Positions 1 through 64,000 of a stretch of 64,000 nucleotides of DNA are shown here, one piece after another. The stretch is from contig CAYQEJ010000005.1 in NCBI GenBank assembly GCA_964416505.1, positions 22,488-86,487 on the forward strand, read 5' to 3'. A program made the translations under genes and the position numbers. The DNA comes from an uncultured Gammaproteobacteria bacterium (GTDB taxonomy: Bacteria > Patescibacteriota > Microgenomatia > Levybacterales > UBA12049). The notes under the pieces are model-generated. The model worked only from the letters and a program-made list of their open reading frames with translations. It searched no databases and was not told the origin of the DNA. The number at the start of each line of letters is the position of its first letter. The first letter of the stretch is position 1.

Positions 1-104
1 AGATTTCTAAACATCATAAAAAATTACCGCATTATGAGGCTACGGATGAAATCCATTCTAGCATCTCTGACTCGTTTTGCAACAGATAAACATATTAATA
101 TTTC

Positions 105-2486
105 TTGTTTCTTAAAAAAATGCTTGCTACAATGGTCTTTGTGAAATTAGTAGGCTATTTAAATAGAGGAATTGAATTTTTATTTTACTCTCTTTTTCTA
201 CTCGTTCCCCTTGTTTTTGCAGGAAATACATCTGAGCTTTTTGAATTTAGTAAAATGTGGCTTACTTTTGGAATCACGATCTCAATTGGATTTCTATGGT
301 TTTCCAAAATGATAATTCTAAAAAGACCAATTTTTAGAAGAACCATATTTGATATACCAATTGCACTTTTTTTAATTGCAAATTTTATTTCTACCCTAAT
401 CTCTCTTGATCCTCATATTTCTCTTTGGGGATATTATTCACGCTGGAATGGTGGACTTTTATCAATTATCACTTACATATTTCTCTTTTATGCATTTATA
501 AGTAACTTTACCAATAAAGATCCTGAGGAAGCAAAAACCACATCCTTATCCAAAAAAAGTTTTTTTGAAATTGTTCCAGATGGAAAAACAGTTGTTAGAA
601 ATTCAATTATTGTAAGCTTAATTTCAGGATTTCTAGTTATATTGTGGTCAATTCCTGGACATTTTGGGTACGATCCAACCTGTTTTGTTTTCCGAGGAAC
701 TCTTGACGTATCATGCTGGACAGATGACTTTCATCCTACGGTTAGAATTTTTGGCCCATTAGGTCAACCAGATTGGCTCGCAGCATATTTAGGAATACTT
801 TTGCCTATAACCGCAGCTTTAATTGTTAATCAACTTCGAAAGAAAAATTTAAAAGATCCTTTACTACTATTATATAGCGTTCTCTTTTTCTTATTTTATT
901 TGGCTCTTTTATATTCTGGGTCTCGATCTGGAATAGGAGGAACCATAGTTTCATTAATTGTATTTATAATTGGTTATATTTTCCTAAATAGGAAAAATCT
1001 TGAAACAATAAAAACAAAATTTAGCGTAATTCTCATAGTCTGCACTTTATTTGTAACCTTGTTCGCAGGAGTTGAATTACCAAATGGAAAATGGCTTTCA
1101 ATATATAATCTTACTCATCATTTTAATGAGTTTGTTGGAAAATCTACATCTAACTCAAATCCAAATCTTATTGTTGAAAATAATACACCCTCTACTCCTA
1201 GCGAAGCACCATCTTCCGTAGCTCCAGTTTCTCAAATAACATCTTCAATCAAGATTCGCTCAATTGTATGGCGAGGTGGAATGGACGCTTGGCGAGCAAA
1301 TCCATTGTTTGGAACAGGAGTCGAAACCTTCGCTTTCGCATATTACAAATATAGACCAATCGAACATAATAACGTTTCTGAATGGAATTTCCTCTACAAC
1401 AAAGCACATAACGAATACATAAATTATCTTGCTACTATTGGCCTTTTCGGATTCATTCCTTATATTTCTTTCATCGGATTATTTATCGCTATCTCTCTTA
1501 TAAATTTATTAAAACTTAATATTAAGCCAATTAAGTATGTTGGATCATTATCAGCAAGCGCAAAATGGGATGAGAAAAATCCTTTAATACTTGGGCTTCT
1601 CTGCGCAATAATCTCAAATTTAATAATTAATTTTTTTGGTTTCTCCGTTGTAATTACAAATGTATATTTATTCCTCATTCCTGCATTTGCTTTAATTCTT
1701 TTAGATCTAATTCCTCATGCTAAAGAGATCCCTCTACCTAAAATTCCTTATGTTTCTTACACCCAATGGGGATCAGTTTTGGGACTTTTTATACTAGCAA
1801 TATTTATGATTGGGATGCTAATTCGCTTCTATATTGCTGATACAAAATATGCCTTAGGATTTAACTACAATCAGGTTGGAGAATTTCAAACTGCCTATCC
1901 ACTACTTCAAGATGCACTGAAGAAAAGAAAAGAACCGGTTTTTCAAAATGAAGCCGCGATTAATGAAGCAAATATTGCAGTACAATTAGCTTCTCAAGGA
2001 GCAAGTGAATCTGCTCAATTCATTCAACAATTAGCGAATCAGTCTTTAACTACAGCAGATACACTCACAAAAACATATCCTCACAATCTCATCTTCTGGA
2101 AAACAAAAGTAAGAATTCTTTATACTCTTGCGAGACTGGATCCAAATTTTTATCCTCAGGCACTTATGGCTATTCAAAAAGCCTATGAATTAGCTCCAAC
2201 TGACGCAAGTATTCTTTACAATCTCGGCGTGTTGTATGGACAAAATGGCGATTCCAAAAAAGCTGTCGAAGTTCTGGAGCAAACAGTAAAATATCGTCCA
2301 ATTTATACTGAAGCTCACTTTGCACTAGGGCTCTTCTATCATGATCTAGGAGTAGATCAAAATGGAAAAACCAAAGACGCTAATTACAAACAAAAAGCTA
2401 TTGATCAGATGCAATATATTTTGAAAAATTTAAATCCAAACGATGGACAAGCAAAGCAGTATTTAGATTCATGGCTTAAGGAATAA
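105..2486 (+). CDS. Polytopic membrane protein with O-antigen ligase-like (Wzy_C) core and C-terminal TPR repeats
   Basis: Many TM helices. Wzy_C-like motifs WRGGMDAWRANPLFGTGVETF and NKAHNEYINYLATIGLFG. C-terminal TPR-like repeats (NLGVLYGQNGDSKKAVEVLEQ, AHFALGLFYHDLG). Confidence 0.6.
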   Translation: MFLKKMLATMVFVKLVGYLNRGIEFLFYSLFLLVPLVFAGNTSELFEFSKMWLTFGITISIGFLWFSKMIILKRPIFRRTIFDIPIALFLIANFISTLISLDPHISLWGYYSRWNGGLLSIITYIFLFYAFISNFTNKDPEEAKTTSLSKKSFFEIVPDGKTVVRNSIIVSLISGFLVILWSIPGHFGYDPTCFVFRGTLDVSCWTDDFHPTVRIFGPLGQPDWLAAYLGILLPITAALIVNQLRKKNLKDPLLLLYSVLFFLFYLALLYSGSRSGIGGTIVSLIVFIIGYIFLNRKNLETIKTKFSVILIVCTLFVTLFAGVELPNGKWLSIYNLTHHFNEFVGKSTSNSNPNLIVENNTPSTPSEAPSSVAPVSQITSSIKIRSIVWRGGMDAWRANPLFGTGVETFAFAYYKYRPIEHNNVSEWNFLYNKAHNEYINYLATIGLFGFIPYISFIGLFIAISLINLLKLNIKPIKYVGSLSASAKWDEKNPLILGLLCAIISNLIINFFGFSVVITNVYLFLIPAFALILLDLIPHAKEIPLPKIPYVSYTQWGSVLGLFILAIFMIGMLIRFYIADTKYALGFNYNQVGEFQTAYPLLQDALKKRKEPVFQNEAAINEANIAVQLASQGASESAQFIQQLANQSLTTADTLTKTYPHNLIFWKTKVRILYTLARLDPNFYPQALMAIQKAYELAPTDASILYNLGVLYGQNGDSKKAVEVLEQTVKYRPIYTEAHFALGLFYHDLGVDQNGKTKDANYKQKAIDQMQYILKNLNPNDGQAKQYLDSWLKE

Positions 2487-2519
2487 AATCCTCTTATGCT
2501 ATAATTCCCAGAATACATT

Positions 2520-3071
2520 ATGGCAAAAATAATAAGCGCACCAGAAAAAGTATTGAGCGAAAAAGCAGCAGAATATGTATTTCAAAAAAATGATAAATTT
2601 CTGCCTGCAATTTTAAAAGAAATGGAAGATGCCCTTTTATCCGCAAGAGATCCAAAAGGAGTTGGACTTGCAGCACCACAGATAGCTCGCGGTATTTCAA
2701 TATTTATCACCAAGCCTTCTGAAAAAGCTCCCATTTCAGTTTTCATTAATCCTAAAATTATTGAATCTTCCCCAATTCCGGAAGAAAAAGAAAAAGAAAA
2801 TGAAGCAAAAAAACTTGAAGGTTGTCTTTCTCTTCCAAACATTTGGGGTGTAGTTAAAAGACATCCAGAAGTTACGCTTTCCTATTATGATCATTTAGGA
2901 AGACATAAAATTAAAAAATTCACTGGTTTTATGGCTACAATTGTTCAACATGAAGTAGATCATCTTAACGGGATTCTTTTCCCCAAAAGAGTACTGGAGC
3001 AAAATGGAATACTTTATAAATCCAGTAAAAATGATAAAGGCGAAGACGAATTTGAGGAAATCTCATTATGA
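2520..3071 (+). CDS. def: Peptide deformylase
   Basis: All three deformylase motifs: GVGLAAPQI, EGCLS, HEVDHLNG. 4-nt overlap with the downstream fmt gene, the classic def-fmt arrangement. Confidence 0.9.
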   Translation: MAKIISAPEKVLSEKAAEYVFQKNDKFLPAILKEMEDALLSARDPKGVGLAAPQIARGISIFITKPSEKAPISVFINPKIIESSPIPEEKEKENEAKKLEGCLSLPNIWGVVKRHPEVTLSYYDHLGRHKIKKFTGFMATIVQHEVDHLNGILFPKRVLEQNGILYKSSKNDKGEDEFEEISL

Positions 3072-3883
3072 AAGTAATTTTCTTCGGTGGTCGCCATGTT
3101 CACTCCATAACTAAATCACTAAATGAAAATTTTGATTTACCTCTTGTAGTTACCACAGATAAATCGATGGTGGATACTTGCAACGAAGAAGGTATTTTTT
3201 ATATTCACACATTAAGCTTCAATGAAAAAATTATTAAAAGCATTAAGGAAATAGATGCTGAAATTGGAATTGTGGCTGATTTTGGAATCATAATTCCTAA
3301 AGAAATCATTGATCTTTTTCCTAACGGAATAATAAACGTTCACCCATCTCTCCTTCCAAAATACAGAGGCCCTACTCCCGTCCAATCTGCAATCATAAAT
3401 GGTGATAAAAAAACAGGAATTTCCATAATAAAAATAGATGAAAAAATGGATCACGGACCTCTCCTTTATCAGGAAGAAAGTGACATAAAACCTACGGACT
3501 TTACTGAAAAACTTTTACTTGAGCTCTTTGATCGTGCTTCAGATATTCTTCCGGAAATAATTGAACATTTTGTAAATGGAGGAATTGAAGAATCTCCACA
3601 AGAAGACGAAAAAGCTACTTACACAAAAGAACTAAAGAAAGAAGATGGATATATAGATATGAAAAAATTACCAAGTCCTGAAAAATTAAAACTGATGATT
3701 AGAGGACTCAATCTGTGGCCAGGCGTATGGACGAAGTTTAAACTTGGCGAAAAGGAAGTTATCATAAAACTTTTACCAGACAATCAGATTCAAGTAGAGG
3801 GAAAAAAAGCTGTTGGATTTAAAGATTTTAAAAATGGATACGAAAAAGGCGAAGAGTTTTTGAAAAAATTGGGCTTAAGCTAA
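3068..3883 (+). CDS. fmt: Methionyl-tRNA formyltransferase
   Basis: Formyltransferase motif NVHPSLLPKYRGPTP. N-terminal formyl-transferase fold followed by a C-terminal domain. Operon with def. Confidence 0.85.
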   Translation: MKVIFFGGRHVHSITKSLNENFDLPLVVTTDKSMVDTCNEEGIFYIHTLSFNEKIIKSIKEIDAEIGIVADFGIIIPKEIIDLFPNGIINVHPSLLPKYRGPTPVQSAIINGDKKTGISIIKIDEKMDHGPLLYQEESDIKPTDFTEKLLLELFDRASDILPEIIEHFVNGGIEESPQEDEKATYTKELKKEDGYIDMKKLPSPEKLKLMIRGLNLWPGVWTKFKLGEKEVIIKLLPDNQIQVEGKKAVGFKDFKNGYEKGEEFLKKLGLS

Positions 3884-4135
3884 TCCCGATGCAACTGGAG
3901 CTACTGATGAAACTTCTGCTTCTTTTTTAGCTTTTAAAATTCTTGTACTTCTTCCTTTAACTTCTCTTAGACACTTTGTACAAAGTCTTACTTTCATCGA
4001 AGTTCCATCTACAATTATTCTTGCAGGATGAAGATTTGGTCTAAAAACTTTTCTCGTTCTATTTTTTGCATGCGAAACATTATGGCCCACCATAATTCCT
4101 TTTCCGCAGTTGTAACATCTAAATCCGCTGCTCAT
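3875..4135 (-). CDS. rpmB: Ribosomal protein L28 (zinc-ribbon type)
   Basis: Pattern C..CGK...G.N.SHA.N.T.R.F.PNL typical of L28, with an additional CxxC pair. Confidence 0.7.
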   Translation of the reverse strand: MSSGFRCYNCGKGIMVGHNVSHAKNRTRKVFRPNLHPARIIVDGTSMKVRLCTKCLREVKGRSTRILKAKKEAEVSSVAPVASGLA

Positions 4136-4208
4136 AGGCTAATATTATACAAAAATTGTACTCCAAACTCAAACGTTTGTTTAAATCTGATAAAATAGGT
4201 ATATAAAT

Positions 4209-4862
4209 ATGGAACTTGCCATCATCTCACTTTTAATTTTAGTGCCTTCCGTAATACTTCATGAAGTTGCTCATGGATGGGTCGCAGACAAATTAGGAGA
4301 TCCCACAGCCAGACTTTTAAATAGATTGACTCTAAATCCAATTCCCCACATCGATCCTTTGATGAGCGTAATTCTTCCTTTAATCTTAGTAATTTCTGGT
4401 TCACCTGTTATTTTCGGAGCTGCCAAACCAGTCCCGGTGGATCAATTTAATTTAAGAGATCCCAGAAAAGATATGGCTTTAGTTTCTCTAGCAGGTCCAA
4501 TCACAAATTTTTTAATTGCCGCAGTAGCGACTTTAATCTGGAAAATTGCTTCTCTTTATTTCGGATGGAACCAAATGGCTACTATCCCAGAGTTTCAATT
4601 TTGGATCCAATTCGTTCTAATTACAACTATAAAACTAAATGTAACCCTGGGAATCTTTAATCTTCTTCCAATTCCACCGCTGGATGGATCCAAGATATTT
4701 GCACTGCTTCTTCCGGAAGATACCGCTAGAACATATCTCTCTTTTGGAAATATAGGATTTTTTGTAATTTTTGCTCTTATGATGTTTCCGATTGGAGGAT
4801 TCTCACTAGGCGCTATTATGAATCAACTCGTTACCTTCGCCCTCAAACTTTTAGGCTTTTAA
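4209..4862 (+). CDS. Site-2 protease family (M50) intramembrane zinc metalloprotease
   Basis: HEVAHG zinc motif in the first TM helix. LLPIPPLDGSKIF (LDG motif). Multiple TM segments. Confidence 0.7.
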   Translation: MELAIISLLILVPSVILHEVAHGWVADKLGDPTARLLNRLTLNPIPHIDPLMSVILPLILVISGSPVIFGAAKPVPVDQFNLRDPRKDMALVSLAGPITNFLIAAVATLIWKIASLYFGWNQMATIPEFQFWIQFVLITTIKLNVTLGIFNLLPIPPLDGSKIFALLLPEDTARTYLSFGNIGFFVIFALMMFPIGGFSLGAIMNQLVTFALKLLGF

Positions 4863-4932
4863 TCCTTGGATCCAGCCTTTTAATTTCCCCTATTAATCTC
4901 AAAAAATTTTATAAACTCTCTGTAGCCTTGCT

Positions 4933-4963
4933 AGCCTCGCAAGGCCAGGCCTTGCGAGGCTAC
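4933..4963. repeat. REP-like 31-bp perfect palindrome (tagcctcgcaaggcc-a-ggccttgcgaggcta), copy 1
   Basis: Two 15-bp arms are exact reverse complements. Lies immediately 3' of the RAYT gene. Confidence 0.85.
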
Positions 4964-4972
4964 GACTATAAG

Positions 4973-5650
4973 TCAATCCTCTATTATTAAGTTGTCTAAT
5001 TTTTCGTAGTCGTTAAATTCTTTTATAAAATTTTCGTAAGTAAGATTTGGAAACTTTTGAGAAAAATGGATAAGCACTTCTTCTGGTCTAACCCATTTCG
5101 TATCTTTTATTCCCAAATATTCAGAATATGAAGATGGTGTCTCAGCATTTATGGCTTGCTTATGAATATACTTTGTTAAATGGACAAATTGTTCGCCATT
5201 TCCTACCAAAACAGCTTTGTAAACACCTTGAAACAAAGAACCTACTCTCTTATATTTCCTATTAAAATACATTGAATATCTAGTAAAAACAGAATTCATA
5301 AATTTATCTATACTATCCAAATGTTTTTGCTTCACGAAAAAATGGAAATGATTTGGCATCAAACAATAACAAATAAGCGTAATTTCATCAGAAAAATTAT
5401 TTAAATTAAGAAGTTTTAATACTTTATCTTTTTCTTTATATGAGGTCTCGGGGTCATTTAGCTTTTCGGCTAGTTCTTTTTCGTTTTTTGGCAATAGATA
5501 TTCCTTCAGGTAAGAAAGGAAAACCGAATAATCTTGAGCATCCAGAAATATTTTCCTTTTTTCTACCCCCCTGTTATAGAGATGATAGTAGCCATTCTCC
5601 AGATAGCTTTTCCTTCTATTCTTGGCAGGCATAATTTTAAAATAACACAA
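4973..5650 (-). CDS. REP-associated tyrosine transposase (RAYT) / IS200-like Y1 HUH transposase
   Basis: HUH motif (CLMPNHFHFFV) and catalytic Tyr motif (GSLFQGVYKAVLV). Flanked by REP palindromes at 4933-4963 and 5684-5698. Confidence 0.8.
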   Translation of the reverse strand: MCYFKIMPAKNRRKSYLENGYYHLYNRGVEKRKIFLDAQDYSVFLSYLKEYLLPKNEKELAEKLNDPETSYKEKDKVLKLLNLNNFSDEITLICYCLMPNHFHFFVKQKHLDSIDKFMNSVFTRYSMYFNRKYKRVGSLFQGVYKAVLVGNGEQFVHLTKYIHKQAINAETPSSYSEYLGIKDTKWVRPEEVLIHFSQKFPNLTYENFIKEFNDYEKLDNLIIED

Positions 5651-5683
5651 AACGCATCAAAAGGAAATTTAACGCCTGACCTC

Positions 5684-5698
5684 CTAGCCTCGCAAGGC
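5684..5698. repeat. REP half-site (tagcctcgcaaggcc), copy 2
   Basis: Exact 15-bp arm of the palindrome. The second arm is absent. Confidence 0.7.
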
Positions 5699-5906
5699 CA
5701 AACTAAAACTAGCTGATGATTTGGATAATATTTATCTTAAGAATGCTGGGATTTTATAGGCGAACCTCATATCTAGCCTTGAAAACTCCTAAAAGACACC
5801 TATTAAGAAATGGCTTTCTTATGCCTTCAAATACCCTTTGAATTTATCAACAAGAGGTACTCAAGGTCAACCAGCAATTGCTGAGTTAATTTGGTAAAAT
5901 TGCCTC

Positions 5907-7010
5907 ATGAATTTCCCTACTATAAAGGAAAGCGAATATACATACTCAAAACCAATTACAGTTAAAGAGTGGAATAACGGCACCATATGTGTGAAGGTGG
6001 GATATGTTAGAAAACACCCTGAAATAAACTGTATTGTGCTTGAAAAGAGATGGAAATCAAGACCTGACTGGTGGGAAACTAAAACGTTCTCAATAAAAGA
6101 TGCCAAAGATTGGCTTAAAATTAGAGATGCTGTCGAAAAACTTTTACCAGAACTTGCAGAAACACCCTCATCTCAGACAATAGAGAAAGCAATTAAGAAA
6201 GTTGGGAATGAAACAGAATTACTTGAGTTAGTAGCAACTTATCCTGAGCTTCTCGCACAAATCCCAAAAGATATCGACATCCTATCGCTTCCTGAAGATC
6301 ATAAGGAGGCGTTAAAAAAATTATTATCTGTGGGTGGAGAGCTGGCAAACATCGTCATAAAACGGCTAGCAGATGAGCCAATAGAAGACTTGAACCAATT
6401 TGTGAAATTATTAGATGAATTAAAACTATCGACAATCAACTCACTCGTGACACATGTCACCTCCCGCTTACGTTTCATTGAAATGTTCGAAAAAGCTATT
6501 CACAATGATGATTCTTATGAAAGACGTGGACCTGAATCTATTCATAACTTATTAAAGGTAAATATCTGGCTCCTAGACCAGAACTACTCTGTCTTACATG
6601 ATGATGAAACCCTTAGAAATATTATCCTCAAGGAATGGGATAAGGATGTAGGGAACCAAGGAGATGGAAAAAAACGTCCTGATTTTCTTTGCATGATTGA
6701 TCCACTATCACAACGCGATGGATACAAAAAATTGGTAATAGTTGAAATTAAAAGACCTACTGTAAAAATTACATTTGAGCATGTTAAGCAGATGATGGAA
6801 TATAAAGGGATCCTTCACTCATACTCGGGTAAGCAAATTGACTCTTTCGAATGCTTTCTGATTGGTAGAGAAGTTGACCCTACCTTACAAATTAACGACT
6901 TATCTAATTCGGGATTTGTTATCAAAACCTATACTGACTTTATCAGCGAAGCAAGAAGGTTCTATCAAGAATACTTCAAAATCATTGAACAAGAACACTA
7001 CGCTTTTTAG
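5907..7010 (+). CDS. Hypothetical protein with C-terminal PD-(D/E)xK nuclease-like motif (restriction-endonuclease-like fold; possibly DUF4263/Shedu-like)
   Basis: C-terminal RPDFLCMIDPLSQRDGYKKLVIVEIKRP shows D, then about 15 residues, then E-x-K on a predicted beta-strand, the canonical PD-(D/E)xK arrangement. N-terminal region unrelated. Sits alone between REP copies next to the RAYT. Confidence 0.45.
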   Translation: MNFPTIKESEYTYSKPITVKEWNNGTICVKVGYVRKHPEINCIVLEKRWKSRPDWWETKTFSIKDAKDWLKIRDAVEKLLPELAETPSSQTIEKAIKKVGNETELLELVATYPELLAQIPKDIDILSLPEDHKEALKKLLSVGGELANIVIKRLADEPIEDLNQFVKLLDELKLSTINSLVTHVTSRLRFIEMFEKAIHNDDSYERRGPESIHNLLKVNIWLLDQNYSVLHDDETLRNIILKEWDKDVGNQGDGKKRPDFLCMIDPLSQRDGYKKLVIVEIKRPTVKITFEHVKQMMEYKGILHSYSGKQIDSFECFLIGREVDPTLQINDLSNSGFVIKTYTDFISEARRFYQEYFKIIEQEHYAF

Positions 7011-7274
7011 TCCCATGCCGCACAAGATGATTCTACGTCACAAAATGGTTGTTTTTAAACGAGGAAAATAAACAGAGTCGCCATTTTAATTGCCCGGCGA
7101 CTCTGAGCATCTCACTAAATGCCACCCTGATTATTCCACTTTAAAATAACGATTTCAACTTCCTCACCCGAACTTTATGATGAACTGGATCAGATTGCGA
7201 ATTCTTTCAAATATACAGGAAACTGACACCCCTACTTACCAAATCCAGACTCCTCCCACCATACCCTATAATCT

Positions 7275-7305
7275 TAGCCTCGCAAGGCCTGGCCTTGCGA
7301 GGCTA
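7275..7305. repeat. REP-like 31-bp palindrome, copy 3
   Basis: tagcctcgcaaggcc-t-ggccttgcgaggcta. Same arms as copy 1 with a different central base. Confidence 0.85.
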
Positions 7306-7498
7306 GCGCTATAGACACTTTTAATTAAGCTTCTTGGCATTTTTATTTATTCCTTACTTGACATCTGGTGGGATTAAATTTATAAATTAGTTATAAAGGT
7401 TAAATAAACTTTTAATATAGTATCCAAAACCATACTATATTACTTCATTTAGCTGTAGAGGGGCTAAGTTTTAATAGTTTTAAATTTTTACTATGGGA

Positions 7499-7527
7499 TT
7501 GACATCCCCCACAAAATGTTGTATGAT
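7499..7527 (+). promoter_or_regulatory. Sigma70-type consensus promoter (TTGACA-17-TATGAT)
   Basis: Exact -35 and near-consensus -10 with a 17-nt spacer. ATG at 7536 is only 8 nt past the -10, so the transcript is leaderless or nearly so. Confidence 0.6.
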
Positions 7528-7535
7528 CCCCTCGT

Positions 7536-8150
7536 ATGTCAAGACCAGACGCATTAGAAGCACATGCACCAGTCCATCCTAGATGGCAAAGACCAGTTCC
7601 TGGGTATACACCCACCACAGATGGTGCACCTAAATTACCCAACAAACCTAGAACCCCACATATTCCACATATTAATCATGGAGGAAGAATTTTAGCAGGC
7701 GCTTTAGCTACAGCACTCACTCTTACAGCAGTTGAAGGATTTGTAAGGCCTCACGGAACTACAGATCCATCTGGAGCAAGAGCTGGTGAAGTCCCAGCAG
7801 AACAAATGAGATATCCATGGGATTCAGGAAATTTACACTTAGAATTGCAATATAAAGAGGTTGATCAGAACATATTTGAATTTTCAGGAGCACAAATCAC
7901 TAATGATCCAGAAACAGTAGACATTGGTGACGGAAAGTATGTCCAATTTGTTCTTGGAAGCGAATATGGCGAAACTGATGATCCATACGGTCACGTAACT
8001 ATTAATCTTATAAATGATGTTATGAAGGGTGGAGTTTGGGAAAAATCAGTTGATAAAGACGGAAAACCTATCACAGATGCTGAAGGAAAACCAGTCCTTC
8101 ATCACTATGGATATGTAGAACCAGAACCAGGTCAAGAAGGCATGTCATAA
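7536..8150 (+). CDS. Hypothetical Pro/Gly-rich protein with one hydrophobic segment
   Basis: ORF directly after the consensus promoter. Composition is Pro/Ala/Gly-rich with locally elevated GC, but codon choice is host-like (AGA Arg, CCA Pro). Confidence 0.5.
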   Translation: MSRPDALEAHAPVHPRWQRPVPGYTPTTDGAPKLPNKPRTPHIPHINHGGRILAGALATALTLTAVEGFVRPHGTTDPSGARAGEVPAEQMRYPWDSGNLHLELQYKEVDQNIFEFSGAQITNDPETVDIGDGKYVQFVLGSEYGETDDPYGHVTINLINDVMKGGVWEKSVDKDGKPITDAEGKPVLHHYGYVEPEPGQEGMS

Positions 8151-8161
8151 ATGCTATAGGC

Positions 8162-8190
8162 TTGACAAACAAGGCTAAATATGATATATT
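8162..8190 (+). promoter_or_regulatory. Sigma70-type consensus promoter (TTGACA-17-TATATT)
   Basis: Exact TTGACA with a 17-nt spacer. ATG at 8202 is 11 nt after the -10. Confidence 0.6.
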
Positions 8191-8201
8191 AGCCGCCTTA
8201 T

Positions 8202-9278
8202 ATGACAGAAGCATATAGACCAACACAAGGAGAAATACTTACTACACCAGTTGACCTAGCTGGCGTAAAAAACGTAACCAACACAGCTCCAAAAGCTTCA
8301 AGAAATGATTTATCACACGATATGATGGCAGGACCATCTTTTAGAGATAGAGCTCTAGCAGTTGCGCTAGCACTAAGCACTCTAGGAGGAGCCAAAGTAA
8401 TCCTTGATTCACAAACAGCAAAAGGACAATCGCCTTCTCCTGCACCATCAGTTGGCGCATCTTTTGAACCAGGCACAAGTCCAGTAGCTACAGATCCGAT
8501 TACAGGATTACCATGTGTTCCTGGAGAAAAACCAACACCTGAACCTTCAAAAGCACCACTACCTTCACTCCCACCAGACATAGGTATGGTTCCAGGAGGA
8601 GAAGTAGAATTATTTGCTTTCGCAAATACAGGAGGAGACAACGTAAAAGTAACAGCTGGAGCTCAATCGGAACCATCTTTAGCTCCTTCAGTAGCGCCTG
8701 AAGCAAGCCCAGAAGCTTCTCAAGACCCAGAAACCGCAAAGGCTGACTGCACACCAGCTCCAGAAAAAACTCCTTTAGCTGATTTAGACATCATTGCTGA
8801 AAAAGATAAGATTCTAGATCAAAACAAAAAACAGATTAAAAAGGTCAAATTCGCTAAACTCCAACAGGATATACTTGGTGATCCAGAAAATCCACAAGGT
8901 GAACCAGGTTTTTGGAATACCCATCAAGAAGAATTAGCTAAATTAAGAACATGGTATGATACTCCGCTAACGAGAACAGTTTTTGAAAATTATTTACACA
9001 ACATAAGCGTGGGTCCCGATTCAATTCAAGGAGACCCAGAGGCTTCAATTGCTGTCGAAAGACAAGCGGTTGATGCGGGATTTGTAACACTGTTCTTATT
9101 CATCGCAGATACCACAAATAACCAAGAAATAAGAGATGAGGCCCTTAGATTAGCTGACATGGCTTTCGATTATGGAGTTAGAGGAATTAATAAATTTCAA
9201 GACTTTGAAGCTAATCTAGCAGATATGAAATTCAAAATTAATGATACTGATTACTTCTATAACCTCACGAATCAATAA
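8202..9278 (+). CDS. Hypothetical protein: N-terminal hydrophobic segment, Pro/Ser/Ala-rich linker, structured C-terminal domain
   Basis: Low-complexity PSPAPS/PEPSKAPLPSLPP region. C-terminal part is non-repetitive. Confidence 0.5.
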   Translation: MTEAYRPTQGEILTTPVDLAGVKNVTNTAPKASRNDLSHDMMAGPSFRDRALAVALALSTLGGAKVILDSQTAKGQSPSPAPSVGASFEPGTSPVATDPITGLPCVPGEKPTPEPSKAPLPSLPPDIGMVPGGEVELFAFANTGGDNVKVTAGAQSEPSLAPSVAPEASPEASQDPETAKADCTPAPEKTPLADLDIIAEKDKILDQNKKQIKKVKFAKLQQDILGDPENPQGEPGFWNTHQEELAKLRTWYDTPLTRTVFENYLHNISVGPDSIQGDPEASIAVERQAVDAGFVTLFLFIADTTNNQEIRDEALRLADMAFDYGVRGINKFQDFEANLADMKFKINDTDYFYNLTNQ

Positions 9279-9292
9279 ATAATTAGTATTGA

Positions 9293-9321
9293 TTGACATA
9301 CGATATCCCCTTTGCTACGAT
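9293..9321 (+). promoter_or_regulatory. Sigma70-type consensus promoter (TTGACA-17-TACGAT)
   Basis: Exact TTGACA with a 17-nt spacer. A 15-codon uORF (ATG at 9339) overlaps the start of the 9353 ORF. Confidence 0.5.
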
Positions 9322-9352
9322 CATATTGAGCTCAATTTAATGTCTCTCAATA

Positions 9353-10027
9353 ATGCTTCATTTTACTTTAAAGAGCCTTACATCTAAGAAAAGCCTGATT
9401 CTCATTTTCGTATTCATACTTTTAATTTTAACCCCCTTAATTATTTTCTTAATTTCAAAATTCGCTACTCCTCCAACCCCTTCTGAAATATTCATTAAAC
9501 AAACACAAAATTTTATAGATAAAAATAACGGGGATAATGAAATCCCTGAAGAAATTAGTGATATTTTTGATACTCTCAACGATAAAACCAACTCAGATAA
9601 AGATCAGTATGAAGCACTGAAAAGCTTGTCTTTCTATTTCTCATCGGCTTATTCTGAAAGCAAAAAGCCTGATATTAGAGACTATAATTCTAAATATATA
9701 AATGACTATGCTAAAAACTATTATTCAAATTTATATAAAAATTATGATTTTATTATCCCCTGCTCAGATCCAACATGCGGACAGAGCTTAGATAGTGAAA
9801 TTTCAGAAGCCATAAAAATTATTGATACTAGCAAGCTTGATAAAGACATTAAAAATACAATTATTGAAAATTTAAAAACTGCTGGATATACACCTGACCT
9901 CGAAAATAAAAAAATAGGTCTTACTCTATCCATAAGCCAACTTAAAGAAACTAATGATAAAGATGCATCTAAAGCAGCAGATCTTTTATATAAATACGCA
10001 AAAGAAAAATACAATATAGAACAATGA
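9353..10027 (+). CDS. Hypothetical N-terminally membrane-anchored protein
   Basis: Single N-terminal TM helix (LILIFVFILLILTPLIIFLI). Asp/Lys-rich soluble part. 4-nt overlap with the next gene. Confidence 0.5.
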   Translation: MLHFTLKSLTSKKSLILIFVFILLILTPLIIFLISKFATPPTPSEIFIKQTQNFIDKNNGDNEIPEEISDIFDTLNDKTNSDKDQYEALKSLSFYFSSAYSESKKPDIRDYNSKYINDYAKNYYSNLYKNYDFIIPCSDPTCGQSLDSEISEAIKIIDTSKLDKDIKNTIIENLKTAGYTPDLENKKIGLTLSISQLKETNDKDASKAADLLYKYAKEKYNIEQ

Positions 10028-13000
10028 GAAAAATAATAAATTTATTTAGTTTATTTACTTTTTTTTATATTTTAGGATTAATATTTTTACCTAAATCATC
10101 TGAAGCAGTAACGCTACGCATATTTTTTGGTAGCAATAATAAAAGCAATATTATTTGGCAAGTGGGATTCAGAGTTATATATAACTACAATACCGATAAT
10201 CCAACTTATACAAGCACATATAAAACATGGGTTGATAGAAACACTAACCCTGATTTCAACAGAAACGGAGGATACGAGATGTATCCGAATTACAATGATG
10301 CATGGAGACTTCAATGGGGAACCGGGTGTATTGATCCAAAAGAAAGAATTCGTATTACAAAAAATAGCCTTGAAGGAAATAACATATATGAGGCAAGTGG
10401 GAATGTTACCTTAAGTAAATCAAACCTAGATAGACTGGGTCAATATGGATCAGTAGACGTCTCCTATCCATATCTTGATGATATTGATTATTTCGAAAAC
10501 CAAGGCACAACAAAAAAAATATATTTTGGATCATTCACATCAATCTCTTCCAGCTGCCCAAGAAAACCTGTTCCACAATACGATATCAAAGGATATGTAT
10601 TCTTAGATAAAAATAGCGACGGAAAAGAACAAGCTTCTGATGGATGTTATCAAGGAAATTATGACCTTACAGTTAACGGAAATAGAGATAATGATCACAC
10701 ATCTAAAGGCTGCGGCAGTGGAAATGACCCATACTTTTTACTTTCTAGAAGCACAAAATCAAATACGGTTTGTCTAGTTGATCCCCCAGGTTATAATTTA
10801 ACTACTAGTAAGTGTAAAACCATAGGCGGAGATGGAACTGTAAAGTTTGGTATAGAACAGGAGCGTGGAAAGATTTCAGGAAGAGTCTATGTAGATGAAC
10901 AACCTAATTCCAAGATCGACGGAAATGATTCTTTTCTCAAAAACATTGAGATAAGAAGAAATCCTTCTGGAGCAAACGAAAAAAGAGTAACTGATAATAA
11001 TGGAAGATATACTTTCGGAGATCTGGATCCAGGATCAGACCATAACATACGACTTATCGAACCAGGCCCGGATTTCCTTGATTGCAAATATACACTTCAC
11101 GGTGACAATCCGAAGTTAAATGTAAATGCTGTTTCTACGCAAAACGATGTAGATTTCCGTTTATCGCGAAAATATTATGAAATAAGAGGAAATGTTTATA
11201 GATGCAATTCCGGCACCTGCACAAGAGCTGCAAACGATGGTACATATAATAGAAGTATTACCGTTACAGCAGTAGGCACCGGAAGAAGTGATACTTCCAA
11301 AGTCGGTGATACTCCAGATTATAGAATAACGAGATTAACAGATCGCGCAGATGCCTACAGCGTAAGAGTCTCGGGGCTTAGAGCTGGAGAAAGCGTAGTC
11401 GGAGGAAATCCTCAAAATGTAAATATTAACTGCGCAAATGAAGTTCACGATATTTTTATCCGTCCAGCTGGAGCTACTGACTTCTCTATCTCAGGATCTG
11501 TTTATGTAAATACAAATGGCGTAGACGGAATCCAAAAAACAGCTTCTGGCACTACCCCAGCTGATGAAATCTATGACGGTGGCGGAACGGTGCAAATAAG
11601 AAGATGTGCCAACCTAGCATGCGCTTCCAGCAATAATACAAGTAGAACTGATACTCTTGGAATAAGCGGCGGATATCAAATTGACAATAATCCTCTTGAC
11701 GGCACAGGATTAGACTTTAGAGTTAGACTTCTTGCAGGGACGCTGGCTGATGGATATACAATTAATGGCACACCAGGAAATGACAGAGCGGTAAATAATC
11801 CTACTGGGGATGTAGGCAATATCAATTTCTTAGTAGATGCTCCTGGTAACACATACTCAATCGCTGGCGGAGTCTACATAGATACTGATCCTCCTGAAGG
11901 AAGAAAAGCAGATTCAGAAGATTATGCAGCAGCTTCAGGAACTGAAAGGATCACAATTACTGGACTAGACGCCGGAAATTCCAGCGTCAATAAAACCATT
12001 ACGCCAACTGCATCAGGATTTAAAACATCCGGTCTTCCTCCTGGAAGATATCAGGTAGACTTTAGCGGTCCAAACGGAAGAGGGGCTGATTGGATAGTCA
12101 CTTACCCATCAGGAACAGCTCCTTACAGAATGGCTACTATAACACTAGGACCTTCCTGCGATGATAGCGCTACAGATCAAGACGGAGTGGCACTATGCGA
12201 ATCTAGCGGAGGAACTAAAACGGGCAATGTCACAAATGTAGACTTTGGAATAAAACAGCAAACAGATCAAGCATGGTACCAATCTATCGGCGGAGATATT
12301 AGAGTTGATAAAGATAATTTTAGAAATGAAATTCCAGCAGGGGCTGCAAATATATGTCCGACGAACAGCACTAGACCATACTTCTCTACCAACTCACTTA
12401 CAAACACTATGTCTGAAGGAATAATATTCACAGGCACCAACCCTGATCTCGCTAGAGTCGGTCAAAGTAACACAAAATCCTCCCCCAATGGATGGCTAGT
12501 TACCGGAAACAAATTTACTCCTTTTAAACCTGGTGTAATCAGAACTTCATATTCATTTGTTTCAAATGCAATTAAAAAAGGAAGAATCACAAAATATAAA
12601 GTGTTTTATAGCGATCCAAATCAACCAAACAGAGCCTGTGAACAAGCAAATAGCTCAGACTGTAATTTAAGAACTGATCTACAAAATGGAGTTTTCCAAA
12701 CAAATCAAAAAGTAACAATTCAAGGAACTGGCGCTCCTGAATCTTACACTTTCCCAACAAATGGAGACTTTGTGATCTTAGTAGATGACGATTTGAGAAT
12801 AGAAAGTAATATTATAGTACCAGCAGGATCAACTGCTACATTTATAGTTTCTGGAAATATTTCAGTTAGCCCAACTGTTACCAGAATTGATGGCATTTAC
12901 TCTACAGATAAAAGCTTCATAACCGAAGGAAGAAGCTCAGGAGCTGATACTCCTTTAACTATCAATGGTAATATTATCGCAAACGCGGGATTAAATTCTG

Positions 13001-14271
13001 GCAGCATTTTTGATCAAAGAAGAGATTTAGGAGATGCGCAAAATGCAATTTGCCCTGCTGTGAGAATAATTTCCAGACCTGACTTTATACTTAACGGACC
13101 TGAACTCCTTAGAAATACTAATTATGTATATCAGGAAGTTGCACCAGGAGCAGTTGATAGCGGATCTCAAGGAGGAGCAAGCTTTGATGATGCAACTCCA
13201 GAATGCGTACCTGAAAGTGACTCAGCATTTTGCGACAGAAAAGCTAAAAATTGTGGAGAAGTGTCAGGAAATGATAACTGCGGCAAATCAAGAACAGTCT
13301 CTAGTTGTGGATCCTGCACTTCCCCTCAAACATGCGGTGGAAGCGGAAGCGCAAATGTTTGCGGCACTACCTGCGTAGAAGAAACGCAAGCACAATTCTG
13401 CGCAAGACGAGCTAAGAATTGCGGAACTGTGTCCGGTAACAATAATTGCGGAATACCTAAATCATACAATTGCGGTACATGCACTTCTCCAAAAACTTGC
13501 GGTGGCGGAGGTGTCGCAAATGTTTGCGGAGAGGCGGATGCAGGAGACGGCGGAGATACAGGAAGCACTTTTAAATTTTACTGTCAGTATGGAGCTGTAA
13601 ATAAATTAGGTAAGGTTACTAGTCGAGGTTCCTGGAATTATTACTATGATTCAGGAAAATATTGTGATATCTATGGAGCTGGCTGCGCAATGACATCCCT
13701 ATCTATGATAATGACCTACTACGGAGATAAAATATTTACTCCAGATGTTACCTCTAGACAAGCTACAAACAACAAATACCCTACCAACTTAGGATGCGCA
13801 TCACCTGGAACATTAACATCTCAGCTAGAGGACACTGTCAGACCATGGCTTATGAGTAAAGGTTATGCGATGAATGCTTACAACATGGTGGAATGGAGCA
13901 ATTTATCAGGAGGCGGCTACAGAGGAAGACTAGGAGATGGCACTAATAAAGCAAATTTAAGGCATCTTAAGGACGTCTACATAGATAACGGCTTTCTTAT
14001 CTTAGGCGGCGCAGTGATTAGATATGCTACGCAAACAGGACTCTCTTCCCCTCATGGACATGCATTTGTTATAACTGATATTGACGTAGCAAACGAAACT
14101 ATGACAATCTATGATCCAACTTATTGCCAAACAAATAATGATGCTTTAAGTGGCGGAAAACGCATAATCAAAGATTTAGATAAGATAGATGGAACGCCAA
14201 TCGGATGCTCGGGAAGTGGCAGTGGAAAAAGATGCGGTTGGATTCAACTTTTTGCAATTAAGAAAAAATAA
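10024..14271 (+). CDS. Giant secreted protein (1415 aa) with Cys-rich tandem modules and C-terminal C39-like cysteine peptidase domain
   Basis: N-terminal signal peptide. Long Gly/Asn/Thr-rich beta-type region. Two tandem ~50-aa 8-Cys modules (CDRKAKNCGEVSGNDNCG...CGSCTSPQTCGGSGSANVCG and CARRAKNCGTVSGNNNCG...CGTCTSPKTCGGGGVANVCG). C-terminal GCAMTSLSMIMTYYG and HGHAFVITDID...IYDP match the Cys and His motifs of Peptidase_C39-like domains. Confidence 0.7.
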   Translation: MRKIINLFSLFTFFYILGLIFLPKSSEAVTLRIFFGSNNKSNIIWQVGFRVIYNYNTDNPTYTSTYKTWVDRNTNPDFNRNGGYEMYPNYNDAWRLQWGTGCIDPKERIRITKNSLEGNNIYEASGNVTLSKSNLDRLGQYGSVDVSYPYLDDIDYFENQGTTKKIYFGSFTSISSSCPRKPVPQYDIKGYVFLDKNSDGKEQASDGCYQGNYDLTVNGNRDNDHTSKGCGSGNDPYFLLSRSTKSNTVCLVDPPGYNLTTSKCKTIGGDGTVKFGIEQERGKISGRVYVDEQPNSKIDGNDSFLKNIEIRRNPSGANEKRVTDNNGRYTFGDLDPGSDHNIRLIEPGPDFLDCKYTLHGDNPKLNVNAVSTQNDVDFRLSRKYYEIRGNVYRCNSGTCTRAANDGTYNRSITVTAVGTGRSDTSKVGDTPDYRITRLTDRADAYSVRVSGLRAGESVVGGNPQNVNINCANEVHDIFIRPAGATDFSISGSVYVNTNGVDGIQKTASGTTPADEIYDGGGTVQIRRCANLACASSNNTSRTDTLGISGGYQIDNNPLDGTGLDFRVRLLAGTLADGYTINGTPGNDRAVNNPTGDVGNINFLVDAPGNTYSIAGGVYIDTDPPEGRKADSEDYAAASGTERITITGLDAGNSSVNKTITPTASGFKTSGLPPGRYQVDFSGPNGRGADWIVTYPSGTAPYRMATITLGPSCDDSATDQDGVALCESSGGTKTGNVTNVDFGIKQQTDQAWYQSIGGDIRVDKDNFRNEIPAGAANICPTNSTRPYFSTNSLTNTMSEGIIFTGTNPDLARVGQSNTKSSPNGWLVTGNKFTPFKPGVIRTSYSFVSNAIKKGRITKYKVFYSDPNQPNRACEQANSSDCNLRTDLQNGVFQTNQKVTIQGTGAPESYTFPTNGDFVILVDDDLRIESNIIVPAGSTATFIVSGNISVSPTVTRIDGIYSTDKSFITEGRSSGADTPLTINGNIIANAGLNSGSIFDQRRDLGDAQNAICPAVRIISRPDFILNGPELLRNTNYVYQEVAPGAVDSGSQGGASFDDATPECVPESDSAFCDRKAKNCGEVSGNDNCGKSRTVSSCGSCTSPQTCGGSGSANVCGTTCVEETQAQFCARRAKNCGTVSGNNNCGIPKSYNCGTCTSPKTCGGGGVANVCGEADAGDGGDTGSTFKFYCQYGAVNKLGKVTSRGSWNYYYDSGKYCDIYGAGCAMTSLSMIMTYYGDKIFTPDVTSRQATNNKYPTNLGCASPGTLTSQLEDTVRPWLMSKGYAMNAYNMVEWSNLSGGGYRGRLGDGTNKANLRHLKDVYIDNGFLILGGAVIRYATQTGLSSPHGHAFVITDIDVANETMTIYDPTYCQTNNDALSGGKRIIKDLDKIDGTPIGCSGSGSGKRCGWIQLFAIKKK

Positions 14272-14726
14272 TGGATAATCAAATAGAACCTATGCCAGTT
14301 GTAGAAAATAAAAAACCAATAGATAAAAAGCTAGTTGGAATCTTATTGATCGTATTGATTTTAACAGTTTCAATTATTTTAGCTTTGATATTTTTTATAA
14401 GAAGTGCTGGAAATTCCTCAAACAAGACCCCTTCCCCAACAATATCAGAACCTCAAACAGGAACAGGACTGGAAGAAAAAGCCGAAAATCCCGAGATAAT
14501 GCTTCAAAATCGTGGATACAAACTTAGCAAATTAGGCGCTAAGCTTCCATATTCTGGCACCAACTTTTCACTTTCCTATGATCTAAATGAAGACGAATTT
14601 ACTTTGTATGTTAATCCTTCAGCTCAAAAAGAAGGAAATGATGAATTAAATAATTATTTAAAGGAAAATGGAATCGAAAGCTTATCCTGGATTACAAATC
14701 TCAAAAGAACAAATCAAAAATTCTAA
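14271..14726 (+). CDS. Hypothetical small membrane-anchored protein
   Basis: Start overlaps the stop of the giant gene (ATAATGG). One TM helix. Confidence 0.5.
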   Translation: MDNQIEPMPVVENKKPIDKKLVGILLIVLILTVSIILALIFFIRSAGNSSNKTPSPTISEPQTGTGLEEKAENPEIMLQNRGYKLSKLGAKLPYSGTNFSLSYDLNEDEFTLYVNPSAQKEGNDELNNYLKENGIESLSWITNLKRTNQKF

Positions 14727-14745
14727 CCCATAATACTTCTTCAGG

Positions 14746-14775
14746 TTGACAAAACATATCCTCAAAAACTATACT
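14746..14775 (+). promoter_or_regulatory. Candidate promoter (TTGACA-18-TATACT) upstream of a ~220-nt non-coding stretch and the tRNA cluster
   Basis: Consensus hexamers. No credible ORF downstream. A T-run lies at about 14965-14985. Confidence 0.4.
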
Positions 14776-15045
14776 TTTTAGAGTACTTTGATATTAGAGG
14801 GGATTATGATTTTTCCTCTATGTTAATTTCCTTGAGGTAGTTTCGAGCAATCGGAGCGACAAGGCGGAGTTTGATAAAGCTATGGTTCGTCCTAAACTTT
14901 ATCAACAGCTTTTCCTATTTTTCTCAAGGGGAAAACGATAATCTTACTCGGTATCAAAGTCGTATTTATTTTTTATTATCAGAAAAAACCAAATGCTGGT
15001 TTCCTGTTGCCTCGATTCTCCTCTTTTTGGTAAAATTACACATGC

Positions 15046-15117
15046 GCCGAGATAGCTCAGCGGTAGAGCAGCTGTTTTGTAAACAGCAGGTCTGGGGTCC
15101 GAATCCCCATCTCGGCT
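15046..15117 (+). tRNA. tRNA-Thr (anticodon TGT)
   Basis: Manual cloverleaf. Acceptor gccgaga/tctcggc. D-arm tagctcagcggtagagc. Anticodon stem gctgt/acagc with loop tttgtaa. T-arm tgggg-tccgaat-cccca. CCA not encoded. Confidence 0.8.
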
Positions 15118-15133
15118 CAGCAACACATAGTAA

Positions 15134-15217
15134 GCTGGGTTCGCGTAGCGGCAATCGCCTCTGGCTGTAGACCAGATGCCCGTAAGGGCTGCGAAGGTTC
15201 GAGTCCTTCACCCAGCA
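15134..15217 (+). tRNA. tRNA-Tyr (anticodon GTA), long variable arm
   Basis: Acceptor gctgggt/acccagc. Anticodon stem tctgg/ccaga with loop ctgtaga. Long variable arm tgcccgtaagggctgc. T-arm gaagg-ttcgagt-ccttc. Confidence 0.85.
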
Positions 15218-15223
15218 CACTTG

Positions 15224-15294
15224 CCGATTTGGCTCAGTGGTAGAGCAAGTCATTGGTAATGACTAGATCGTGGGTTCGATTCCCACAATCGGCT
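15224..15294 (+). tRNA. tRNA-Thr (anticodon GGT)
   Basis: Acceptor gccgatt/aatcggc. Anticodon stem agtca/tgact with loop ttggtaa. T-arm gtggg-ttcgatt-cccac. Confidence 0.8.
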
Positions 15295-15343
15295 CACTAC
15301 TCTTTGATTTTAAGCACAATTTTAGTTATAATTAAGAACTTAT

Positions 15344-15517
15344 ATGGCAAAAGGTGAACACAGACAGATCTTTGGACTTAAATGTAGCGTTTGCAAACAC
15401 GTGAATTACGTCACAGAAAGAAATAAAATAAATACAGAAAGTAAGCTTTTACTTAAGAAGTATTGCAAATATTGTAGAAAAGCTACAGATCACAAAGAAG
15501 TAGAAAAACTTAAGTAA
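15344..15517 (+). CDS. rpmG: Ribosomal protein L33
   Basis: 57-aa ORF missing from the supplied track because it is under 60 aa. Translates to MAKGEHRQIFGLKCSVCKHVNYVTERNKINTESKLLLKKYCKYCRKATDHKEVEKLK with two CxxC pairs. Sits in the conserved tRNA-rpmG-secE-nusG position. Confidence 0.8.
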   Translation: MAKGEHRQIFGLKCSVCKHVNYVTERNKINTESKLLLKKYCKYCRKATDHKEVEKLK

Positions 15518-15561
15518 ATCCCCTTATCTTATTTGATTAAAGCCCACTCCCAAAGTATAAT

Positions 15562-16842
15562 ATGTTCTGCGAAGGATTTACCCTGAGCTTGACGAAGGGA
15601 TGTGGTGAAACGGCTATCACAGCAGTCTCCAAAACTGCTTTTCTCAGTTCGAATCTGAGCATCCCTGCAAAAAATCCACTTGAATCCCCTTTTTCTAAGT
15701 GCTATATTTTCCCTGTGCCAAATCCCGAGCGTAGATACCCCCTGCCTCGAAGAGATAGTTTTAAAAAGCGCTTAGCAGCTGCTGGAATGTCAGTAATCAT
15801 GTCAGGCGCTCCTATTTCTCTTCCAGCTCACTACGACCCCATACAAGCCAATCCAGACCAACAATATGGAATGTATAGCTACGGCATACAGGGTTATCAA
15901 GTTATTAAAGATACCGGCGATATTTCAAGAGGTTTTGATCCTACAGAAGGAAGAGGAAAAGAATATGGAGAAAAAGATAAAGAAAAACTCGTAGATCTTC
16001 TAGAGACAGTTTACGATGCAAATTTAAACTTTGTTTTTTTCTCATGGTATCCGGATATAAGAGACGACTTCTGGACATTAGTAGATGATGTTATGACTAA
16101 CCCATCTAACCCATATAAAGATTTAGTAAAAACATCCTTTGTTTATGAGCCTGAATCCAATGAAGACTCCATGGAACTATCTAGGATGAACGACGACATT
16201 GGAAAACTTAGCAGATTTTTTGATAAACCTTATTTTTTAAAAAACAAGGATGGCAAACCTGTATTTACTGTTTTTGCTTCAGAATGGGAAGGATTTGTTA
16301 ACAATAGCGGTTATGTTCAGAAATGGGATGAAATAGCAGAAAAATATGGCGCATATATAATTCTTGAAGATTATCCAGGAATAAGTTTGAATCCTAGCTA
16401 CCAAAATAGTCAGGATAGAATAGGATCCATTAGCTATGGCGATGATCCGTGGCTTCTCACCTCTGACGGCTACCGAGAAGGAAGAAATGCAGTAAGAATT
16501 AGATGGAGCTACCACAAACCTGGTGATTTTAAATGGCAAGACTATAGCGCTACGCAACTCAAAACAAACATAGGCAGGATGCTTGCTTCAGGTGAAGAAT
16601 TTGGAATAGGAATATCAATAGATGAAGGCTACGAAGATACACAGGCTACACCTCAAGTTTTCGATATTTTCAAAGCCTCTCTTCCTGACCGGGCAAGTTA
16701 TGACAATTTATCTAGAGAAGAAAAAATAAAAGTTCTCAGAAATAAAGCGCAAGATCTTCGAAATGGAGAATCTTTACCACCTCCGCCTTTCCTTATCTAC
16801 GATAACGCGACAGATAGAACCAGAAGACAAAGAATAGCATAA
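15562..16842 (+). CDS. Hypothetical protein, possibly a glycoside-hydrolase-like TIM-barrel protein
   Basis: No signature motif recognised with confidence. Inserted between rpmG and secE. The true start may be an internal Met (MSVIMSG...). Confidence 0.45.
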   Translation: MFCEGFTLSLTKGCGETAITAVSKTAFLSSNLSIPAKNPLESPFSKCYIFPVPNPERRYPLPRRDSFKKRLAAAGMSVIMSGAPISLPAHYDPIQANPDQQYGMYSYGIQGYQVIKDTGDISRGFDPTEGRGKEYGEKDKEKLVDLLETVYDANLNFVFFSWYPDIRDDFWTLVDDVMTNPSNPYKDLVKTSFVYEPESNEDSMELSRMNDDIGKLSRFFDKPYFLKNKDGKPVFTVFASEWEGFVNNSGYVQKWDEIAEKYGAYIILEDYPGISLNPSYQNSQDRIGSISYGDDPWLLTSDGYREGRNAVRIRWSYHKPGDFKWQDYSATQLKTNIGRMLASGEEFGIGISIDEGYEDTQATPQVFDIFKASLPDRASYDNLSREEKIKVLRNKAQDLRNGESLPPPPFLIYDNATDRTRRQRIA

Positions 16843-16885
16843 ATAACTAATTGAAATTTCAAAGATAAACTGTTAATCTTTTCCT

Positions 16886-17272
16886 ATGCCACACGACGAG
16901 CATCATGAACATCTAGTTAAAGAGGTTGAGGAGATTTTTTTACCCATCCTATCTGACTCAAAACAGGCAATCTATATCTATTTAGATGATACACACAAAA
17001 CCTGCAATCAGAATCTTGTTGACTTATTGGGATACGAAAATATTGATGAATGGATATCCACCGAATCTCCAATAAGCGACTTTGTAGAATCTGATCAGGA
17101 AAATGTAATTGAAGCTTACGGGAATGCTACAGAAAAATATGAAGCATCCACTGTATCCGCTGCTGTTAAGACAAGAGGAGGATCAGAAATTGAAACAGAG
17201 ATCTTTATGATGCCTTTTAGCTACAAGGGAGAAGTATTTGTAGTTCATTTTATAAATGAGCTCAAGAATTAG
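16886..17272 (+). CDS. Hypothetical small acidic protein (PAS-like fold possible)
   Basis: ORF only. Convergent 11-nt overlap with the PAP2 gene. Confidence 0.4.
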   Translation: MPHDEHHEHLVKEVEEIFLPILSDSKQAIYIYLDDTHKTCNQNLVDLLGYENIDEWISTESPISDFVESDQENVIEAYGNATEKYEASTVSAAVKTRGGSEIETEIFMMPFSYKGEVFVVHFINELKN

Positions 17273-17909
17273 ATTTTTTAACTGCAAAAGAAGAAATTAT
17301 AAAAGCTAGTGAAAATCCTAAAAGTGCTCCTCCGAAAACATCAGATATCCAATGCTCTCCCAAATATACTCTTGTTAAAAACATAAAAAAATCAAAAATT
17401 AATATTCCCAAAATTAAAATTTTCTTATGAAAGTTATTTATTTTTTTATTTATAATAATTCCTACAATTAGAATTAAAGACACAAATGCCGTTCTCGCAG
17501 AATGCCCTGAAGGATAGGAGAAAAATTCATGCGGAATATAATTTGACGGGAAAGATATGGGCAAATGAGTTTTCAAAAAATAAATTGGTGGACCTTTATG
17601 TTCAATAATTGTCTTTCCTAAAAGCTCAATAACGCCAGTCAGCACATAAAGAACTAGAATAAAAAATTTCTTCGGAATACGCAAAAAAACAAGCGATAGT
17701 AATAAAATAATACTTGCAGATTCAGCGCTTCCGATCAAACTAAACGTAGAGAAAAATTCTGAAAATCTATTTCCCAAATTATCCTGGAGTCTAACAGTAG
17801 TATTGAAATCAAATTGAGTAAAAAGATCCTGTGCGACTAAGAAACTGAATACAACAAATCCTAAGAACAAAAAAATCCCACTATAAGAAAAAATATTTGC
17901 AAGTTTCAT
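17262..17909 (-). CDS. PAP2-family lipid phosphatase (phosphatidic acid / undecaprenyl-diphosphate phosphatase-like)
   Basis: PAP2 motifs PSGHSARTAF and GEHWISDVFGG. Six TM segments. Confidence 0.75.
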   Translation of the reverse strand: MKLANIFSYSGIFLFLGFVVFSFLVAQDLFTQFDFNTTVRLQDNLGNRFSEFFSTFSLIGSAESASIILLLSLVFLRIPKKFFILVLYVLTGVIELLGKTIIEHKGPPIYFLKTHLPISFPSNYIPHEFFSYPSGHSARTAFVSLILIVGIIINKKINNFHKKILILGILIFDFFMFLTRVYLGEHWISDVFGGALLGFSLAFIISSFAVKKSNS

Positions 17910-17930
17910 GGAGAATACTATTGTATCAAA

Positions 17931-18866
17931 TTAATTTAGATGAAGATTTCTAAGGAACTCTTTGAATTCCTCACTTATATCAGGATGATTTAAAGCAAGT
18001 TCTACGCTGGTTTTCATATACTCTAACTTATTTCCCGTATCGTAATATTTTCCATTTTCTATCTCAACTGCATAAACCGGCACGCCCTCACTTTGAAGCT
18101 TATTTATAGCGTCAACCAACCAAATTTCCCCACCTTTTCCAGGAGCAAGACTTTTTAGAGCTGCAAATGTTTCAGGGGGAAGAATATATGCTCCGTGTGT
18201 AGCGATATTTGAAGGTGCTTGATCAGGCTCCGGCTTTTCCACGATTGCTTTTATTTTAGAAACTTTTCCCTCAACTGGTTCTAAATCTGCAATTCCATAT
18301 CTTTTCAGGTCTTCTTTTTTATCAATTCTAACTCCAGAAATTACTACGCCCCCGTACTTTTCGTAAACTTCAATCATCTGCTGCAAACGAGGAGGATTTG
18401 AATAAATAAATTCGTCTCCCCATAAAACCGCAAATGGTTCATCTTCAATCGCTGGCTCAGCTGAAAGAACAGGAGTTCCATTTCCGTATGGACCTTTCTG
18501 TCTAACATAAATAAAATTAGCCATCTCCCCTATCTTTCTCACCATCTCAATAAACTCTTGCTTATTTCCTGCTTCAAGATTTTTAATAAGCTCCGCATTT
18601 GGGTAATCAAAATGATCTTCGATAGCTCTTTTCAATGATCCTGTCACTATAACTATATCTTTAATTCCAGATGCTACTGCTTCTTCAACCACATATTGAA
18701 TAACTGGCTTATCTACTATGGGAAGCATTTCTTTTGGCATGGCCTTGGTTTGAGGTAAAAATCTTGTACCAAAACCTGCTGCGGGGATTACTGCTTTTGT
18801 GATTTTCTTCATAAAAGTTCTTATATCATAATCTAATATTTTACAAATTACAATTCCTAGCCTCAC
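17931..18866 (-). CDS. galU: UTP--glucose-1-phosphate uridylyltransferase
   Basis: KAVIPAAGFGTRFLPQTKAMPKEMLPIVDKPVIQYVVEEA nucleotidyltransferase signature. Likely true start is MKKITK at about 18809. Confidence 0.85.
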   Translation of the reverse strand: MRLGIVICKILDYDIRTFMKKITKAVIPAAGFGTRFLPQTKAMPKEMLPIVDKPVIQYVVEEAVASGIKDIVIVTGSLKRAIEDHFDYPNAELIKNLEAGNKQEFIEMVRKIGEMANFIYVRQKGPYGNGTPVLSAEPAIEDEPFAVLWGDEFIYSNPPRLQQMIEVYEKYGGVVISGVRIDKKEDLKRYGIADLEPVEGKVSKIKAIVEKPEPDQAPSNIATHGAYILPPETFAALKSLAPGKGGEIWLVDAINKLQSEGVPVYAVEIENGKYYDTGNKLEYMKTSVELALNHPDISEEFKEFLRNLHLN

Positions 18867-18939
18867 GCCCTTTACATAGCCTTCATTTTTTGATAAAATA
18901 TTGACAAATATCCGCCAAAGCTGGCGGATTTAAAATATA

Positions 18940-19128
18940 ATGCCAACTTCGCCTATTACTTTTACGAAACAAGCAGTTGATGAGCTTAAAAAAGTTACTT
19001 GGCCTACAAAAGCTGAAGTAACCAGACTCACACTTGCGGTAATAGTTATAAGTGCAGTTGTAGGATTATTTTTAGGAGGAATAGATTTTGGACTTACAAA
19101 AGTACTAGAATTTATATTAAGTAGATAA
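18940..19128 (+). CDS. secE: Preprotein translocase subunit SecE
   Basis: 62 aa. KKVTWPTKAEVTRLTLAVIVISAVVGLFLGGIDF is a SecE-type TM helix. Directly precedes nusG. Confidence 0.8.
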   Translation: MPTSPITFTKQAVDELKKVTWPTKAEVTRLTLAVIVISAVVGLFLGGIDFGLTKVLEFILSR

Positions 19129-19130
19129 AT

Positions 19131-19928
19131 ATGGACGACAATAAAAAACAGGATCAGATTGAAGAAACCCAAACAACAGCTGAAGAAGCTTCTCAAACCA
19201 CGGAAGAAGGGTTAACAGAAGAGCAAATTAAAGAAGATACAACTATGGCTCCTGTTCCAAATATTTCTGAACCAGAAGCTATAAACGAAACTCCAGAAAG
19301 CTTAACCGAAGAACAAATTAAAGAAGACACCAAGATGCTTCCCGTGGAAGACCCTGAAGATAAACTTGAAGAAGCTAAAAAAGTATTAAATCAAGCAGAC
19401 ACCACTAACGCAAGATGGTATATAGTTCATACTTACTCAGGACATGAAAATAAAGTTTCCAAATCTATAAAACAGAGAGTTCAGAGTCTTGGATTTGAAA
19501 ATAGAATTTTCGATATCATCGTTCCAACTAGAAACACTATTAAAGTTAGCCAAGGTAAAAAAGAAAACGTAAAAGAAAAGATTTTTCCAGGATATGTTTT
19601 GGTAAAAATGATTTTAGATGATGAATCATGGCTTTTAATTAGAACTACACAAGGAGTGACTGCATTTATTGGTGCTGGAAATAAACCAACTCCAATTTCA
19701 GAAAAAGAAGTTGAAGCAATCCAAAAATTCATGAACGAAGAAGAACCACTTTACAAAACTGCATTTACACTTGGTGAAGCTGTAAAGATTGTAGATGGAC
19801 CTTTTGCAGATTTCTTAGGAACAATTGATGATATTGATGAAGCAAAAGGAAAGATCAAAGTACTCGTAAGCATTTTCGGACGCGAAACACCAGTAGAACT
19901 AGACTTTTTACAAGTAAATAAGTTATAA
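19131..19928 (+). CDS. nusG: Transcription antitermination factor NusG with ~90-aa acidic N-terminal extension
   Basis: NGN domain (WYIVHTYSGHENKV...FPGYVLVKM) and KOW domain (GEAVKIVDGPFADFLGTIDDID). N-terminal Glu/Thr-rich extension with the repeated motif LTEEQIKEDT. Confidence 0.9.
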   Translation: MDDNKKQDQIEETQTTAEEASQTTEEGLTEEQIKEDTTMAPVPNISEPEAINETPESLTEEQIKEDTKMLPVEDPEDKLEEAKKVLNQADTTNARWYIVHTYSGHENKVSKSIKQRVQSLGFENRIFDIIVPTRNTIKVSQGKKENVKEKIFPGYVLVKMILDDESWLLIRTTQGVTAFIGAGNKPTPISEKEVEAIQKFMNEEEPLYKTAFTLGEAVKIVDGPFADFLGTIDDIDEAKGKIKVLVSIFGRETPVELDFLQVNKL

Positions 19929-20056
19929 TTCAAAAAACTTGTTGAATATCTGGGAGTCCACCAACTGGCGGACGTTTGGACCAGTAGATAAGATTTGAAC
20001 CTAAATATAGGCCTCTTCTCTACTATCCTTTCTAGAAATTCAATCAATTAAATTAT

Positions 20057-20476
20057 ATGGCTAAAAAAATAAAAACAGTTATAAAGATCAATATTCCAGC
20101 TGGAGCAGCAACTCCTGCGCCACCTGTTGGAACCGCATTAGGACCACACGGACTTCCTATTATGGAATTCGTAACTGCATTTAATGAAAGAACTGCTGAG
20201 CAAAAAGGTAACATAGTTCCTGCAGTTATTACGGTTTATGAAGATAGAACTTTCTCTTTTATTACCAAGAAACCTCCTATGGCTGAACTTATTAAAAAGG
20301 CAACAGGACGCGGTGGATCCCATAATCCAGGAAAAGAACCAGGCGGAAATCTAACACGCGCACAGGCTGAAGAAATTGCTAAAACAAAAATGGAAGATTT
20401 AAATACCGATGAATTGGAACAAGCTGTAAGTATCGTAAAAGGAACAGCTAGAAGCATGGGGGTAAAAGTAGAATAA
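20057..20476 (+). CDS. rplK: Ribosomal protein L11
   Basis: PAGAATPAPPVGTALGPHGLPIMEFVTAFNERT signature. Confidence 0.95.
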   Translation: MAKKIKTVIKINIPAGAATPAPPVGTALGPHGLPIMEFVTAFNERTAEQKGNIVPAVITVYEDRTFSFITKKPPMAELIKKATGRGGSHNPGKEPGGNLTRAQAEEIAKTKMEDLNTDELEQAVSIVKGTARSMGVKVE

Positions 20477-21291
20477 TGGGAAAAATTAGAGTAAAAACAT
20501 TAGGAGACGAAGAAAAAGAACTAAAAGATAAAGAGCTTCAAGAGAAAAAAAGAGCGGAACGCGAAGCGCAAGTAAAATCCGAAGAATCACAGGAGTCAAA
20601 TGAAAATCAAAATCAAGAATTAGCCTCGCAAGGCCAGGCCTTGCAAGAGGAAGCTTCTGAAAAACCTGCTAAGAAGACAAAAAAAGCTAAATTTATTAAA
20701 AAATCCAACAAAAGAAGTGCAAATTACACTGCAAAAGTAATGGAAATTGACAAAAATAAAATCTATTCCCTATCTGAAGCACTAGAACTTTTAAGAAAAG
20801 TTAAAATTGCAAAATTTGATGAAACAGTTGAGCTTCACATAAACACAACTGAAGCAGGAATTTCCGGACAAGTAAAACTTCCTCACGGAACTGGAAAAGA
20901 ATTAAGAATTGCAGTTGCGGATGATGCGGTACTTGCTGAAGTAGAAAAAGGAAAAATTAACTTTGATATTTTAATCGCAACTCCATCTTCTATGCCAAAA
21001 CTCGCTAAGGTAGCTAGAGTCTTAGGTCCACGCGGTCTTATGCCAAATCCAAAAAATGGAACAATTTCAGAAAATCCTGAAGAAGCTATGAAAAAATTCC
21101 AAGGTGGACAAATCAGCTTTAAAACTGAAAATAAGCTTCCGCTTATTCATTTATCAGTTGGAAAAACATCTTTCGAAAATAAACAACTAGAAGAAAATAT
21201 TAAAACTCTTTTTACTGCAATTAAAAGAGATAGAATAAAAAAAGTAACACTTAAATCCACAATGTCTCCTGGAATTAGAATCCAGGCATAA
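20476..21291 (+). CDS. rplA: Ribosomal protein L1 with ~75-aa Lys/Glu-rich N-terminal extension containing a REP-derived segment
   Basis: L1 core (YSLSEALELLRKVKIAKFDETVELHINT...LGPRGLMPNPKNGT). The extension includes nt 20621-20650, which equals the REP palindrome and is translated as LASQGQALQEE. Confidence 0.9.
   Translation: MGKIRVKTLGDEEKELKDKELQEKKRAEREAQVKSEESQESNENQNQELASQGQALQEEASEKPAKKTKKAKFIKKSNKRSANYTAKVMEIDKNKIYSLSEALELLRKVKIAKFDETVELHINTTEAGISGQVKLPHGTGKELRIAVADDAVLAEVEKGKINFDILIATPSSMPKLAKVARVLGPRGLMPNPKNGTISENPEEAMKKFQGGQISFKTENKLPLIHLSVGKTSFENKQLEENIKTLFTAIKRDRIKKVTLKSTMSPGIRIQA
20621..20650. repeat. REP-like palindrome, copy 4 (partly degenerate), embedded in-frame in rplA
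   Basis: tagcctcgcaaggcc-a-ggccttgcaagagg. First arm exact, second arm matches 8 of 15. Confidence 0.7.
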
Positions 21292-21292
21292 A

Positions 21293-22153
21293 ATGAGCCC
21301 TGACAGAAAAGAATACGGGACAAAAGCTGCCAAAGCTTTAACTACTACAAGAAGCCGAATACCATCACGAGATCAAATCGGAACCTCAGCTTTATGGGAG
21401 TTAACACGCTACACACTTCGTCATGAAATTGTGGACCCAAATGGACATTTTGACGATGCCAAGGAACATTTAAGAGGCGGCGGATCTCTACTAGTAATTG
21501 TAAACCACTTTGATCGGCTTGATACGACAATACTTGGACATGCAATTGAGGACAATTTAACCCCATTAGAAAGTGTGGCTGGAGTCACATCTCTTAGATA
21601 TTTAGACCCCAAAAGAAGTCGCCTCATTTCCAGAGTAATTGATAATGTCAGACGAGTTAAAGGATTTAGCACTATTCCAGTAATTCAGGATAAAGAAGAA
21701 GAATTAGAATACTACTCAGAAAATCCTGAAGCACTAAATGGAAAAAGCCCCAGAAGATTCAATTTAGAAGCAATGAAAGACGCAATAGAATTCCTACAAA
21801 CTCCGGGTAATGTATTAATGATGGCTCCAGAAGGAACAAGAAGTCCAGACAGAAAATTACTAAAAGGACATGAGGGATTAGACAGCATTATGAAAATGGC
21901 AAGAAGAACAGCACTGGTTTTGCCAGTTGCTATAACTCCACCAGATACTAGAAGAATTGTGCCTCCATATACTAAAGTTAAAGTTGTTCCAGGAGAACTA
22001 TTCTCATTAGAAGATGTACTGATCGAACACGAGGAGGAAAGAAAAAATTCAAGCATCCGCCGCGATCTTACGGTTACAGATCGCATGATGTTAAGGCTCG
22101 CAAAATTACTTCCTCCTAAAAACCAGGGGTATTACAGAAGATTTATTAAATAA
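21293..22153 (+). CDS. Lysophospholipid acyltransferase (PlsC-like) family protein
   Basis: HX4D motif (VNHFDRLD) and PEGTR motif (MAPEGTRS) of LPLAT-family acyltransferases. Inserted between rplA and rplJ. Confidence 0.5.
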   Translation: MSPDRKEYGTKAAKALTTTRSRIPSRDQIGTSALWELTRYTLRHEIVDPNGHFDDAKEHLRGGGSLLVIVNHFDRLDTTILGHAIEDNLTPLESVAGVTSLRYLDPKRSRLISRVIDNVRRVKGFSTIPVIQDKEEELEYYSENPEALNGKSPRRFNLEAMKDAIEFLQTPGNVLMMAPEGTRSPDRKLLKGHEGLDSIMKMARRTALVLPVAITPPDTRRIVPPYTKVKVVPGELFSLEDVLIEHEEERKNSSIRRDLTVTDRMMLRLAKLLPPKNQGYYRRFIK

Positions 22154-22207
22154 ATTAACTACAGGTCTTAATAATTCCCGAATTTATAAATAACTACAGG
22201 TCATGTA

Positions 22208-22236
22208 TTGACATCTTAGCCTCAAGCTGTTATCAT
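22208..22236 (+). promoter_or_regulatory. Consensus promoter for rplJL (TTGACA-17-TATCAT)
   Basis: Exact -35, 17-nt spacer, near-consensus -10. Confidence 0.6.
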
Positions 22237-22239
22237 ATC

Positions 22240-22381
22240 TTTTACCTAAGACAGTGGGCATAAAAATAAGTCCTACCGAGGAACGGACGAGCGTAGCGAC
22301 GGAGTTCACTTGCGAAGCGCGAGCGGAGACAAGTGAGGAACAATCTCTACGATTCTGAAACACCTTAGGAGGTGTTTTTTT
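22240..22381 (+). promoter_or_regulatory. rplJ 5' leader (L10-leader-like structured RNA) ending in an SD-sequestering hairpin plus U-run
   Basis: GC-rich segment ggaacggacgagcgtagcgacggagttcacttgcgaagcgcgagcggagacaagtgagg within an AT-rich genome. Terminal hairpin acacct-tagg-aggtgt followed by TTTTTTT directly before the ATG. The GGAGG Shine-Dalgarno lies inside the hairpin. Confidence 0.5.
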
Positions 22382-23140
22382 ATGGGAATTGTAAAACAAG
22401 CAACAAAAAAAGTAGGTCGTCAGAGAAAAGAACAAATCGTAGCGCAGCTTATTGAAAAAATCGATGCTTCTCAAGCGATTGTATTCACAGATTATCAAGG
22501 AATAACACACAAACAACTTGAAGATCTAAAAAAAGAGCTTAAAAAGCTTGATTCTTCTATTGTAATTGCTAAAAATAGCTTACTTAAAATTTCATTAGGA
22601 AAATCTAAAAATTTTGCAGATTATAAAGACAACGAGAGCCTAGACAAGCCTACAGCTACTCTTTTTATAAGAGCAGATTATGTAGAACCACTTAAAAAAC
22701 TCCAGAAGTTATCAAAAGAATTAGGCCTTCCAAAGATTAAATTTGGCATAATTGACGGACAAGCGCTTGACGAAGCACAAGTGCTAAAAGTAGCTTCTCT
22801 TCCAAATAAAGAAACACTTATTGGTCAGTTTGTTGGATTACTCAACTCGCCTATTCAGGGCTTGGTGGTTACACTTAACGCTCCAATTCAGAAATTTGCA
22901 ATGACACTTAACGCAATTGCGCAAAATAAACCAGCTCAAGCTGCACCAGCTTCTGAGCCTGTTGCTCCTGCAGCCGAAGCCACTCCTGCTGAAATAGCTG
23001 AGGAAACTACCACCGATACAGCGGAACAACCATCTGAAGAAAAACCAGCAGAATCTACAGAAGTTCCAAGCGAAGCTCAGACGGAAACACCAAATGAAAC
23101 AGAAAATCAAACAGAAGAAAATAAAGGGGGTGAGAATTAA
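22382..23140 (+). CDS. rplJ: Ribosomal protein L10 with Ala/Pro/Glu/Thr-rich C-terminal extension
   Basis: L10 N-terminal domain ([24 protein letters not shown]...[11 protein letters not shown]). About 70-aa low-complexity C-terminal tail. Confidence 0.9.
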
Positions 23141-23532
23141 TGGCAAAACTTTCAAAAGATGATATTTTAACAGCAGTTGAAGAAATGTCTGTTCTCGAAC
23201 TCTCTGATTTAGTTAAAGCTCTCGAAGAAAAATTCGGAGTTTCAGCACAAGCTATGGTAGCAGCTGCACCAGCAGCAGGTGGCGCTCCAGCAGGAGACGC
23301 TCCAGCAGGAGAAGAACAAACAGTATTCAACGTTGTAATCGCATCAGGAGGAGCAAATAAAATTGCAGTTATTAAAGCAGTTAGAGAATTGGTTCCTACA
23401 CTAGGACTTAAAGAAGCAAAAGACTTAGTTGACGGAGCTCCAAAAGAAGTTCTAACAGCAGTTAATAAGAAAACCGCTGATGAAGCAAAAGAGAAATTAA
23501 CAGCAGCAGGAGCTACTGTTGAACTCAAGTAG
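23140..23532 (+). CDS. rplL: Ribosomal protein L7/L12
   Basis: Classic L12 N-terminal domain, Ala/Gly hinge and C-terminal domain ([27 protein letters not shown]). Confidence 0.95.
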
Positions 23533-23590
23533 GATTTAGATTTACGATTTATGTTTACATAAATCAAGATCATAAATCCTAAATCTAAAA

Positions 23591-23621
23591 AACCGAGGCA
23601 TTAACGCCCTCGGTTTTTTTT
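23591..23621 (+). terminator. Rho-independent terminator after rplL
   Basis: Hairpin aaccgaggc-attaac-gccctcggtt followed by TTTTTTTT. Confidence 0.7.
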
Positions 23622-23743
23622 ATATTTACATCTGAGTTATCCAAAAGTTATCCACATATTTCTCCAAAATCCTCATTTTATGTCCTTTAGTAATTTTGGT
23701 CTATTGACACGTTTGTTCTAGTTTGTTATTTTGTAGATGATTA

Positions 23744-23764
23744 GATGATACATTGATTATCATC
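23744..23764. promoter_or_regulatory. Inverted repeat GATGATA-N7-TATCATC (candidate operator) upstream of the HTH gene
   Basis: Perfect 7-bp inverted half-sites between a TTGACA box (23704) and the ATG at 23782. Confidence 0.35.
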
Positions 23765-23781
23765 AATATATTTCTGAGGCT

Positions 23782-23991
23782 ATGCCTGATCAAAACATAT
23801 CAATTAGCAACCTACCCGATCTTCTAACAGTACGCGAAGCAGCCCAAGTACTTAGAGTCTCTCCATTAACTTTAAAAAGATGGGGAAAAAGAGGAAAACT
23901 TCCAGCTATAAGAATTAATTCCCGAGGAGACAGAAGATACAGAAAAGAAGCTATTTTATACCTCCTTGGAATCCAGGTAAAAGAAGACTAA
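23782..23991 (+). CDS. Small helix-turn-helix DNA-binding protein (excisionase/MerR-like HTH_17 family)
   Basis: LTVREAAQVLRVSPLTLKRWGKRGKLPAIRINSRGDRRYRKEAI is the typical Xis/AlpA-type HTH pattern. Confidence 0.6.
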   Translation: MPDQNISISNLPDLLTVREAAQVLRVSPLTLKRWGKRGKLPAIRINSRGDRRYRKEAILYLLGIQVKED

Positions 23992-24831
23992 TCAAACACT
24001 TCTAAAGTAGTCAGCCAAGTGCTGTGTTCTTATTTTCTCGAAATCAGGATTATCAAAATGTTCTTGAATAAATTCTATAGTCTCAAATGGAGACTGTGTG
24101 TTCACGAATACCCCAGTTCCCACCTCAAATCCTCCCAAAGTTTTTAATCTCGGAATGAATCTGAGATACCAATTTTTTCCTGGATAAATATAAAAATTAA
24201 AAGGAAAATCATGCCCATGACGAAGACTAAAGATTTGAAGAAGACGTGAAACTATAAAAGAAATTTCTTTTATTTCATCTTCATTCATTTCTCCAAAATA
24301 TTTACCGTCCCTGTGAGGAACAACCCATACCTCATCTGGCCACTGCGAAGCTCCAGGGCAAAAAATGTAATGATGTTTAAGATCTTTTTTACTCTCGTTT
24401 AGCATGTGAAGACTAGGAATCTTAAGCTCAACATCACCTGGAATTACGGTTAACTGTGTATGAGGATGAGGAAGACTCTCCCCTGCTCTTTTCCCTTGAT
24501 TATGAAAAATGTAAACCTGTCCTTTATCCTTATGCTCATTAAATCTATTTTGATAAACCTTGAAAACATCTTCAGATAACCCTATAGGAAGTTCATCAAA
24601 ATTTTTGTGATGGTCATCTGAATGAATTATTATTTCATGAATTGGAGCGAAGGGATATTTATTTGGAATAACTTTAACTTGATTGAGACTAAAGATTGGT
24701 TTTTCAAATCCAGGCTCAAATGGACACGGCGGCTCAACCCCTGTAGCTTGATCCGGTCTTTTGGCGCGTTTTGGAGCAGAAATAACCCACTCTCCAGTTG
24801 ATGGGTCTTGAATAAATCGATAATCGGGCAT
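23992..24831 (-). CDS. Galactose-1-phosphate uridylyltransferase-like (GalT/HIT superfamily) protein
   Basis: HPHTQ (GalT HxHxQ active-site motif) and upstream Cys/His-containing region. Confidence 0.6.
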   Translation of the reverse strand: MPDYRFIQDPSTGEWVISAPKRAKRPDQATGVEPPCPFEPGFEKPIFSLNQVKVIPNKYPFAPIHEIIIHSDDHHKNFDELPIGLSEDVFKVYQNRFNEHKDKGQVYIFHNQGKRAGESLPHPHTQLTVIPGDVELKIPSLHMLNESKKDLKHHYIFCPGASQWPDEVWVVPHRDGKYFGEMNEDEIKEISFIVSRLLQIFSLRHGHDFPFNFYIYPGKNWYLRFIPRLKTLGGFEVGTGVFVNTQSPFETIEFIQEHFDNPDFEKIRTQHLADYFRSV

Positions 24832-24834
24832 GTG

Positions 24835-25968
24835 TTACTGACTAAGCACTTTTTTAAAAAATGCTTCGTATCCTTCTACCATTCTATCAACTGTAAATTT
24901 TTCCTCAACTGAATTTCTAGCATTTTTACACATAGTCAGATATTCATCGCTACTCATTCCAAAAAGCTTCTCAACACTTCTCGATAGACCTTCAACTCCC
25001 TCTTCTACATTGGATAAAAAACCTGTTTTGCCATCCTGGACTATTTCAGGAATACTCGCCTTCCTAAAGGCTATAACAGGCGTACCTGTAGACATTGCTT
25101 CTGTTAAAACCAGCCCAAATGCTTCATCCCAATTAGGAGTCATCAAAAATGCTTTAGCTTTTCCGTAAAGCTGGGCAGTCTCCTGTATAGTTAATAATTG
25201 ATCTTTTTTAACATCTCCTATCCACTCAATTTTGTCATTTAAATGTGGCTTTACTTCTTTCTCGAAAAAGTCTGGATTCTCAACGCCTCCTGCCAACTTC
25301 AATCTCTTTCCAGTTTTTTGAGCTAATTGAATCGCCCACTTTATCCCTTTTGCATCAAGATATGTTCCATCTTTATTCTTTGCTCCACCAAGTCGCCCTA
25401 ACCAAAATAAATAATCCTCCTTATCTTCTCTGTATGGATATTCTTCAAGCGAAACTCCATTGTAAACCAAACCTTCAATGCTGGCTTTCTTAAATTCAGA
25501 AATTTGAGATCTGGAAATTCCAACTAAATGTGCCTTTGGAAATTCACTTAAAATCTCATCATATATAGTCATGAGTCCAGGAGTAAGAGACATATGAATA
25601 GTTACTACGATAGGAGTGTCAATTTTATCGTTTGCCAAAAGATTAAGAAATTCCGGATAGCTGTGGTTATGAATTAAGTCAAAGTTACCACCAATTTCTT
25701 CAAGTTTTTTTACAAACTTTACTAAATATGCTGCCTCAACATAAAAAGTATTTTCATATGACTCTTCTCTTTCAAGCTCAATAAAACCTTTTTCAATTAC
25801 TGGGATTATTTCTACTCCCTCAATATAGCTATCTGCTGTTCCCAGGAGAGATACTTCATGCCCTCTTTCAACTAATCCTTTTGCAAGCTGATATAAAATA
25901 CGAGAACGCGAATAAGTCATATCTTTTGTAACTTTTCGCTTAATAGTTGAGGCTAAAAGAATTTTCAT
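24835..25968 (-). CDS. Glycosyltransferase family 4 (GT-B fold)
   Basis: EAFGLVLTEAMSTGTPVIA (EX7E-type motif). Confidence 0.8.
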   Translation of the reverse strand: MKILLASTIKRKVTKDMTYSRSRILYQLAKGLVERGHEVSLLGTADSYIEGVEIIPVIEKGFIELEREESYENTFYVEAAYLVKFVKKLEEIGGNFDLIHNHSYPEFLNLLANDKIDTPIVVTIHMSLTPGLMTIYDEILSEFPKAHLVGISRSQISEFKKASIEGLVYNGVSLEEYPYREDKEDYLFWLGRLGGAKNKDGTYLDAKGIKWAIQLAQKTGKRLKLAGGVENPDFFEKEVKPHLNDKIEWIGDVKKDQLLTIQETAQLYGKAKAFLMTPNWDEAFGLVLTEAMSTGTPVIAFRKASIPEIVQDGKTGFLSNVEEGVEGLSRSVEKLFGMSSDEYLTMCKNARNSVEEKFTVDRMVEGYEAFFKKVLSQ

Positions 25969-27230
25969 TTAGGCATAACTGGCATTTTTCTATATTCTTT
26001 CGTCATTAATACCCTAAGCTTTTCTCTAATTGAATCGAATTCAAACTTATCCATACTTATTAAATCAGTTTTCGAGATAATTGTAAAATCCAGACCAGCA
26101 AGATTGAAAGCCTCTTGCGCCGCGGCGCTAAACCTAGGATCCGAAGACAACCTTTGAACAGTCTTTGCTAAAACTCTTGGATCCTCAACTATTCCCACAT
26201 AACCAAGCCAATATGTCAGGAGTTCGGGATCTTGAAGCGCTCCATCAAATGCTTTTTCATTCGCACTTCTCACTCCTAAATCAGCATTTTTCGGATTAAG
26301 CATCCAATCTACTATCTCCTGATAGATCACTTTATTTCCAACCGGCTTCGCTTCCCCCGTTTTTGTGTTTACCGAATTTAATCCTTCCCTCTTCGCATTT
26401 CGCTCACCTAGTCTTTGATTCAAAACTGATTGAGCAGACAGACTATCAAATCCATCATCCCTGGTAAATAAAAAGCCTATTCGTTCTGTTCTTGGAGCAT
26501 GAAAATCCGCTGCAAGACCTCCGGCAACCCCAGGTTCCAATACTTGCGGATTAAGATTTACTGTATTTGCAAAATTCTCAAGAGTATTAAGAGAAGCATC
26601 TTCCAAAAGAATTGCGTCCTCAATTGGTTTTCCAAACTTTTCCTGATAAAGCTTCCCAAATCTTCGGACTATAATATCACGCATTAAGGCCGCTTCAGAT
26701 GGCCAAGAATCAAGTCTGGCCTGCGATAATTTACTCTTTACCCATTCAGGGATTGTTTTTCCACCTGACAGGTCCACCTTCAATGCTTGACCCGACAAAA
26801 GAGCAAATCCAGAAGCAATCGCATTTTCTCTTCCCCATCTATTGAGACCGAATCTTCCTTGGTTTTGCCATTCAATCATTTGCGCATCAATCTCTTCGGG
26901 AGTTTTATCTTTTGTGTTTTTCAGAAACGGATTCAACTCTTCGCCTTCAAAAGATAAATGACTTTCTGTATCTAAAATTCTAAAATCAGGTTCCGTAGAG
27001 TGAAGTGGATCTTTTTTAAACTTATCCCACTCTTCAAGCCTAGCTTTATCAGCTTCAACTGAAGGATTAAAATCTTCTCGCCTAAATAAAGGCTTCACTG
27101 GTCCCTGACCAAAAACAATAAGTAAATCTTTTGGTTGTTGTGAAATTGCGACTTCAGGAGCGCCTGTTCCAAGATTAAATGCGGCTTCTGCCGTAGGCCT
27201 AATCTCCGAAGGAGGAATTATATCAGCCAT
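25965..27230 (-). CDS. Hypothetical protein (possible DUF218/YdcF-like core)
   Basis: LLIVFGQG ... SGG pattern only. Embedded between two GT4 genes with 4-nt overlap. Confidence 0.4.
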   Translation of the reverse strand: MADIIPPSEIRPTAEAAFNLGTGAPEVAISQQPKDLLIVFGQGPVKPLFRREDFNPSVEADKARLEEWDKFKKDPLHSTEPDFRILDTESHLSFEGEELNPFLKNTKDKTPEEIDAQMIEWQNQGRFGLNRWGRENAIASGFALLSGQALKVDLSGGKTIPEWVKSKLSQARLDSWPSEAALMRDIIVRRFGKLYQEKFGKPIEDAILLEDASLNTLENFANTVNLNPQVLEPGVAGGLAADFHAPRTERIGFLFTRDDGFDSLSAQSVLNQRLGERNAKREGLNSVNTKTGEAKPVGNKVIYQEIVDWMLNPKNADLGVRSANEKAFDGALQDPELLTYWLGYVGIVEDPRVLAKTVQRLSSDPRFSAAAQEAFNLAGLDFTIISKTDLISMDKFEFDSIREKLRVLMTKEYRKMPVMPK

Positions 27231-27251
27231 TGACTAAATAATATCCTTCTT

Positions 27252-28505
27252 TTACTTTCTACGCAATATAGGAAGCTTAGTGGCCTTTGTTTCCCCAGTA
27301 CCTGTTCCCTTAACTACTGCCATGTACTCAGACGTAGAATAGGTAAACTTTCTATAAATCTCTTCAAACTGCGATGCTATTTTCTCCCAAGTGAATTTAT
27401 CTTCAACAGTTTTCCTAGCATTATTTGCTGCTTTTTCTCTAAGCTCATCGTTTGCTAAAAGAAGATTAACTTTATCAGCAATCTCTTTGCTATTTCTAGC
27501 TCTAACAAAGAATCCATTCTCTCCATCTTTAATTACTGAAAGCATTCCACCTTTTCTAGTCGCAACCACAGGTGTTCCAGCGGCCATTGCTTCAAGAATG
27601 GTCAAACCAAAAGGTTCATCCCAAACACTAGGAGATACATAAACATCTGCTCTTTCATAAAAAGCATGGAAAAGTGCAGTTTTTTCTGGATTTAGGTAAC
27701 CAATCATTAATACATTTTTTAATCCAAGAGTTTTTATCTGTTTTTCCAAATTTTCTTTCTCTACTCCACCACCAACTATTAAAACAGTTCCATTAATTTT
27801 CCTTGCTGCATTTATCAAATACTTAACACCCTTATTAACCGTAAGTCTTCCAGTGTAGAGAACAACTTTTTTACCTTTCAAGTCATATTTTTTATCAATT
27901 TCTGACATATATCTTTCATTTGCTTCATAGTTTGATATATTTACGCCCCCCATTATTACGCGGGTTTTTGACTTAAGATTTTCTCCAAACATCTTGAGAT
28001 ATCTACTTTTTGTATGCTCACTTACTGCAGTAATATATCTGGCGACAAAATTAGCATCATTTATAAGACCTACAAATCTCTTATCCTGATTTAAATACTC
28101 CAAATCACTACCGTGTGTGGTAATAATAAACTTGATTCCAAAAAGAATCTTTAAAGTTCTAGCGATTCCAGGGAGAAAAGCAGTATGAAAAACATGAATT
28201 ATTTCAGGCTTGAAATCTGCAGTAGCATCAATACTAGCTTTCAAATAAGATGTGTAAATGCTTCCAAGCTCCTGACCGTTCATATCAAAAAACTTTTTAC
28301 CTTTTGGCCATTCAGGATGACTCACGAATACTCCATTTTGAGGCGGAGTCACAATATAATGCTTAACACCTGGAAGCTTTCTCTTGTCAGGAGCAACAAT
28401 AGCCACCTCATGACCTCGCTTAACCATTTCAGAAGTAAGAGCTCTTAAAAACGATCCGCTTCCATTTCCCCAAAACGGAAACATGTATAAGTAAAGTATT
28501 TTCAT
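27252..28505 (-). CDS. Glycosyltransferase family 4
   Basis: EPFGLTILEAMAAGTPVVATRKGG. Confidence 0.8.
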   Translation of the reverse strand: MKILYLYMFPFWGNGSGSFLRALTSEMVKRGHEVAIVAPDKRKLPGVKHYIVTPPQNGVFVSHPEWPKGKKFFDMNGQELGSIYTSYLKASIDATADFKPEIIHVFHTAFLPGIARTLKILFGIKFIITTHGSDLEYLNQDKRFVGLINDANFVARYITAVSEHTKSRYLKMFGENLKSKTRVIMGGVNISNYEANERYMSEIDKKYDLKGKKVVLYTGRLTVNKGVKYLINAARKINGTVLIVGGGVEKENLEKQIKTLGLKNVLMIGYLNPEKTALFHAFYERADVYVSPSVWDEPFGLTILEAMAAGTPVVATRKGGMLSVIKDGENGFFVRARNSKEIADKVNLLLANDELREKAANNARKTVEDKFTWEKIASQFEEIYRKFTYSTSEYMAVVKGTGTGETKATKLPILRRK

Positions 28506-28531
28506 AGGCAGGAATTATAACATATTTTAAC

Positions 28532-29230
28532 CTAAAATAGCTTCTCCTTAACAACTACTAACATAAATCTTACAAGTGCAAATTGACGCTTTATTCTCCA
28601 TGGTTGGATTAATAGCCTAAACATCCATTCAAGCCCTATTCTTCGGATGAAAACCGGTGCTCTCATGACTTTTCCAGAAATAAAATCAAAAGCTCCCCCT
28701 ACTCCTACAAAAACCTTTGAATCAATGTCATTCATATGTTCATAAATCCATTTTTCCTGCTTAGGGGAACCGAATGCAACGAAAATTATATCTGCATTTA
28801 TTTCTGATAAATCCTCAGGAGGATTTTCAGACACAAAAGAAACTTTGAGGCTGGGATATTTTTTCTTTAAGCAGTCAGATGTAAGTTGTGCTACGTTTTC
28901 TCTACCCCCCAGAAATCCCACGGTTATTGGCTTGTCAGCCACATTTTCTGCAATCCCAGTGACTAAATCTACCCCATGAACCCTACCCCTGAACTTCTTT
29001 CCAAAGATTTTTCCTGCGATAACTATCCCTACACCATCACACACAGCTAAATCAGCAGAATTTAACACCTTCTCATAGCTATTATCATCCCTAGCAAGCA
29101 TTACAATTTCAGGATTTACCGTAACGATAAATGTTTTATTTTCATTTTTTTGTGCTTTTTTAATAACATACTCTAGGACTTCATCAAAACTAGCATTTTC
29201 TATTCTGTTAATTATGTCTTTGATTTTCAT
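28532..29230 (-). CDS. WecB/TagA/CpsF-family glycosyltransferase (GT26)
   Basis: IIFVAFGSPKQEKWI and VGVGGAFDFISGKVMRAP...WMFRL match GT26 signatures. Confidence 0.8.
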   Translation of the reverse strand: MKIKDIINRIENASFDEVLEYVIKKAQKNENKTFIVTVNPEIVMLARDDNSYEKVLNSADLAVCDGVGIVIAGKIFGKKFRGRVHGVDLVTGIAENVADKPITVGFLGGRENVAQLTSDCLKKKYPSLKVSFVSENPPEDLSEINADIIFVAFGSPKQEKWIYEHMNDIDSKVFVGVGGAFDFISGKVMRAPVFIRRIGLEWMFRLLIQPWRIKRQFALVRFMLVVVKEKLF

Positions 29231-29466
29231 AAAACTAGTAATTTACTATGAGATTTTTAAATGGCGCATTATTTAATAAAAAAAGACGTATATGGGTATA
29301 AGAATTATTCAAAATTAGCCTCAAACAACGAGCGCATGAAGTGAATATTTTGCTGACAGAAGATCTTTTAACAGAATAATGACTATATACACATCCTACT
29401 GTGAAATATTTTGCTCTATTTGTTAACCAAATGGAAAGTTTCATATTAATCCTAATTACTTTAGGA

Positions 29467-30483
29467 CTATTTTCTTGAAATACTTCTCTTATAAAGTTCT
29501 ATATTTTCCAAAGCTACCCCTGTTCCCCGAACTACACACAACAAAGCATCTTCAGCCACGTGACAAGGCACACCTGTTTGCTTTGTCATAAGCTTGTCGA
29601 AATTATTCAAAAGCGAAGTACCTCCGCTCATAACAATACCTTTATCTATAATATCACTCGCAAGCTCGGGAGGAGTTTTCTCAAGAACACCTTTTACACC
29701 CTGAATTATCTCCATTAATATTGGGGTAATAGCCTCATTCACTTGCTCTTGCGTAAACTCAATCGTACGAGGAAGACCCGTAATACTATCTCTACCTCTT
29801 ATTTCCATCTTTTTATCAGAAGCCTCTTTTTTATCCTCAATCAAGGCGGTAGCAAGCTCAATCTTTATTTCCTCTGCGGTTCTTTCACCTATCAGTAGAT
29901 TGAATTTCTTTTTTGCATAATTAGCAATTGCCTCATCAATTTTATTTCCACCCATTCTCACGGAGTCGTGAACAACTACGCCTCCTAAAGAAATCACTGC
30001 AATTTCAGTCGAACCTCCACCCATATCAACCACCATATGGCCTGCCGGCTGAGCAATTGGAATCCTTGCACCGATAGCCGCTGCCAAAGGCTCATCTATT
30101 AAATATGCTACTTTTGCTCCAGCAGACATTGTTGCGTCCAAGACTGCACGACGCTCCACCTGAGTAACACCCGATGGAATACAAACCATTACTTCTGGCT
30201 TAAAGAATCTCGAAGCACCAGTTGCCTTGTCTATAAAATATGAAAGCATTGCTTCCGTTATGGTGTAATCTGCAATTACTCCATCTCTAAGTGGCCTCAT
30301 CGCTACGATATTTCCAGGAGTACGCCCCAGCATTTCTTTTGCTTCTTTTCCGACAGCTACTACTTTATTTTCCTCTGCGGTAACCGCAACCACGGTGGGC
30401 TCATTTATAACAATTCCTTCTCCACCTAAATAAACGAGAGTATTTGCAGTTCCGAGATCGATTGCTATTCTCTTTGATAACAT
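29467..30483 (-). CDS. mreB: Rod-shape determining protein MreB
   Basis: IAIDLGTANTLVY actin-fold phosphate-1 motif and DMGGGSTEIAVIS phosphate-2 motif. Confidence 0.9.
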   Translation of the reverse strand: MLSKRIAIDLGTANTLVYLGGEGIVINEPTVVAVTAEENKVVAVGKEAKEMLGRTPGNIVAMRPLRDGVIADYTITEAMLSYFIDKATGASRFFKPEVMVCIPSGVTQVERRAVLDATMSAGAKVAYLIDEPLAAAIGARIPIAQPAGHMVVDMGGGSTEIAVISLGGVVVHDSVRMGGNKIDEAIANYAKKKFNLLIGERTAEEIKIELATALIEDKKEASDKKMEIRGRDSITGLPRTIEFTQEQVNEAITPILMEIIQGVKGVLEKTPPELASDIIDKGIVMSGGTSLLNNFDKLMTKQTGVPCHVAEDALLCVVRGTGVALENIELYKRSISRK

Positions 30484-30689
30484 AGTCTAAATACATCAAG
30501 TGTTCAGAAATATAAAAAAACTTTTTCTAAACAAGCTCAAAAACAAGTGTTTTTTTCTCAGAAAAATGTATCAGAATACTTATTTAGTAGATCATTTTAG
30601 CTTTTGAGCTAAAATCCATTATAACAGCTAGACATTAACTTGCAAGTAATACCGGCTAATCGTATAATTTAACTTGCTCTCCTCAAAAA

Positions 30690-31904
30690 ATGGTAAAAAA
30701 ATTAAATAAAAATATTAATAAGCAATTAATCTTCTCAACAATCGTATTTTTGGGATTAGTATTAACTACCGTACTGGTAGTCTTATATGGTAAAGGCTAT
30801 CGATTCGGATTCGGAGAAGGAAAAATTGAATTTAACGGAACAGGACTTCTGGTAGCCAAGAGCCTACCCGACGGAGCTCAAGTCTATGTAGATGGAAAGC
30901 TAAAAACCGCTACTGATAATACCATCAACATTCCTCCGGGAGAATATGAAGTAAGTATTACCAAAGAGGGCTATTTCCCATGGATAAAAAGAGTAAAAAT
31001 TCAAGCAGAAGTAGTCACCCGGGCAGAAGCTCTTCTAATTCCTACTGCACCAAAATTGGAAAGCATTACTGAAATTGGAGCTATTAGACCAGTCATTGAC
31101 CCTACTCTCACTAAAGTTGCTTTTATAGTATCATCCCAGTCAGCATTAAAAAATGGGATATATGTATTCGATATGAGAGCTAATTCTCTCCTAACTCTTC
31201 AAAGCTCATCTACTCAAATAGTAGATGATTCACAAGATTTATTTTCAGAAAGCGAAATCTCCTGGTCTCCCGATGGAAAAGATATAATTGCCACAATTTC
31301 AGCCGGAAGAGTTAGCCCAACAACATATTTACTCGATACAGACAGGGCAAACAACCCGCCAAATGACGTAACAAATACTCTCTCATCTGTTTCAAGCACT
31401 TGGACAAAAATTAAAATCGCGAAAGATAAAGCAGCTTTCGATTCTCTACCAGGAAAACTTAAACCAATAGCCAAAGCGTATTTTAAAGTAATTTCATATT
31501 CTCCAGACCAAAACAAAATTATTTATCAGTCTTCACGCTCTGGAGAACTTCCCGTAATAATTACCCCAAGACTAATCGGAGTAAACTCCAGTCCAGAAGA
31601 AAGAAATCTTCAGGCTGGCGAATATTATGTTTACGACATAAAAGAAGATAAAAACTACAGAATGGATTCCAATAATTTTAAAGGTGCATTTAGCTGGTTC
31701 ACGGATAACAGACATATTATTTACGTAAAGAACAAAGAGCTTCATATGATGGAATATGACGGGATGAATGATACAGTAGTGTATGCAGGACCATTCATCG
31801 AAAACTATGTTTTCCCTTGGCCAGATGCCACAAGAATTGTAGTGCTTACAAATTTAGGTAATTCAAATATCACCCCAAACCTTTATACGATTAGTCTTAA
31901 GTAA
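30690..31904 (+). CDS. Membrane-anchored protein with PEGA domain and TolB-like (PD40) beta-propeller repeats
   Basis: N-terminal TM helix. PEGA-like GAQVYVDGKLKTATDNTINIPPGEYEVSITKEGY. Repeated SWSPDGKDI, YSPDQNKIIY and WFTDNRHIIY. Confidence 0.6.
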   Translation: MVKKLNKNINKQLIFSTIVFLGLVLTTVLVVLYGKGYRFGFGEGKIEFNGTGLLVAKSLPDGAQVYVDGKLKTATDNTINIPPGEYEVSITKEGYFPWIKRVKIQAEVVTRAEALLIPTAPKLESITEIGAIRPVIDPTLTKVAFIVSSQSALKNGIYVFDMRANSLLTLQSSSTQIVDDSQDLFSESEISWSPDGKDIIATISAGRVSPTTYLLDTDRANNPPNDVTNTLSSVSSTWTKIKIAKDKAAFDSLPGKLKPIAKAYFKVISYSPDQNKIIYQSSRSGELPVIITPRLIGVNSSPEERNLQAGEYYVYDIKEDKNYRMDSNNFKGAFSWFTDNRHIIYVKNKELHMMEYDGMNDTVVYAGPFIENYVFPWPDATRIVVLTNLGNSNITPNLYTISLK

Positions 31905-31913
31905 TTTACGAGG

Positions 31914-32612
31914 CTAATTTTTAAATATCGTGTCTGTTTTACGCGGTCTGGCAAAAACAAAAAGCCTCTTCAAGGTAGTCCCTGGAGGCCAGCAAGTCTG
32001 AAGAACAAGCTGCTCTCCTCCATTTGTAGCATTTGTAATTAGTGATACATCCTGAGGATCAGAAATTTGAGATCCAGTTACATAATAGTTATATCTTTCT
32101 CCTCTGTAAAAAATTACAATCTCATCTCCCTCATTTAAATCTTTTAATAGATAAAAAACCGCATTATATCTACCTGCATCCCAAAAATTATCAGCCGAAT
32201 GAGCGAATAAATAAACATTTCCCTTCAAACCTGGAAAAACAGAACCTTTAGCATGCGCTATCCCATCTTTTAAAACTGGCAGAAATGCTTCCTCGCTTAC
32301 TGGATCAACATTTGGATAAATCTTAGCACTGGCACCTATCTTTGGTATTAAAATGCTGAATTCTGAATCAACCGGACTCAATTCTTGCTCCTTAGCTCCT
32401 GTTAATAAGTCAGCAAAAGAGGCTGTTTGCCTGGGCTCAGTTGCAATATTTTCATTAACCTCAAACGAAACTCCCCTTGCCTGAATAATTCTATATTGAG
32501 CCTCATAATATCCAGCAGGACCAAAAGTAGCAAGTACTCCAAAAAGCGCAAATAAAACTAAAAAGTTTCCTATGCTCCTAAGAATTAAAAATCTAAGATC
32601 ACTTTTGCTCAT
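31914..32612 (-). CDS. Sortase-family transpeptidase
   Basis: N-terminal TM anchor. Catalytic TLxTC motif (LVLQTCWPP) and upstream His (LFAHSADNF). Confidence 0.7.
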   Translation of the reverse strand: MSKSDLRFLILRSIGNFLVLFALFGVLATFGPAGYYEAQYRIIQARGVSFEVNENIATEPRQTASFADLLTGAKEQELSPVDSEFSILIPKIGASAKIYPNVDPVSEEAFLPVLKDGIAHAKGSVFPGLKGNVYLFAHSADNFWDAGRYNAVFYLLKDLNEGDEIVIFYRGERYNYYVTGSQISDPQDVSLITNATNGGEQLVLQTCWPPGTTLKRLFVFARPRKTDTIFKN

Positions 32613-32617
32613 TATTG

Positions 32618-32691
32618 CGTCCCCGAGAGGAGTCGAACCTCCAATCTTTCCCTTAGGACGGGACTGCTCTATCCAGTTGAGCTACGGGAAC
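32618..32691 (-). tRNA. tRNA-Arg (anticodon CCT) with a G-A mismatch at the top of the anticodon stem
   Basis: Reverse complement folds as acceptor gttcccg/cggggac, D-arm tagctcaactggatagagc, anticodon loop gtcctaa, T-arm ggagg-ttcgact-cctct. Confidence 0.6.
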
Positions 32692-32733
32692 AATATTTGT
32701 ATTCTAACATATTTAGGCTTAAAATGAGGCAAA

Positions 32734-32805
32734 CGGGGTGTAGTGAATCGGTATCACGCTGCGTTCGGGACGCAGAGACACTGGGTTCAATTCCCAGCAC
32801 CCCGA
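32734..32805 (+). tRNA. tRNA-Pro (anticodon CGG)
   Basis: Acceptor cggggtg/caccccg. Anticodon stem ctgcg/cgcag with loop ttcggga. T-arm ctggg-ttcaatt-cccag. Confidence 0.8.
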
Positions 32806-32815
32806 CTCATAAAAT

Positions 32816-33499
32816 TTATGCTACAGGTTCAGCTTCCACAATCTCATGAATTCGATTTCCCAACTGAAAAGACCTCAACTCAGGTATTCTACCGGCTAGA
32901 GATCCCAATTCTCTTGGAATTTCAACACCAGCTAAACCATCCATAAATGCATTATATTCATAGCTATTTGTTGGAACACCTGTAAAACTTACAGGTAAAT
33001 TAAAGTCTTTTGTTATTCCTACAGCAAAACCTAAGGGATATCCGTCAGGAAAAATAAATCTATTTTGACCATGATTAACTCTTTCCATTCCGTTAATATA
33101 TGCAGAGAGATTTACGGGATCAATCAATAAGCCGGGATTAAATCTCATCAAATCTTGATCTGTTGCCCCCCTATCACTTAACCACTTACGAATATTTTCT
33201 GCATACGCCTCAGCGTACTCTTTGCCTTCAATTACTAATTTCTTGTCTCTTAAGTATAACTTTGTGTCAGGATCAAACCTCAAACTATTTAACCTGTGAA
33301 GCACGCTGACAGGTGGTCTCTCCGCTATCCTCCCATGGACTGATCCCATTTGCTCTGGAGTTAATTTATCAAATCTAACCTCTGGCTCAGGAACTAAAAG
33401 TCTTCTTTCTGGAGGAATTGGGGTTGTATCAGGCATCCAAACTTCAGGAATTCCTGGAACAAATTGTCCATATGCTCTTCTTTCTTTTACGCCTACCAT
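32816..33499 (-). CDS. Hypothetical protein
   Basis: ORF with locally elevated GC. Divergent from the 33603 gene. No recognisable motif. Confidence 0.45.
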   Translation of the reverse strand: MVGVKERRAYGQFVPGIPEVWMPDTTPIPPERRLLVPEPEVRFDKLTPEQMGSVHGRIAERPPVSVLHRLNSLRFDPDTKLYLRDKKLVIEGKEYAEAYAENIRKWLSDRGATDQDLMRFNPGLLIDPVNLSAYINGMERVNHGQNRFIFPDGYPLGFAVGITKDFNLPVSFTGVPTNSYEYNAFMDGLAGVEIPRELGSLAGRIPELRSFQLGNRIHEIVEAEPVA

Positions 33500-33566
33500 G
33501 GCCGCATACTAACATTTATTTTTATTAAACACAACAGTAGACATGAATTGATACATTAAAATATTC

Positions 33567-33595
33567 TTGACAGGCAAATTTTTTCCAAGTACCAT
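33567..33595 (+). promoter_or_regulatory. Consensus promoter TTGACA-17-TACCAT giving a leaderless mRNA
   Basis: The TTG start assumed by the ORF track at 33567 is the -35 hexamer itself. First ATG at 33603 is 8 nt after the -10. Confidence 0.55.
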
Positions 33596-33602
33596 ATTCT
33601 TT

Positions 33603-34496
33603 ATGCCTGCCCAAGGAGAACCACAACCGACCTCAATAGACGCTTCAGTTAGCGGATTGCCACCTATTATAGCCACAAGACCTGCTTCTCAACCAGGTGG
33701 ATTTAGAGGATTGGCTGGAAAAGTAGCAGGCGCACTCGGAAGAGGTCAAGGAGAAATTCAAGGATCTCAACCTTCATATGTAGTTTCTCAACCATTAGGA
33801 GAACCCACTTTACCTACAGCACCTGCTTGGACTCCAGACGCAACACCTGGCGTTCAACCAGCTGGAAATCCAGATTTGACTGGAAATCGACAAGCGCCTG
33901 AACTACCCGCTGACCCCTGGACTCAACCCACAGCAAAACCTGCTCCCACTGGAATACCAACAACTCCAAGATTAGATGATCTTCCAGAACCAACATTTCC
34001 TGCTTCTCCCGTTCCGCCTGCACCAAAAGCTCCAATAGTGGCTCCTGCATTACCTGAAGATCCTTTTGCTCCTGCTCCACCCCAGGCTGAATCTACAGCG
34101 CAATTAGAACCAGCAGTATCCACTCAAGCAGTTGTCTCGCCAGTTTGGACTCCAGAACCTCACGATGCTGCGATAGAACCACAACCTATCCCTACACCAT
34201 GGGATCGCCCCACAGGCGAACCAATCGATTCAGATACCACCTCAGAAGCTCCACAAGCAGGATCCGGAACTGAAACTTCAACCGCTAGACCTCCTATGTT
34301 CAGAAAAGTCGTAGATGGTGACTTAATTAGATATGAATTGACTCCTGAGGGTAGACAAGGAATGAAGGATTCATTCGTGAAAATGATAGATAGTGGCGCC
34401 TTAGACAGTTTCGCAGCTGAATTAGCAGAATCCATGGCTGATATTTCCAAAAAACCAACTACAACTACTGATACACAATCCGGTTCTGGATCATAA
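33603..34496 (+). CDS. Hypothetical Pro-rich, largely low-complexity protein
   Basis: Start re-assigned to ATG 33603. Rich in P/A/T/Q with PxxP runs. Ordered-looking C-terminal ~90 aa. Confidence 0.5.
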   Translation: MPAQGEPQPTSIDASVSGLPPIIATRPASQPGGFRGLAGKVAGALGRGQGEIQGSQPSYVVSQPLGEPTLPTAPAWTPDATPGVQPAGNPDLTGNRQAPELPADPWTQPTAKPAPTGIPTTPRLDDLPEPTFPASPVPPAPKAPIVAPALPEDPFAPAPPQAESTAQLEPAVSTQAVVSPVWTPEPHDAAIEPQPIPTPWDRPTGEPIDSDTTSEAPQAGSGTETSTARPPMFRKVVDGDLIRYELTPEGRQGMKDSFVKMIDSGALDSFAAELAESMADISKKPTTTTDTQSGSGS

Positions 34497-34550
34497 ACAA
34501 AATATTTATTTTCCTCTTGCAATTTTTTTAGTGTTGGTTAAAATATAAAA

Positions 34551-35288
34551 ATGCAGAAAAAGAATTATTCTCCTGAATCTTCAACAGCCTGGAAAGAAAA
34601 CATGGAAAAACAGCAAAAAAAAGACATGATGACGAAAATTATCATGTGGAGTGGGATCATAGCCGTCTCCGTGATAGGATTGGCAGCCCTGGTTTTCGTA
34701 GCGAATAAATCAACCGACAAAACTACTAAGGTCGAGAATGTAAATCTACCAGCACCAAGAGCTTCTGATATAACCGTAGGAAATAAAAATGCAAAAGTTG
34801 TAATTACGGAATATGCTGATTTTCAGTGCCCAGCCTGCGCAAGCTATAATCCTGTAATAAATAAAATTTTGACAGATTATCCAGACAAAGTTAAGCTTGT
34901 ATATAGATTTTTCCCTCTAAAAAGCATCCATAAAAACGCTCAAATTTCTGGCCAGGCTGGATACGCAGCAAATAAGCTTGGAAAGTTCTCAGAGATAAAA
35001 GATATGTTATATGAAAATCAAGCTAGCTGGGAAAATCTGGACGATCCAAAAGAAATATTTGAAGGCTATGCCCAAACTGCAGGCCTAGACATTACCAAAT
35101 TTAGAGAAATAATGAATTCAGATGAAGCTAAAAAGGCTGTAGAAGCTGGAGAAAATGAAGCTATTGGATTAGGCCTTAACTCTACTCCATCATTTTTTGT
35201 AAATAAAAATCAAGTTAAACCTGCTAGCTATGATGATTTCAAAAAGTTAATAGATGAAGAACTATTAAAAGACAAACCTCTCCAATAA
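34551..35288 (+). CDS. DsbA-like thioredoxin-fold thiol:disulfide oxidoreductase, membrane-anchored
   Basis: N-terminal TM helix. CPAC active-site motif in EYADFQCPACASYNP. Confidence 0.75.
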   Translation: MQKKNYSPESSTAWKENMEKQQKKDMMTKIIMWSGIIAVSVIGLAALVFVANKSTDKTTKVENVNLPAPRASDITVGNKNAKVVITEYADFQCPACASYNPVINKILTDYPDKVKLVYRFFPLKSIHKNAQISGQAGYAANKLGKFSEIKDMLYENQASWENLDDPKEIFEGYAQTAGLDITKFREIMNSDEAKKAVEAGENEAIGLGLNSTPSFFVNKNQVKPASYDDFKKLIDEELLKDKPLQ

Positions 35289-35289
35289 T

Positions 35290-35751
35290 TTATTTTTCTT
35301 CTGGAAGATATACGTGACCTAAATCAGATTTTTCCCATTCAAATATTTCTGAAGGCGAAAACATAAGTCCAATTTCTTTATCTGCTGCTTCTCTGCTCTC
35401 GGAAGCGTGGATGAGATTATATTGTTGACTCATTCCAAAATCTCCTCTTATTGTTCCAGGTTCGGCATCCCTCGATTTTGTGACTCCTGTCATCTTTCTA
35501 ATTGTATTTATAGCTTCATATCCTTCCCATAGCATTGCTACAACTGGATATGATTTCATATAATCTCGAAGTCCTGGGAAAAAGGGTTTATCTTTATGAT
35601 GAACATACCAATCTTCCAAAAGCGAATCTTCTAAAGATACCATCTTTAAGCCAACGAGTTTAAGGCCTTTTCTTTCAAACCTATGGATAACTTCTCCGAT
35701 TAAGCCTCTTTGAACTCCATCTGGTTTTACTAATACGACTGATCTTTCCAT
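35290..35751 (-). CDS. ndk: Nucleoside diphosphate kinase
   Basis: MERSVVLVKPDGVQRGLIGEV and NLIHASES (NxxHxSD active-site His). Confidence 0.9.
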   Translation of the reverse strand: MERSVVLVKPDGVQRGLIGEVIHRFERKGLKLVGLKMVSLEDSLLEDWYVHHKDKPFFPGLRDYMKSYPVVAMLWEGYEAINTIRKMTGVTKSRDAEPGTIRGDFGMSQQYNLIHASESREAADKEIGLMFSPSEIFEWEKSDLGHVYLPEEK

Positions 35752-35763
35752 ATGTATATTATA

Positions 35764-37065
35764 TTAAAGCTTTAATAGTTTTTCAAATCTCTTTTTATCT
35801 TCTTTTTCTTTTTCTGGATTTTCTCCAAAACTTCCTATTACTGCAAAATTCAGTGTTTTAGATATAAGATATTTCTTTGCTACTCTCTCTATATCTTCAA
35901 CTGTTACTTTATCAATTTTTCGCAAAACATCATCTGGATTTTCTATTGTTTTTTCCAGAATTTGCTGCATTGCATAGTATATTGATACACTTCGACTATC
36001 TTCTAGTTCCAAAACCAAGTGACCTTTTAGATACTCTTTTGCTTTTTTTAATTCCTCTTTAGAAACTAATTTTTCTCCATCCCTAAGCGCCTTTAACTCA
36101 GTAATAATTACCGAAATTGCATCATCAATTCTTTTGGGGTCAATTCCTGCAGTAACAGCCAGATATCCCGCATCAACATAGTGATCTGATGAAGCTCTTA
36201 CATAATATGCTAATCCCCTCTTTTCTCTAACCTCCGAAAACAGCCTTGAACTCATTCCTCCTCCTAAGATAGCAGACAGCACATTTAATGGATACTTATC
36301 TTTTGAATCAATTGCCACGGTTCTAACACCTAATGCTAAATGCGCCTGCTCAGTTTTCTTATACCTTATTGCTATCTGTGGTTTTAACTGAGTGTCGTTA
36401 ACAGGAAGAGGTTTTTTGGTTTTAAATCTTTTAAGAGAACTTAGATATTTGCTTGCAAGTTTTTCTCCGGCTTTAGAGTCAATTCCTCCAGCTAAAACGA
36501 CAGTCATGTTCTGGGGACTATACAATGACTTCATGTACTCAACAAAATCATCTCTATTCAGGCTTTTTATAACCTCTTTACTTTCTCCTACAGTATCCCA
36601 TCCAAGAGGAGTATCTCCGTAAAGCAAGCTTTCAAAAATATCTCCAATATGCCTCATCGGTGTATCTTCATAAAGATTTTTTTCTTCAATTATCACACCT
36701 TTCTCCTTATCTATCTCCACCTGATCAAGAAGCATATTCTGAGTCATATCCGAAAGAAGATCCAAAATGAGCTCAATATTATTCTTTCCAGCCTTAACAT
36801 AATATCCCGTGTATTCTTTTGAAGTGAATGCGTTAAACTCGCCTCCAATTCCATCTACAAGACCTGCAATTTCCATGTAGGTAGGCCTAGATTTAGTTCC
36901 CTTAAAAGCCATATGCTCCAAAAAGTGAGAGATGCCATTGTTCTTTTTTGTCTCATAACGAGATCCTGCCCCTATCATTATTAATGCGGTCGCTGACTCA
37001 AATGACGGCATTGGAACGGTAATAATTTTTAGACCGTTTGGAAGAATTTTTTTATAGTAATTCAT
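35764..37065 (-). CDS. M16-family (insulinase/pitrilysin-like) zinc peptidase
   Basis: Inverted zinc motif HFLEHMAFKGT (HxxEH). Confidence 0.8.
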   Translation of the reverse strand: MNYYKKILPNGLKIITVPMPSFESATALIMIGAGSRYETKKNNGISHFLEHMAFKGTKSRPTYMEIAGLVDGIGGEFNAFTSKEYTGYYVKAGKNNIELILDLLSDMTQNMLLDQVEIDKEKGVIIEEKNLYEDTPMRHIGDIFESLLYGDTPLGWDTVGESKEVIKSLNRDDFVEYMKSLYSPQNMTVVLAGGIDSKAGEKLASKYLSSLKRFKTKKPLPVNDTQLKPQIAIRYKKTEQAHLALGVRTVAIDSKDKYPLNVLSAILGGGMSSRLFSEVREKRGLAYYVRASSDHYVDAGYLAVTAGIDPKRIDDAISVIITELKALRDGEKLVSKEELKKAKEYLKGHLVLELEDSRSVSIYYAMQQILEKTIENPDDVLRKIDKVTVEDIERVAKKYLISKTLNFAVIGSFGENPEKEKEDKKRFEKLLKL

Positions 37066-37080
37066 TAGGTTTGGATGATA

Positions 37081-38784
37081 TCAAATTTTCCTAGGCGCTT
37101 CAATTCCTAAAAGAAAAAGTCCTTTTTCCAACACTTTACCAATGGCATTTATAACTATAATCTTTTCTTTCTCATTAGAACTCCCAATCACCTTTTCCTT
37201 TTCATAAAAAGCATTGAAATTTTGTGCTAATTCAAAAAGATAATTACACAAAATATTGGGTGAAAAATTTTCAAAAGATGACTTTATATTAAAATTAAAT
37301 TGGCAGACCAATCGAATAAGTGCTATCAATTCTGGGCTAAATGTTTTCACGGAAATAGCCTCAATATCTTCTTTTTTTGACTTAGATATGAGTGAGGCTA
37401 TTCTTGCATATGTGTATTGCATGTACGGACCCGAATTGCCTGCCAAATCAATACTTTCGTCAATTGAAAATTTAATATTTGATTCGCGTGAAAACTTTAA
37501 CATACTCCATTTCACAGCACCTATTGAAAGAGCATCGATTACATCACTCGACACCTCATTAAAGTCTTTTTTTAACCTATTTCTGGTTTCATCAATTAAC
37601 CAAAAACCTGAAACGATATTTCCACTTCTGCTAGACATTTTTCCTTCTTTTAAATCGATAAATCCGTAAGACAAATGCTCTGTTTTATCTGATAAATTTT
37701 TATCTATTTTAGAAAGAGCTTTTAAAAGAACTTTAAAATATTCTGTTTGCTCATTTGCTGTCATAATGATAGATTTTTTTATTTCCGGATAGTCTTTATT
37801 CTTAGCAAAAGCAAGTCCTAAATCCTTCGCTTCATAAGTTGGATTTCCACTACTATTAATAAAAACTCTAGTATGCAACCCATCCTTATCCCCCCTAAAA
37901 ACATATGCCCCCTCATCCTTTTCAAACACATTTGGATTTTTCAAAACAATATCTTTTCCGTTCTCAGCAATTTCTGACTCAAAATAATATTTGTCATACT
38001 TAACTCCAATTTTTCTATATAGCTCCTCAAAATAATCCAAACTCCATGATCTACCTTTTTCCCAAATTTTGATCACTTGCGAATCCTTTTGATATACATT
38101 TATATTAATTAAAATTATCTCTTTCCGTGATTCTTCATTTTCTTCAAATGCTTTTGCCCCAGCTGCATAACACTTTCCCAAGAACTTAGCTCTCTCTTCA
38201 AGATTCTTTTTTTCAAAAGCTTCAAACTCTCCCGACTCTTGAATTCCCCAAATACACTTAGCCACATGCATCCCCACATCACCTTCATAATTGGCTCTTA
38301 CCACTTTATTTCCTAAAAACTCAGCCAATCTTGAAATAGACTCCCCTAAAGTGAGATTTCTAATGTGGCCAATATGAGGTTCTTTAAAAGGATTTAGGTC
38401 TCCAAATTCCATAATCATCTCTTTTCCTGAGCCTAAAGATGCATCAAAATTTAACACTTGATCTACGCTTCTAACAATCTCTTTTTCCGAGAGGAAAAAA
38501 TTGATGAATCCTGGTTTTATAAGTTCGATCTTTGTGAAAAGCTTATATTCCTCCATCTTACGAAGCTCTTCAACTATTTTTTCTCCCGAGTCCATAGGGT
38601 TTCCGAGTTTTTTTGAAACTCTTAGCGGAAGATTTGTTGTAAAATCTCCTTTTTTTAAATCTGCAGGAATCGTAACAATAACCTGAATTTCTTCTCCTGT
38701 AAGTTTTTTAATAATCTCCGTTAATACATTTTGAATTTGTAACTGAATATCCATATATGGATTGTAGCACACGCGAAGCTTCAA
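37081..38784 (-). CDS. argS: Arginyl-tRNA synthetase
   Basis: Class I HIGH motif (PNPFKEPHIGHIRN). DALR anticodon-binding-type C-terminus. True start probably the internal MDIQ. Confidence 0.9.
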   Translation of the reverse strand: MKLRVCYNPYMDIQLQIQNVLTEIIKKLTGEEIQVIVTIPADLKKGDFTTNLPLRVSKKLGNPMDSGEKIVEELRKMEEYKLFTKIELIKPGFINFFLSEKEIVRSVDQVLNFDASLGSGKEMIMEFGDLNPFKEPHIGHIRNLTLGESISRLAEFLGNKVVRANYEGDVGMHVAKCIWGIQESGEFEAFEKKNLEERAKFLGKCYAAGAKAFEENEESRKEIILININVYQKDSQVIKIWEKGRSWSLDYFEELYRKIGVKYDKYYFESEIAENGKDIVLKNPNVFEKDEGAYVFRGDKDGLHTRVFINSSGNPTYEAKDLGLAFAKNKDYPEIKKSIIMTANEQTEYFKVLLKALSKIDKNLSDKTEHLSYGFIDLKEGKMSSRSGNIVSGFWLIDETRNRLKKDFNEVSSDVIDALSIGAVKWSMLKFSRESNIKFSIDESIDLAGNSGPYMQYTYARIASLISKSKKEDIEAISVKTFSPELIALIRLVCQFNFNIKSSFENFSPNILCNYLFELAQNFNAFYEKEKVIGSSNEKEKIIVINAIGKVLEKGLFLLGIEAPRKI

Positions 38785-38842
38785 ATTGAATTCATACAGT
38801 GTTTTAATCTTAACCTGTTATTAATATGCTAAATTTCCCCAA

Positions 38843-39355
38843 ATGCTTCAAGGAAACACAATTTTCAAAGCTGAAGATAATACAAAAGAAGATGCCCATA
38901 ACGAGCTTAAGAAAGAGAACATTAAAGAAAAAGAAAAGCTGGAAGGATTACTAAAAAAAGCAGAAAAAGTTCTATTTAAAGCTAAAAATATAATCCCAAT
39001 TCTACCGAGCGAAATAATAATTGATACTGCTAAAGTTACAATAATTCATCGCTCATTCTTTTTTTCCGAAAGAATTCACTCTGTTGCGGTAGCTGATATA
39101 TCTGATGTTTTCATAGATACCGTTCCGTTAATTGCCTCGATCAACATCGTAGATGAAGGTTTTGTAGAAAACATAGTTAAAGTATCATGGCTACCTAAAA
39201 GAGATGCAGAAAGAGCAAGGAGAATCATTACGGGACTAATGGAAGCTAAAAAGGAAAAGATAGACATAAAAGTCGTAGAAGATAATGATCTAACCAATAA
39301 GCTTGAACAAATTGGCAATGTGAAAGAAACCGTAACTTCAGTAACAAAGGCCTAA
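38843..39355 (+). CDS. Hypothetical protein
   Basis: ORF only. Lys/Glu-rich N-terminus. Confidence 0.4.
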   Translation: MLQGNTIFKAEDNTKEDAHNELKKENIKEKEKLEGLLKKAEKVLFKAKNIIPILPSEIIIDTAKVTIIHRSFFFSERIHSVAVADISDVFIDTVPLIASINIVDEGFVENIVKVSWLPKRDAERARRIITGLMEAKKEKIDIKVVEDNDLTNKLEQIGNVKETVTSVTKA

Positions 39356-39373
39356 ATTTCTTACAATTGCGTA

Positions 39374-39811
39374 TTGCAATTTAATATCTCTAGTGGTACG
39401 GTTATATCAAATATGAAAGTTCTTCTTGTAGATGATGACGAGGCTCTTTTGACAATATTTTCCACTACGCTTCAAAAACATGGATATGAAGTCATTACAG
39501 CAAATAATGGACAATCAGGACTAGAAAAAGCAAAGACCGATAAGCCTGATTTCATATTCCTAGATCAGGTAATGCCTGATATACAAGGCAATGAGGTTCT
39601 CAAAACTTTGAAAGACGACCCTGAAACTAATCCAATTCCTGTAGCTATGCTTTCTAATTTCGGTCAGAATGAATTAATTCAAAAAGCAATAAATACTGGT
39701 GCCGCAGATTATATATTAAAATATCTAATTGAACCTGATGATTTAGATCAAAAGATTCGCGATCTGACTAAAGCGGCAGAGTCTCAACCAGGCAGTGAAC
39801 AGCCGCTCTAA
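39374..39811 (+). CDS. Stand-alone response-regulator receiver domain protein (CheY-like)
   Basis: KVLLVDDDE...DFIFLDQVMPD receiver motifs. Probable start at MKVLLV (about 39413). Confidence 0.8.
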   Translation: MQFNISSGTVISNMKVLLVDDDEALLTIFSTTLQKHGYEVITANNGQSGLEKAKTDKPDFIFLDQVMPDIQGNEVLKTLKDDPETNPIPVAMLSNFGQNELIQKAINTGAADYILKYLIEPDDLDQKIRDLTKAAESQPGSEQPL

Positions 39812-39816
39812 GGCTT

Positions 39817-40995
39817 ATGATACTATCAACTGCCCTAATCATAATCTCTCTGATTTTTCTTCTTATATCTATTTCCATATTTATTGAGTTCAAAAATAAA
39901 TCTTTCAGGAATAATTCGGGCGTTAATCCACAATTATTCAGCGTCATCAGCAGCCTCTCTGATGGCGTCATAGTTATTGACAATCAATATAAGCCCTGGG
40001 CAATTAACGATAGTGCAAGATCTTTTCTTAAAATAACTAAAGAATTTCCTAGCTTTGAAGATATCTCTTCTTATTTTCCCCACAATATAAACCTACACGA
40101 GAAAATTAAAGAAGTTATTCAATATGACAGGCAAGTTATTTTTAATGAAATAGAAATTGAAGGAAAAACATATCAAATCTACATAAATCCTGTTACAGAC
40201 CGAAAAAATCACAATATATCAACAGGAAATATAATAGGAGTCTCAATTCTTCTTCAAGATATAACAGATGAAAAGTCATTAGAAAAAATGAAAGATGAAT
40301 TCTCTCATTCAGTTGTCCATGAACTTAGGGCTCCAATGGCTGCGATAAAAGATAGCGCTTCTTTAATGCTTAATGATGGTCTTACCGAAGAACAAGAAAA
40401 CAAGATGCTTTCACTGATTCATGATCAAGCTAAAAAAATGTTGGAGCAAATATCTACTATCCTGGACGCTGCAAAAGTAGATGAAGGGAGACTCACATTG
40501 ATAAAAGCCCCAGGAGATATAGGAAAACTAGTTCAGGATCAAGTTTCTTTGTTTCTTCCTGAAGCTAAGAAAAAGAATATTACCTTAATAGCTGAAATTG
40601 GCAATAACCTCCCCACCCTCACTTTCGACAGTACAAGAATAACTCAAGCTTTTACAAATATTATCTCTAATAGCCTCAAATATACGAATGCAAATGGAAA
40701 TATTAAGGTCACGGTTGATACAGATGAGGAATACGAAAATACAAAAAACTCAGGATCTGTAATTATCTCAGTAGTTGATAATGGGATAGGAATTCCAGAA
40801 GAAAAACAACACTTACTTTTTACTAAGTTTGGGCAATTAAATTCAAATAGCACCAAAGAAGCTCAAGCGGTAAGTAGCGGTCTAGGATTATATATAACAA
40901 AAGGAATAATAGAAGCTCATGGAGGAAAAATTAGCATTCAATCGGAAGTTGGAAAAGGAACAACAGCAACACTTACTCTTCCAGTAAATCAGTAA
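39817..40995 (+). CDS. Sensor histidine kinase (HisKA + HATPase_c)
   Basis: N-terminal TM. H-box FSHSVVHELRAPMAAI. N/G boxes (ISNSLKYT, VVDNGIGIPEE, SGLGLYITKGIIEAHGG). Confidence 0.85.
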   Translation: MILSTALIIISLIFLLISISIFIEFKNKSFRNNSGVNPQLFSVISSLSDGVIVIDNQYKPWAINDSARSFLKITKEFPSFEDISSYFPHNINLHEKIKEVIQYDRQVIFNEIEIEGKTYQIYINPVTDRKNHNISTGNIIGVSILLQDITDEKSLEKMKDEFSHSVVHELRAPMAAIKDSASLMLNDGLTEEQENKMLSLIHDQAKKMLEQISTILDAAKVDEGRLTLIKAPGDIGKLVQDQVSLFLPEAKKKNITLIAEIGNNLPTLTFDSTRITQAFTNIISNSLKYTNANGNIKVTVDTDEEYENTKNSGSVIISVVDNGIGIPEEKQHLLFTKFGQLNSNSTKEAQAVSSGLGLYITKGIIEAHGGKISIQSEVGKGTTATLTLPVNQ

Positions 40996-41004
40996 TAAAA
41001 GATC

Positions 41005-41868
41005 TCATTTTTTTGTTTTTAAAAACCATATCTTTCCATCACTTATTATTTCAATATCGCCTACTTGATCTGTCCTTAAGTAACTCACATTCTCCTTTTT
41101 TAATAAATCCAATATCTGCTTAGAAGGATGACCATAGTTATTTTTACCAACTGATATGGCTGCAAAATCTGGATTCATAAAAGACAATTCTAATTCATCA
41201 ATTCCTGTCCTAGAACCATGGTGAGGGACTTTCAGAAAATTAATCGAATTAGCCTCAGTATAAATCTCATTCATCTCTTCAAATCCAACATCTGCTGTTA
41301 ACAACCCTTTAAAATCCCCAAACCTTACCAATTCAACCACTGCAACTTTGTTTAAGGTAGTCTTTGATCTATTTTTATTCATTCTTTCAATCGCTTTTAG
41401 GCTTGGCCATAAAGTTAACATACTAAAACCAGACCTATCGGAAATCTTCTTTCCTGAGAGTAAATATTTAGCACTCAGTTTTTTGTCTGATAATTTAGCT
41501 TCAAGTCTCTTATATACTTCTGTGGATCCAGACACCTCTTGAGTATAGAAATTCTCAATCTTATATCTGTCAACTACATCAATCAACCCCAAAGAATGAT
41601 CAGCATCAGGATGAGTCATGATTACGAGGTCTAAACTCCTATCCCAAAAGGGCATGTACCTAGAAAGACAATTTAACACGCTTGAATCAGGCCCACCATC
41701 AATCAAAATATCAGTTTGAATTGCTGTTCGAATAAATATGGCATCTCCTTGACCAACATCACAAACAATCAAATGAAGCTTATCGTCTTGATATTTAAAA
41801 AATGCGAAAAAAATAAGAAATATGAGTAAAAATAAGGCTATGAAAATTATTATAATGAACTTTTTCAT
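41005..41868 (-). CDS. comEC: ComEC C-terminal metallo-beta-lactamase-fold domain protein
   Basis: HPDADHSLGL (HxHxDH) and downstream His/Asp ligands. Overlaps the upstream ComEC membrane-domain ORF by 4 nt. Confidence 0.7.
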   Translation of the reverse strand: MKKFIIIIFIALFLLIFLIFFAFFKYQDDKLHLIVCDVGQGDAIFIRTAIQTDILIDGGPDSSVLNCLSRYMPFWDRSLDLVIMTHPDADHSLGLIDVVDRYKIENFYTQEVSGSTEVYKRLEAKLSDKKLSAKYLLSGKKISDRSGFSMLTLWPSLKAIERMNKNRSKTTLNKVAVVELVRFGDFKGLLTADVGFEEMNEIYTEANSINFLKVPHHGSRTGIDELELSFMNPDFAAISVGKNNYGHPSKQILDLLKKENVSYLRTDQVGDIEIISDGKIWFLKTKK

Positions 41869-43106
41869 TCCTTTTTCCGACTAATCAAAACTAAGGAAAA
41901 TAAAATCATATAATAACCCACTATTAAAGCTAAAGGAAAGCTATCTATCTCAAAAATTCCACCTAATTGAGAAAAGGAATTGACCACAAACTGAAAATAA
42001 ACCAAGAATGGTAAAGCTAGATAAGAAGTAATCGTTCCTAATGGAAGGAGAATTATTCCAAGCACTGAGGCTATTCCACCAATAATCATTAGAATTGGTA
42101 CGGTCCAAAGAACTAAAACATTTACAAATACTGAATAAATAGAATAATTACCAAAATTAGCCATAATTATAGGCAAAGTAAATATCTGCGCAGATAAGGT
42201 AGTTAATAAATCATCAACTAAAGATGATTTATTTAATATAGCTTTGATACTATTGTTCATAAGCAAAAGCGGCCTGAAATAAATTAATCCCAACGTAGCC
42301 ATAAATGACAGCTGAAATCCTATATCAAATAATAAGATAGGAGTTTTAAAAAGCATAATAAAACCCGCTATAAATAAACCTAGAAACGAACTACTCTGCC
42401 TCCCAGTTAGCTGCGCTAAAAAAACCAAAATACCCATAATTGAAGCTCTGACAATAGAAGCTTCAAATCCAGCCATAAATGCGTAAAATAGGATACCAAA
42501 AATTGTAAATATTAAGGCTAATTGCCTTCTCATAAATGATCCAAATAAAACTAATAAAAATCCCCCTACCATAGCTACATTCATTCCTGAGGCTGCTATA
42601 ACATGTAATAAGCCAGTTTTTTGAAGATTGTCTTTAAAATTAGGCGACATTTCCTCTTTTATTCCAAATACTATTCCTAACATAAGAGCTGAATAATCTG
42701 AACTAAGACTAGAATTAAACACTTTAATGATATTTTCCCTTACTCTATATATCAGATTCCTGTCTTCCCCTCTAGAAATCACCACGAACCTAGGATATTT
42801 AATAGATGCAATTTTTTTACCGTTTTTAGCTTGAAAATAATTAATTTTTCCTTCAATTCTTAACTTATCTCCATAGGAAATAACTGGACTCAAGGGAAAA
42901 TTAACAACAACTAGCTGTGAATTTGGCATATATAAAGACACCTGCTGACCTCGAATTGATTCTTTAACCTGGGAGCTTACGTTTGATTCAAAGCTAATTT
43001 GAAAACCCTGAGGATAATCTTTTAAATTAGCAAAGAAAACAAATAAGCGCAAAACAAGTGCGAGTGATAACAAAGCTAGGGCAATAATTATTAGCCTTGA
43101 ATTCAT
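41865..43106 (-). CDS. comEC: ComEC N-terminal part (DUF4131 plus competence membrane domain)
   Basis: OB-fold-like N-terminus followed by about 10 TM helices typical of the ComEC/Rec2 channel. Encoded separately from the MBL domain. Confidence 0.7.
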   Translation of the reverse strand: MNSRLIIIALALLSLALVLRLFVFFANLKDYPQGFQISFESNVSSQVKESIRGQQVSLYMPNSQLVVVNFPLSPVISYGDKLRIEGKINYFQAKNGKKIASIKYPRFVVISRGEDRNLIYRVRENIIKVFNSSLSSDYSALMLGIVFGIKEEMSPNFKDNLQKTGLLHVIAASGMNVAMVGGFLLVLFGSFMRRQLALIFTIFGILFYAFMAGFEASIVRASIMGILVFLAQLTGRQSSSFLGLFIAGFIMLFKTPILLFDIGFQLSFMATLGLIYFRPLLLMNNSIKAILNKSSLVDDLLTTLSAQIFTLPIIMANFGNYSIYSVFVNVLVLWTVPILMIIGGIASVLGIILLPLGTITSYLALPFLVYFQFVVNSFSQLGGIFEIDSFPLALIVGYYMILFSLVLISRKKE

Positions 43107-43670
43107 TTAGTTGGCTGCAATTTTATCTTTTATCTTTTCAAATGTTGCCTGACCAATAATCTTTCTATTTAACAAATCTTCAACACTCGAGAAAGGACGA
43201 GCGGAGATGATATTTTGAGCTGTGATTTCTCCTATTCCAGGAAGAGATTCTAGATCAGACTGAGAAGCTGTATTTATATTCATAACCGAAGCTGCTTGAG
43301 AAGATAAACTACTACCTGAGGAAAGTATCTCCTCACCTACTCTTGGAATATATATTTTGAGACCATCAGAAGCCTTTGAAGCCATGTTTATGTTCTTTTC
43401 TACCCAATACCGATCTGCCTCTTCCCCCATGCCTCCAGCAGCAGCTAGAGCGTCTACAATACGCGATTCGGCTGAGAGAGTGTAGACACCAGGCTTAATA
43501 ACCGCTCCTTCAATGTCTACTGTAATTTTGGAATCTACTATTTTGGTATCCTCAATTACTAGAGGAGCCTCCTTAGGCTTATTTAAAATTTGAAAAAAAC
43601 CAAAAAAGAGGAACCCGAGGCCTATCACCCCGATTAAAAGAGGCAAATAATTTTCCTTGATCCTATTCAT
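43107..43670 (-). CDS. comEA: ComEA-like helix-hairpin-helix DNA receptor
   Basis: N-terminal TM. C-terminal tandem HhH (LESLPGIGEITAQNIISARPFSSVEDLLNRKIIGQATFEKI). Confidence 0.8.
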   Translation of the reverse strand: MNRIKENYLPLLIGVIGLGFLFFGFFQILNKPKEAPLVIEDTKIVDSKITVDIEGAVIKPGVYTLSAESRIVDALAAAGGMGEEADRYWVEKNINMASKASDGLKIYIPRVGEEILSSGSSLSSQAASVMNINTASQSDLESLPGIGEITAQNIISARPFSSVEDLLNRKIIGQATFEKIKDKIAAN

Positions 43671-46112
43671 TTATTTAGCTACAAAATTTAGGATCTTCCC
43701 TGGAACATAAATTACCTTAATTATATTTAATGAATCAAAGTGTTTTGATATCTTAATATCAGATTTTGCTAGATTTTCTACTCTGCCTTGATCATTTACT
43801 AAGGATCTAGAAACATTTATCAACCCTCTTAATTTTCCATTTATCTGAACAGCTACATTAAACACATTTTCTTCAAGTTTTGACTCGTCATAGTCTGGCC
43901 ATGGCTCTAGATGCACAGAATTATTTCCGCCCAGCTTTTCCCAAAGCTCTTCTGTCAAATATGGAGCAAAAGGTGCAAGAAGAACTACTAATGTTTTTAG
44001 ATATTTTGACTCAATGATTTCTTTTGATGCAGATAGACCATTTACATATTCCATTATTTTTGCCAAACTCGTGTTATAACGCAGGTTTTCCATGTCATCA
44101 GTAACACTCTTGATTGTGATATTCATTTCCTTTTCTAAATCATCCTTGCTCTGATTCTTAGCACCTTCAGTCTTTAAGTGATTATTTGAGGCTAAATTTA
44201 AATCAACTAATTTCCTTACTCTTTTCAAGAACCTCTCCATGCCCTCAATTCCAGAATCCCTAAAGTCTCCCCCTTGATCAAAAGGACCTAAGAACATCAA
44301 ATAGCATCTCATGGTATCAGCACCATATTTCTCGATATATTCATCGGGGTTTACAACATTTCCCCTGCTTTTACTCATCTTTGCTCCATCTTTGATTATT
44401 AACCCATGCGCTCTAAATTTAGTAAATGGTTCATCAAAATCCAATAAATTCTGGTCGAATAGAACTTTTGTAATAAATCTGGAATATAAAAGATGAAGAA
44501 CTGAATGCTCTGCTCCCCCTATATAACTATTTACCGGTAACCATGCCTTAGTAATTCCTTCATCGAAAGCTCTATCAGATAAATCAGTTGATGGGTACCT
44601 TAAGAAATACCACGAACTATCAAGAAATGTATCAGCCACATCTGTTTCTCTCTTAGCAGGACCGTCACATTTTGGGCATTTCGTATTTACAAAGGAATCA
44701 TCTGAAGCCAAAGGGGAAACCCCTGTACCAAGTGGCCTAAAATTTTCAATATAAGGTAGCAGAACAGGCAAATCTTTTTCCTCCACGGGAATCCAACCAT
44801 CCTTTTCACATTTAATCATTGGGATTGGTGCTCCCCAATACCTCTGGCGTGATATAAGCCAATCTCTTAAATGATATGAAGTCTCCCTGCTTCCAATACC
44901 TTTCTCCTCAATCCACTCTAAAATTTTGCCTAAATCCTTTTCACTATTCAATCCGCTCCATTCTCCAGAATCTATCAAAACTCCCCTGCTTGCATAACAT
45001 CCATCATCAAAATCACTTGGTTTTTCTAAAACATATTTTATTTCTAGATCATACTTTCTTGCAAAATCATAGTCCCTTTCATCATGCGCAGGAACTGCCA
45101 TAATCGCTCCTGTACCATAACCCATCAAAACATAATCAGCAATCCAAACTGGAATTTTCTGGTTTGTAACGGGATTTGTAGCATAAAATCCACTAAACAC
45201 CCCTGTCTTCTCCTTCTCCAAGCCTTCTTCAGCTTTCTCAGATACTTTATTTATGTATTCTTTTATATTTTGATCCATTTTATCTAATCTAGATTGAACA
45301 AATGAATGTTCTGGCGAAACTACCAAAAATGTTGCGCCAAACAAAGTGTCTGGTCGCGTTGTGAATACTTCAATAGATTGATTATCATCAGTTTCAAATC
45401 TTAATCTTGCTCCTTCACTTTTTCCAATCCAATTTTTCTGAGCAAGTTTTACTTTTTCAGTCCAATCAATTCGATCAAGCCCTTCCAAAAGCCTATCTGA
45501 ATAATCCGTGATCTTAAAAAACCATTGCTCAAGCTCTTTTCTTTCAACAAGCGTATTACACCTCTCACAATAACCAGAAAGAACTTGCTCATCAGCTAAA
45601 ACAGTTTTACAAGATGGACACCAATTAACTTCTGCTTTCTTTTTTTCTGCAAGCCCAGCCTTAAAAAGCTGAATAAAAAGCCATTGTGTCCATTTATAAT
45701 AATCGGGTGCCGATGTATTTACTGAATGCGACCAATCATATGAAAAACCTAATGAGTCAAACTGTTCTTTAAAGTGCTTAGTAGCTCTATTTATAAGATT
45801 TTGAGGATGATCATTTATTTTTAAAGCAAAATTTTCGGAATGAATTCCGAAAGCATCAAAACCCATTGGCTGAAAAACATCAAATCCTCGCATACGCTTA
45901 AATCTAGCGTATACATCTGCTCCCGTTCCTGAAAAAGCATGCCCAACATGGAGCCCTTCTGCGGAAGGATAAGGAAACATATAAAGACAATAAAAAGGAT
46001 TTTTAGCGCTTTCTAGATTTGGGTGATAGATATTTGCAGCCTCCCATTTCTTATTCCATTTTTCCTGAATTTCCCTATGGTTATATTTTTTTGCTTGCAT
46101 AATTAGCCTCAT
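43671..46112 (-). CDS. leuS: Leucyl-tRNA synthetase
   Basis: HIGH motif (GLHVGHAFSG) and KMSKS motif (GAKMSKSRGNVV). CP1 editing domain present. Confidence 0.95.
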   Translation of the reverse strand: MRLIMQAKKYNHREIQEKWNKKWEAANIYHPNLESAKNPFYCLYMFPYPSAEGLHVGHAFSGTGADVYARFKRMRGFDVFQPMGFDAFGIHSENFALKINDHPQNLINRATKHFKEQFDSLGFSYDWSHSVNTSAPDYYKWTQWLFIQLFKAGLAEKKKAEVNWCPSCKTVLADEQVLSGYCERCNTLVERKELEQWFFKITDYSDRLLEGLDRIDWTEKVKLAQKNWIGKSEGARLRFETDDNQSIEVFTTRPDTLFGATFLVVSPEHSFVQSRLDKMDQNIKEYINKVSEKAEEGLEKEKTGVFSGFYATNPVTNQKIPVWIADYVLMGYGTGAIMAVPAHDERDYDFARKYDLEIKYVLEKPSDFDDGCYASRGVLIDSGEWSGLNSEKDLGKILEWIEEKGIGSRETSYHLRDWLISRQRYWGAPIPMIKCEKDGWIPVEEKDLPVLLPYIENFRPLGTGVSPLASDDSFVNTKCPKCDGPAKRETDVADTFLDSSWYFLRYPSTDLSDRAFDEGITKAWLPVNSYIGGAEHSVLHLLYSRFITKVLFDQNLLDFDEPFTKFRAHGLIIKDGAKMSKSRGNVVNPDEYIEKYGADTMRCYLMFLGPFDQGGDFRDSGIEGMERFLKRVRKLVDLNLASNNHLKTEGAKNQSKDDLEKEMNITIKSVTDDMENLRYNTSLAKIMEYVNGLSASKEIIESKYLKTLVVLLAPFAPYLTEELWEKLGGNNSVHLEPWPDYDESKLEENVFNVAVQINGKLRGLINVSRSLVNDQGRVENLAKSDIKISKHFDSLNIIKVIYVPGKILNFVAK

Positions 46113-46163
46113 TGCAAGTATATCATACTTGTAATTTAGCTTAGATTTCCTTACGATTAATTT

Positions 46164-46781
46164 ATGAGCTTCTATAAAGACTCTCTTTTTCTTCTAGCCT
46201 CATTCATTATTGTTTTCATCTGGGAAAAAAGTCAATTTAGCGAGTATTCTATCCCTTTTGTCGGATTCTTAATCTTCATCTTTCTTCTTATTTCTATTAA
46301 AAATAAACAGAATTTTAACCTGGGAGGACCCATAAATTTCTTTATCCTAAACACAATACTTCTTCTCTTTATATTTGCGACTGGTGGATTAAACTCAAGC
46401 CTCTTCTTCTTGCTTTACTTCCTTCTTTTCGCAGCTTCTTTCGTAATGGATCCTCGAAGTGTTTTTATAATCCCAATTTCCCTAATAATTATCTTCTGGT
46501 CACAAATTTTCACAGGAGATCCTACTCCTAACATTATAAAATTAGCCTCAATTTCTATTCTTTCTCCTTTAGCTTATCTTTTTGGATCTCAATTTAAGAA
46601 AAACTCAAACAATGAGGATGATAAATTAGCTTCAAGCGAGAGACTTTCAGCTTCAGCGGATGAAATATCAAACGACGTAAAAGAAGTAATTGAATCAGGA
46701 AAAGGAAAACTTGACTCAAAACAAATCGATAAACTTAAAGAAATATTAAATGAAGCTAAAGATTTAAGAGAGGAAAAGTAA
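46164..46781 (+). CDS. Hypothetical polytopic membrane protein with C-terminal coiled-coil
   Basis: Five to six TM segments. Charged helical tail. Confidence 0.45.
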   Translation: MSFYKDSLFLLASFIIVFIWEKSQFSEYSIPFVGFLIFIFLLISIKNKQNFNLGGPINFFILNTILLLFIFATGGLNSSLFFLLYFLLFAASFVMDPRSVFIIPISLIIIFWSQIFTGDPTPNIIKLASISILSPLAYLFGSQFKKNSNNEDDKLASSERLSASADEISNDVKEVIESGKGKLDSKQIDKLKEILNEAKDLREEK

Positions 46782-47543
46782 ATGAGAACTTCCCTAGCCT
46801 CGATAACTTACATAATATTGATTATTTTTTTCACAAATCACGCATTTGCTCAAACCATGACTAATGGAAGCTTTAGAATTCAGATGGGAAATCTTAATTC
46901 AATCGCTGGAGAAAGTACTGGATCAAACTACAAACTAAATCAAACTTCCGGAGAAACAGCTCCAGGATTATATTCAGGAACAAATTATAAAGTTAGAGCA
47001 GGTTTTCAATATATTCCACGAGGCGGATCCTTCTCATTTTCAATCTCACATAACCTAATAGATTTCGGTATTCTTTCTCCCACAAATCCTGTCACTCGCA
47101 CTACTACTTTGACAATATCTAACTCAAGTAGTGACTCTTATCAGGTCACAACTTCAGAAAACCATCAACTTCTTTCTTCGAAAACGGGAGCGATAATTCC
47201 TGACACAACATGCGATAGCGGAAACTGCAAAGAAACCACAGCGGGATTATGGTCTAGCACGCTTACATATGGATTTGGATTTAGATGTGACTCAATTTCC
47301 ATAACGCCCACTGATTCAAACAAAGCAAAATCCTGCATAGATGATGACAGATTCTCAATTAGCCCAAATAATTTCAAGCAATTCGCAGATGTTTCAAAAT
47401 CAGAAAAGGCTCAGATAATAATAAAAGGAGGAAAAGGAAAATCTCAAAAAGCTCAAGTCACATATAAGGTTAACATTCCTTCTTCACAAGCAACTGGTAA
47501 CTACTCAAACTCAATTACTTATATAGCGACGCCCGGATTTTAA
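46782..47543 (+). CDS. Hypothetical secreted protein (signal peptide)
   Basis: N-terminal signal peptide (IILIIFFTNHAFAQT). Ser/Thr/Asn-rich beta-type composition. Confidence 0.45.
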   Translation: MRTSLASITYIILIIFFTNHAFAQTMTNGSFRIQMGNLNSIAGESTGSNYKLNQTSGETAPGLYSGTNYKVRAGFQYIPRGGSFSFSISHNLIDFGILSPTNPVTRTTTLTISNSSSDSYQVTTSENHQLLSSKTGAIIPDTTCDSGNCKETTAGLWSSTLTYGFGFRCDSISITPTDSNKAKSCIDDDRFSISPNNFKQFADVSKSEKAQIIIKGGKGKSQKAQVTYKVNIPSSQATGNYSNSITYIATPGF

Positions 47544-47544
47544 T

Positions 47545-48477
47545 ATGAAAAAAGCATTATTTTTATTATCTCTAATTTTTCTCAGCCCTACCAAGGCTAA
47601 CGCTCAAGAAATCTCAGTCGGTGTCGATCCTGCAATTATCCAAATAAACGCGGAGGCTCCTTCATTAGTCAAAAGCCCTTTAAGCGTAATCAACAATTCA
47701 GATCAAAATATAACATATAGTATATTTCTACTTCCTTTTAAGCCTGGTTCCGGCCAAAATGGCCAACCAGATTTTGACATAAATTTAAAAGATGAATACA
47801 AAGATATTTTTAAGAAAATACAAATTTCCGATGAAAACCAAGATCTTACGCAGATAGATCTTGCTCCAAAACAAAGAAAAGATCTCACACTTTCCATCAG
47901 GCTTCCACAAGGCGAAAAACCCAAAGACTATTACTTTTCTGTGATTTTCGTATCTGAAAACATTGATGAAAAAAATAACCAAAGCATAATTGGAGCACGT
48001 GCAGGAATCGGGGCAAACGTGCTACTGTCTGTTGGCCCAAAGTCACCCACTAAAGGCGAGATTAGCTATTTCAAAGCTAAAAAATTTATCACAAAAGGGC
48101 CAGTTGATTTCGATATAAATATATATAACAAAAGCAATCACTATATAACACCCGAAGGAAATCTAATCATAAAAAACATCTTCGGACAAACCGTAGGAAA
48201 CATAAATCTAGAACCAGTAAATGTACTTGCAAATTCAAGCAGATTGATGAAATCAAAAGAAAGCAGCACTGATTCTCCAAAAGTCGTATGGAACGAAAAA
48301 TTTCTTTTCGGTATTTATAAGACCGAGCTAAGCATAGCTCTATCAGATGAAGGACCACTACTAAAACAAACTAAAACCTTTTTCGCATTTCCTCTAGAAC
48401 TCATCCTAGGATCTCTTGTCGCCCTCCTACTCACCCTAGGAATAATTAAAAGAGCTAGAGCTAAAAATAATGACTAG
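47545..48477 (+). CDS. Hypothetical secreted protein with C-terminal TM anchor and basic tail
   Basis: Signal peptide. C-terminus FPLELILGSLVALLLTLGIIKRARAKNND is sorting-signal-shaped but has no LPXTG. Confidence 0.45.
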   Translation: MKKALFLLSLIFLSPTKANAQEISVGVDPAIIQINAEAPSLVKSPLSVINNSDQNITYSIFLLPFKPGSGQNGQPDFDINLKDEYKDIFKKIQISDENQDLTQIDLAPKQRKDLTLSIRLPQGEKPKDYYFSVIFVSENIDEKNNQSIIGARAGIGANVLLSVGPKSPTKGEISYFKAKKFITKGPVDFDINIYNKSNHYITPEGNLIIKNIFGQTVGNINLEPVNVLANSSRLMKSKESSTDSPKVVWNEKFLFGIYKTELSIALSDEGPLLKQTKTFFAFPLELILGSLVALLLTLGIIKRARAKNND

Positions 48478-49259
48478 TAACCCAAAAACCAGCTATGGTG
48501 CTCCGGCTTTAACTGCTTCTGTTTTTTAATTTTTCTACCAGACATCCATTTCTTCAACTTCTTGTACATAAGTATAATAATTAGGATAAATATTGCCAAA
48601 ACAATGAAAACGAAAAACATAATAAATATTAAGTTCTGCTTGATTACTTCTAAGCTTGAGATTGATTCAAGATCTTTAGTCCTTGTAGGCTTCTCCGAAT
48701 CTTTCTTTTCATAGTTGGCTGTTGCAAAAAGACTATATTTTCCTGCAGATAGATCCGTTATCTCTGATTTATAATATCCATTCAAATCAGTAAGTACTTG
48801 AATTTTGATATCTTTCGATATATTTACATACACTTTAGCGTTAGGCATTGAATAACCAGAAGCAACTACTGTCGAACCAGGCGTAAGCTTCTTTCCTGAA
48901 AGTCCAAGAGTTGGCGGAAGAAAAACACCATTCTTTTCAAAATCTTTCTTAAGAGGTTCTATCTTAAAACAAGTATAGGAGTCTCCAATCTTCTTTATAT
49001 CTACCACTTCAAAGCAAAAATCAGAAAAACCATCATTTACTAATACTTTCTGTATCAGAAAATTGCCTTTTTGATCAGCTACAGTAGATGCCAAAAAAGT
49101 AGAATCATTACTCATAACAATCGAAGCAAAAGGAGAAGCTATACCACTCACTGAAAAATAATAACTTCCAACCGATGCCTTTATCTGTGTAGATTGAGCA
49201 TTTGCGAAACTTACAAACGAAAGAAAAATTGCACTAAAAATTAAAAAAACCTTCATCAA
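48474..49259 (-). CDS. Hypothetical secreted protein with C-terminal TM anchor and Lys-rich tail
   Basis: Signal peptide. Beta-sandwich-like composition. C-terminal TM followed by KKLKKWMSGRKIKKQKQ. Confidence 0.45.
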   Translation of the reverse strand: MMKVFLIFSAIFLSFVSFANAQSTQIKASVGSYYFSVSGIASPFASIVMSNDSTFLASTVADQKGNFLIQKVLVNDGFSDFCFEVVDIKKIGDSYTCFKIEPLKKDFEKNGVFLPPTLGLSGKKLTPGSTVVASGYSMPNAKVYVNISKDIKIQVLTDLNGYYKSEITDLSAGKYSLFATANYEKKDSEKPTRTKDLESISSLEVIKQNLIFIMFFVFIVLAIFILIIILMYKKLKKWMSGRKIKKQKQLKPEHHSWFLGY

Positions 49260-49637
49260 TATTTTTATATCAGAAAAATCATATTTTTAACAATGCAAAA
49301 CAGTAGCACTCTATTGATTTATTTGACAAAAATGACAGCTTAATTTAATTAACAAATTATTTTCACTAAATTCCTTATGAAAAATTATTTTTTCATAAAT
49401 ATGATAAAAAATCTCTACTTATGATTTTTCACAGAAAACAACACATGTCCAATAAATACATCAATATATATATAATCAAATCATTTTTTACGACTCTAGG
49501 ACCTTGACATACTAGTGTACACTCCAATATTCTAATTGTATGTCTAAAAATGTTTTCACAAGGGAAATAACCCGTATAATCCGTATAATCTTGAGGCTAA
49601 ACGTTAATTTTCCAATTTCATGACTCGGTAAATAAAT

Positions 49638-52600
49638 ATGAACCTATCTGCCCTTTTCAAAGAATACTTAAATAAACAAACCAATCCACCGTCCGGAATA
49701 ACAATTAAAAATTATATTTCTGATGTTAATAGATTTATTAGATGGTTCGAAGCTAAATTTAATTCAGAATTTATCCCTTCTGAAATAACTCCAAGCCTAT
49801 TAGAGCAATTCAAGTCTGAGAGCCTACAAAACTATTCAGCAAGCTCTGTAGATCGATCAGCCTCATCCCTTCGTAAATTTTTTAGTTTTTTAAAGCTAGA
49901 AGGCCAAATAAGCCATTCCCCTTTTGAGGTCAAAGAAGAAAGACGTGAAAATGATGATCCATGGAAAATAAGAGACTTCAAGAATCACCTATATGTTTTT
50001 GGGGCATCGCATCTTACTATAAAAAACTATATCATTGATGCTAAACAGTTTTTAACATGGGTTGATCTCGTTGTGAAAAACAATAAAGATTGGGATTTAA
50101 TAAACATCAGTACTTTTAGCAAGATTAACCCCCAACTGATAGAGGAATACAAAAATCGATTATTGAACGAAGCCCATCTTTCTCCTATATCTGTTAACAG
50201 AAAACTATCTTCGATTAGAAGATTTATATACTGGGCAATTCAAGAAGGACTTATAAATAACGATTCTGGTTTTGAAAACATATCTAACTCTCAGATTAAT
50301 CAAATTATAAATACAAATTCAGAAACAAATGATATCAATACACATCAAAACGACTCAGAAGAATTAAACAGTAATGATTACTCTAAAATTCCGCCTGTTA
50401 GACTTGCTCAAAAATTAAAAATTGGGTTAATCGGAATAATCGATTCCCTTATCACAGCTCCGGTAGCTCAAGCCTTAGAAAAAACAGATTCATTAGTCTG
50501 GAATATTAAAGGAAATCCTGTATTCAAGGAGAAAGTTAATCTGGAGAATAAAATCCCTGTTCCAAGCATAATAGATCCTAAAAAAATTAATAATATTCCT
50601 AAATCTTTTTATTCACCTACAACTCTTTCTACTGCAAGCTTTCCACTTCATAAAAAAATTTTGCACCATGCACGCAATTCAAGACCAAAATGGTACAAAA
50701 CATATCATTCCTATGCATTTGCATCATATTTACACTTTTCCATCCTTATGCTCTTTATTTCTATCATGGGATATTTTATATTCCAAACATTCAGCCCAAC
50801 AAAAGAACAACCGAGAACATTAGCAGCTCTACCCTCTTCTCCACCTCGAATACTTTCTTTTCAAGGAAGACTAACTGATTCATCCGATAGTCCTATCACC
50901 AAAAAGACTAACTTAAGAATGTCTATATATAATAGCCCTACTTCTTCTGGATCAGCTTTATTATGGCAAGAAGTCGTAAGCCCTACGCCAGATTCTGAAG
51001 GAATATTTTCTATAATACTTGGCTCAAGCACTCCAATACCACAAAGCTTATTTGCTCAGAATAGCGGTCTATGGTTAGGCGTAACTGTTGAAGGAACTGA
51101 AGAATTAAAACCTAGACAACAATTAGCAACCGTAGCATATGCGAGCAATTCTGAAACTCTCCAAGGATTACCACCGATAACCAATACCACATCTACATCA
51201 AATGTAGTTCTTGCACTTAATTCTTCGGGAAATTTAACCATAGGCGGAACCGCCAGTCCAACTTTTCAAGCAACAGGCGGAACCTTCACGCTACTTGGAA
51301 AAACATTAGTACTTACAACGTCAAGCAACGGAAGCATAAAGCTCTCCCCCAATGGAATTGGTGTTATCGATATTCAGAAATCTATTCAAAACACATCGAA
51401 CAATGGTACGCTGGTTCCTGGATCTGTCACCATAGAAGACTTATTTTCCGTAATAGCCACATCATCCGGTCAAGCTGTATTAAATATTTCACAAGGTTCA
51501 TCTGGGGACCTAGTTATGGCTTCAACATCGGGCAATCTAAGATTTAGAATTGATAATGCTGGGAATCTTTTTGCAAATGGAACAATCAACGGACTTTCTG
51601 TTAATTCGGGGACTATTGACTCAGGAACATGGCATGGAGTAGAAATTGGAGCTCCATATGGTGGAACAGGACAAACTTCCTATACTACCGGAGACATGCT
51701 TTATGCAAGCGATTCAACTGTAATATCTAAGCTTGGAATTGGGTCAAATGGAAGCTGTCTCACTTCTAATGGAGTTGTTCCGACTTGGATTTCGTGCGTG
51801 ACCGCAAGTAATGGCGGAGGCTTATGGAATCAATCTGCAGGAGTTTTATTTCCAACCAACTCAACAGTAGATTTTTTAATCGGCGGACAATCCACAGAAT
51901 CAGCAAGATTTGCATTAACAAACATAAATGGGACACGTGGATCACAAGTAGCATCTCTATCAGGAAGCATAACTCTTGATTCTTCAACAGCTACTATCCA
52001 AACTACAAATAACCAAGATCTTAACTTAGGCGGCAACACTACTGGACTTATTAATATCAGGAATAATGCAGGATCTATTTTCACAACATTTGACACTGTC
52101 AACTCAAGAATTGGCCTAGGCACCACAAACCCAGGCTTTAATTTTGATCTAGTAAATAATTCAGGGGATGCGGCAATAAGACTCAAAGACTCAACTAATA
52201 ATCTTGAAGGAATAATCACGACAGGTGGGTCAACTCTAGATTTTGGATCCCTGACTAATCATCCTATTGTTTTGTATACCAATAATGATTCAAAGCTGAG
52301 ACTCAGTGCAAATGGTGGACTTTCATTGGGAACAATATATAGCGAAACAGATGCAAACTCGAATGATTTACTTGTTGAAGGAAATGTAGGAATTGGAACA
52401 ACAAGCCCTACGGCAAAACTAGATGTAAATGGAACTGCATCAATTTCAGGAGGATTAACCGTTTACGGAACTGCAAATATTCAATCATCAGAATTTAAAA
52501 CACTAATTTTTGGAGGAGATACGACAGGCAATCTAAATCTAGAAGCTGGATCGAGCGCAAACTCAGGATATGTCTTGATTGGATCTGCTGGTCAAGGAGG

Positions 52601-55600
52601 AGTAACTAATCCTGACTTTTTAGTGATAGATCAGGCTTCAGGTGCACTTCCAACTCCGGTAAATGGAGCATTAGCGATGGACTCAACTGGAAAATTTAAT
52701 ATTTATGAAAATGGCCAATGGAAAGTGCTATGTAATAAAACCGATGAAACTTGCGGAACTGGATCTGGATCTTCATTATCCGCAATTACACTCGCTACAG
52801 GAGGAAACACTATAAATAATGGTGATAATGCGCAAGCATGGAATTGGTCCATTTCGACAAATTCTAAGGCGGCTTTTACATTTGGGGAAAACTCTGCATC
52901 AACAGGAAGTAACTCAACTATTCTTAAAGTCTCGACCATTGCTAATTCTTCCGCCTCACCATTTCAAGTAGACGCACGCGGAAGTAGTGCTTTTAGCATT
53001 GGCAACACCGGATTGATAGGAATTAACACCACTTCCCCACTTGCTTCCTTAGACCTAAGGTCAAGATCTGGGACTCTTCCCACTGCCTCAATCTCTGGAT
53101 CTTCTTCAGCTGCAGGATTATTAATTGATCAATCAGGATCTGGAGACATTTTCGCAGCTTCAAAAGGAGGCACTACAAGATTCGTTATCACAAATGGTGG
53201 AAATATAGGAATTGGAAGCACAACTCCATCATCATCTTTATATGTAACACGTCCACTTTCATTTAGAGCTAATGGAAAAGCACTAGCAATTTTTGATCAA
53301 CTTGAATCAGGACAAGATATAATAACAGCTTCTCTATCTGGCGAGACTATGTTTTCCGTAAGAGGCAACAACACTAACGCAGGTATTGAGCTGGGACAAA
53401 TAGGCACATCTACTACTCCATACTTTGATTTTCACTCAGGCGCAACAGCAACCGATTATGATGCGAGGATTGTTGCATCAGGTGGAACGGGAGTTTCTGG
53501 TGGAGGAACCCTTCAAATTACTTCCGGAGGATTAACCTTAGCTGGACAATCCACTGTCACTGCAACATCTCTAACCACCTTCACTACGGCAGCGACACTC
53601 GGCATGACTTCAACTACTACTCTAAATTTAGGAAATAACGCAACTCTATCTTCAAATGCGACTGCCTTAAACCTAGAGGAAGATGGTGGTGTAGACGTAA
53701 ATATTGCCGGGACATCCAGCGGAACAGGGTGTACCATCACTAATTTAAATGGTAATTTTGCCTGCGCAGGTACTAGCACCTTCGCAACTGACGAAACCAT
53801 AAATGGAATAGATATTGACTCTGGTGCCATAAGTGATGTCTCAACATTAACCCTAGGATCTTCACTCTACTCGTCATCGGATCATATCTCAGTTTTAGAT
53901 AACAAAACAAACGATACCACATATGAATGGTTCGGATTCTACTCAGGAAGCACAAGACAAGGAATAATACTGTACGATGGCGCTTGGGCAGGCTGCGCGA
54001 ACTCCGCTACAGACTTTTGCGTAGTGGCTGAAAATAGCAACAGATTAGTCCTTCAGAGCGGAACTACAGAAGTTTACGTAAATGATAGCTTGACTACAGT
54101 TGGTGATTTAAATGTAGATGGCACCTCAAATGATATCGCAGGCACCTTAAATCTTTCAGGAAATACCCTTACCTCAAGCGGTGATCTAACAATAAATCCA
54201 ACTGGCGGAGATATAATATTTGGTGATGGAGACACAATCGCCTTAGGTGGAGTGGCAGCAGGATTAGCATATAATGCAATTTCAGATTCAGGAGGAGCAA
54301 CTGATCATGGACTTGCCTCAGATGATGATCTTTTTATTGAAGGAGATTTAGAAACAAATGGAGTTCTATATGCAGATGGAGGAATAGATACGGCATTTAC
54401 AGCGGGAAGTCTAGTTTTTGCGGGAACAAATGGACTACTTACACAAGATAATTCCAATTTATTTTGGGATGATACAGATAATAATTTAGGTATTGGCACT
54501 ACTTCAACCCCATCCGAATCAAACCTGGTTCTCGGTTCTCATTCCACCACTGAAGGCGGACAAATCCAGCTCAATCCAGGGTCATCTGGATCTGTGGCAT
54601 ATTTCCTGGATGTTTTTAACGACTCACTTAGATTTTTGACAGGAAATACAGGCGCAAGCTCTTCTACTATTGGACAATTAACAAGTAGCACATTTACGCT
54701 TAACACTCAGACTACCATAACAGCTTCAAGTCTTGCTAATTTCACTACAGCTTCCACCCTAACCTTTTCAGGCGACATAGGCGTTTCGGGAGGAGACATA
54801 ATAGGTACTACCGCAAACATAGATCTTGGAGAAGCTTTAGCGAATAGAATTAATTTAAGCGCAGATAACCCAGGCGGATATTTTGTTTTAGGATCAAATA
54901 TTAATTCAATCCTCGAGGCTGATAGCGATCTAGAGATAAATAATTACGGAGCTTCAAACACCATTAGGAAAACTTATATAACTAATAGCGGAACTACAAA
55001 TGGTATTAGGTTTGGAATTAACATAAGTAATCCTCAAGGAATGTTTCATGTAAGCGGAGATGCTGCTGGAAAAGCTCTTGCCATATTAAATCAAACAGGA
55101 ACAACTGATATATTATCCGCTTCTGTTTCAGGTGAATCTAAGTTCAGAATAACAAATACAGGATCTGTCATCACAGAAAATAATTTATACGTAGAATCAG
55201 GATTTATCTCCCTTTCCTCTGGAGGGTGGGAATACGGATTGCAAAATAATATTTCAGGAAGCGGATGTGCTGCGGATACAATCTGCTGGACCAAAATTGG
55301 AGATGCAAGCCCTGATAAAATGTCTCTTACAAATAACGGTAATTTAGTGACTCGCGGCACTATGACAGCAAGCAGTAATCCTGATATAGCAGAGACGATT
55401 AACATAGATGATCAATCTATTGAATCAGGAGATATAGTTTCCTCAAACAGTTACAATCCAGATGCAGAAAATCCTTATTACAAAGCAGTAGCAAGCAAAT
55501 CAAGCACTGAATATCAGCCATCTATGATTGGTATCATTTCCGAAGACCCATCCTTCCTAATAAGAACAAAAAGCAGTAAACCTATTTCAGACAAATGGGA

Positions 55601-57281
55601 AGAAAATGAAAGACCCATGGTAATCGCAGGTAGAATCCCGGTTAAAATTACCACAGCAAATGGAAATATTCGAGCTGGAGATCCTATCACCTCTTCAAAT
55701 ATCCCAGGAGTAGGCATGAAAGCGACAAAAGCTGGAAGAATAATTGGAATTGCACTCCAAGACTATTCAAATTCAGACACATCAAATGTGGGAAAAGTAT
55801 TAGTACTTCTTAATCCAACATGGCAGGATCCAGATGTTCAGATTGCTGACTCTGGCTATCTTTCTCTCGCACCTACCATTAATAATGATTTTGAAGTAAA
55901 GAGACAAACTGGCGAGACTATTTCAAGAATCGGCGCTTTTTCCGATCTAGTGGTAGCAAAAATCAAGGCTGGTTACTTAGAAGTAGGAAAAATTACGACT
56001 GAAACCCTACTTTCAGCTTCAGCAAACATATCTGAGCTTAGCACTGATTCATTGGCAATATCTACAGAAAATGTCACAATCGCAGGACAAACGTTAAGAA
56101 ATTACATCGCTTCAATTGTTGAGGATGTAGTAAGTCAAAATGAGGATACTATAATAGTAGCCCCAATTTTATCGACTGATGTTATTTCTCCAAAGACAGG
56201 AAATAATTTAGCTATAAAACTTAGGACAAATGATAAAAACTCTAAATTAGAAATTCAAAATGCTTCTGGTTCTGCAGTAGCATCTATTGACGCAGAAGGA
56301 AATGCATCTTTCTCAGGGCAAATATTAGCTTCGAATGTAAATGCAAACGACGCTTCTTTCTCAGGAACCTTAAGAGCAGGAAGAATAATTGCAGACAATA
56401 TTGAAGGACTTAATATAAATGCTTCAACAATTTCAGCAAATTATATTACCAATAACTACTATTATAGTACCCCGTCTGGATCTGAAAACACATCTTATCT
56501 AGCAAATAACCCAACTAGCTCCGGATCAGGAAGCTTTAATAATTTATTCGCTATGAGAGCTACTTTTGAACAAGGACTTATGGCATATGGCCCTGCAAGC
56601 TTCTATGAGGCATCAGTCGCAGATAGATTATTTGTTGGATCCAGATTGTCCTTAGCAGATTCAAGCATAAATGTTTTAGGTGGAGATTTAGAGCTCCAAT
56701 CCCTCAAACAAGGCGGAATAGCTTTCGTAGGAGGAGAAGTAAAAATTGATACCGATGGAAACTTGAGAGTTAACGGAAATGCTTATTTCGCAAAAGATTT
56801 AGAGATAAAAGGAGATTTATTCGCAAGCCTACTCTCCCCTCTTCCTGGTCGAGATTTTGTAATAAAACTTGGAAAACGTGATGAAAATGAAAGCGAAAAT
56901 CATGATTCATCATTTGTTATTAAAGACGCCAGCTCATCTGCGCTTCTTTCAGTTAACAATAAAGGTGACTTAAATGCTTCAGGAGCAGGAACATTTAACA
57001 AGCTAAATATAAGCTTAGTAAATAAGGCTCTTGCCCTCTCTCCAACTGAAGTTGTCGCTACAGGATCTGCTGGAACTGCAGAAATTTCACCAAATCGAGA
57101 AGAATTAACAATAAGAAATTCACTAGTTACTAAGGATTCTCTTATATATATTACTGCGAAAACTTCTACCTCCAACGAGAGCGTTTATCTCTTAAGGCAA
57201 GTTCCTGGAGAATCATTTACTGTGGGTATTTCTAGCCCAATCAACAAAAAAGTTCCTTTTAATTGGATTATAATTAATTAG
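49638..57281 (+). CDS. Giant protein (2547 aa): two N-terminal integrase SAM-like (core-binding) domains, TM helix, long Gly/Ser/Thr/Asn-rich repeat region, tail-fibre-chaperone-like segment
   Basis: Residues 1-100 and 110-210 each match the XerC/D-type N-terminal core-binding pattern (ITIKNYISDVNRFIRWFE...SVDRSASSLRKFFSFL and LTIKNYIIDAKQFLTWVD...SVNRKLSSIRRFIYWAI). TM at about residue 355-380. Then about 2100 aa of beta-helix-like repeats. Around nt 55380-55760, SMIGIISEDPSFLI...RPMVIAGRIPVKIT resembles the Peptidase_S74 intramolecular chaperone of phage tail spikes. Confidence 0.7.
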   Translation: MNLSALFKEYLNKQTNPPSGITIKNYISDVNRFIRWFEAKFNSEFIPSEITPSLLEQFKSESLQNYSASSVDRSASSLRKFFSFLKLEGQISHSPFEVKEERRENDDPWKIRDFKNHLYVFGASHLTIKNYIIDAKQFLTWVDLVVKNNKDWDLINISTFSKINPQLIEEYKNRLLNEAHLSPISVNRKLSSIRRFIYWAIQEGLINNDSGFENISNSQINQIINTNSETNDINTHQNDSEELNSNDYSKIPPVRLAQKLKIGLIGIIDSLITAPVAQALEKTDSLVWNIKGNPVFKEKVNLENKIPVPSIIDPKKINNIPKSFYSPTTLSTASFPLHKKILHHARNSRPKWYKTYHSYAFASYLHFSILMLFISIMGYFIFQTFSPTKEQPRTLAALPSSPPRILSFQGRLTDSSDSPITKKTNLRMSIYNSPTSSGSALLWQEVVSPTPDSEGIFSIILGSSTPIPQSLFAQNSGLWLGVTVEGTEELKPRQQLATVAYASNSETLQGLPPITNTTSTSNVVLALNSSGNLTIGGTASPTFQATGGTFTLLGKTLVLTTSSNGSIKLSPNGIGVIDIQKSIQNTSNNGTLVPGSVTIEDLFSVIATSSGQAVLNISQGSSGDLVMASTSGNLRFRIDNAGNLFANGTINGLSVNSGTIDSGTWHGVEIGAPYGGTGQTSYTTGDMLYASDSTVISKLGIGSNGSCLTSNGVVPTWISCVTASNGGGLWNQSAGVLFPTNSTVDFLIGGQSTESARFALTNINGTRGSQVASLSGSITLDSSTATIQTTNNQDLNLGGNTTGLINIRNNAGSIFTTFDTVNSRIGLGTTNPGFNFDLVNNSGDAAIRLKDSTNNLEGIITTGGSTLDFGSLTNHPIVLYTNNDSKLRLSANGGLSLGTIYSETDANSNDLLVEGNVGIGTTSPTAKLDVNGTASISGGLTVYGTANIQSSEFKTLIFGGDTTGNLNLEAGSSANSGYVLIGSAGQGGVTNPDFLVIDQASGALPTPVNGALAMDSTGKFNIYENGQWKVLCNKTDETCGTGSGSSLSAITLATGGNTINNGDNAQAWNWSISTNSKAAFTFGENSASTGSNSTILKVSTIANSSASPFQVDARGSSAFSIGNTGLIGINTTSPLASLDLRSRSGTLPTASISGSSSAAGLLIDQSGSGDIFAASKGGTTRFVITNGGNIGIGSTTPSSSLYVTRPLSFRANGKALAIFDQLESGQDIITASLSGETMFSVRGNNTNAGIELGQIGTSTTPYFDFHSGATATDYDARIVASGGTGVSGGGTLQITSGGLTLAGQSTVTATSLTTFTTAATLGMTSTTTLNLGNNATLSSNATALNLEEDGGVDVNIAGTSSGTGCTITNLNGNFACAGTSTFATDETINGIDIDSGAISDVSTLTLGSSLYSSSDHISVLDNKTNDTTYEWFGFYSGSTRQGIILYDGAWAGCANSATDFCVVAENSNRLVLQSGTTEVYVNDSLTTVGDLNVDGTSNDIAGTLNLSGNTLTSSGDLTINPTGGDIIFGDGDTIALGGVAAGLAYNAISDSGGATDHGLASDDDLFIEGDLETNGVLYADGGIDTAFTAGSLVFAGTNGLLTQDNSNLFWDDTDNNLGIGTTSTPSESNLVLGSHSTTEGGQIQLNPGSSGSVAYFLDVFNDSLRFLTGNTGASSSTIGQLTSSTFTLNTQTTITASSLANFTTASTLTFSGDIGVSGGDIIGTTANIDLGEALANRINLSADNPGGYFVLGSNINSILEADSDLEINNYGASNTIRKTYITNSGTTNGIRFGINISNPQGMFHVSGDAAGKALAILNQTGTTDILSASVSGESKFRITNTGSVITENNLYVESGFISLSSGGWEYGLQNNISGSGCAADTICWTKIGDASPDKMSLTNNGNLVTRGTMTASSNPDIAETINIDDQSIESGDIVSSNSYNPDAENPYYKAVASKSSTEYQPSMIGIISEDPSFLIRTKSSKPISDKWEENERPMVIAGRIPVKITTANGNIRAGDPITSSNIPGVGMKATKAGRIIGIALQDYSNSDTSNVGKVLVLLNPTWQDPDVQIADSGYLSLAPTINNDFEVKRQTGETISRIGAFSDLVVAKIKAGYLEVGKITTETLLSASANISELSTDSLAISTENVTIAGQTLRNYIASIVEDVVSQNEDTIIVAPILSTDVISPKTGNNLAIKLRTNDKNSKLEIQNASGSAVASIDAEGNASFSGQILASNVNANDASFSGTLRAGRIIADNIEGLNINASTISANYITNNYYYSTPSGSENTSYLANNPTSSGSGSFNNLFAMRATFEQGLMAYGPASFYEASVADRLFVGSRLSLADSSINVLGGDLELQSLKQGGIAFVGGEVKIDTDGNLRVNGNAYFAKDLEIKGDLFASLLSPLPGRDFVIKLGKRDENESENHDSSFVIKDASSSALLSVNNKGDLNASGAGTFNKLNISLVNKALALSPTEVVATGSAGTAEISPNREELTIRNSLVTKDSLIYITAKTSTSNESVYLLRQVPGESFTVGISSPINKKVPFNWIIIN

Positions 57282-57305
57282 TGCTACAATAGTCATAATT
57301 TCTTC

Positions 57306-59531
57306 ATGAATTTCAAATCTTACTTAGGAATTTTCATTATCGCAGGATTGGCTTTTGCATTTATTTTATTCCTAAATGGTGATACTAAAAATTCTATAAC
57401 TTCAAAAATAACTAACCTGAATTCAAGTAACTCCCCAAAGATTGCAAATCTAAAAACACCAAATTTATCTATCCCTGATTTTACTGCAGAAGCATCTGGT
57501 AATTATGCAGCAGAAAACTCAGTTTTTAAAGTAAAGCTTCCTAAAAATAGCGATGGAAAAATGGAAATCGTAAAAGAAAAAAAATTAGTCTTTACACCGA
57601 TAAATGCTCAAAAATCCGAAGCAAAAGTAAATGGCAGTAAAATTACATACGAAAATGTTTTTGGATCCTCAAGCGTTATCTATCAAACTACTGGAAATGG
57701 AATAAAAGAATCAATTATTCTCAAATCTTCAAAAAATCTTCCAAATGAATTTAGCTACAGTTTTGAAGCATCAGATTTAAAAGCAGAACTTAAAGATGAC
57801 AATAGCATTATCTTTACACAGATATCCAAAGAGCCAAGTAAAGATATCCCTGTATCCGATGGAACTACTCTTGATTCTAAAAAAGCCTCAAATTATTTAG
57901 AGGAACATCCACAAAGATTTAAAATCCCTACTCCGATTATGATAGATGCTGATGGAAAAAAATCAGGCGGATCTGACGTTAAGGTAGTATTGAACAAAAA
58001 TATATTAACATTAATCCCAAACAAAGACTGGCTATCCAAAGCTAAATTTCCAGTAATTCTAGATCCTACAGTCGAAACTATACCTCAAATATTACAAGAA
58101 CTTGCGGATCAAAGAGACTATAACTCTAAAGAGTTTTTAAATGATGATGGGACTCACACCTCTGTCTTCTTCCAGAATCCTATTCACTATCAGGATAATC
58201 AAGGCTCCTTCAAAAACATAGACAGAACATTTAAAGATTCTCAAGATCCAAATTATAAATATCAGGTCAATACTGGTGTTTATGTAGCTAAAGTTAAAAA
58301 GACACTGACAGGCGCTGGAGGCGACATATTGCTTTCATTCTCAAATACAAACGTGGGATTTTCTCCTGTTAAAATCAGCTGGAGTGACGGATCGGTTTTG
58401 GGAAATATAAAAAATGTAAACGGAAGCATATCGCAAGAAGGATCAAAAATCACATATAAATCTATTTTTGGAATTTCAGGAATTGATCTGGAAGCAATAT
58501 ATGACAATGAAAAATTTTTAAAAGAAACAGTAATCAACACTAAAGATTCTATTCAAGCGAATAATCATGTAAATGATAATTTAGAAATAACATTTAACTT
58601 AGATATTCCCCAAGATGTAGATCTAAAAGTAAACGACAAAATTTGGGATAAAAATTCAACAGAGGAAACAGAATATGCAATCACACTAATTAAGAATGGT
58701 AAAGAAATTTCTGACTTCAGAAAAGCTATTGCCTACAGTCAAGGCTCAACTGAAAAAGCTCAAGTTATAAAAATTAGGTTATCAAAAAATGGAAATACCC
58801 TAACTCTAACTAAAATAATCCCAGGATCTTGGCTAAATAGCGCTTCCTACCCTATACGCACCGACACAACTGATACTATTTATGGAATTGCTAATGATGG
58901 TTTTATCGAAAGTAATACCGGCAGCAGCTATAGCATAGCTAGAGACGGAACAGAGACTCTAATTGTAGGAACTACAGATGGAGATAATATTAAAGTAGGA
59001 CAACGCGATGATCAATGTTGCACGTATTATGTTTGGGAAGGCTTCATGGGCTTTAACACTAGCTCAATTGGATCAGATAGCGTCAGCTCTGCCACCCTAT
59101 CAATGTATCTCCTAACTGACTCTAGCGGAAATGAGTTCACAAACCAAGTCAGGCTAAAATCCTGGACCACCGGTGGATTAACCACTTCCGACTGGGTTGC
59201 TGGAGGATCACTCTCTGCGTCAACTCTCCTTGCAACTATTGATACAAGCGGAATAGGTTCTACCCTTTCCTATAAAACATTTACATCCACTGCGGATTTT
59301 CTTACAAACATAAATGGCTCAGGGAATACAGAGTTAATTATTAACTCAAGTAAGGAGGTTAACAATACAATCCCTACGCAAGATGAATATGTCATTTGGG
59401 ATGATGCCGACACTGCTGGCACTACTCAAGATCCCAAATTAGTAGTTATTCATGCACCTGCAGCATCAGGGGGAGTTAACTTGGGTCCAGGAATAAATAT
59501 AAATCAAGGGACTAGCATTACGACCAATTAA
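57306..59531 (+). CDS. Hypothetical large N-terminally anchored extracellular protein
   Basis: N-terminal TM/signal anchor. Ser/Thr/Asn-rich beta composition. Immediately downstream of the giant gene. Confidence 0.5.
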   Translation: MNFKSYLGIFIIAGLAFAFILFLNGDTKNSITSKITNLNSSNSPKIANLKTPNLSIPDFTAEASGNYAAENSVFKVKLPKNSDGKMEIVKEKKLVFTPINAQKSEAKVNGSKITYENVFGSSSVIYQTTGNGIKESIILKSSKNLPNEFSYSFEASDLKAELKDDNSIIFTQISKEPSKDIPVSDGTTLDSKKASNYLEEHPQRFKIPTPIMIDADGKKSGGSDVKVVLNKNILTLIPNKDWLSKAKFPVILDPTVETIPQILQELADQRDYNSKEFLNDDGTHTSVFFQNPIHYQDNQGSFKNIDRTFKDSQDPNYKYQVNTGVYVAKVKKTLTGAGGDILLSFSNTNVGFSPVKISWSDGSVLGNIKNVNGSISQEGSKITYKSIFGISGIDLEAIYDNEKFLKETVINTKDSIQANNHVNDNLEITFNLDIPQDVDLKVNDKIWDKNSTEETEYAITLIKNGKEISDFRKAIAYSQGSTEKAQVIKIRLSKNGNTLTLTKIIPGSWLNSASYPIRTDTTDTIYGIANDGFIESNTGSSYSIARDGTETLIVGTTDGDNIKVGQRDDQCCTYYVWEGFMGFNTSSIGSDSVSSATLSMYLLTDSSGNEFTNQVRLKSWTTGGLTTSDWVAGGSLSASTLLATIDTSGIGSTLSYKTFTSTADFLTNINGSGNTELIINSSKEVNNTIPTQDEYVIWDDADTAGTTQDPKLVVIHAPAASGGVNLGPGININQGTSITTN

Positions 59532-59613
59532 TTTTGCTTCAAAATGATCTAGTTTTGTCCAATTTTTATTCTTGACATTATACTTTGACTGGAATAAAGT
59601 AGGTTAATAACTC

Positions 59614-61692
59614 ATGGAAAACAGAATGGCTTTATCATCAAAAATTGAAAATTTTTCTATATTTTTATTAGGAGCATTCCTCTTTTTATTTCCAATCGCG
59701 ATAATAGGAATTACCACCGATGCATACGTCGTTCCAAAACAAGCTCTACTTTCAGTAGTTACATTGGTAGGAGTAGTTTTACTTGGAGTTAAAGGTTTAG
59801 CAGGTCAATCAGTTAGACTTAGAAGAACTCCATTTGATCTTCCTCTCGCTCTTTTTGGATTAGCAGCGCTTCTTTCATCGATATTTGCAGTTAACAGATT
59901 TGATTCCCTTATTTCACTAGTTCCATTTATCTTTGCAATATTGCTTTTCTTCATAATTACAAATAGCGTAAAAAGAGAAAAAGACATTATGTTTCTCACA
60001 GGAGCATTAATATTAGGAGCTATTATTGTCTCCGTTATTACACTTCTATCCTATGTAAAGATCTATCCACTTCCCTTTGCTTTTGCAAAAAACCAAACAT
60101 TTACTCCTCTAGGAAGCCTCTTTGATCAGGCAATTTATCTCTTAGTAATACTAAGCATGTCTCTAACAATGGCTTGGCCTGCTTTAAAAAGAAGAGTTGT
60201 TGAAAAAAACAGAGCTATTTATGTAGTCGGTTCAATTGCTCTTCTCGTTGGACTTGCAATAACTATAATAGGTGTAATAACTCTTCAAAAACCTACAATT
60301 CTTCCTTATCAAATAGGTTTTCAAACAGCATTTGCAGCGATCTCTCAAGACTCAGGAAGAGTTATCCAAGGATTCTTGATGGGATCAGGCTTAGGAACAT
60401 ACTTAGTGGATTTCACAAGATTCAAACCAGCTACTATTAACGTTAGCGAGACACTGTGGAGCTTATCATTTTTAAGATCATCAAGCTTCGCACTTGAATT
60501 AATCGCAACAACAGGATTACTCGGAATCCTATCCTTCTTATTCCTAGCATACAGAATATTTCGAAGCAGACCATTTTACGCACCCCTTATTCTCTTAGTC
60601 GTATTTGCTCTAATTCTTCCATTCTCTTTTTCATCATTAGTACTTTTATTTGTAGTTCTAGGCTTATATAGCGCACATCAGGGACTCTCCGATAGGCAAA
60701 AACATAAATTCTTTGATGTAGAACTCAAACTAGTTGCTCTCAAAAAAGGAGTATTTGCTCTCACGGATCCAGGCGTAAGACGTGATTCAGATCACGAAAA
60801 CCTTCTTCCTATTGGAATATTTTTAATTACAGTAATATTTTCAGGACTTATCGGATTCGTAACAGTTAAATTCCTATATTCAGATTATCTTTTCCAACAA
60901 TCGTTCGTTGCAGCGGCAGCAAATGATGCTCAGAAAACATACCAGCTTCAAACAAGAGCAATCAACATGTTCCCACAAAGAGACGGATTCCACAGAATCT
61001 TCTCACAGATTAATCTAACTCTTGCAAATAATCTAGCATCAAGCATCCCACAAGGTCAAACCCCTTCTCAAGATGTGTCAAATACTATTTATCAATTGAT
61101 TCAACAATCTATAAATAGCGGTAGAAATGCTACAACAGTTTCCCCACAAACATCAGTAAACTGGCAAAATCTCTCATCAATCTATAGAAGCTTGATAGGA
61201 TTTGGCCAAAATGCAGATCAATTCGCAGTATATGCAAATCAACAGGCTATTACGCTCGATCCAAACAATCCTCAAGGATATATTAATTATGGTGGAATTT
61301 TCTATCAACTTGGACAATGGGATGAAGCAATAAGACAATTCCAAATTGCTGTTTCACTCAAACCAGATTATCCAAATGCATACTATAATTTAGGACATGC
61401 TTATGAACAAAAAGGAGATCTTCAAACAGCATTGGCTCAATATCAAACAGTTAGAAACTTAGTTTCCAAAGATCAACAGAGCTTAAATGTTATTAATAAT
61501 GAAATAAAAGCACTTGAAGATAAAATAAAATCTACTCCAGTTGCACAAGGTCAGGATGCAAACCTAGGAATTAGTCAACCACAAACTCAACTTCCAGAAC
61601 AGAATCCAAAAGTTAAAATTCCAGCTCCAAAACCATCAGCAAGCCCTACTCCATCTCCAAAAGCTTCTCCAGAGCCAACCGCAAATAGATAA
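59614..61692 (+). CDS. Polytopic membrane protein (Wzy_C/O-antigen-ligase-like) with C-terminal TPR repeats; paralog of 105..2486
   Basis: At least 10 TM helices. SQDSGRVIQGFLMGSGLGTY loop motif. C-terminal TPR (AYYNLGHAYEQKGDLQTALAQYQ). Same architecture as the first gene in the window. Confidence 0.6.
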   Translation: MENRMALSSKIENFSIFLLGAFLFLFPIAIIGITTDAYVVPKQALLSVVTLVGVVLLGVKGLAGQSVRLRRTPFDLPLALFGLAALLSSIFAVNRFDSLISLVPFIFAILLFFIITNSVKREKDIMFLTGALILGAIIVSVITLLSYVKIYPLPFAFAKNQTFTPLGSLFDQAIYLLVILSMSLTMAWPALKRRVVEKNRAIYVVGSIALLVGLAITIIGVITLQKPTILPYQIGFQTAFAAISQDSGRVIQGFLMGSGLGTYLVDFTRFKPATINVSETLWSLSFLRSSSFALELIATTGLLGILSFLFLAYRIFRSRPFYAPLILLVVFALILPFSFSSLVLLFVVLGLYSAHQGLSDRQKHKFFDVELKLVALKKGVFALTDPGVRRDSDHENLLPIGIFLITVIFSGLIGFVTVKFLYSDYLFQQSFVAAAANDAQKTYQLQTRAINMFPQRDGFHRIFSQINLTLANNLASSIPQGQTPSQDVSNTIYQLIQQSINSGRNATTVSPQTSVNWQNLSSIYRSLIGFGQNADQFAVYANQQAITLDPNNPQGYINYGGIFYQLGQWDEAIRQFQIAVSLKPDYPNAYYNLGHAYEQKGDLQTALAQYQTVRNLVSKDQQSLNVINNEIKALEDKIKSTPVAQGQDANLGISQPQTQLPEQNPKVKIPAPKPSASPTPSPKASPEPTANR

Positions 61693-61759
61693 TTTATATA
61701 ATTAAAACCACCAAAAAATGCGTCGATTAAGACGCTTTATTCATTTTTTGGAAGAGTAA

Positions 61760-62149
61760 TTACTCTTGAAATCCAGTGTCTCCTGAAGAATCAGAAGGAG
61801 CTTCGTCTCTAGATGGTCTAGAGTCATGAGAAGGACGTCTGTCGTCTCCCCCATTATCTCTTTGTTTTCTGAAACAATCTCCGCAAAGAACTGGTCTGTC
61901 TCCTCGAGGTTGGAAAGGAACTGTGTCTTTTCTACCGCAATTAGAACAGGTTATCTCATACATTTGTCTTTGTCCACCACCGCCACCACGACCGCCTTCC
62001 ATTCTAGCTTTTTTAGCTTGTCTACATGAAGGACATCTTACTGGTGCGTTTTGGAATCCTTTAGACTGATAGAACTCTTGTTCTGAAGCAGTCCAAACGA
62101 ATTGGTTTCCACAATCACGACAAGTGAGTGTTTGATCTTGAAATGCCAA
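61760..62149 (-). CDS. Zinc-ribbon protein (tandem CxxC...CxxC modules) with Gly/Arg-rich linker
   Basis: CRDCGNQF...CPSCRQ and CSNCGRK...CGDCFRK. Four CxxC pairs in total. Confidence 0.6.
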   Translation of the reverse strand: MAFQDQTLTCRDCGNQFVWTASEQEFYQSKGFQNAPVRCPSCRQAKKARMEGGRGGGGGQRQMYEITCSNCGRKDTVPFQPRGDRPVLCGDCFRKQRDNGGDDRRPSHDSRPSRDEAPSDSSGDTGFQE

Positions 62150-62345
62150 ATTAATTCACCCCCCTTCGAGTTAGGAAATAATAATGTGTTTTCGAGGCTA
62201 TCCTCTGGGATACGTTCATCTATTTTCCCAGAGAACTTATGAAGTTTCCATGGGCTTCTATGTGAATTATATTATAAACCCCTGGAAAATAGCAAATTAA
62301 ACTATTTAATCAAGTTTTACACTAAAAAATCCACCTAATTTCTAG

Positions 62346-62417
62346 TGGACCGAAGGAGACTCGAACTCCCAACCCCCTCCATGCCATGGAGGTACTCTAC
62401 CATTGAGCCATCGGCCC
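62346..62417 (-). tRNA. tRNA-Ala (anticodon GGC), G3:U70 present
   Basis: Reverse complement has acceptor gggccga/tcggtcc (G3-U70), anticodon stem cctcc/ggagg with loop atggcat, T-arm gggag-ttcgagt-ctcct. Confidence 0.8.
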
Positions 62418-62455
62418 TTCTGTATTTACGCTGGAATCTTAGAACCAGATTTCAG

Positions 62456-62526
62456 TGGACTTACCGAGAATCGAACTCGGAACTGTACAATGCGAATGTA
62501 CCGGTATACCACTTACCTATAAGCCC
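62456..62526 (-). tRNA. tRNA-Ala (anticodon CGC), G3:U70 present
   Basis: Reverse complement has acceptor gggctta/taagtcc (G3-U70), anticodon stem gtaca/tgtac with loop ttcgcat, T-arm ccgag-ttcgatt-ctcgg. Confidence 0.8.
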
Positions 62527-62552
62527 GATCTCAATTTAACAGTATATTAAAA

Positions 62553-63677
62553 CTATTGAAGAAAACCAAGAGGATTTACAAGCACTCCATTTTGAATTAC
62601 CTCAAAGTGAAGATGTGGTCCGGTAGTTCTTCCAGTTAACCCAACATATCCAACCACTGTCCTTCCAGCAATAACAGATTGACCTGGACTTACTGCAACC
62701 GAAGACATATGAGCATAGTGAGTCTGAACTCCATTTCCACTATCAATGTATGCATTATTTCCATATCCCCCATCCCAGGTGCCTAAAATTACTCTTGAAA
62801 CCGTACCATTATTTGCTGCTAAAATCGGTGTTCCAACATCTGCAGTAATATCCAAAGCCATATGATACCAGGCTGGGAACTGGGAAATTCCACCCCTCAA
62901 AGGCCACGCATAACCTGCAGATGAGACAGAAGCTGGACCTGAAGCAATTACGACTGGACGAGGTCTTACGTAAGTTGATTGCTCTGAAGGCTTAACACCA
63001 TCTGGAACTATAAGCGTTTGACCTGCTACCAACGAAAATGTCTCTGGATTAGCAAAGTCATTAAAAGGAAAATCTACTATTTTCTGTGGCTCTGTATCTA
63101 ACTTTTTCGCAATTGTATAAATTGTTTCTCCTTGAGAAACTCTATATGAAAGTCCAGTTACAGGAAGAATTCGAAGCTCATCCCCAACTGCAATATTTTC
63201 TCCAGACAAATCATTTTCCCACTTAACAGTCTCCACCGAGACCCCAAACTTTCTCGCAATCGTTGAGAGCGTATCTCCTTTTTGAACAGTATATGTAATA
63301 ATCTTATCTCTTGGCTTCTGTGAAATATCTGTTGAAAAAACATTTCCTCCAACAATAATGGATTGTTTTTGTGGATTTTCAGCCTGCGCTTCTACACTTC
63401 CTTGTGAAAAAACCGGATACGTTCCTGCAATAATCGGAGAGGATATAAGCCCGATACTTAAAAGAGCCATCGCGGATATATGCAAAAAGGGCCGATTATA
63501 TCGGCCTCTCTTCATCATGAAAAACTTAACGATTATATTCTTATTCTTTTCAAAATAAAAAGAAAAAGTTATCACCTTTTTCTTCATATAAAAAGAGAAA
63601 AATTCAGAGAATTGAGAAAACTGAATTAAAAAACGATCGAATGCATTTTTTGCAAGAAAAGGATGTTTTTTAAGCAT
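62553..63677 (-). CDS. LysM-domain M23 family peptidoglycan endopeptidase
   Basis: Two LysM repeats (YTVQKGDTLSTIARKFGVS, YRVSQGETIYTIAKKLDT). M23 motifs HMALDITADVG, HYAHMS and GPHLHFEV. Real start is probably the internal MMKRGRY (about 63515), which is followed by a TM/signal segment. Confidence 0.8.
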   Translation of the reverse strand: MLKKHPFLAKNAFDRFLIQFSQFSEFFSFYMKKKVITFSFYFEKNKNIIVKFFMMKRGRYNRPFLHISAMALLSIGLISSPIIAGTYPVFSQGSVEAQAENPQKQSIIVGGNVFSTDISQKPRDKIITYTVQKGDTLSTIARKFGVSVETVKWENDLSGENIAVGDELRILPVTGLSYRVSQGETIYTIAKKLDTEPQKIVDFPFNDFANPETFSLVAGQTLIVPDGVKPSEQSTYVRPRPVVIASGPASVSSAGYAWPLRGGISQFPAWYHMALDITADVGTPILAANNGTVSRVILGTWDGGYGNNAYIDSGNGVQTHYAHMSSVAVSPGQSVIAGRTVVGYVGLTGRTTGPHLHFEVIQNGVLVNPLGFLQ

Positions 63678-63725
63678 AGGAGTAAAGGAAATATTAACAA
63701 AAAAACGAGGTTAAAGTCAAACAAT

Positions 63726-64000
63726 TTAACCTTTGGCGAGGCTATCTAAAAATTCATCATTAGTTTCTGTAGTTTGAAGTCTCTCTATCATAGTGGCTGT
63801 GCCTTCCCCATCCCCAAGCATAGACAGCATTCGTCTCAGTGTTACAATTCTCTTCAAATGTTCAGGTGAGAGAATAAGCTCCTCTTGTCTTGTTCCTGAT
63901 CTCTCAACATCAATTGCTGGAAATATTCTTTTTTCAGCAAGACGCCTATCTAAATGTATTTCTGAATTTCCCGTTCCTTTAAATTCTTCATAAATAAGAT
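63726..64000 (-). CDS. rho: Transcription termination factor Rho, C-terminal fragment (gene continues beyond the window)
   Basis: Reverse-strand translation ends ...LIYEEFKGTGNSEIHLDRRLAEKRIFPAIDVERSGTRQEELILSPEHLKRIVTLRRMLSMLGDGEGTATMIERLQTTETNDEFLDSLAKG*, the conserved Rho C-terminus. Confidence 0.8.
   Translation of the reverse strand, partial: LIYEEFKGTGNSEIHLDRRLAEKRIFPAIDVERSGTRQEELILSPEHLKRIVTLRRMLSMLGDGEGTATMIERLQTTETNDEFLDSLAKG

Follow-up and report, generated by a model that had tools for sequence, protein, structure and literature searches.

The gene at positions 5907-7010 of the window, by which we mean the whole analysed stretch of 64,000 nucleotides, encodes a 367-residue protein that we read as a divergent Shedu/HgiDII-type single-protein nuclease, carried as cargo of mobile or variable regions in Patescibacteria and most likely used for anti-phage or anti-plasmid defence. 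Taking the whole analysis together, we give this reading a probability of roughly 60%. An earlier note on the same DNA had put forward a stand-alone, Shedu-like defence candidate at this position. This central idea largely survives, but the choice of the catalytic Asp, the extent of the sequence called unrecognisable and the significance attached to the REP/RAYT surroundings had to be given up.

Domain layout and active site of the nuclease

The ORF 5907-7010 on the forward strand is an intact, real gene with an ATG start and 367 codons for amino acids, just as had been proposed. Because the N-terminus of the protein aligns with those of its homologues, collinear residue for residue, we consider the start codon to be correct. 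The gene and the parts of its product are as follows.

5907..7010, + strand: predicted Shedu/HgiDII-type PD-(D/E)xK nuclease, complete gene, 367 aa
5907..6161, + strand: small β-rich N-terminal domain, aa 1-85 (strands within 11-63 and a helix at 66-79, predicted)
6162..6503, + strand: helical linker, aa ~86-199 (from the predicted structure and from homology to the region before the nuclease in BbrUII/HgiDII-like proteins)
6504..7010, + strand: PD-(D/E)xK nuclease domain, aa 200-367
6519-6521, + strand: motif I, E205
6681-6683, + strand: codon of the Asp in motif II, P258-D259
6744-6752, + strand: motif III, E280-x-K282
6789-6803, + strand: motif IV, Q295...Y299

The AlphaFold2 model, which was computed from a 52-sequence alignment, has a mean pLDDT of 70, a medium quality overall, with values of 80-93 in the nuclease domain. 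It is built of three parts, namely a β-rich N-terminal domain, a helical region at 90-198 and an α/β nuclease domain at 200-361. The linker contains a long and highly conserved helix at 162-198 (LKLSTINSLVTHVTSRL.FI..FEK), and RPDFLCMIDPLSQRDGYKKLVIVEIKRP is also found in the protein.

For the analysis of conservation we aligned 52 full-length homologues with 45-66% identity. In this alignment the residues E205, W221, R257, P258, D259, E280, K282, P284, Q295 and Y299 are invariant (52/52). The string VIVEIKRP, to which the earlier note had pointed, is indeed present, and its E280-I281-K282-R283-P284 part is invariant or nearly so. The Asp of the MID sequence, which had been taken to be the catalytic one, is D265, and this position is occupied by Asp in just 23 of the 52 homologues. 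The predicted catalytic Asp is D259 in R-P-D-F, which never varies among the 52. In the model D259 directly precedes the predicted strand 260-264, and the ExK motif lies on the strand 275-281. Additionally, these residues do not vary in two more distant groups of proteins that are described below, at a mean column identity of 19-26%, and all three groups share the invariant E, W, RPD, ExK(R)P and QxxxY residues.

The core had been called a textbook PD-(D/E)xK motif. The bare pattern D-x(10-30)-[DE]-x-K, however, appears in 99.9% of shuffles of the nuclease protein, and the string is therefore no evidence by itself. The active site is real because of its conservation and fold, not because of the bare motif. 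Judged from the alignment and the model, the protein ends in a genuine PD-(D/E)xK nuclease domain with a predicted metal-dependent site formed by E205, D259, E280, K282 and Q295. The earlier note had allowed for the case that this segment has some other fold; Foldseek supports the PD-(D/E)xK fold with matches to NucS/EndoMS (probability 0.95-0.97), MspJI and Cap4. Two of the matches, MspJI and AspBHI, are modification-dependent enzymes, and among solved structures the best match to the predicted structure of the C-terminal domain is the SduA nuclease domain.

The N-terminal ~250 aa had been described as unrecognisable, which was overstated. The nuclease starts already near aa 200, and aa 65-200 form a helical linker of ~135 aa that is common to HgiDII-like enzymes. 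As far as sequence comparison goes, only the first ~65-80 aa, predicted to form a small β-β-β-β-α domain, are specific to this nuclease family. The topology of this domain fits the PC4/Whirly type, although the domain-only model is poor (pLDDT 60); structural matches of the Pur-alpha/PC4-like type are weak and are outscored by NTF2-like sheets. Pfam and structure searches gave no similarity of this domain to readers of modified bases such as SRA and EVE. We regard the domain as a putative family-specific sensor or nucleic-acid-binding domain, and possibly it represents a type of sensor outside those catalogued for Shedu.

Relationship to Shedu, BbrUII/HgiDII and NucS

The sole Pfam match to the window nuclease below E 0.01 is SduA_C (PF14082/DUF4263), which covers aa 211-292 with 18.1 bits and E 0.0032 and stays below the gathering score of 27 bits. 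SduA_C matches 31 of the 52 family members, all of them sub-threshold (best E 3.4e-5), and a fragment homologue (P0074) carries a precomputed PF14082 match. HSDR_N_2 matches 33 of the 52 members. Because this is at least as many as for SduA_C, the nuclease domain can be assigned by sequence only to the PD-(D/E)xK clan. PADLOC returned no match for the window nuclease, and its SduA model matches a single one of the 52 family members (E 0.002). When PDB sequences were searched with the family profile, no SduA chain appeared even at E ≤ 10. PDB searches with the nuclease protein and with profiles A1 and A3 likewise yielded no SduA, the best nuclease match being EndoMS with E 0.72, and profile A4 was matched there only in its GHKL part. 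Pfam matches to NucS_C, NucS_N or HATPase_c_3 are absent from the window nuclease. The NCBIfam model restrict_BbrUII (NF050001) matches aa 158-359 with E 8.9e-10 and 37.7 bits, against an equivalog cut-off of 550, and the match covers only the profile positions 437-644 of 659, which is the C-terminal third.

An exhaustive HMM search gave 1,116 representative proteins at E ≤ 1e-3, among them the two distant groups already mentioned. Members of the first group have about 370-440 aa, and everything from about residue 40-60 onward is shared; some carry Zn-ribbons. The best-scoring member of this group, P0086 from the DPANN archaeon Ca. Nanosalina, is the nearest out-group that we found. The second group comprises proteins of about 560-670 aa with an N-terminal GHKL ATPase (HATPase_c_3 in 36 of 39), and 37 of the 39 match the BbrUII/HgiDII model restrict_BbrUII. 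When we aligned the window family with the GHKL group by hhalign, we obtained a probability of 100% and E 1.1e-39 over 289 columns. This alignment spans aa 65-363, showing that the helical linker as well as the nuclease is a shared module. All three groups weakly match SduA_C, HSDR_N(_2) and NucS_C, and some GHKL members reach E 1.2e-6 with SduA_C. Plasmid-borne GHKL-nuclease relatives, too, are located in defence islands. On a Psychrobacter plasmid such a relative lies beside Drt2 and dcm/LlaMI, and on a Streptococcus agalactiae plasmid another is flanked by m5C methyltransferases. Among the related proteins we also saw occasional fusions to a DrmA-like helicase and to Roc-COR-LRR. The C-terminal domain of R.HgiDII was left unassigned by Orlowski and Bujnicki (PMC2441816), and Gu et al. 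counted the GHKL-fused proteins as Shedu homologues (PMC10441436).

For the comparison with Shedu we used the B. cereus Type 1A protein (PDB 8ti8/8ti9). This protein of 380 aa has an sPC4/Whirly-like β-β-β-β-α NTD at 1-117, a helical linker at 118-170 and the nuclease at 171-380, with the active site residues E204, D249, E264, K266 and Q295 (PMC10441436). Both are encoded by a single gene of about 370-380 aa, and both arrange their parts in the order β-rich N-terminal domain, helical linker and C-terminal PD-(D/E)xK nuclease. Also the motifs are alike, with E205/D259/E280-K282/Q295 in the window nuclease and E204/D249/E264-K266/Q295 in B. cereus. The homologues of the window family are found, like Shedu, in defence-island and mobile-element contexts, while the window itself offers only the RAYT and the REPs. 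The window nuclease differs from Shedu in the spacing of motifs II and III, which is 21 residues instead of 15, and in its N-terminal domain, which has ~80 aa instead of 117. Furthermore, the named members of the family are mostly Patescibacteria, a phylum that the main text of PMC10441436 mentions 0 times. The Shedu-like architecture claimed earlier is thus supported by the layout of the B. cereus protein and by SduA as the closest solved structure, but not by the sequence models: the nuclease is sub-threshold in Pfam and negative in PADLOC, and its family profile has no match to the solved SduA chains.

With the BbrUII/HgiDII enzymes and the other GHKL-ATPase-nuclease proteins (the GHKL Shedu of Gu et al.), the protein shares the homologous linker and nuclease (aa 65-363) and identical catalytic and structural residues (E, W, RPD, ExKRP, QxxxY). 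Unlike them, it has neither the ~300-aa N-terminal GHKL (HATPase_c_3) ATPase and middle domain nor an adjacent cytosine methyltransferase, and its 37.7 bits compare with a cut-off of 550. NucS/EndoMS has in common with it a RecB-like PD-(D/E)xK domain with a Q...Y motif and the order of an N-terminal β-domain and a C-terminal nuclease. However, the window nuclease is larger, contains the long helical linker and has no NucS match in Pfam; only the catalytic core aligns. In addition, its distribution is sporadic and accessory, whereas NucS/EndoMS is a conserved repair gene.

Genomic neighbourhoods of the family and of the window gene

The nuclease family is rare and sporadically distributed. We found 79 full-length homologues, all unannotated, among 5.8 billion proteins, and a pattern-based scan of a collection of 185,579 species genomes gave 6 loci only. 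A source is named for few members only, and most of these belong to the Patescibacteria. In phage genomes, tblastn with the nuclease gave no match.

The homologues occupy 12 independent neighbourhoods, no two of which are alike. The question raised earlier, whether homologues sit in defence islands, can be answered for part of them: restriction or other defence genes (R-M, GmrSD, Lit or KAP) are adjacent in 3 of the 12 contexts, and serine recombinases, an integrase or conjugation genes are present in 6 of the 12. Of the 12, 3-4 are uninformative. The individual loci contain the following genes.

L012/L013: m5C methylase, LlaMI-type REase, integrase and two serine recombinases
L015: Lit-like Peptidase_U49, KAP NTPase, HTH and a serine recombinase adjoining smpB
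L017: recombinase related to that of L015, adjoining smpB; serine-recombinase island
L020: Type IIG R-M and GmrSD
L019: TraG/VirB4-like conjugation genes; conjugative element
L001, L014: serine recombinases
L002/L003: DinB and S24 peptidase; Mrr_cat nearby
L018, L022: glycosyltransferase or polysaccharide clusters, with neither defence nor mobile genes
L004/L005: nuclease homologue inserted between nusG and rplK (ribosomal-protein operon), on the strand opposite to theirs; likewise neither defence nor mobile genes

A conserved partner gene was sought across 14 loci and none was found, neither a methyltransferase nor an antitoxin-like small partner. Because no neighbour is conserved, we consider the nuclease to be a single-gene unit. 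The earlier description as a single-gene PD-(D/E)xK nuclease, which is supported also by the invariant motifs, is hence upheld, and we rejected a two-gene system since the homologue loci provide no conserved partner gene.

In the window, the nuclease gene had been placed in an islet bounded by REP palindromes and a RAYT transposase, away from core genes. The latter is incorrect, as def, fmt, rpmB and the gene of an M50 protease occupy 2520-4862, directly upstream. The palindromes and the RAYT are real, and consist of the following features.

4932-4962, no strand: REP-like perfect 31-nt palindrome with 15-bp arms, TAGCCTCGCAAGGCC-N-GGCCTTGCGAGGCTA, downstream of the RAYT
4973..5650, - strand: RAYT-like Y1 (HUH), IS200-type transposase (Pfam Y1_Tnp, 39.4 bits, E 7.7e-10, above the cut-off)
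5685-5699, + strand: single REP half-site of 15 nt, in the interval from the RAYT start to the nuclease gene
7275-7305, no strand: second REP-like 31-nt palindrome, 265 nt past the nuclease stop codon
20621-20635: further REP half copy

The REP half-sites give 6 matches compared with 0.07 expected. Together with its flanks, the palindrome at 7275-7305 forms a 41-nt inverted repeat with 4930-4970, and this repeat bounds a 2.4-kb segment (4930-7307) that holds the RAYT, a REP half-site and the nuclease gene. The ORF at 4973..5650 is also weakly matched by NCBIfam REP_Tyr_transpos. As in classical REP/RAYT loci, a Y1 HUH transposase is here flanked by species-specific palindromic REPs. The nuclease, however, is no known or conserved component of such loci, and its association with them is unique to this window. 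Indeed, neither a RAYT nor a REP-like hairpin was found near the other nuclease homologues (0 of 12 contexts), and the REP/RAYT setting is therefore no trait of the family. For the RAYT there are more than 7,675 close homologues; a source is named for few of these, and they are Patescibacteria such as Levybacteria. Since the RAYT family is ~100 times commoner than the nuclease family (>7,675 versus 79), adjacency of the two is expected now and then by chance. The RAYT and the REPs are best read as coincidental neighbours and not as components of the nuclease system, and the RAYT was rejected as a partner of the nuclease because the linkage does not recur.

We compared the flanks with those of L004 to show an insertion. 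The two genomes proved too distant for this purpose, with 41% identity between the M50 proteases and no relationship among the downstream ORFs. A search for the exact nuclease protein gave only a contig of 1.6 kb, a metagenome scan with the REP palindrome gave one unrelated contig end (L021), and an Rfam scan of 4000-9000 gave only a chance match (E 0.5). The ORFs that neighbour the nuclease in the window contain no methyltransferase domains. That 4930-7307 might be a RAYT-mobilised cassette with a Shedu-type defence nuclease as its cargo appears highly improbable to us; if true, it would represent a new route by which immunity genes spread in ultra-small bacteria.

Proposed function and alternative explanations

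Based on the analogy with Shedu, the protein may oligomerise through its linker and nuclease domains, as inferred from the B. cereus and E. coli Shedu proteins (PMC10441436, bioRxiv 10.1101/2023.08.10.552762). As long as the N-terminal domains have not bound some feature of the invading nucleic acid, for example ssDNA or free DNA ends, they would keep the nuclease inactive or untargeted. Once activated, the nuclease would then nick or cut the foreign DNA.

A different explanation, which we consider rather unlikely, is a solitary restriction endonuclease. The protein would then descend from an HgiDII-type enzyme that lost the GHKL ATPase and kept the DNA-cleaving half. It would act constitutively and in a sequence-specific or modification-dependent (Type IV-like) manner, and its small N-terminal domain would recognise the DNA. 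By sequence it is indeed most strongly related to the BbrUII/HgiDII-like restriction enzymes, whose representatives adjoin m5C methyltransferases, and homologues of the window nuclease adjoin R-M systems. MspJI and AspBHI, seen among the structural matches, also combine an N-terminal reader with a C-terminal PD-(D/E)xK domain, and restriction-like behaviour has been proposed for some Shedu proteins by Gu et al. (PMC10441436). Yet a methyltransferase is neither adjacent in the window nor a conserved neighbour in the family, the N-terminal domain does not resemble SRA, EVE or other modified-base readers, and the conserved long helical linker is reminiscent of the regulatory linker of Shedu. The distinction between a solitary restriction enzyme and Shedu is, moreover, partly semantic.

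The variable surroundings of the homologues could also be those of a selfish or mobile-element nuclease, either a free-standing homing-type endonuclease or a nuclease for element maintenance or with a toxin function, which in the window would perhaps travel as cargo of a RAYT/REP cassette. All contexts differ, nusG and rplK are in one case separated by a homologue inserted on the opposite strand, linkage to serine recombinases, an integrase or a conjugative element is frequent, and the RAYT and the nuclease lie together inside the 2.4-kb segment bounded by the 41-nt inverted repeat. We judge this explanation to be improbable, because the other homologues lack a nearby RAYT or REP-like hairpin, chance adjacency is expected given the ~100-fold greater abundance of the RAYT family, and we found no intein or intron context, no conserved target gene and no conserved small partner resembling an antitoxin. 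Very improbable, and rejected on distribution and synteny, is a DNA-repair nuclease similar to NucS/EndoMS or RecB, with a housekeeping role in mismatch or flap processing. The Foldseek matches to NucS/EndoMS (0.95-0.97), the QxxxY after ExK, which is typical of the RecB/NucS/Cas4-like branch, and the NucS_C matches in distant relatives would all fit such an enzyme. But a gene found at only 6 loci in the pattern-based scan of 185,579 species genomes and as 79 proteins in 5.8 billion, with no synteny conserved across the 12 contexts, does not; additionally, the window nuclease has no NucS_C or NucS_N match and differs in length and linker from the ~250-aa NucS.

In summary, the nuclease gene is a credible candidate for an immunity gene, of a fairly ordinary kind, which standard annotation tools miss. 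Defence censuses that use curated HMM cut-offs miss the family because it is invisible to PADLOC and falls below the Pfam threshold. We found no Shedu-type system described for Patescibacteria: among the papers listed for Shedu in combination with CPR none mentions Shedu, and the main text of PMC10441436 does not name the phylum. The family is a divergent and formerly unannotated one of a known kind and does not reveal a new principle; if the nuclease were not a defence gene, the practical consequence would be small. It does provide a link from the Shedu-type module to the C-terminal domain of R.HgiDII, which had long gone unassigned (PMC2441816), and the compact version of 367 aa, in which a small β-domain replaces the ATPase, could serve as a minimal model for N-terminal gating. 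The family also shows that a Shedu/HgiDII-type nuclease module circulates on mobile islands in Patescibacteria.

REP palindromes and the surroundings of the nuclease gene

The two full REP palindromes and their flanks form an inverted repeat of 41 nt with 95% complementarity (window 4930-4970 against 7267-7307), and the 2.4-kb segment that this repeat bounds holds the nuclease gene together with the RAYT and one REP half-site. One copy of the identical 31-nt REP palindrome was also found at the end of the metagenome contig Ga0154836_166 (L021, 9008-9038), a 9-kb contig that is otherwise unrelated. The RAYT-like Y1 transposase (window 4973-5650, minus strand) belongs to a very large and highly conserved family, which numbers more than 7,675 members at E ≤ 1e-10; the best 120 of those listed are 62-81% identical, and the few relatives that carry names come from Patescibacteria such as Levybacteria. 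This suggests a domesticated gene that is widely retained.

Downstream of the nuclease gene and around tRNA-Trp we find the following features.

Window 7413-7442: AT-rich hairpin with an 11-bp stem
Window 7499-7527: predicted sigma-70-like promoter, near-consensus TTGACA-17-TATGAT (11/12), 3' of the hairpin
Window 15562-16842: mechanical ORF of 426 aa, overlapping tRNA-Trp at 15596-15668

The hairpin and the promoter-like element lie just upstream of the ORF at 7536-8150, the first in a series of Pro/Thr/Ser-rich ORFs that spans 7536-9278, has a higher GC content of 0.41-0.43 and gave no Pfam matches. Because the mechanical 426-aa ORF overlaps tRNA-Trp, its true start must sit further downstream; the trimmed 389-aa product gave no Pfam match either.

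Insertion sites of nuclease homologues

L004 8001-9110 and L005 4578-5687: homologue P0035 (55% identical)
L015 11207-13722 and L017 11033-13445: island ends with a large serine recombinase, both islands bearing a nuclease homologue

In L004 and L005, P0035 is inserted between nusG and rplK on the strand opposite to the operon, with a small ORF on either side (55 and 81 aa), and the secE-nusG-rplKAJL operon is conserved apart from this insertion. The nusG-rplK gap is an unusual place for an accessory gene. The L015 and L017 recombinases are related (43% identical), each directly adjoins smpB, and the islands share a hypothetical protein of 143-159 aa. This looks like a single integrative-island family of Patescibacteria that targets the smpB/tmRNA region.

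Relatives on plasmids and in archaea

An m5C methyltransferase and an LlaMI-family restriction enzyme are encoded as a pair at two loci: on the Psychrobacter plasmid pP62BP1 (L024, 1-5756), a short distance upstream of a GHKL-nuclease relative, and in L012 (3088-8119), about 2 kb upstream of the window-family homologue. This may represent a recurrent pairing. The top-scoring relative beyond the core family, P0086 (E 1.4e-50), comes from the DPANN archaeon Ca. Nanosalina and may point to ultra-small bacteria and archaea having exchanged this nuclease.

Follow-up and report, generated by a model that had tools for sequence, protein, structure and literature searches.

The peptidase domain that closes g4, a protein encoded in a 64,000-nucleotide stretch of DNA (the window) from an ultrasmall Levybacteria-type Patescibacterium, is one among several C-terminal ends that an otherwise conserved body carries interchangeably. 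Together with a small protein of the g5 type encoded just downstream, this C39_2 peptidase forms a fixed two-gene module that is a regular component of Patescibacteria T4SS clusters. We consider it moderately probable that the end of g4 is an exchangeable peptidase tip directed at the cell envelope and that g5 is its cognate guard or regulator, tethered to the membrane, a reading in which we infer the export, the orientation, the substrate and the protection by g5.

Architecture of g4 and its C-terminal domain

An earlier reading of these letters (the sequence-only reading) had described a 1415-aa secreted protein, and the ORF exists as claimed (Table 1). Its N-terminus, MRKIINLFSLFTFFYILGLIFLPKSSEA followed by VT, is laid out in n, h and c regions like a Sec signal peptide, which supports the proposed secreted or surface location; we take g4 to be a putative Sec-exported surface stalk protein. 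Neither an LPXTG motif nor a C-terminal TM anchor was found in its sequence, which is rich in G (11.4%), T (9.0%), S (8.6%) and N (8.4%). The Ig-like repeats of the stalk matched PF17210 at 35.3 bits and, on a sub-fragment, PF13620 at 34.3 bits, and the terminal domain of the scaffold gave a weak match to DUF7305 (22.8 bits, under the cut-off). Full-length homologues (P0009–P0013) are 49–55% identical to g4.

Two tandem 8-Cys modules, ~60% identical in amino acid sequence, follow the scaffold, which confirms the duplication noticed in the sequence-only reading. The formula quoted there, C-x6-C-x7-C-x8-C-x2-C-x4-C-x7-C, produced 0 regex matches, several gaps being off by one and the first Cys having been left out. 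The actual spacing is C-x8-C-x6-C-x8-C-x8(7)-C-x2-C-x5-C-x8-C, in which the modules, described as identically spaced, differ by one residue. No Pfam or NCBIfam family matched them. Since 1–3 copies are present per relative, the module is not a chance pattern; the AF2 model shows a helix plus a beta-hairpin (pLDDT ~75–84).

The C-terminal 247 residues (aa 1169–1415) matched PF13529 at 26.6 bits (E 1e-5, profile positions 13–142 of 143), above the gathering threshold of 24 bits, and full-length g4 scored 21.1 bits, under that threshold. A relative, P0043, scored 27.1 bits, and homologues P0002–P0008 have a precomputed PF13529 assignment. The motifs GCAMTSLSMIMTYYG and HGHAFVITDID...IYDP, singled out earlier, are both present. 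Q1188, C1221, H1346 and D1364, as well as four extra Cys at positions 1187, 1214, 1258 and 1368, are unchanged across 11 homologues that share 37–75% identity. In the AF2 model of the domain (pLDDT ~85–93), the top PDB folds returned by Foldseek were staphopain, Alr0975, AvrRpt2 and GtgE, all papain-fold at probability 1.00, the structural matches themselves being weak (E>=1e-3, TM ~0.5). PDB searches by sequence, with the domain or with its profile, returned nothing relevant. Because the C-terminus matches PF13529 and its Cys and His are conserved, the papain-fold C39-like assignment withstood the refutation that had been proposed for it, namely the lack of such a match or of such conservation. 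As judged from its sequence, the domain is a papain-fold C39_2 peptidase with apparently functional catalytic Cys, His and Asp, and it belongs to a divergent Patescibacteria subfamily of PF13529. A transglutaminase-like activity had also been suggested; no transglutaminase-family match was found in Pfam, and we dropped this reading.

PF13529 stands apart as a family of secreted single-domain peptidases whose general function is unsettled (PMC10318531), and Peptidase_C39_2 has been catalogued as an enzymatic domain in endolysins of Gram-positive phages (PMC8223927). The best viral folds for the g4 domain (BFVD), likewise weak matches, were a phage peptidase, a Gordonia phage endolysin and phi29-type morphogenesis hydrolases. 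No homologue of the subfamily was found in the viral contigs scanned, PHROGs matched neither the peptidase, g5, the HExxH domain (see below) nor the scaffold domain, and the NCBIfam search with peptidase and scaffold gave no match. Pfam detected no SLT, CHAP or NlpC/P60 domain in g4.

Table 1 Features of the g4 locus (positions in the window)
Feature	Position	Strand	Basis
g1, 204 aa, predicted single-pass membrane protein; conserved first gene of the syntenic cluster	7536..8150	+	orthologues
g2, 358 aa, conserved membrane or Pro-rich protein	8202..9278	+	orthologues
g3, 224 aa, N-terminal TM helix	9353..10027	+	orthologues, overlap read directly
g4, 1415-aa putative surface protein	10024..14271	+	ORF, ATG start
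Signal-peptide-like N-terminus, aa 1-28 (...SSEA/V)	10024..10107	+	inferred from sequence reading
Stalk, SdrD_B / CarboxypepD_reg-type Ig-like repeats, ~aa 184-740	10573..12243	+	Pfam
Scaffold terminal domain, ~300 aa, aa 745-1046, WYQSIGGD...RPDFILNGP...QEVAPG	12256..13161	+	profile search
8-Cys module 1, aa 1061-1113	13204..13362	+	Cys spacing, AF2
8-Cys module 2, aa 1117-1168	13372..13527	+	Cys spacing, AF2
Peptidase_C39_2-like papain-fold domain, aa 1184-1415	13573..14268	+	PF13529, invariant residues, AF2, Foldseek
Q1188	13585-13587	+	invariant residue
Predicted catalytic C1221	13684-13686	+	invariant residue
H1346	14059-14061	+	invariant residue
D1364	14113-14115	+	invariant residue
g5, 151-aa cognate partner of the C39_2 peptidase	14271..14726	+	overlap, AF2, homologue positions
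tRNA-Thr(tgt), conserved right-hand boundary of the variable segment	15046..15118	+	locus comparison

Variable ends and a co-varying partner gene

The g4 gene sits between g3 and a tRNA cluster. Genes g2 and g3 have orthologues in every syntenic locus (32–39% and 30–40% identity, respectively), and orthologues of g1 occupy the same place in L001, L003, L005 and L006 (40–67% identity). No Pfam family was matched by g1, and neither Pfam nor NCBIfam by g2. The g3 and g4 genes are translationally coupled through an ATGA overlap. A promoter-like 11/12 match at 7499–7527, just 5′ of g1, is a positional hint only, as scans for promoters and terminators showed no enrichment over shuffles.

The ~1045-aa body is conserved from one syntenic Levybacteria locus to the next, and everything past the junction ...QEVAPG (...QEIAPG in relatives) varies. 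What follows the junction is a C39_2 domain, a Cys module with an unclassified HExxH domain, a GH115_C-like lectin module or nothing, and each of these end types is represented by few independent lineages (2–3 each). Body identity does not track end type: P0010 (HExxH) and P0012 (GH115_C-like) have bodies that are 88% identical, with the first ~400 aligned columns 100% identical, and unrelated ends. Searches of PDB, Pfam and NCBIfam with the HExxH domain gave nothing. Tails found more widely in the scaffold family are GH115_C-like, TSP_1, Laminin_G_3, C39_2 or HExxH. The profile of the scaffold terminal domain matched 2722 cluster representatives (E<=1e-3). Among the best 150 of these, ~90% have a match that runs out where the protein ends; judged from such alignments, this domain is the true C-terminus in most relatives. 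Two orthologues of g4, P0009 and P0014, are without any tip.

The gene 3′ of the body changes with the end. Directly 3′ of C39_2 ends lies a g5-family gene (44–53% identity between the g5 copies of the window and L001); in the window, g5 is coupled to g4 through a TAATG overlap. Homologues of g5 were found only directly 3′ of C39_2 domains. HExxH ends are followed by a 204–206-aa family unrelated to g5; a weak match of the g5 HMM to this family is confined to the TM helix and so is not evidence of homology. Lectin (GH115_C-like) ends and absent ends have no gene 3′, and at lectin-type ends the ~308 nt before tRNA-Thr are empty. No orphan end or immunity cassettes were found downstream of g4. 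AF2 models g5 with an N-terminal TM helix (aa 19–46), a disordered linker and an alpha-beta-beta-alpha-beta domain (aa 74–151) that is predicted to face the outside of the membrane. A fold search of the PDB gave no significant match for g5, and thus no known inhibitor fold can be claimed.

These observations bear on the idea, raised in the sequence-only reading, of a displaced copy of the C39 domain of bacteriocin exporters. According to it, a bacteriocin-type C39 leader peptidase has moved to the C-terminus, where it autoprocesses g4 or matures nearby double-Gly peptides. PF13529 and PF03412 do belong to one clan (PMC10318531), their folds are distantly similar, and a Gly-Gly occurs at the junction of body and tip in g4 (SQGGASF). 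However, PF03412 found nothing in the C-terminus of g4 even at E<=10, where the matches listed were PF13529 and a weak PF12385, and the HlyB C39-like domain appeared only at ranks 37 and 49 of the PDB fold search. No ABC transporter was found among the neighbouring genes of the locus, and no double-Gly leader in the products of g1, g2, g3 and g5, including the small neighbours starting at 9353 and 14271 that had been pointed out as candidates. Relatives without a peptidase (P0012) conserve the corresponding junction motif, SQGAGGF, just as well, and hence this motif cannot depend on the C39_2 domain. The strict pairing of C39_2 with g5 is also left unexplained. Whereas PF03412 domains such as those of ComA and HlyB are cytoplasmic and N-terminal, the g4 domain is C-terminal and, by prediction, extracellular. 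We rejected this bacteriocin-type reading, though not autoprocessing as such, as highly improbable.

The same pairing could mean that g5 is a membrane docking receptor and that C39_2 is mainly an interaction module tethering the C-terminus of the stalk, or a T4SS peptidase, with catalysis secondary. Such docking would suit a g4 that lacks LPXTG and a C-terminal TM anchor, a membrane-anchored g5 whose small ectodomain is confidently modelled, and a pairing that is strict in both stalk and T4SS contexts. We nevertheless regard it as distinctly unlikely. The invariance of Q, C, H and D over 37–75% identity argues for selection on catalysis, an anchor of this kind is dispensable for orthologues without a tip (P0009, P0014 and most of the 2722 family members), and the HExxH tip has a different partner of its own, a pattern typical of enzyme-specific protection.

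We instead favor a model in which the conserved ~1045-aa body (N-terminal domain, Ig-like repeats and ~300-aa terminal domain) would carry an exchangeable C-terminal tip, consisting in g4 of two disulfide-rich 8-Cys spacer modules and the papain-fold peptidase. Displayed at the distal end of the stalk, the peptidase would cut something in the cell envelope, with peptidoglycan peptides or an envelope protein of a partner or host cell as the most likely target. The bitopic g5 protein would be the cognate, membrane-tethered protein that binds it, most probably as an inhibitor or as an immunity-type guard of the producer's own envelope.

The peptidase and its partner in T4SS clusters

The closest relatives of the g4 peptidase are stand-alone proteins of ~250 aa encoded just 3′ of VirB4 in Patescibacteria T4SS clusters adjoining dnaN/dnaA, a location known for the T4SSs of these bacteria (PMC12102498; PMC10633639). 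At the loci of P0004, P0006 and P0008, the gene order is PrgI, TraC-like, VirB4, an unknown gene, C39_2, g5-like and dnaN. An HMM built from Levybacteria g5 sequences only matched the ORFs that follow the stand-alone peptidases at 1e-20 to 1e-23, within the globular domain. Among 12 further metagenomic loci, identified by a scan with the peptidase (a g5-based scan with too-specific patterns gave none), a g5-family ORF comes right after the peptidase in 11, of which 7 show linkage to VirB4 and/or dnaN. No T4SS genes were found among the window ORFs scanned with Pfam, and g4 does not lie within a T4SS cluster.

In monoderm conjugative T4SSs, the wall-degrading enzyme is encoded just 3′ of VirB4, and this led us to propose envelope cutting by the peptidase and a guarding role for g5. 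Patescibacteria mostly show no linkage between canonical VirB1 and VirB4 (PMC12102498), and in S. epibionticum the virB4-adjoining peptidase and lysozyme homologues are essential (PMC12102498; PMC10633639 supplement).

The genomic setting also weighs on a more general reading, in which the peptidase is an extracellular or nutritional protease, or an adhesin tip, that digests proteins of the host or the environment for amino-acid scavenging, and g5 is an export chaperone, maturation factor or anchor rather than a guard. Patescibacteria are without amino-acid biosynthesis (PMC10633639), the nearest PDB folds are true proteases (staphopain, GtgE), and the lectin-like binding modules that form other tips of this scaffold hint at an adhesin for host contact. 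The closest sequence relatives, however, adjoin VirB4 in T4SS clusters rather than nutrient-uptake loci, the viral structural neighbours are wall hydrolases, and a dedicated membrane-anchored partner that moves along between contexts is not obviously needed for scavenging. We consider this reading unlikely.

A bolder extension of the envelope-directed tip is a tentative possibility. The mobile, previously undescribed module of C39_2 and guard may be the wall-breaching part of the essential T4SS-like machines of Patescibacteria; captured in some lineages, along with the analogous HExxH enzyme/guard pair, as a swappable warhead on a very large family of stalk proteins, it would constitute a new Sec-dependent polymorphic effector system with which epibionts open the host envelope.

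Comparison with known systems

Sec-dependent polymorphic toxins and effector-immunity pairs include B. subtilis WapA-WapI and the LXG protein TelC with its membrane-anchored immunity protein TipC. Like these, the g4 family has a large conserved N-terminal body and a C-terminal enzymatic domain that varies among near-identical relatives, and the gene 3′ of g4-type proteins co-varies with the C-terminal type. The g5 protein is also predicted on the outer face of the membrane, where a guard against an effector acting outside the cell would be needed. Unlike these systems, the g4 scaffold is not of the Rhs/YD, LXG, CdiA or MafB type (Pfam detects only SdrD_B, CarboxypepD_reg and the weak DUF7305), many tips of the family are non-toxic lectin modules without a partner, orphan cassettes are missing, and the peptidase and partner pair is also a housekeeping-looking component of T4SS clusters.

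The operon logic of g4 and g5 is shared with staphopain, a secreted papain-fold protease, and staphostatin, the specific inhibitor co-transcribed with it: the protease gene comes first, and a small protein dedicated to the protease is encoded next. Staphopain (1pxv) is the top PDB fold match of the g4 domain. Staphostatin, however, is a cytoplasmic beta-barrel, whereas g5 is modelled as a membrane-anchored alpha/beta protein of unrelated fold. With Peptidase_C39_2 (PF13529, MEROPS clan CA) at large, the g4 domain shares the HMM match, the order Gln...Cys...His...Asp and the predicted papain-like fold. In contrast to the single-domain members, the g4 copy is fused to a 1.2-kaa putative surface stalk behind two Cys-knot modules, and its subfamily has two extra conserved disulfide pairs, always a g5-type partner and no solved structure detectable by sequence. 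For PF13529, this provides a role that can be tested and, in g5, a candidate for a natural inhibitor.

Among the wall hydrolases of T4SSs (PrgK, TraG-pIP501 and CwlT, and VirB1-like enzymes), the place 3′ of VirB4 is equivalent to that held by the nearest homologues of the g4 peptidase. To our knowledge, neither PrgK nor CwlT has a dedicated partner protein. The g4 copy differs from both in having one and in lying outside a T4SS locus. Nor do we know of any immunity partner of a wall hydrolase in a Gram-positive conjugative T4SS; in the T4SS context, g5 could therefore be a docking or regulatory subunit instead. In PrgK, TraG and CwlT there is a cysteine peptidase domain of clan CA, of the CHAP or NlpC/P60 type (PMC12102498), but the g4 peptidase is of another Pfam family, comes without a lytic transglycosylase domain and has only the clan in common with them. 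Cultivated Patescibacteria are attached to host cells, and a T4SS-like system is essential to their lifestyle (PMC12102498). The module of C39_2 and partner 3′ of VirB4 is a concrete candidate for the wall-opening enzyme of this system. Its reuse as a stalk tip, where lectin tips and another enzyme/partner pair occur as well, suggests a modular set of tools for recognizing the host surface and cutting the envelope.

A C39_2 peptidase domain at the C-terminus of a surface protein

The surface protein g4 begins with MRK, a 19-residue hydrophobic stretch and SSEA-V, an arrangement that looks like a Sec signal peptide. Ig-like repeats of the SdrD_B and CarboxypepD_reg types (Pfam) occupy residues ~184–740, and a weak match to DUF7305 lies at residues ~873–952. 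Two tandem 8-Cys modules (residues 1061–1113 and 1117–1168; ~60% identical) come next. The duplication proposed in the sequence-only reading is real, with its spacing slightly corrected to C-x8-C-x6-C-x8-C-x8/7-C-x2-C-x5-C-x8-C. Relatives carry one to three copies of the module. In an AlphaFold2 model of residues 1047–1415, each module forms a helix plus hairpin at moderate confidence.

The C-terminus is a C39_2-family papain-fold domain with all catalytic residues conserved. That it was C39-like had been suggested from the sequence; scanned alone, the last ~235 residues matched PF13529 (Peptidase_C39_2) with 26.6 bits, above the cut-off of 24, the score within the whole protein being 21.1 bits. 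The suggested kinship with the C39 family of bacteriocin exporters did not hold up, as a Pfam search of g4 gave no match to PF03412. A 2023 classification sets the single-domain peptidases of PF13529 apart from the transporter-fused PF03412 (PMC10318531). Q1188, C1221, H1346 and D1364 are invariant across 11 homologues (37–75% identity), as are Cys 1187, 1214, 1258 and 1368; the latter likely form two disulfides, which would fit an extracellular enzyme.

The peptidase was modeled with pLDDT of about 85–93. A sequence search detected no solved structure for it, and its best fold matches in the PDB were papain-fold proteins (staphopain, the phytochelatin-synthase-like enzyme Alr0975, AvrRpt2 and GtgE), with the C39-like domain of HlyB ranking far lower; all were weak (E≥1e-3). 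Among predicted viral structures, the best matches were a phage peptidase, a Gordonia phage endolysin and phi29-type tail morphogenesis hydrolases (E from 7e-5 to 5e-3). In a survey of endolysins, Peptidase_C39_2 appears as one of the enzymatic domains used by phages of Gram-positive bacteria (PMC8223927).

An exchangeable tip on a conserved stalk

Full-length g4 homologues (~50% identity) come from Levybacteria-type MAGs, in all of which the locus is syntenic: fmt, L28, an M50 peptidase gene, g1, g2, g3, the big gene, in some loci a small gene, tRNA-Thr/Tyr/Thr and L33, with PAP2, nucleotidyltransferase, SecE and NusG genes further downstream. In the window, g3 and g4 overlap at ATGA, and g4 and its 3′ neighbor g5 at TAATG.

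Several other features were noted. The Y1 transposase gene just 5′ of the g1–g4 cluster may be domesticated rather than mobile, because its position is conserved across several genomes. Between it and g1 lies a 367-aa ORF without a Pfam match, which looks like a lineage-specific insertion since it is missing from the relatives' syntenic loci. The true start of a 426-aa ORF must lie 3′ of the listed one, because the ORF as listed overlaps tRNA-Trp. An unusual giant protein of 2547 aa matches only N-terminal phage-integrase SAM-like families (PF02899, PF13495 and PF13102), leaving >2300 aa without Pfam assignment. The Levybacteria-syntenic locus is carried by TPA MAG records whose titles read 'uncultured Gammaproteobacteria' or 'Saccharibacteria' (L008, L010–L013, L015 and L016 by record title, and also L007), so these taxon labels look unreliable.

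Coordinates of features in the window and in related loci (L numbers)
Feature	Sequence	Position (strand)	Product
g4, surface protein	window	10024..14271 (+)	1415 aa
g5, partner gene	window	14271..14726	151 aa
IS200-like Y1 transposase gene	window	4973..5650 (-)	
Y1 transposase gene, same place	L001	4360-5049	
Y1 transposase gene, same place	L005	1262-1972	
Y1 transposase gene, same place	L006	4593-5282	
ORF between transposase gene and g1	window	5907..7010 (+)	367 aa
ORF overlapping tRNA-Trp	window	15562..16842 (+)	426 aa
tRNA-Trp	window	15596-15668	
Giant ORF	window	49638..57281 (+)	2547 aa
HExxH partner gene	L003	12053-12673	
HExxH partner gene	L013	3128-3742	
Second stalk-family gene	L025	1444-2238	
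Second stalk-family gene	L028	5169-7373	
HEIGH-motif protein gene	L018	1324-3399	691 aa

The conserved part of the g4 body runs to ...RPDFILNGPELLRYTNYVIQEIAPG, and the sequence beyond varies by locus. The end consists of two Cys modules and C39_2 in the window and L007 (99% identical); of a Pro-rich linker followed by C39_2 (P0013), by one Cys module and an unclassified HExxH domain (P0010, P0011, P0019, L013 and L008) or by a GH115_C-like beta-sandwich (31.6 bits; P0012, L011 and L015); or of nothing (P0009, P0014, L014 and L017). End type does not track body similarity. P0010 (HExxH) and P0012 (GH115_C-like) are 88% identical overall, and such bodies with different ends imply that the ends were recently swapped by recombination. 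Their bodies (L005/L012 and relatives) are mosaic, with 100% identity over the first ~400 aligned residues, 59–62% in the middle and ~92% near the end; this alignment pattern indicates that recombination has affected the stalk body in addition to the tip.

At E≤1e-3, 2722 cluster representatives matched a profile of the terminal body domain (~300 aa); at E≤1e-30, 396 did. This domain forms the protein C-terminus in about nine-tenths of the best 150 matches, and a minority have varied tails: a GH115_C-like module (five tested), TSP_1 plus GH115_C-like, Laminin_G_3, Cys modules plus C39_2 (P0043, 27.1 bits), Cys modules plus HExxH (P0048, three modules) or unclassified segments. Thus, the stalk C-terminus accepts add-on tips, some being binding modules and some enzymes; Cys modules were found only with enzymatic tips, not with binding-type tips.

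The HExxH tip (C-termini of P0010, P0011, P0019 and P0048) is a domain of ~205 aa, rich in Cys, that contains the motifs HE[ST]GHIIRN and ESMAELM. At two other metagenomic loci, L025 and L028, a second stalk-family gene follows the C39_2-tipped stalk gene and g5, so stalk genes can be tandemly arrayed. At L018, a protein with a HEIGH motif, a C-terminal TM helix and no confident Pfam match is encoded 3′ of a distant stalk-family member.

A membrane-anchored partner and its occurrence in T4SS clusters

The C39_2 tip has a strictly co-occurring, membrane-anchored partner. A C39_2 end is followed by a g5-family gene (the window product and the 140-aa L001 product are 44–53% identical), and an HExxH end by a gene of an unrelated 204–206-aa family (L003 and L013 products, 64% identical); at GH115_C-like loci, nothing but ~308 nt of non-coding sequence precedes tRNA-Thr. 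All other g5 homologues recovered (P0016, P0017 and P0018) are encoded directly 3′ of a C39_2 C-terminus. An N-terminal TM helix is common to the two partner families. AlphaFold2 placed that of g5 at residues 19–46; beyond a disordered linker comes an alpha-beta-beta-alpha-beta domain modeled with confidence (residues 74–151, pLDDT about 90), for which a PDB fold search gave no significant match. The HExxH domain and its partner had no match in Pfam, NCBIfam, PHROG or PDB sequences and may represent a new metallopeptidase/partner pair.

The C39_2 and g5 pair is also embedded in type IV secretion system (T4SS) clusters. The proteins most closely related to the peptidase (P0002–P0008, 37–48% identical) stand alone, are ~230–260 aa long and have N-terminal hydrophobic segments. 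Where genomic context was available, the gene order was PrgI-family protein, TraC-like, VirB4-type ATPase, unknown gene, C39_2 peptidase, small TM protein and dnaN/dnaA. The small TM protein is a g5 homologue: against 972 six-frame ORFs, an HMM built from Levybacteria g5 sequences only matched the T4SS small proteins at 1e-20 to 1e-23 across the globular domain, and matched HExxH partners through the TM helix only. A metagenome scan for the peptidase subfamily yielded 12 further loci, 11 with a g5-family ORF directly 3′ of the peptidase and the twelfth with a marginal partial match; seven showed linkage to VirB4 and/or dnaN, and at one (L028) the peptidase is again the tip of a stalk protein. 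This context agrees with the published description of Patescibacteria T4SSs, which lie near dnaN/dnaA in Microgenomatia and in which canonical VirB1 is mostly unlinked to VirB4 (PMC12102498). Homologues of peptidases and lysozyme beside virB4 are essential in S. epibionticum (PMC12102498). There, the VirB4 homologue SEML1_0008 is flanked by SEML1_0006, to which structure-based annotation assigns a cysteine-proteinase domain and two lysozyme-like ones, and by SEML1_0007, a DD-peptidase type (PMC10633639 supplement).

Proposed function and relation to known systems

We suggest that the C39_2 enzyme acts on a cell-envelope substrate, because in T4SS clusters it occupies the place that wall hydrolases have in monoderm systems, because its structural neighbors are endolysin-type, and because lectin-type alternative tips imply that the stalk C-terminus touches a foreign surface. 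The substrate could also be protein instead of peptidoglycan.

The C39_2 family is already known, and an Rhs-type polymorphic toxin has been reported in passing in a Saccharibacterium (PMC6031116). The literature searched contained no description of a stalk scaffold whose lectin and enzyme tips are interchangeable, of the C39_2–g5 module, or of its dual use in T4SS clusters and stalk proteins. With this module, the Patescibacteria T4SS gains a concrete candidate for its wall-opening component, and PF13529 a function that can be tested.

For g5, a function in docking or regulation is conceivable. We favor the possibility that g5 would restrain the enzyme, or guard against it, at the producer's own membrane, since enzymatic tips have partners and non-enzymatic tips have none. 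The theme of a polymorphic C-terminal enzyme that has its cognate partner is not new, and the proposed guard role is by analogy with the staphopain/staphostatin, TelC/TipC and Tae/Tai pairs.

Follow-up and report, generated by a model that had tools for sequence, protein, structure and literature searches.

Our analysis of a 64,000-nt stretch of DNA (the window) indicates that rplA, the gene for ribosomal protein uL1, carries in frame an old copy of the genome's own REP, a repeat that appears to belong to a RAYT-like Y1/HUH gene; we put the probability of this account, in which the copy is most likely tolerated as a selfish passenger without an L1-specific role, at about three in four. The repeat (positions 20620-20654 of the window) would have been placed by the RAYT or by a hairpin-based process and would have become fixed in frame in a variable, acidic linker that is predicted to be disordered, the one region of the protein able to absorb it. 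Translation would be coupled to the preceding rplK gene via TAATG, start from the ATG codon at 20476, and pass through the repeat, whose presence in rplA is probably neutral. This kind of event is known; as far as we found, it had not previously been described in an uncultured bacterium of the ultrasmall (CPR) type.

The rplA gene (20476..21291, plus strand) overlaps rplK (20057..20476, plus strand), which encodes ribosomal protein L11 (139 aa; Pfam Ribosomal_L11_N and Ribosomal_L11); the TAA stop codon of rplK and the ATG of rplA share one base (TAATG), and this overlap recurs in orthologues. As the original prediction had it, the open reading frame encodes 271 aa, and its product matches Pfam Ribosomal_L1 (PF00687; E 3e-33). 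Residues 79-270 align over their entire length with residues 3-225 of solved L1 chains (E ~1e-32 to 1e-34), a likeness to canonical uL1 (E. coli, T. thermophilus, B. subtilis) that holds throughout this part. Since residue 3 of the solved bacterial chains corresponds to residue 79 here, the lineage-specific N-terminal extension (residues 1-78; 20476..20709, plus strand) adds about 76 residues to canonical uL1, in agreement with the ~75 aa that had been called foreign to it. The homologue alignment divides the extension into three parts: residues 1-40 are a conserved head that forms a helix, residues ~39-66 an acidic linker of variable sequence, and residues 67-78 a conserved basic patch. The AlphaFold model has a helix at residues 12-40 and pLDDT values below 50 for residues 39-70, a region that is also the most variable part of the homologue alignment; the model thus predicts that residues 39-70 of the linker are disordered. 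More than 100 homologues align over the full length of the protein, including the extension, and conservation among them covers residues 1 to ~30 (MGKIRVKTIGDEE...KRAEKKAR) as well as the basic patch. By these alignments, the extension is a conserved trait of L1 proteins throughout a Levybacteria/Microgenomates-like CPR lineage and is not peculiar to this rplA.

The first arm of the repeat, a 15-mer (TAGCCTCGCAAGGCC), occurs exactly six times in the window, compared with 0.07 occurrences expected from shuffled sequences, none of which reached six. One REP copy is a perfect 31-nt palindrome (4932-4962) that lies between the convergent M50 peptidase and RAYT-like genes, 10 nt past the stop codon of the latter; a single arm, or truncated copy (5685-5699), lies ~50 nt upstream of the RAYT start; and a third copy (7266..7314) has a perfect 31-nt core (7275-7305) and an outer CTATA/TATAG pairing that lengthens the hairpin. 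The fourth, the REP-derived segment TTAGCCTCGCAAGGCCAGGCCTTGCAAGAGGAAGC on the plus strand inside rplA (20620..20654), is ~15 kb from the copies that flank the transposase gene. The window holds only these four REP loci, three of which adjoin the RAYT gene, and this low number counts somewhat against a selfish passenger. The rplA copy equals the copy at 4932 exactly over 24 nt (20621-20644), comprising the first arm (20621-20635), the central A, and GGCCTTGC, and is followed by a 2-nt AA insertion, after which GAGG matches again. The original prediction, which equated 20621-20650 with the REP, was thus right about an exact first arm, but its count of 8/15 for the second arm was too low, as 11/15 positions match without gaps. 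Its expectation that the altered second arm weakens the hairpin was borne out by folding: the energy rises from ~-31 kcal/mol in the perfect copies (z -5.7 and -6.9) to -19 kcal/mol in the rplA copy (z -1.9), which leaves a residual hairpin. The same rplA arrangement is found in three independent assemblies (the window, L001, and L081) and is therefore no assembly artefact. Contigs were seen to break at the palindrome.

Codon 49 of rplA begins at 20620, and the first 33 nt of the REP segment (TTA GCC TCG CAA GGC CAG GCC TTG CAA GAG GAA) read LASQGQALQEE, eleven residues (49-59) within the variable linker. The proposal that this peptide is a product of the repeat itself was supported by the occurrence of LASQGQAL(R/Q), encoded by the same DNA, in unrelated genes; the copy at 5685 would, as also proposed, read LLASQGQ, which it does in one frame. 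In related CPR genomes, the element is found in frame in ORFs that resemble tmk, lepA, pheT, copA, rarA, valS, prmC, uvrC, and tyrS, names that represent a reading of the ORF translations alone, and it is also in frame in 36 of 112 RAYT homologues. None of the copies that read LASQGQAL... has a complete second arm, and the perfect palindromes within genes use the other open frame, SLARPGLARL. A full palindrome in the LASQGQAL frame ends in an in-frame TAA or TAG, so that only copies with an altered second arm would survive, and this avoidance of a stop codon would explain the apparently decayed second arm of the rplA copy. At one site in tmk, REP-like and REP-free versions can be equal in length, and simple insertion is therefore not the whole story; these equal-length states fit less well with a passenger. 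Matches in nine high-GC metagenome contigs (L041, L047, L049, L059, L060, L069, L072, L078, and L079), seven of which lie in one conserved gene, were left out as unrelated. Taken together, comparisons of the repeat, its surroundings, and its open frames support its identity as a REP, its association with a RAYT-like gene, and its presence in frame in many other genes.

Alignment of rplA orthologues, the check put forward in the original prediction, revealed a repeat that is shared, decayed, or variant depending on the species; a clean empty site for the rplA copy was not found in the nearest REP-less relatives examined (L085 and L086), which counts against the passenger reading. The segment is identical to that of the window over 35/35 nt in L001 and over 33/35 nt in L081, is decayed in L082 and L084, and is represented by a variant copy (TAGCTTCGC...GGAGCCT) in L087 and L088; the L082 copy folds no better than shuffled sequences (z +0.2). 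The repeat peptide is present in 9 of 120 L1 homologues as well as in the window's own protein. REP-positive extensions are only ~9.5 aa longer on average in a test that ignores phylogeny, a further point against that reading. The REP-free relatives L085 and L086 have a linker of similar length that is differently composed, so that the boundaries of the insertion, and any target duplication, are not definable. A 39-nt indel encoding ARLAESERSDDGQ, which L001, L081, and L086 carry and L085 lacks, was considered as a second mobile repeat, but this is not supported, as none of the fetched loci other than rplA orthologues contains its 11-mers. On the basis of these orthologue comparisons, we conclude that the rplA copy was inherited across species, is old, and is eroding in some of them.

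Instead of descending from one ancient insertion, the rplA copies might also have arisen through several independent hits on the permissive linker, or through repeated overwriting by gene conversion or template switching from the genome's own pool of REPs (concerted evolution), which we regard as less likely but a fair possibility. On the L1 tree, a poorly resolved neighbour-joining tree of 185 residues, the peptide is distributed patchily, and even near-sisters differ, with the peptide in P0002 but not in P0003. There are two types of rplA copy, TAGCCTCGC...GCAAGAGG in the window, L001, and L081 and TAGCTTCGC...GGAGCCT in L084, L087, and L088, and the TAGCTTCGC arm also flanks the RAYT genes of L090 and L091. 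Orthologous copies differ in whether the central base is A or T, which holds for rplA (L088), tmk, and the two intergenic pairs, and tmk shows a continuum of REP-like states of equal length; these observations, too, would fit repeated origin. However, the nonpalindromic tail AAGAGGAAGC is common to the window and L001 and recurs in L081 with a single substitution, an indication that this group goes back to one event, and L082 and L084 share downstream linker sequence and hold complementary remnants of one ancestral copy.

It is less likely, and in our view improbable, that the in-gene hairpin is functional and under nucleotide-level selection, for instance as an mRNA structure that could tune rplK/rplA expression or stability or as a DNA hairpin that could be used by the RAYT or another protein. 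The identity of the window and L001 over 35/35 nt, with a linker on either side that is unalignable, hints at maintenance and is at odds with a mere passenger; their well-conserved C-terminal domain is just 80% identical, with 61% identity at third codon positions. GC-rich codons persist in the rplA segment although the genome of the window has 36% GC, which likewise favors maintenance over a passenger; orthologous intergenic REPs are perfectly conserved islands amid diverged flanks; and a fold of -19 kcal/mol remains. Nevertheless, the z value of this fold is just -1.9, the C-terminal domain of the same gene pairs likewise contains identical runs of 26-35 nt, the orthologous copy is decaying in L082 and L084 (the former folding no better than shuffles), and the majority of L1 homologues are without the element. 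The presence of the same element in many unrelated genes means that there is nothing L1-specific about it, which also counts against a functional hairpin. No RNA family speaks for one either: an Rfam search of the whole window at gathering thresholds returned only eight tRNAs, and a search of 19850-20750 with E values up to 10 gave nothing credible, so that the repeat matches neither a known L1/L11 leader nor any other family of RNAs. A broader version, to which we give a similarly small chance, is that an undescribed REP-RAYT system of Microgenomates-group CPR has repeatedly put in-frame hairpins into essential genes and that these are actively maintained across species by selection or hairpin-templated conversion, with L1, thymidylate kinase, PheT, ValRS, UvrC, CopA, and RAYT as targets. 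If that were true, the in-gene copies would be working parts, such as recognition or regulatory hairpins, and not debris, and the process may overwrite native coding sequence at constant length, as the tmk series suggests.

The association of the tolerated passenger with a transposase rests on the gene at 4976-5632 (minus strand; annotated over 4973..5632), which encodes a putative RAYT-like Y1 (HUH) tyrosine transposase of 219 aa, counted from MPAKN. The protein matches Pfam Y1_Tnp (39.4 bits; cut-off, 23) and contains the motifs YHLYNRG, HFH, and GSLFQGVY and a catalytic Tyr in KYIHKQ; HFH and KYIHKQ are invariant across the transposase alignments. Its top NCBIfam match is REP_Tyr_transpos, at 31.8 bits, which is under the 80-bit cut-off of that family and weakens the link to RAYTs on which the passenger reading draws. 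The structural model matches Y1 transposase structures in Foldseek, with 4ER8 (E. coli RAYT with a REP hairpin) as the top match (E 2.5e-3), marginally ahead of ISDra2 and IS608. A single-sequence search against PDB gave no match, and a profile search against PDB gave only ISDra2, weakly (E 0.036). One homologue carries the JGI name RayT. L089, a syntenic orthologue with 80% identity that comes from the same MAG as L001, has a perfect copy of this REP on either side, with a full palindrome where the window has the single arm at 5685-5699. L089 also keeps orthologues of the REP copies at 4932 and 7275, the latter within diverged flanks. Co-varying palindromes are present on both sides of the more distant transposase orthologues and paralogues of L090, L091, L063, L028, and L014. 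That the repeat is a REP had been a guess; the flanking of the RAYT-like gene by its copies, judged from these loci, argues that it is one. Classical RAYT substrates have a GTAG (or CGTC) tag at one end of the REP. The REP here ends in TTAGCC or CTAGCC in nearly all copies, and GTAG was seen only on one side of the copy at 4932 and in L066; the prevalence of TTAG or CTAG ends over the classical GTAG is a further point against a conventional RAYT passenger.

The gene and its hairpins might alternatively be an ordinary IS200/IS605-type insertion sequence, with the dispersed palindromes being MITE-like and not part of a domesticated REP-RAYT system, which we consider quite unlikely. The two share the Y1 HUH superfamily and the use of single-strand hairpins as the recognized DNA, Pfam places the transposase in the IS200-like family, and the transposases of ISDra2 and IS608 are close in structure and profile. 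Some genomes hold two copies of the transposase gene or have copies at other sites (two in L028 and one each in L010, L014, L016, and L024), as would befit a mobile element. IS200/IS605 elements have distinct left and right subterminal hairpins and are mobile, multicopy, full-length elements. The gene described here, in contrast, is syntenic, has the same palindrome on both sides, and lacks an adjacent tnpB partner gene in the window and at the L089 to L091 loci. In the window and in L089, L090, and L091, four genomes whose transposases are 73-80% identical to that of the window, its neighbor is an M50 peptidase gene; in all of these but L089, fmt, def, and Wzy_C genes are also nearby. Finally, the top fold match and the top NCBIfam match are both RAYTs.

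A REP-RAYT system is thus the preferred reading of this locus, and it resembles the REPtrons of Proteobacteria in its palindrome of 30-35 nt, in a Y1/HUH gene that is flanked by cognate repeats, in the synteny and apparent vertical inheritance of the transposase, in the covariation of the repeat with the transposase lineage, and in having occasional copies that fall entirely within ORFs. It differs from them in its CPR/Patescibacteria host lineage, its perfect palindromes with a one-base center and TTAG/CTAG rather than GTAG ends, its apparently low copy number (4 loci in 64 kb), its protein of ~219 aa that falls under the NCBIfam RAYT threshold, and its in-frame copies, which occupy numerous housekeeping genes and the RAYT gene as well.

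The conclusion that translation runs from the ATG at 20476 through the repeat is supported by conservation on both sides of it. The N terminus (MGKIRVKT.GDEE) and residues K67, K70, K72, F73, S81, and Y84 are invariant or nearly so among 37 aligned homologues (56-99% identity), and M1, K67, K70, K72, F73, S81, and Y84 are each at least 90% conserved. Constraint on the protein thus acts in a single frame on either side of the repeat, which must itself be translated; the reading LASQGQALQEE given in the original prediction is consistent with this. Initiation downstream, for example at Met89, which would turn the repeat into an untranslated leader between rplK and rplA and was the case named as refuting that reading, is very improbable: close homologues (P0109 and P0110; 183-190 aa) are annotated from an internal Met in databases, but the conserved N terminus and the basic patch both lie upstream of Met89, more than 100 homologues preserve the N-terminal motif as protein sequence, residue 79, before Met89, is where the canonical L1 N-terminal helix starts, the frame stays open across the hypervariable linker in all orthologues examined, and the TAATG coupling is conserved. 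Gene callers at times choose an internal Met for rplA. Peptides such as SEESQESNENQNQELASQGQALQEEASEKPAK or an N-terminal (M)GKIR... are predicted products of translation through the repeat.

Other functions for the repeat were considered and rejected. A role as a terminator does not fit, as no T-runs follow the perfect palindromes, the rplA copy scores on the antisense strand only, and total matches are fewer than expected from shuffles. A DNA-uptake sequence would need a far higher density than ~1 locus per 16 kb, and of 36 related rplA loci, 35 had none. There is no need to invoke translational bypassing, as the segment contains no stop codon and keeps the frame.

A close parallel to the translated REP is offered by the Rickettsia palindromic elements (RPEs), in-frame repeats in essential genes of a small AT-rich genome that are translated, tolerated at permissive sites, and decaying, reportedly described by Ogata et al. 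in 2000. The two share an in-frame, translated palindrome, here in rplA, ~ten other gene families, and RAYT genes. The element here is ~31-37 nt long, compared with ~100-150 bp for RPE-1, and the host lineages are unrelated, as presumably are the repeat sequences. RPEs have no known dedicated transposase, whereas the repeat described here flanks a RAYT-like gene. A literature search for RAYT or palindromic in-frame repeats in CPR found nothing relevant. REPs that lie wholly within ORFs, lengthening the product by a few residues, are uncommon but known (Di Nocera et al. 2013, PMC3733652, a paper that also mentions RPEs). The original prediction that a repeat in a ribosomal protein gene is unusual therefore holds in that such cases are uncommon, but intragenic REPs had already been described, which makes rplA less unusual than first supposed.

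Our results suggest that REP-RAYT systems, so far studied almost only in Proteobacteria, exist in CPR/Patescibacteria. In tiny genomes with little intergenic space, such repeats would land in essential genes, even that of a ribosomal protein, and would survive in disordered linkers and loops, which would account concretely for some of the unusual low-complexity insertions of CPR proteins. The repeat in rplA may serve as a marker for tracing lineage history, and it calls for caution in annotation, given contig breaks at the palindrome and gene calls from internal Met codons. The apparent persistence at the nucleotide level, the flips of the central base, and the equal-length "conversion" series in tmk may offer material for understanding how hairpin repeats are maintained.

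The window carries a short hairpin-forming palindromic repeat (REP) whose 15-mer, TAGCCTCGCAAGGCC, has six exact occurrences, against 0.07 expected from shuffles. Perfect 31-nt palindromes lie at 4932-4962 and 7275-7305 and a lone arm at 5685-5699; apart from the REP copies, the window has no long GC-rich palindrome. Within rplA, which encodes ribosomal protein L1, 24 consecutive bases of the 4932 copy (20621-20644) are followed by an AA insertion and then by GAGG again; codon 49 begins at 20620, so that the segment is translated LASQGQALQEE, as the original prediction had claimed. The weakened mRNA hairpin that it proposed was borne out by folding: the rplA copy keeps an interrupted stem of 7+4 bp and -19 kcal/mol (z -1.9), versus about -31 kcal/mol for the perfect copies (z -5.7 and -6.9).

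Genomic context is decisive in identifying the repeat as a genuine REP, the label it had been given from the start: copies flank a gene resembling REP-associated Y1/HUH tyrosine transposases (RAYTs) both here and at the syntenic orthologue in the related metagenome contig L089. The window gene (4976-5632, reverse strand, 219 aa) has the 4932 copy on one side and the 5685 half-copy on the other; its product has a Pfam Y1_Tnp match of 39.4 bits (cut-off, 23) and the motifs YHLYNRG, HFH (the HUH motif), GSLFQGVY, and KYIHKQ. Evidence on the branch of the family is mixed: the top NCBIfam match is the REP-associated tyrosine transposase model, below threshold (31.8 versus 80 bits), and the AlphaFold model (pLDDT 80) finds as its top PDB match 4ER8, the E. 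coli RAYT-REP hairpin complex (E 2.5e-3, probability 1.0), narrowly ahead of the ISDra2 and IS608 transposases. The family has more than 7,700 matches, again from Levybacteria/Patescibacteria. The L089 orthologue (80% identical) occupies the same place adjoining an M50 peptidase gene and has a perfect copy of the window's exact REP on either side, with a third REP at the position orthologous to window 7275. Those of L090 and L091 (74% and 73% identity) share the synteny of the window, and in their flanks the outer arm, TAGC(C/T)TCGCAAGG, is retained around a different centre; distant paralogues have their own, different palindromes on both sides (L028, L014, and L063) or a palindrome on one side (L016). 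This is the pattern of REP-RAYT ("REPtron") systems, a transposase gene flanked by cognate palindromes (PMC3733652), although the REP ends here are TTAG or CTAG rather than the classical GTAG and only a low copy number was observed.

Five of 36 related genomes have RAYT-like genes no more than 10 kb from rplA (L010 8916-9518, L024 3321-3734, L028 6893-7567 and 12008-12673, L014 13632-14267, and L016 4505-4873), which is commoner than chance placement would suggest; in L010 and L024 the gene is directly downstream. The window gene at 5907-7010, located after the RAYT and before the third REP, shows a weak, subthreshold likeness to BbrUII/HgiDII restriction-enzyme and Shedu nuclease models; with REPs on either side, it may encode a nuclease of the defence type.

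The rplA gene (20476-21291, forward strand, 271 aa) belongs to a secE-nusG-rplK-rplA operon in a genome of 36% GC, and Ribosomal_L1 (Pfam) matches its C-terminal part. Solved bacterial L1 chains align only from residue 79 (their residue 3), leaving about 76 extra N-terminal residues. Among 5.8 billion proteins searched, over 100 homologues at 53-80% identity cover all 271 aa, the few named organisms being Candidatus Levybacteria or Patescibacteria. Across a 37-homologue alignment, the first ~30 residues (MGKIRVKTIGDEE.E.K.K.E...KRAEKKAR) and a basic patch just ahead of the canonical fold (K67, K70, K72, F73, S81, and Y84) are conserved, and the 25 to 50 residues between them, where the repeat peptide falls, are hypervariable in sequence and length. 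The AlphaFold model built with the homologue alignment has a helix over residues 12-40, pLDDT below 50 at 39-70, and a normal L1 fold from 82. The repeat therefore lies in the coding part of rplA: conserved residues stand on both sides, the frame across the variable linker is open in every orthologue whose DNA was read, and the one-base overlap of the rplK stop with the rplA ATG (TAATG) recurs in orthologues. An internal start making the repeat an untranslated leader, the case that the original prediction had set against itself, is disfavoured because initiation at Met89 would cut off the conserved canonical helix beginning at residue 79; it carries low weight, as do a chance match, a terminator, an ordinary IS200 element, and DNA-uptake sequences. 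Just past the conserved helix, comparison with L085 reveals a clean 39-nt in-frame indel, ARLAESERSDDGQ (L001 7164-7202, L081 776-814, and L086 8554-8592), with related pieces in L003 and L087; it assorts freely with the REP peptide, all four presence/absence combinations occurring, and was not found as a repeat outside the L1 extension among the fetched loci.

Judged by sequence comparison, the rplA copy is inherited and old, at least for the window, L001, and L081. The L1 of L001, which belongs to one MAG with L089 (contig prefix CAZMGC01 on both), is 73% identical to that of the window, and all 35 nt of the REP segment are identical, including the nonpalindromic tail AAGAGGAAGC; L081 matches at 33 of 35 nt, and the linker on both sides is unalignable among the three. 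Only the centre of the repeat is left in L082 rplA (TTACAGTCTAAAGGCCAGGCCTTGCAGG) and the first arm in L084 (TTAGCTTCGCAAGGAGAGACCCTGGAGCCTCAA), and a more complete variant, TAGCTTCGCAAGGCC[A/T]GGCCTTGGAGCCT, is present in L087 and L088, which belong to other branches. The REP peptide is recognisable in 9 of 120 L1 homologues (the window's own not counted), scattered on the neighbour-joining tree; the close relatives L085 and L086 are without it, and no clean empty site is visible in them. Extensions with the peptide are longer by 9.5 aa on average (p = 0.02, phylogeny ignored). All rplA copies may come from one event, or the linker may have been struck or converted more than once. Two rplA-bearing contigs, those of the homologue P0001 (930 nt, JGI) and of L084 (1626 nt), begin inside or just before the palindrome; REP seems to break assemblies, yielding truncated L1 entries in databases.

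The element is not confined to L1. A metagenome contig scan for GCCTCGCAAGGCCNGGCCTTGC gave 44 loci, with nine GC-rich matches left out as unrelated; in the remaining loci it lies within long ORFs, named by reading the sequences as thymidylate kinase, LepA, PheT, CopA, RarA, ValRS, PrmC, UvrC, and TyrRS. The copies are read in just two frames, LASQGQAL(R/Q) and SLARPGLARL. The latter is compatible with a perfect palindrome; in the former the second arm is altered in every case, because a complete arm would place TAA or TAG in frame, and the third frame opens with TAG. The second arm in rplA is thus altered, as had been noted, but as a condition of survival rather than through simple decay with age. 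REP has also entered its own transposase gene (e.g., L028 6893-7567): 36 of 112 RAYT homologues (set P0241-P0360) contain LASQG(E/Q)ALR... in frame directly after the catalytic YIHKQ motif, and in others the site is short and free of REP (ALNLKNQP).

In thymidylate kinase (tmk), the site after the P-loop helix presents a graded series (L039, L045, L053, L057, and L068; P0121-P0240), from REP-free YLTDKNIPFEV through the equal-length YLASQGVPWEA, YLASQGLAWEA, and YLASQGLALEA to forms longer by 2 and 5 aa (YLASQGQALQVEV); in P0139, another 20-aa insert is nested at the palindrome centre. Since equal-length intermediates occur, clean insertion is not the sole process; the series suggests replacement or conversion as well, templated conversion being one possibility. 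Orthologous copies disagree (A versus T) at the centre base, the palindrome's single asymmetric base, with both arms unchanged; this holds for tmk, rplA (L088), and both intergenic pairs (window 4947 and 7290; L089 6822 and 10730; L045, L057, and L088); in coding copies the switch exchanges Gln and Leu. Inversion of the hairpin loop, or reinsertion in the other orientation, would be expected to produce such a switch.

The best-supported reading makes the rplA copy an intragenic REP: a hairpin repeat belonging to a REP-RAYT system would have become fixed in frame in the disordered L1 linker, where it is translated and would be tolerated as a passenger. The main rival, that the rplA copy is maintained for a function, draws on the nucleotide-perfect conservation of the segment between species and on the conserved intergenic REP islands, but a role specific to L1 is hard to reconcile with decay of the copy in L082 and L084, absence from most L1 homologues, presence in many unrelated genes, and the lack of RNA family matches.

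Neighbouring genes show peculiarities of their own. Between rplA and rplJ lies a site of variable cargo: an acyltransferase in the window (21293-22153) and several large genes in relatives (L082 1019-8980, L085 1034-7098, and L086 9443-13204). The large genes have cohesin, dockerin, and beta-helix matches that are faint or weak, and one has a glycosyl hydrolase 18 domain. NusG has an acidic N-terminal extension of ~90 aa (19131-19420) with a tandem duplication, SLTEEQIKEDT occurring within GLTEEQIKEDTTMAPVP and SLTEEQIKEDTKMLPVE; the end of L10 (rplJ) is a low-complexity tail of ~80 aa rich in Pro, Ala, Glu, and Thr (22900-23137), and rplL (23140-23532) follows in its normal position. A promoter-like TAGACT-18-TATAAT and a ~125-nt leader precede rplK (19900-20056); the leader has no match in Rfam, and its CUGGGAGUCC...GGACGUUUGGACCAG could possibly form an L1-binding regulatory helix. 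Other GC-rich oddities apparently translated in frame in CPR proteins (...LRTPRNDV..., ...SRHPSSV..., and CATTGCGAGCGAAGCGAAGCAATC; L080, L073, L075, L056, and L045 1402-1412) suggest that more families of small repeats may exist inside genes.

In-frame palindromic elements of Rickettsia were reportedly the subject of work by Ogata et al. REPs inside genes have already been described, and the Rickettsia elements discussed, by Di Nocera et al. (2013, PMC3733652). Our literature search found no paper tying RAYT or REP to CPR bacteria, and the present case is therefore a fresh example of a known phenomenon. It is notable for the lineage of its host, for its target (an essential ribosomal protein), and for a broader pattern of in-frame copies that may be maintained.
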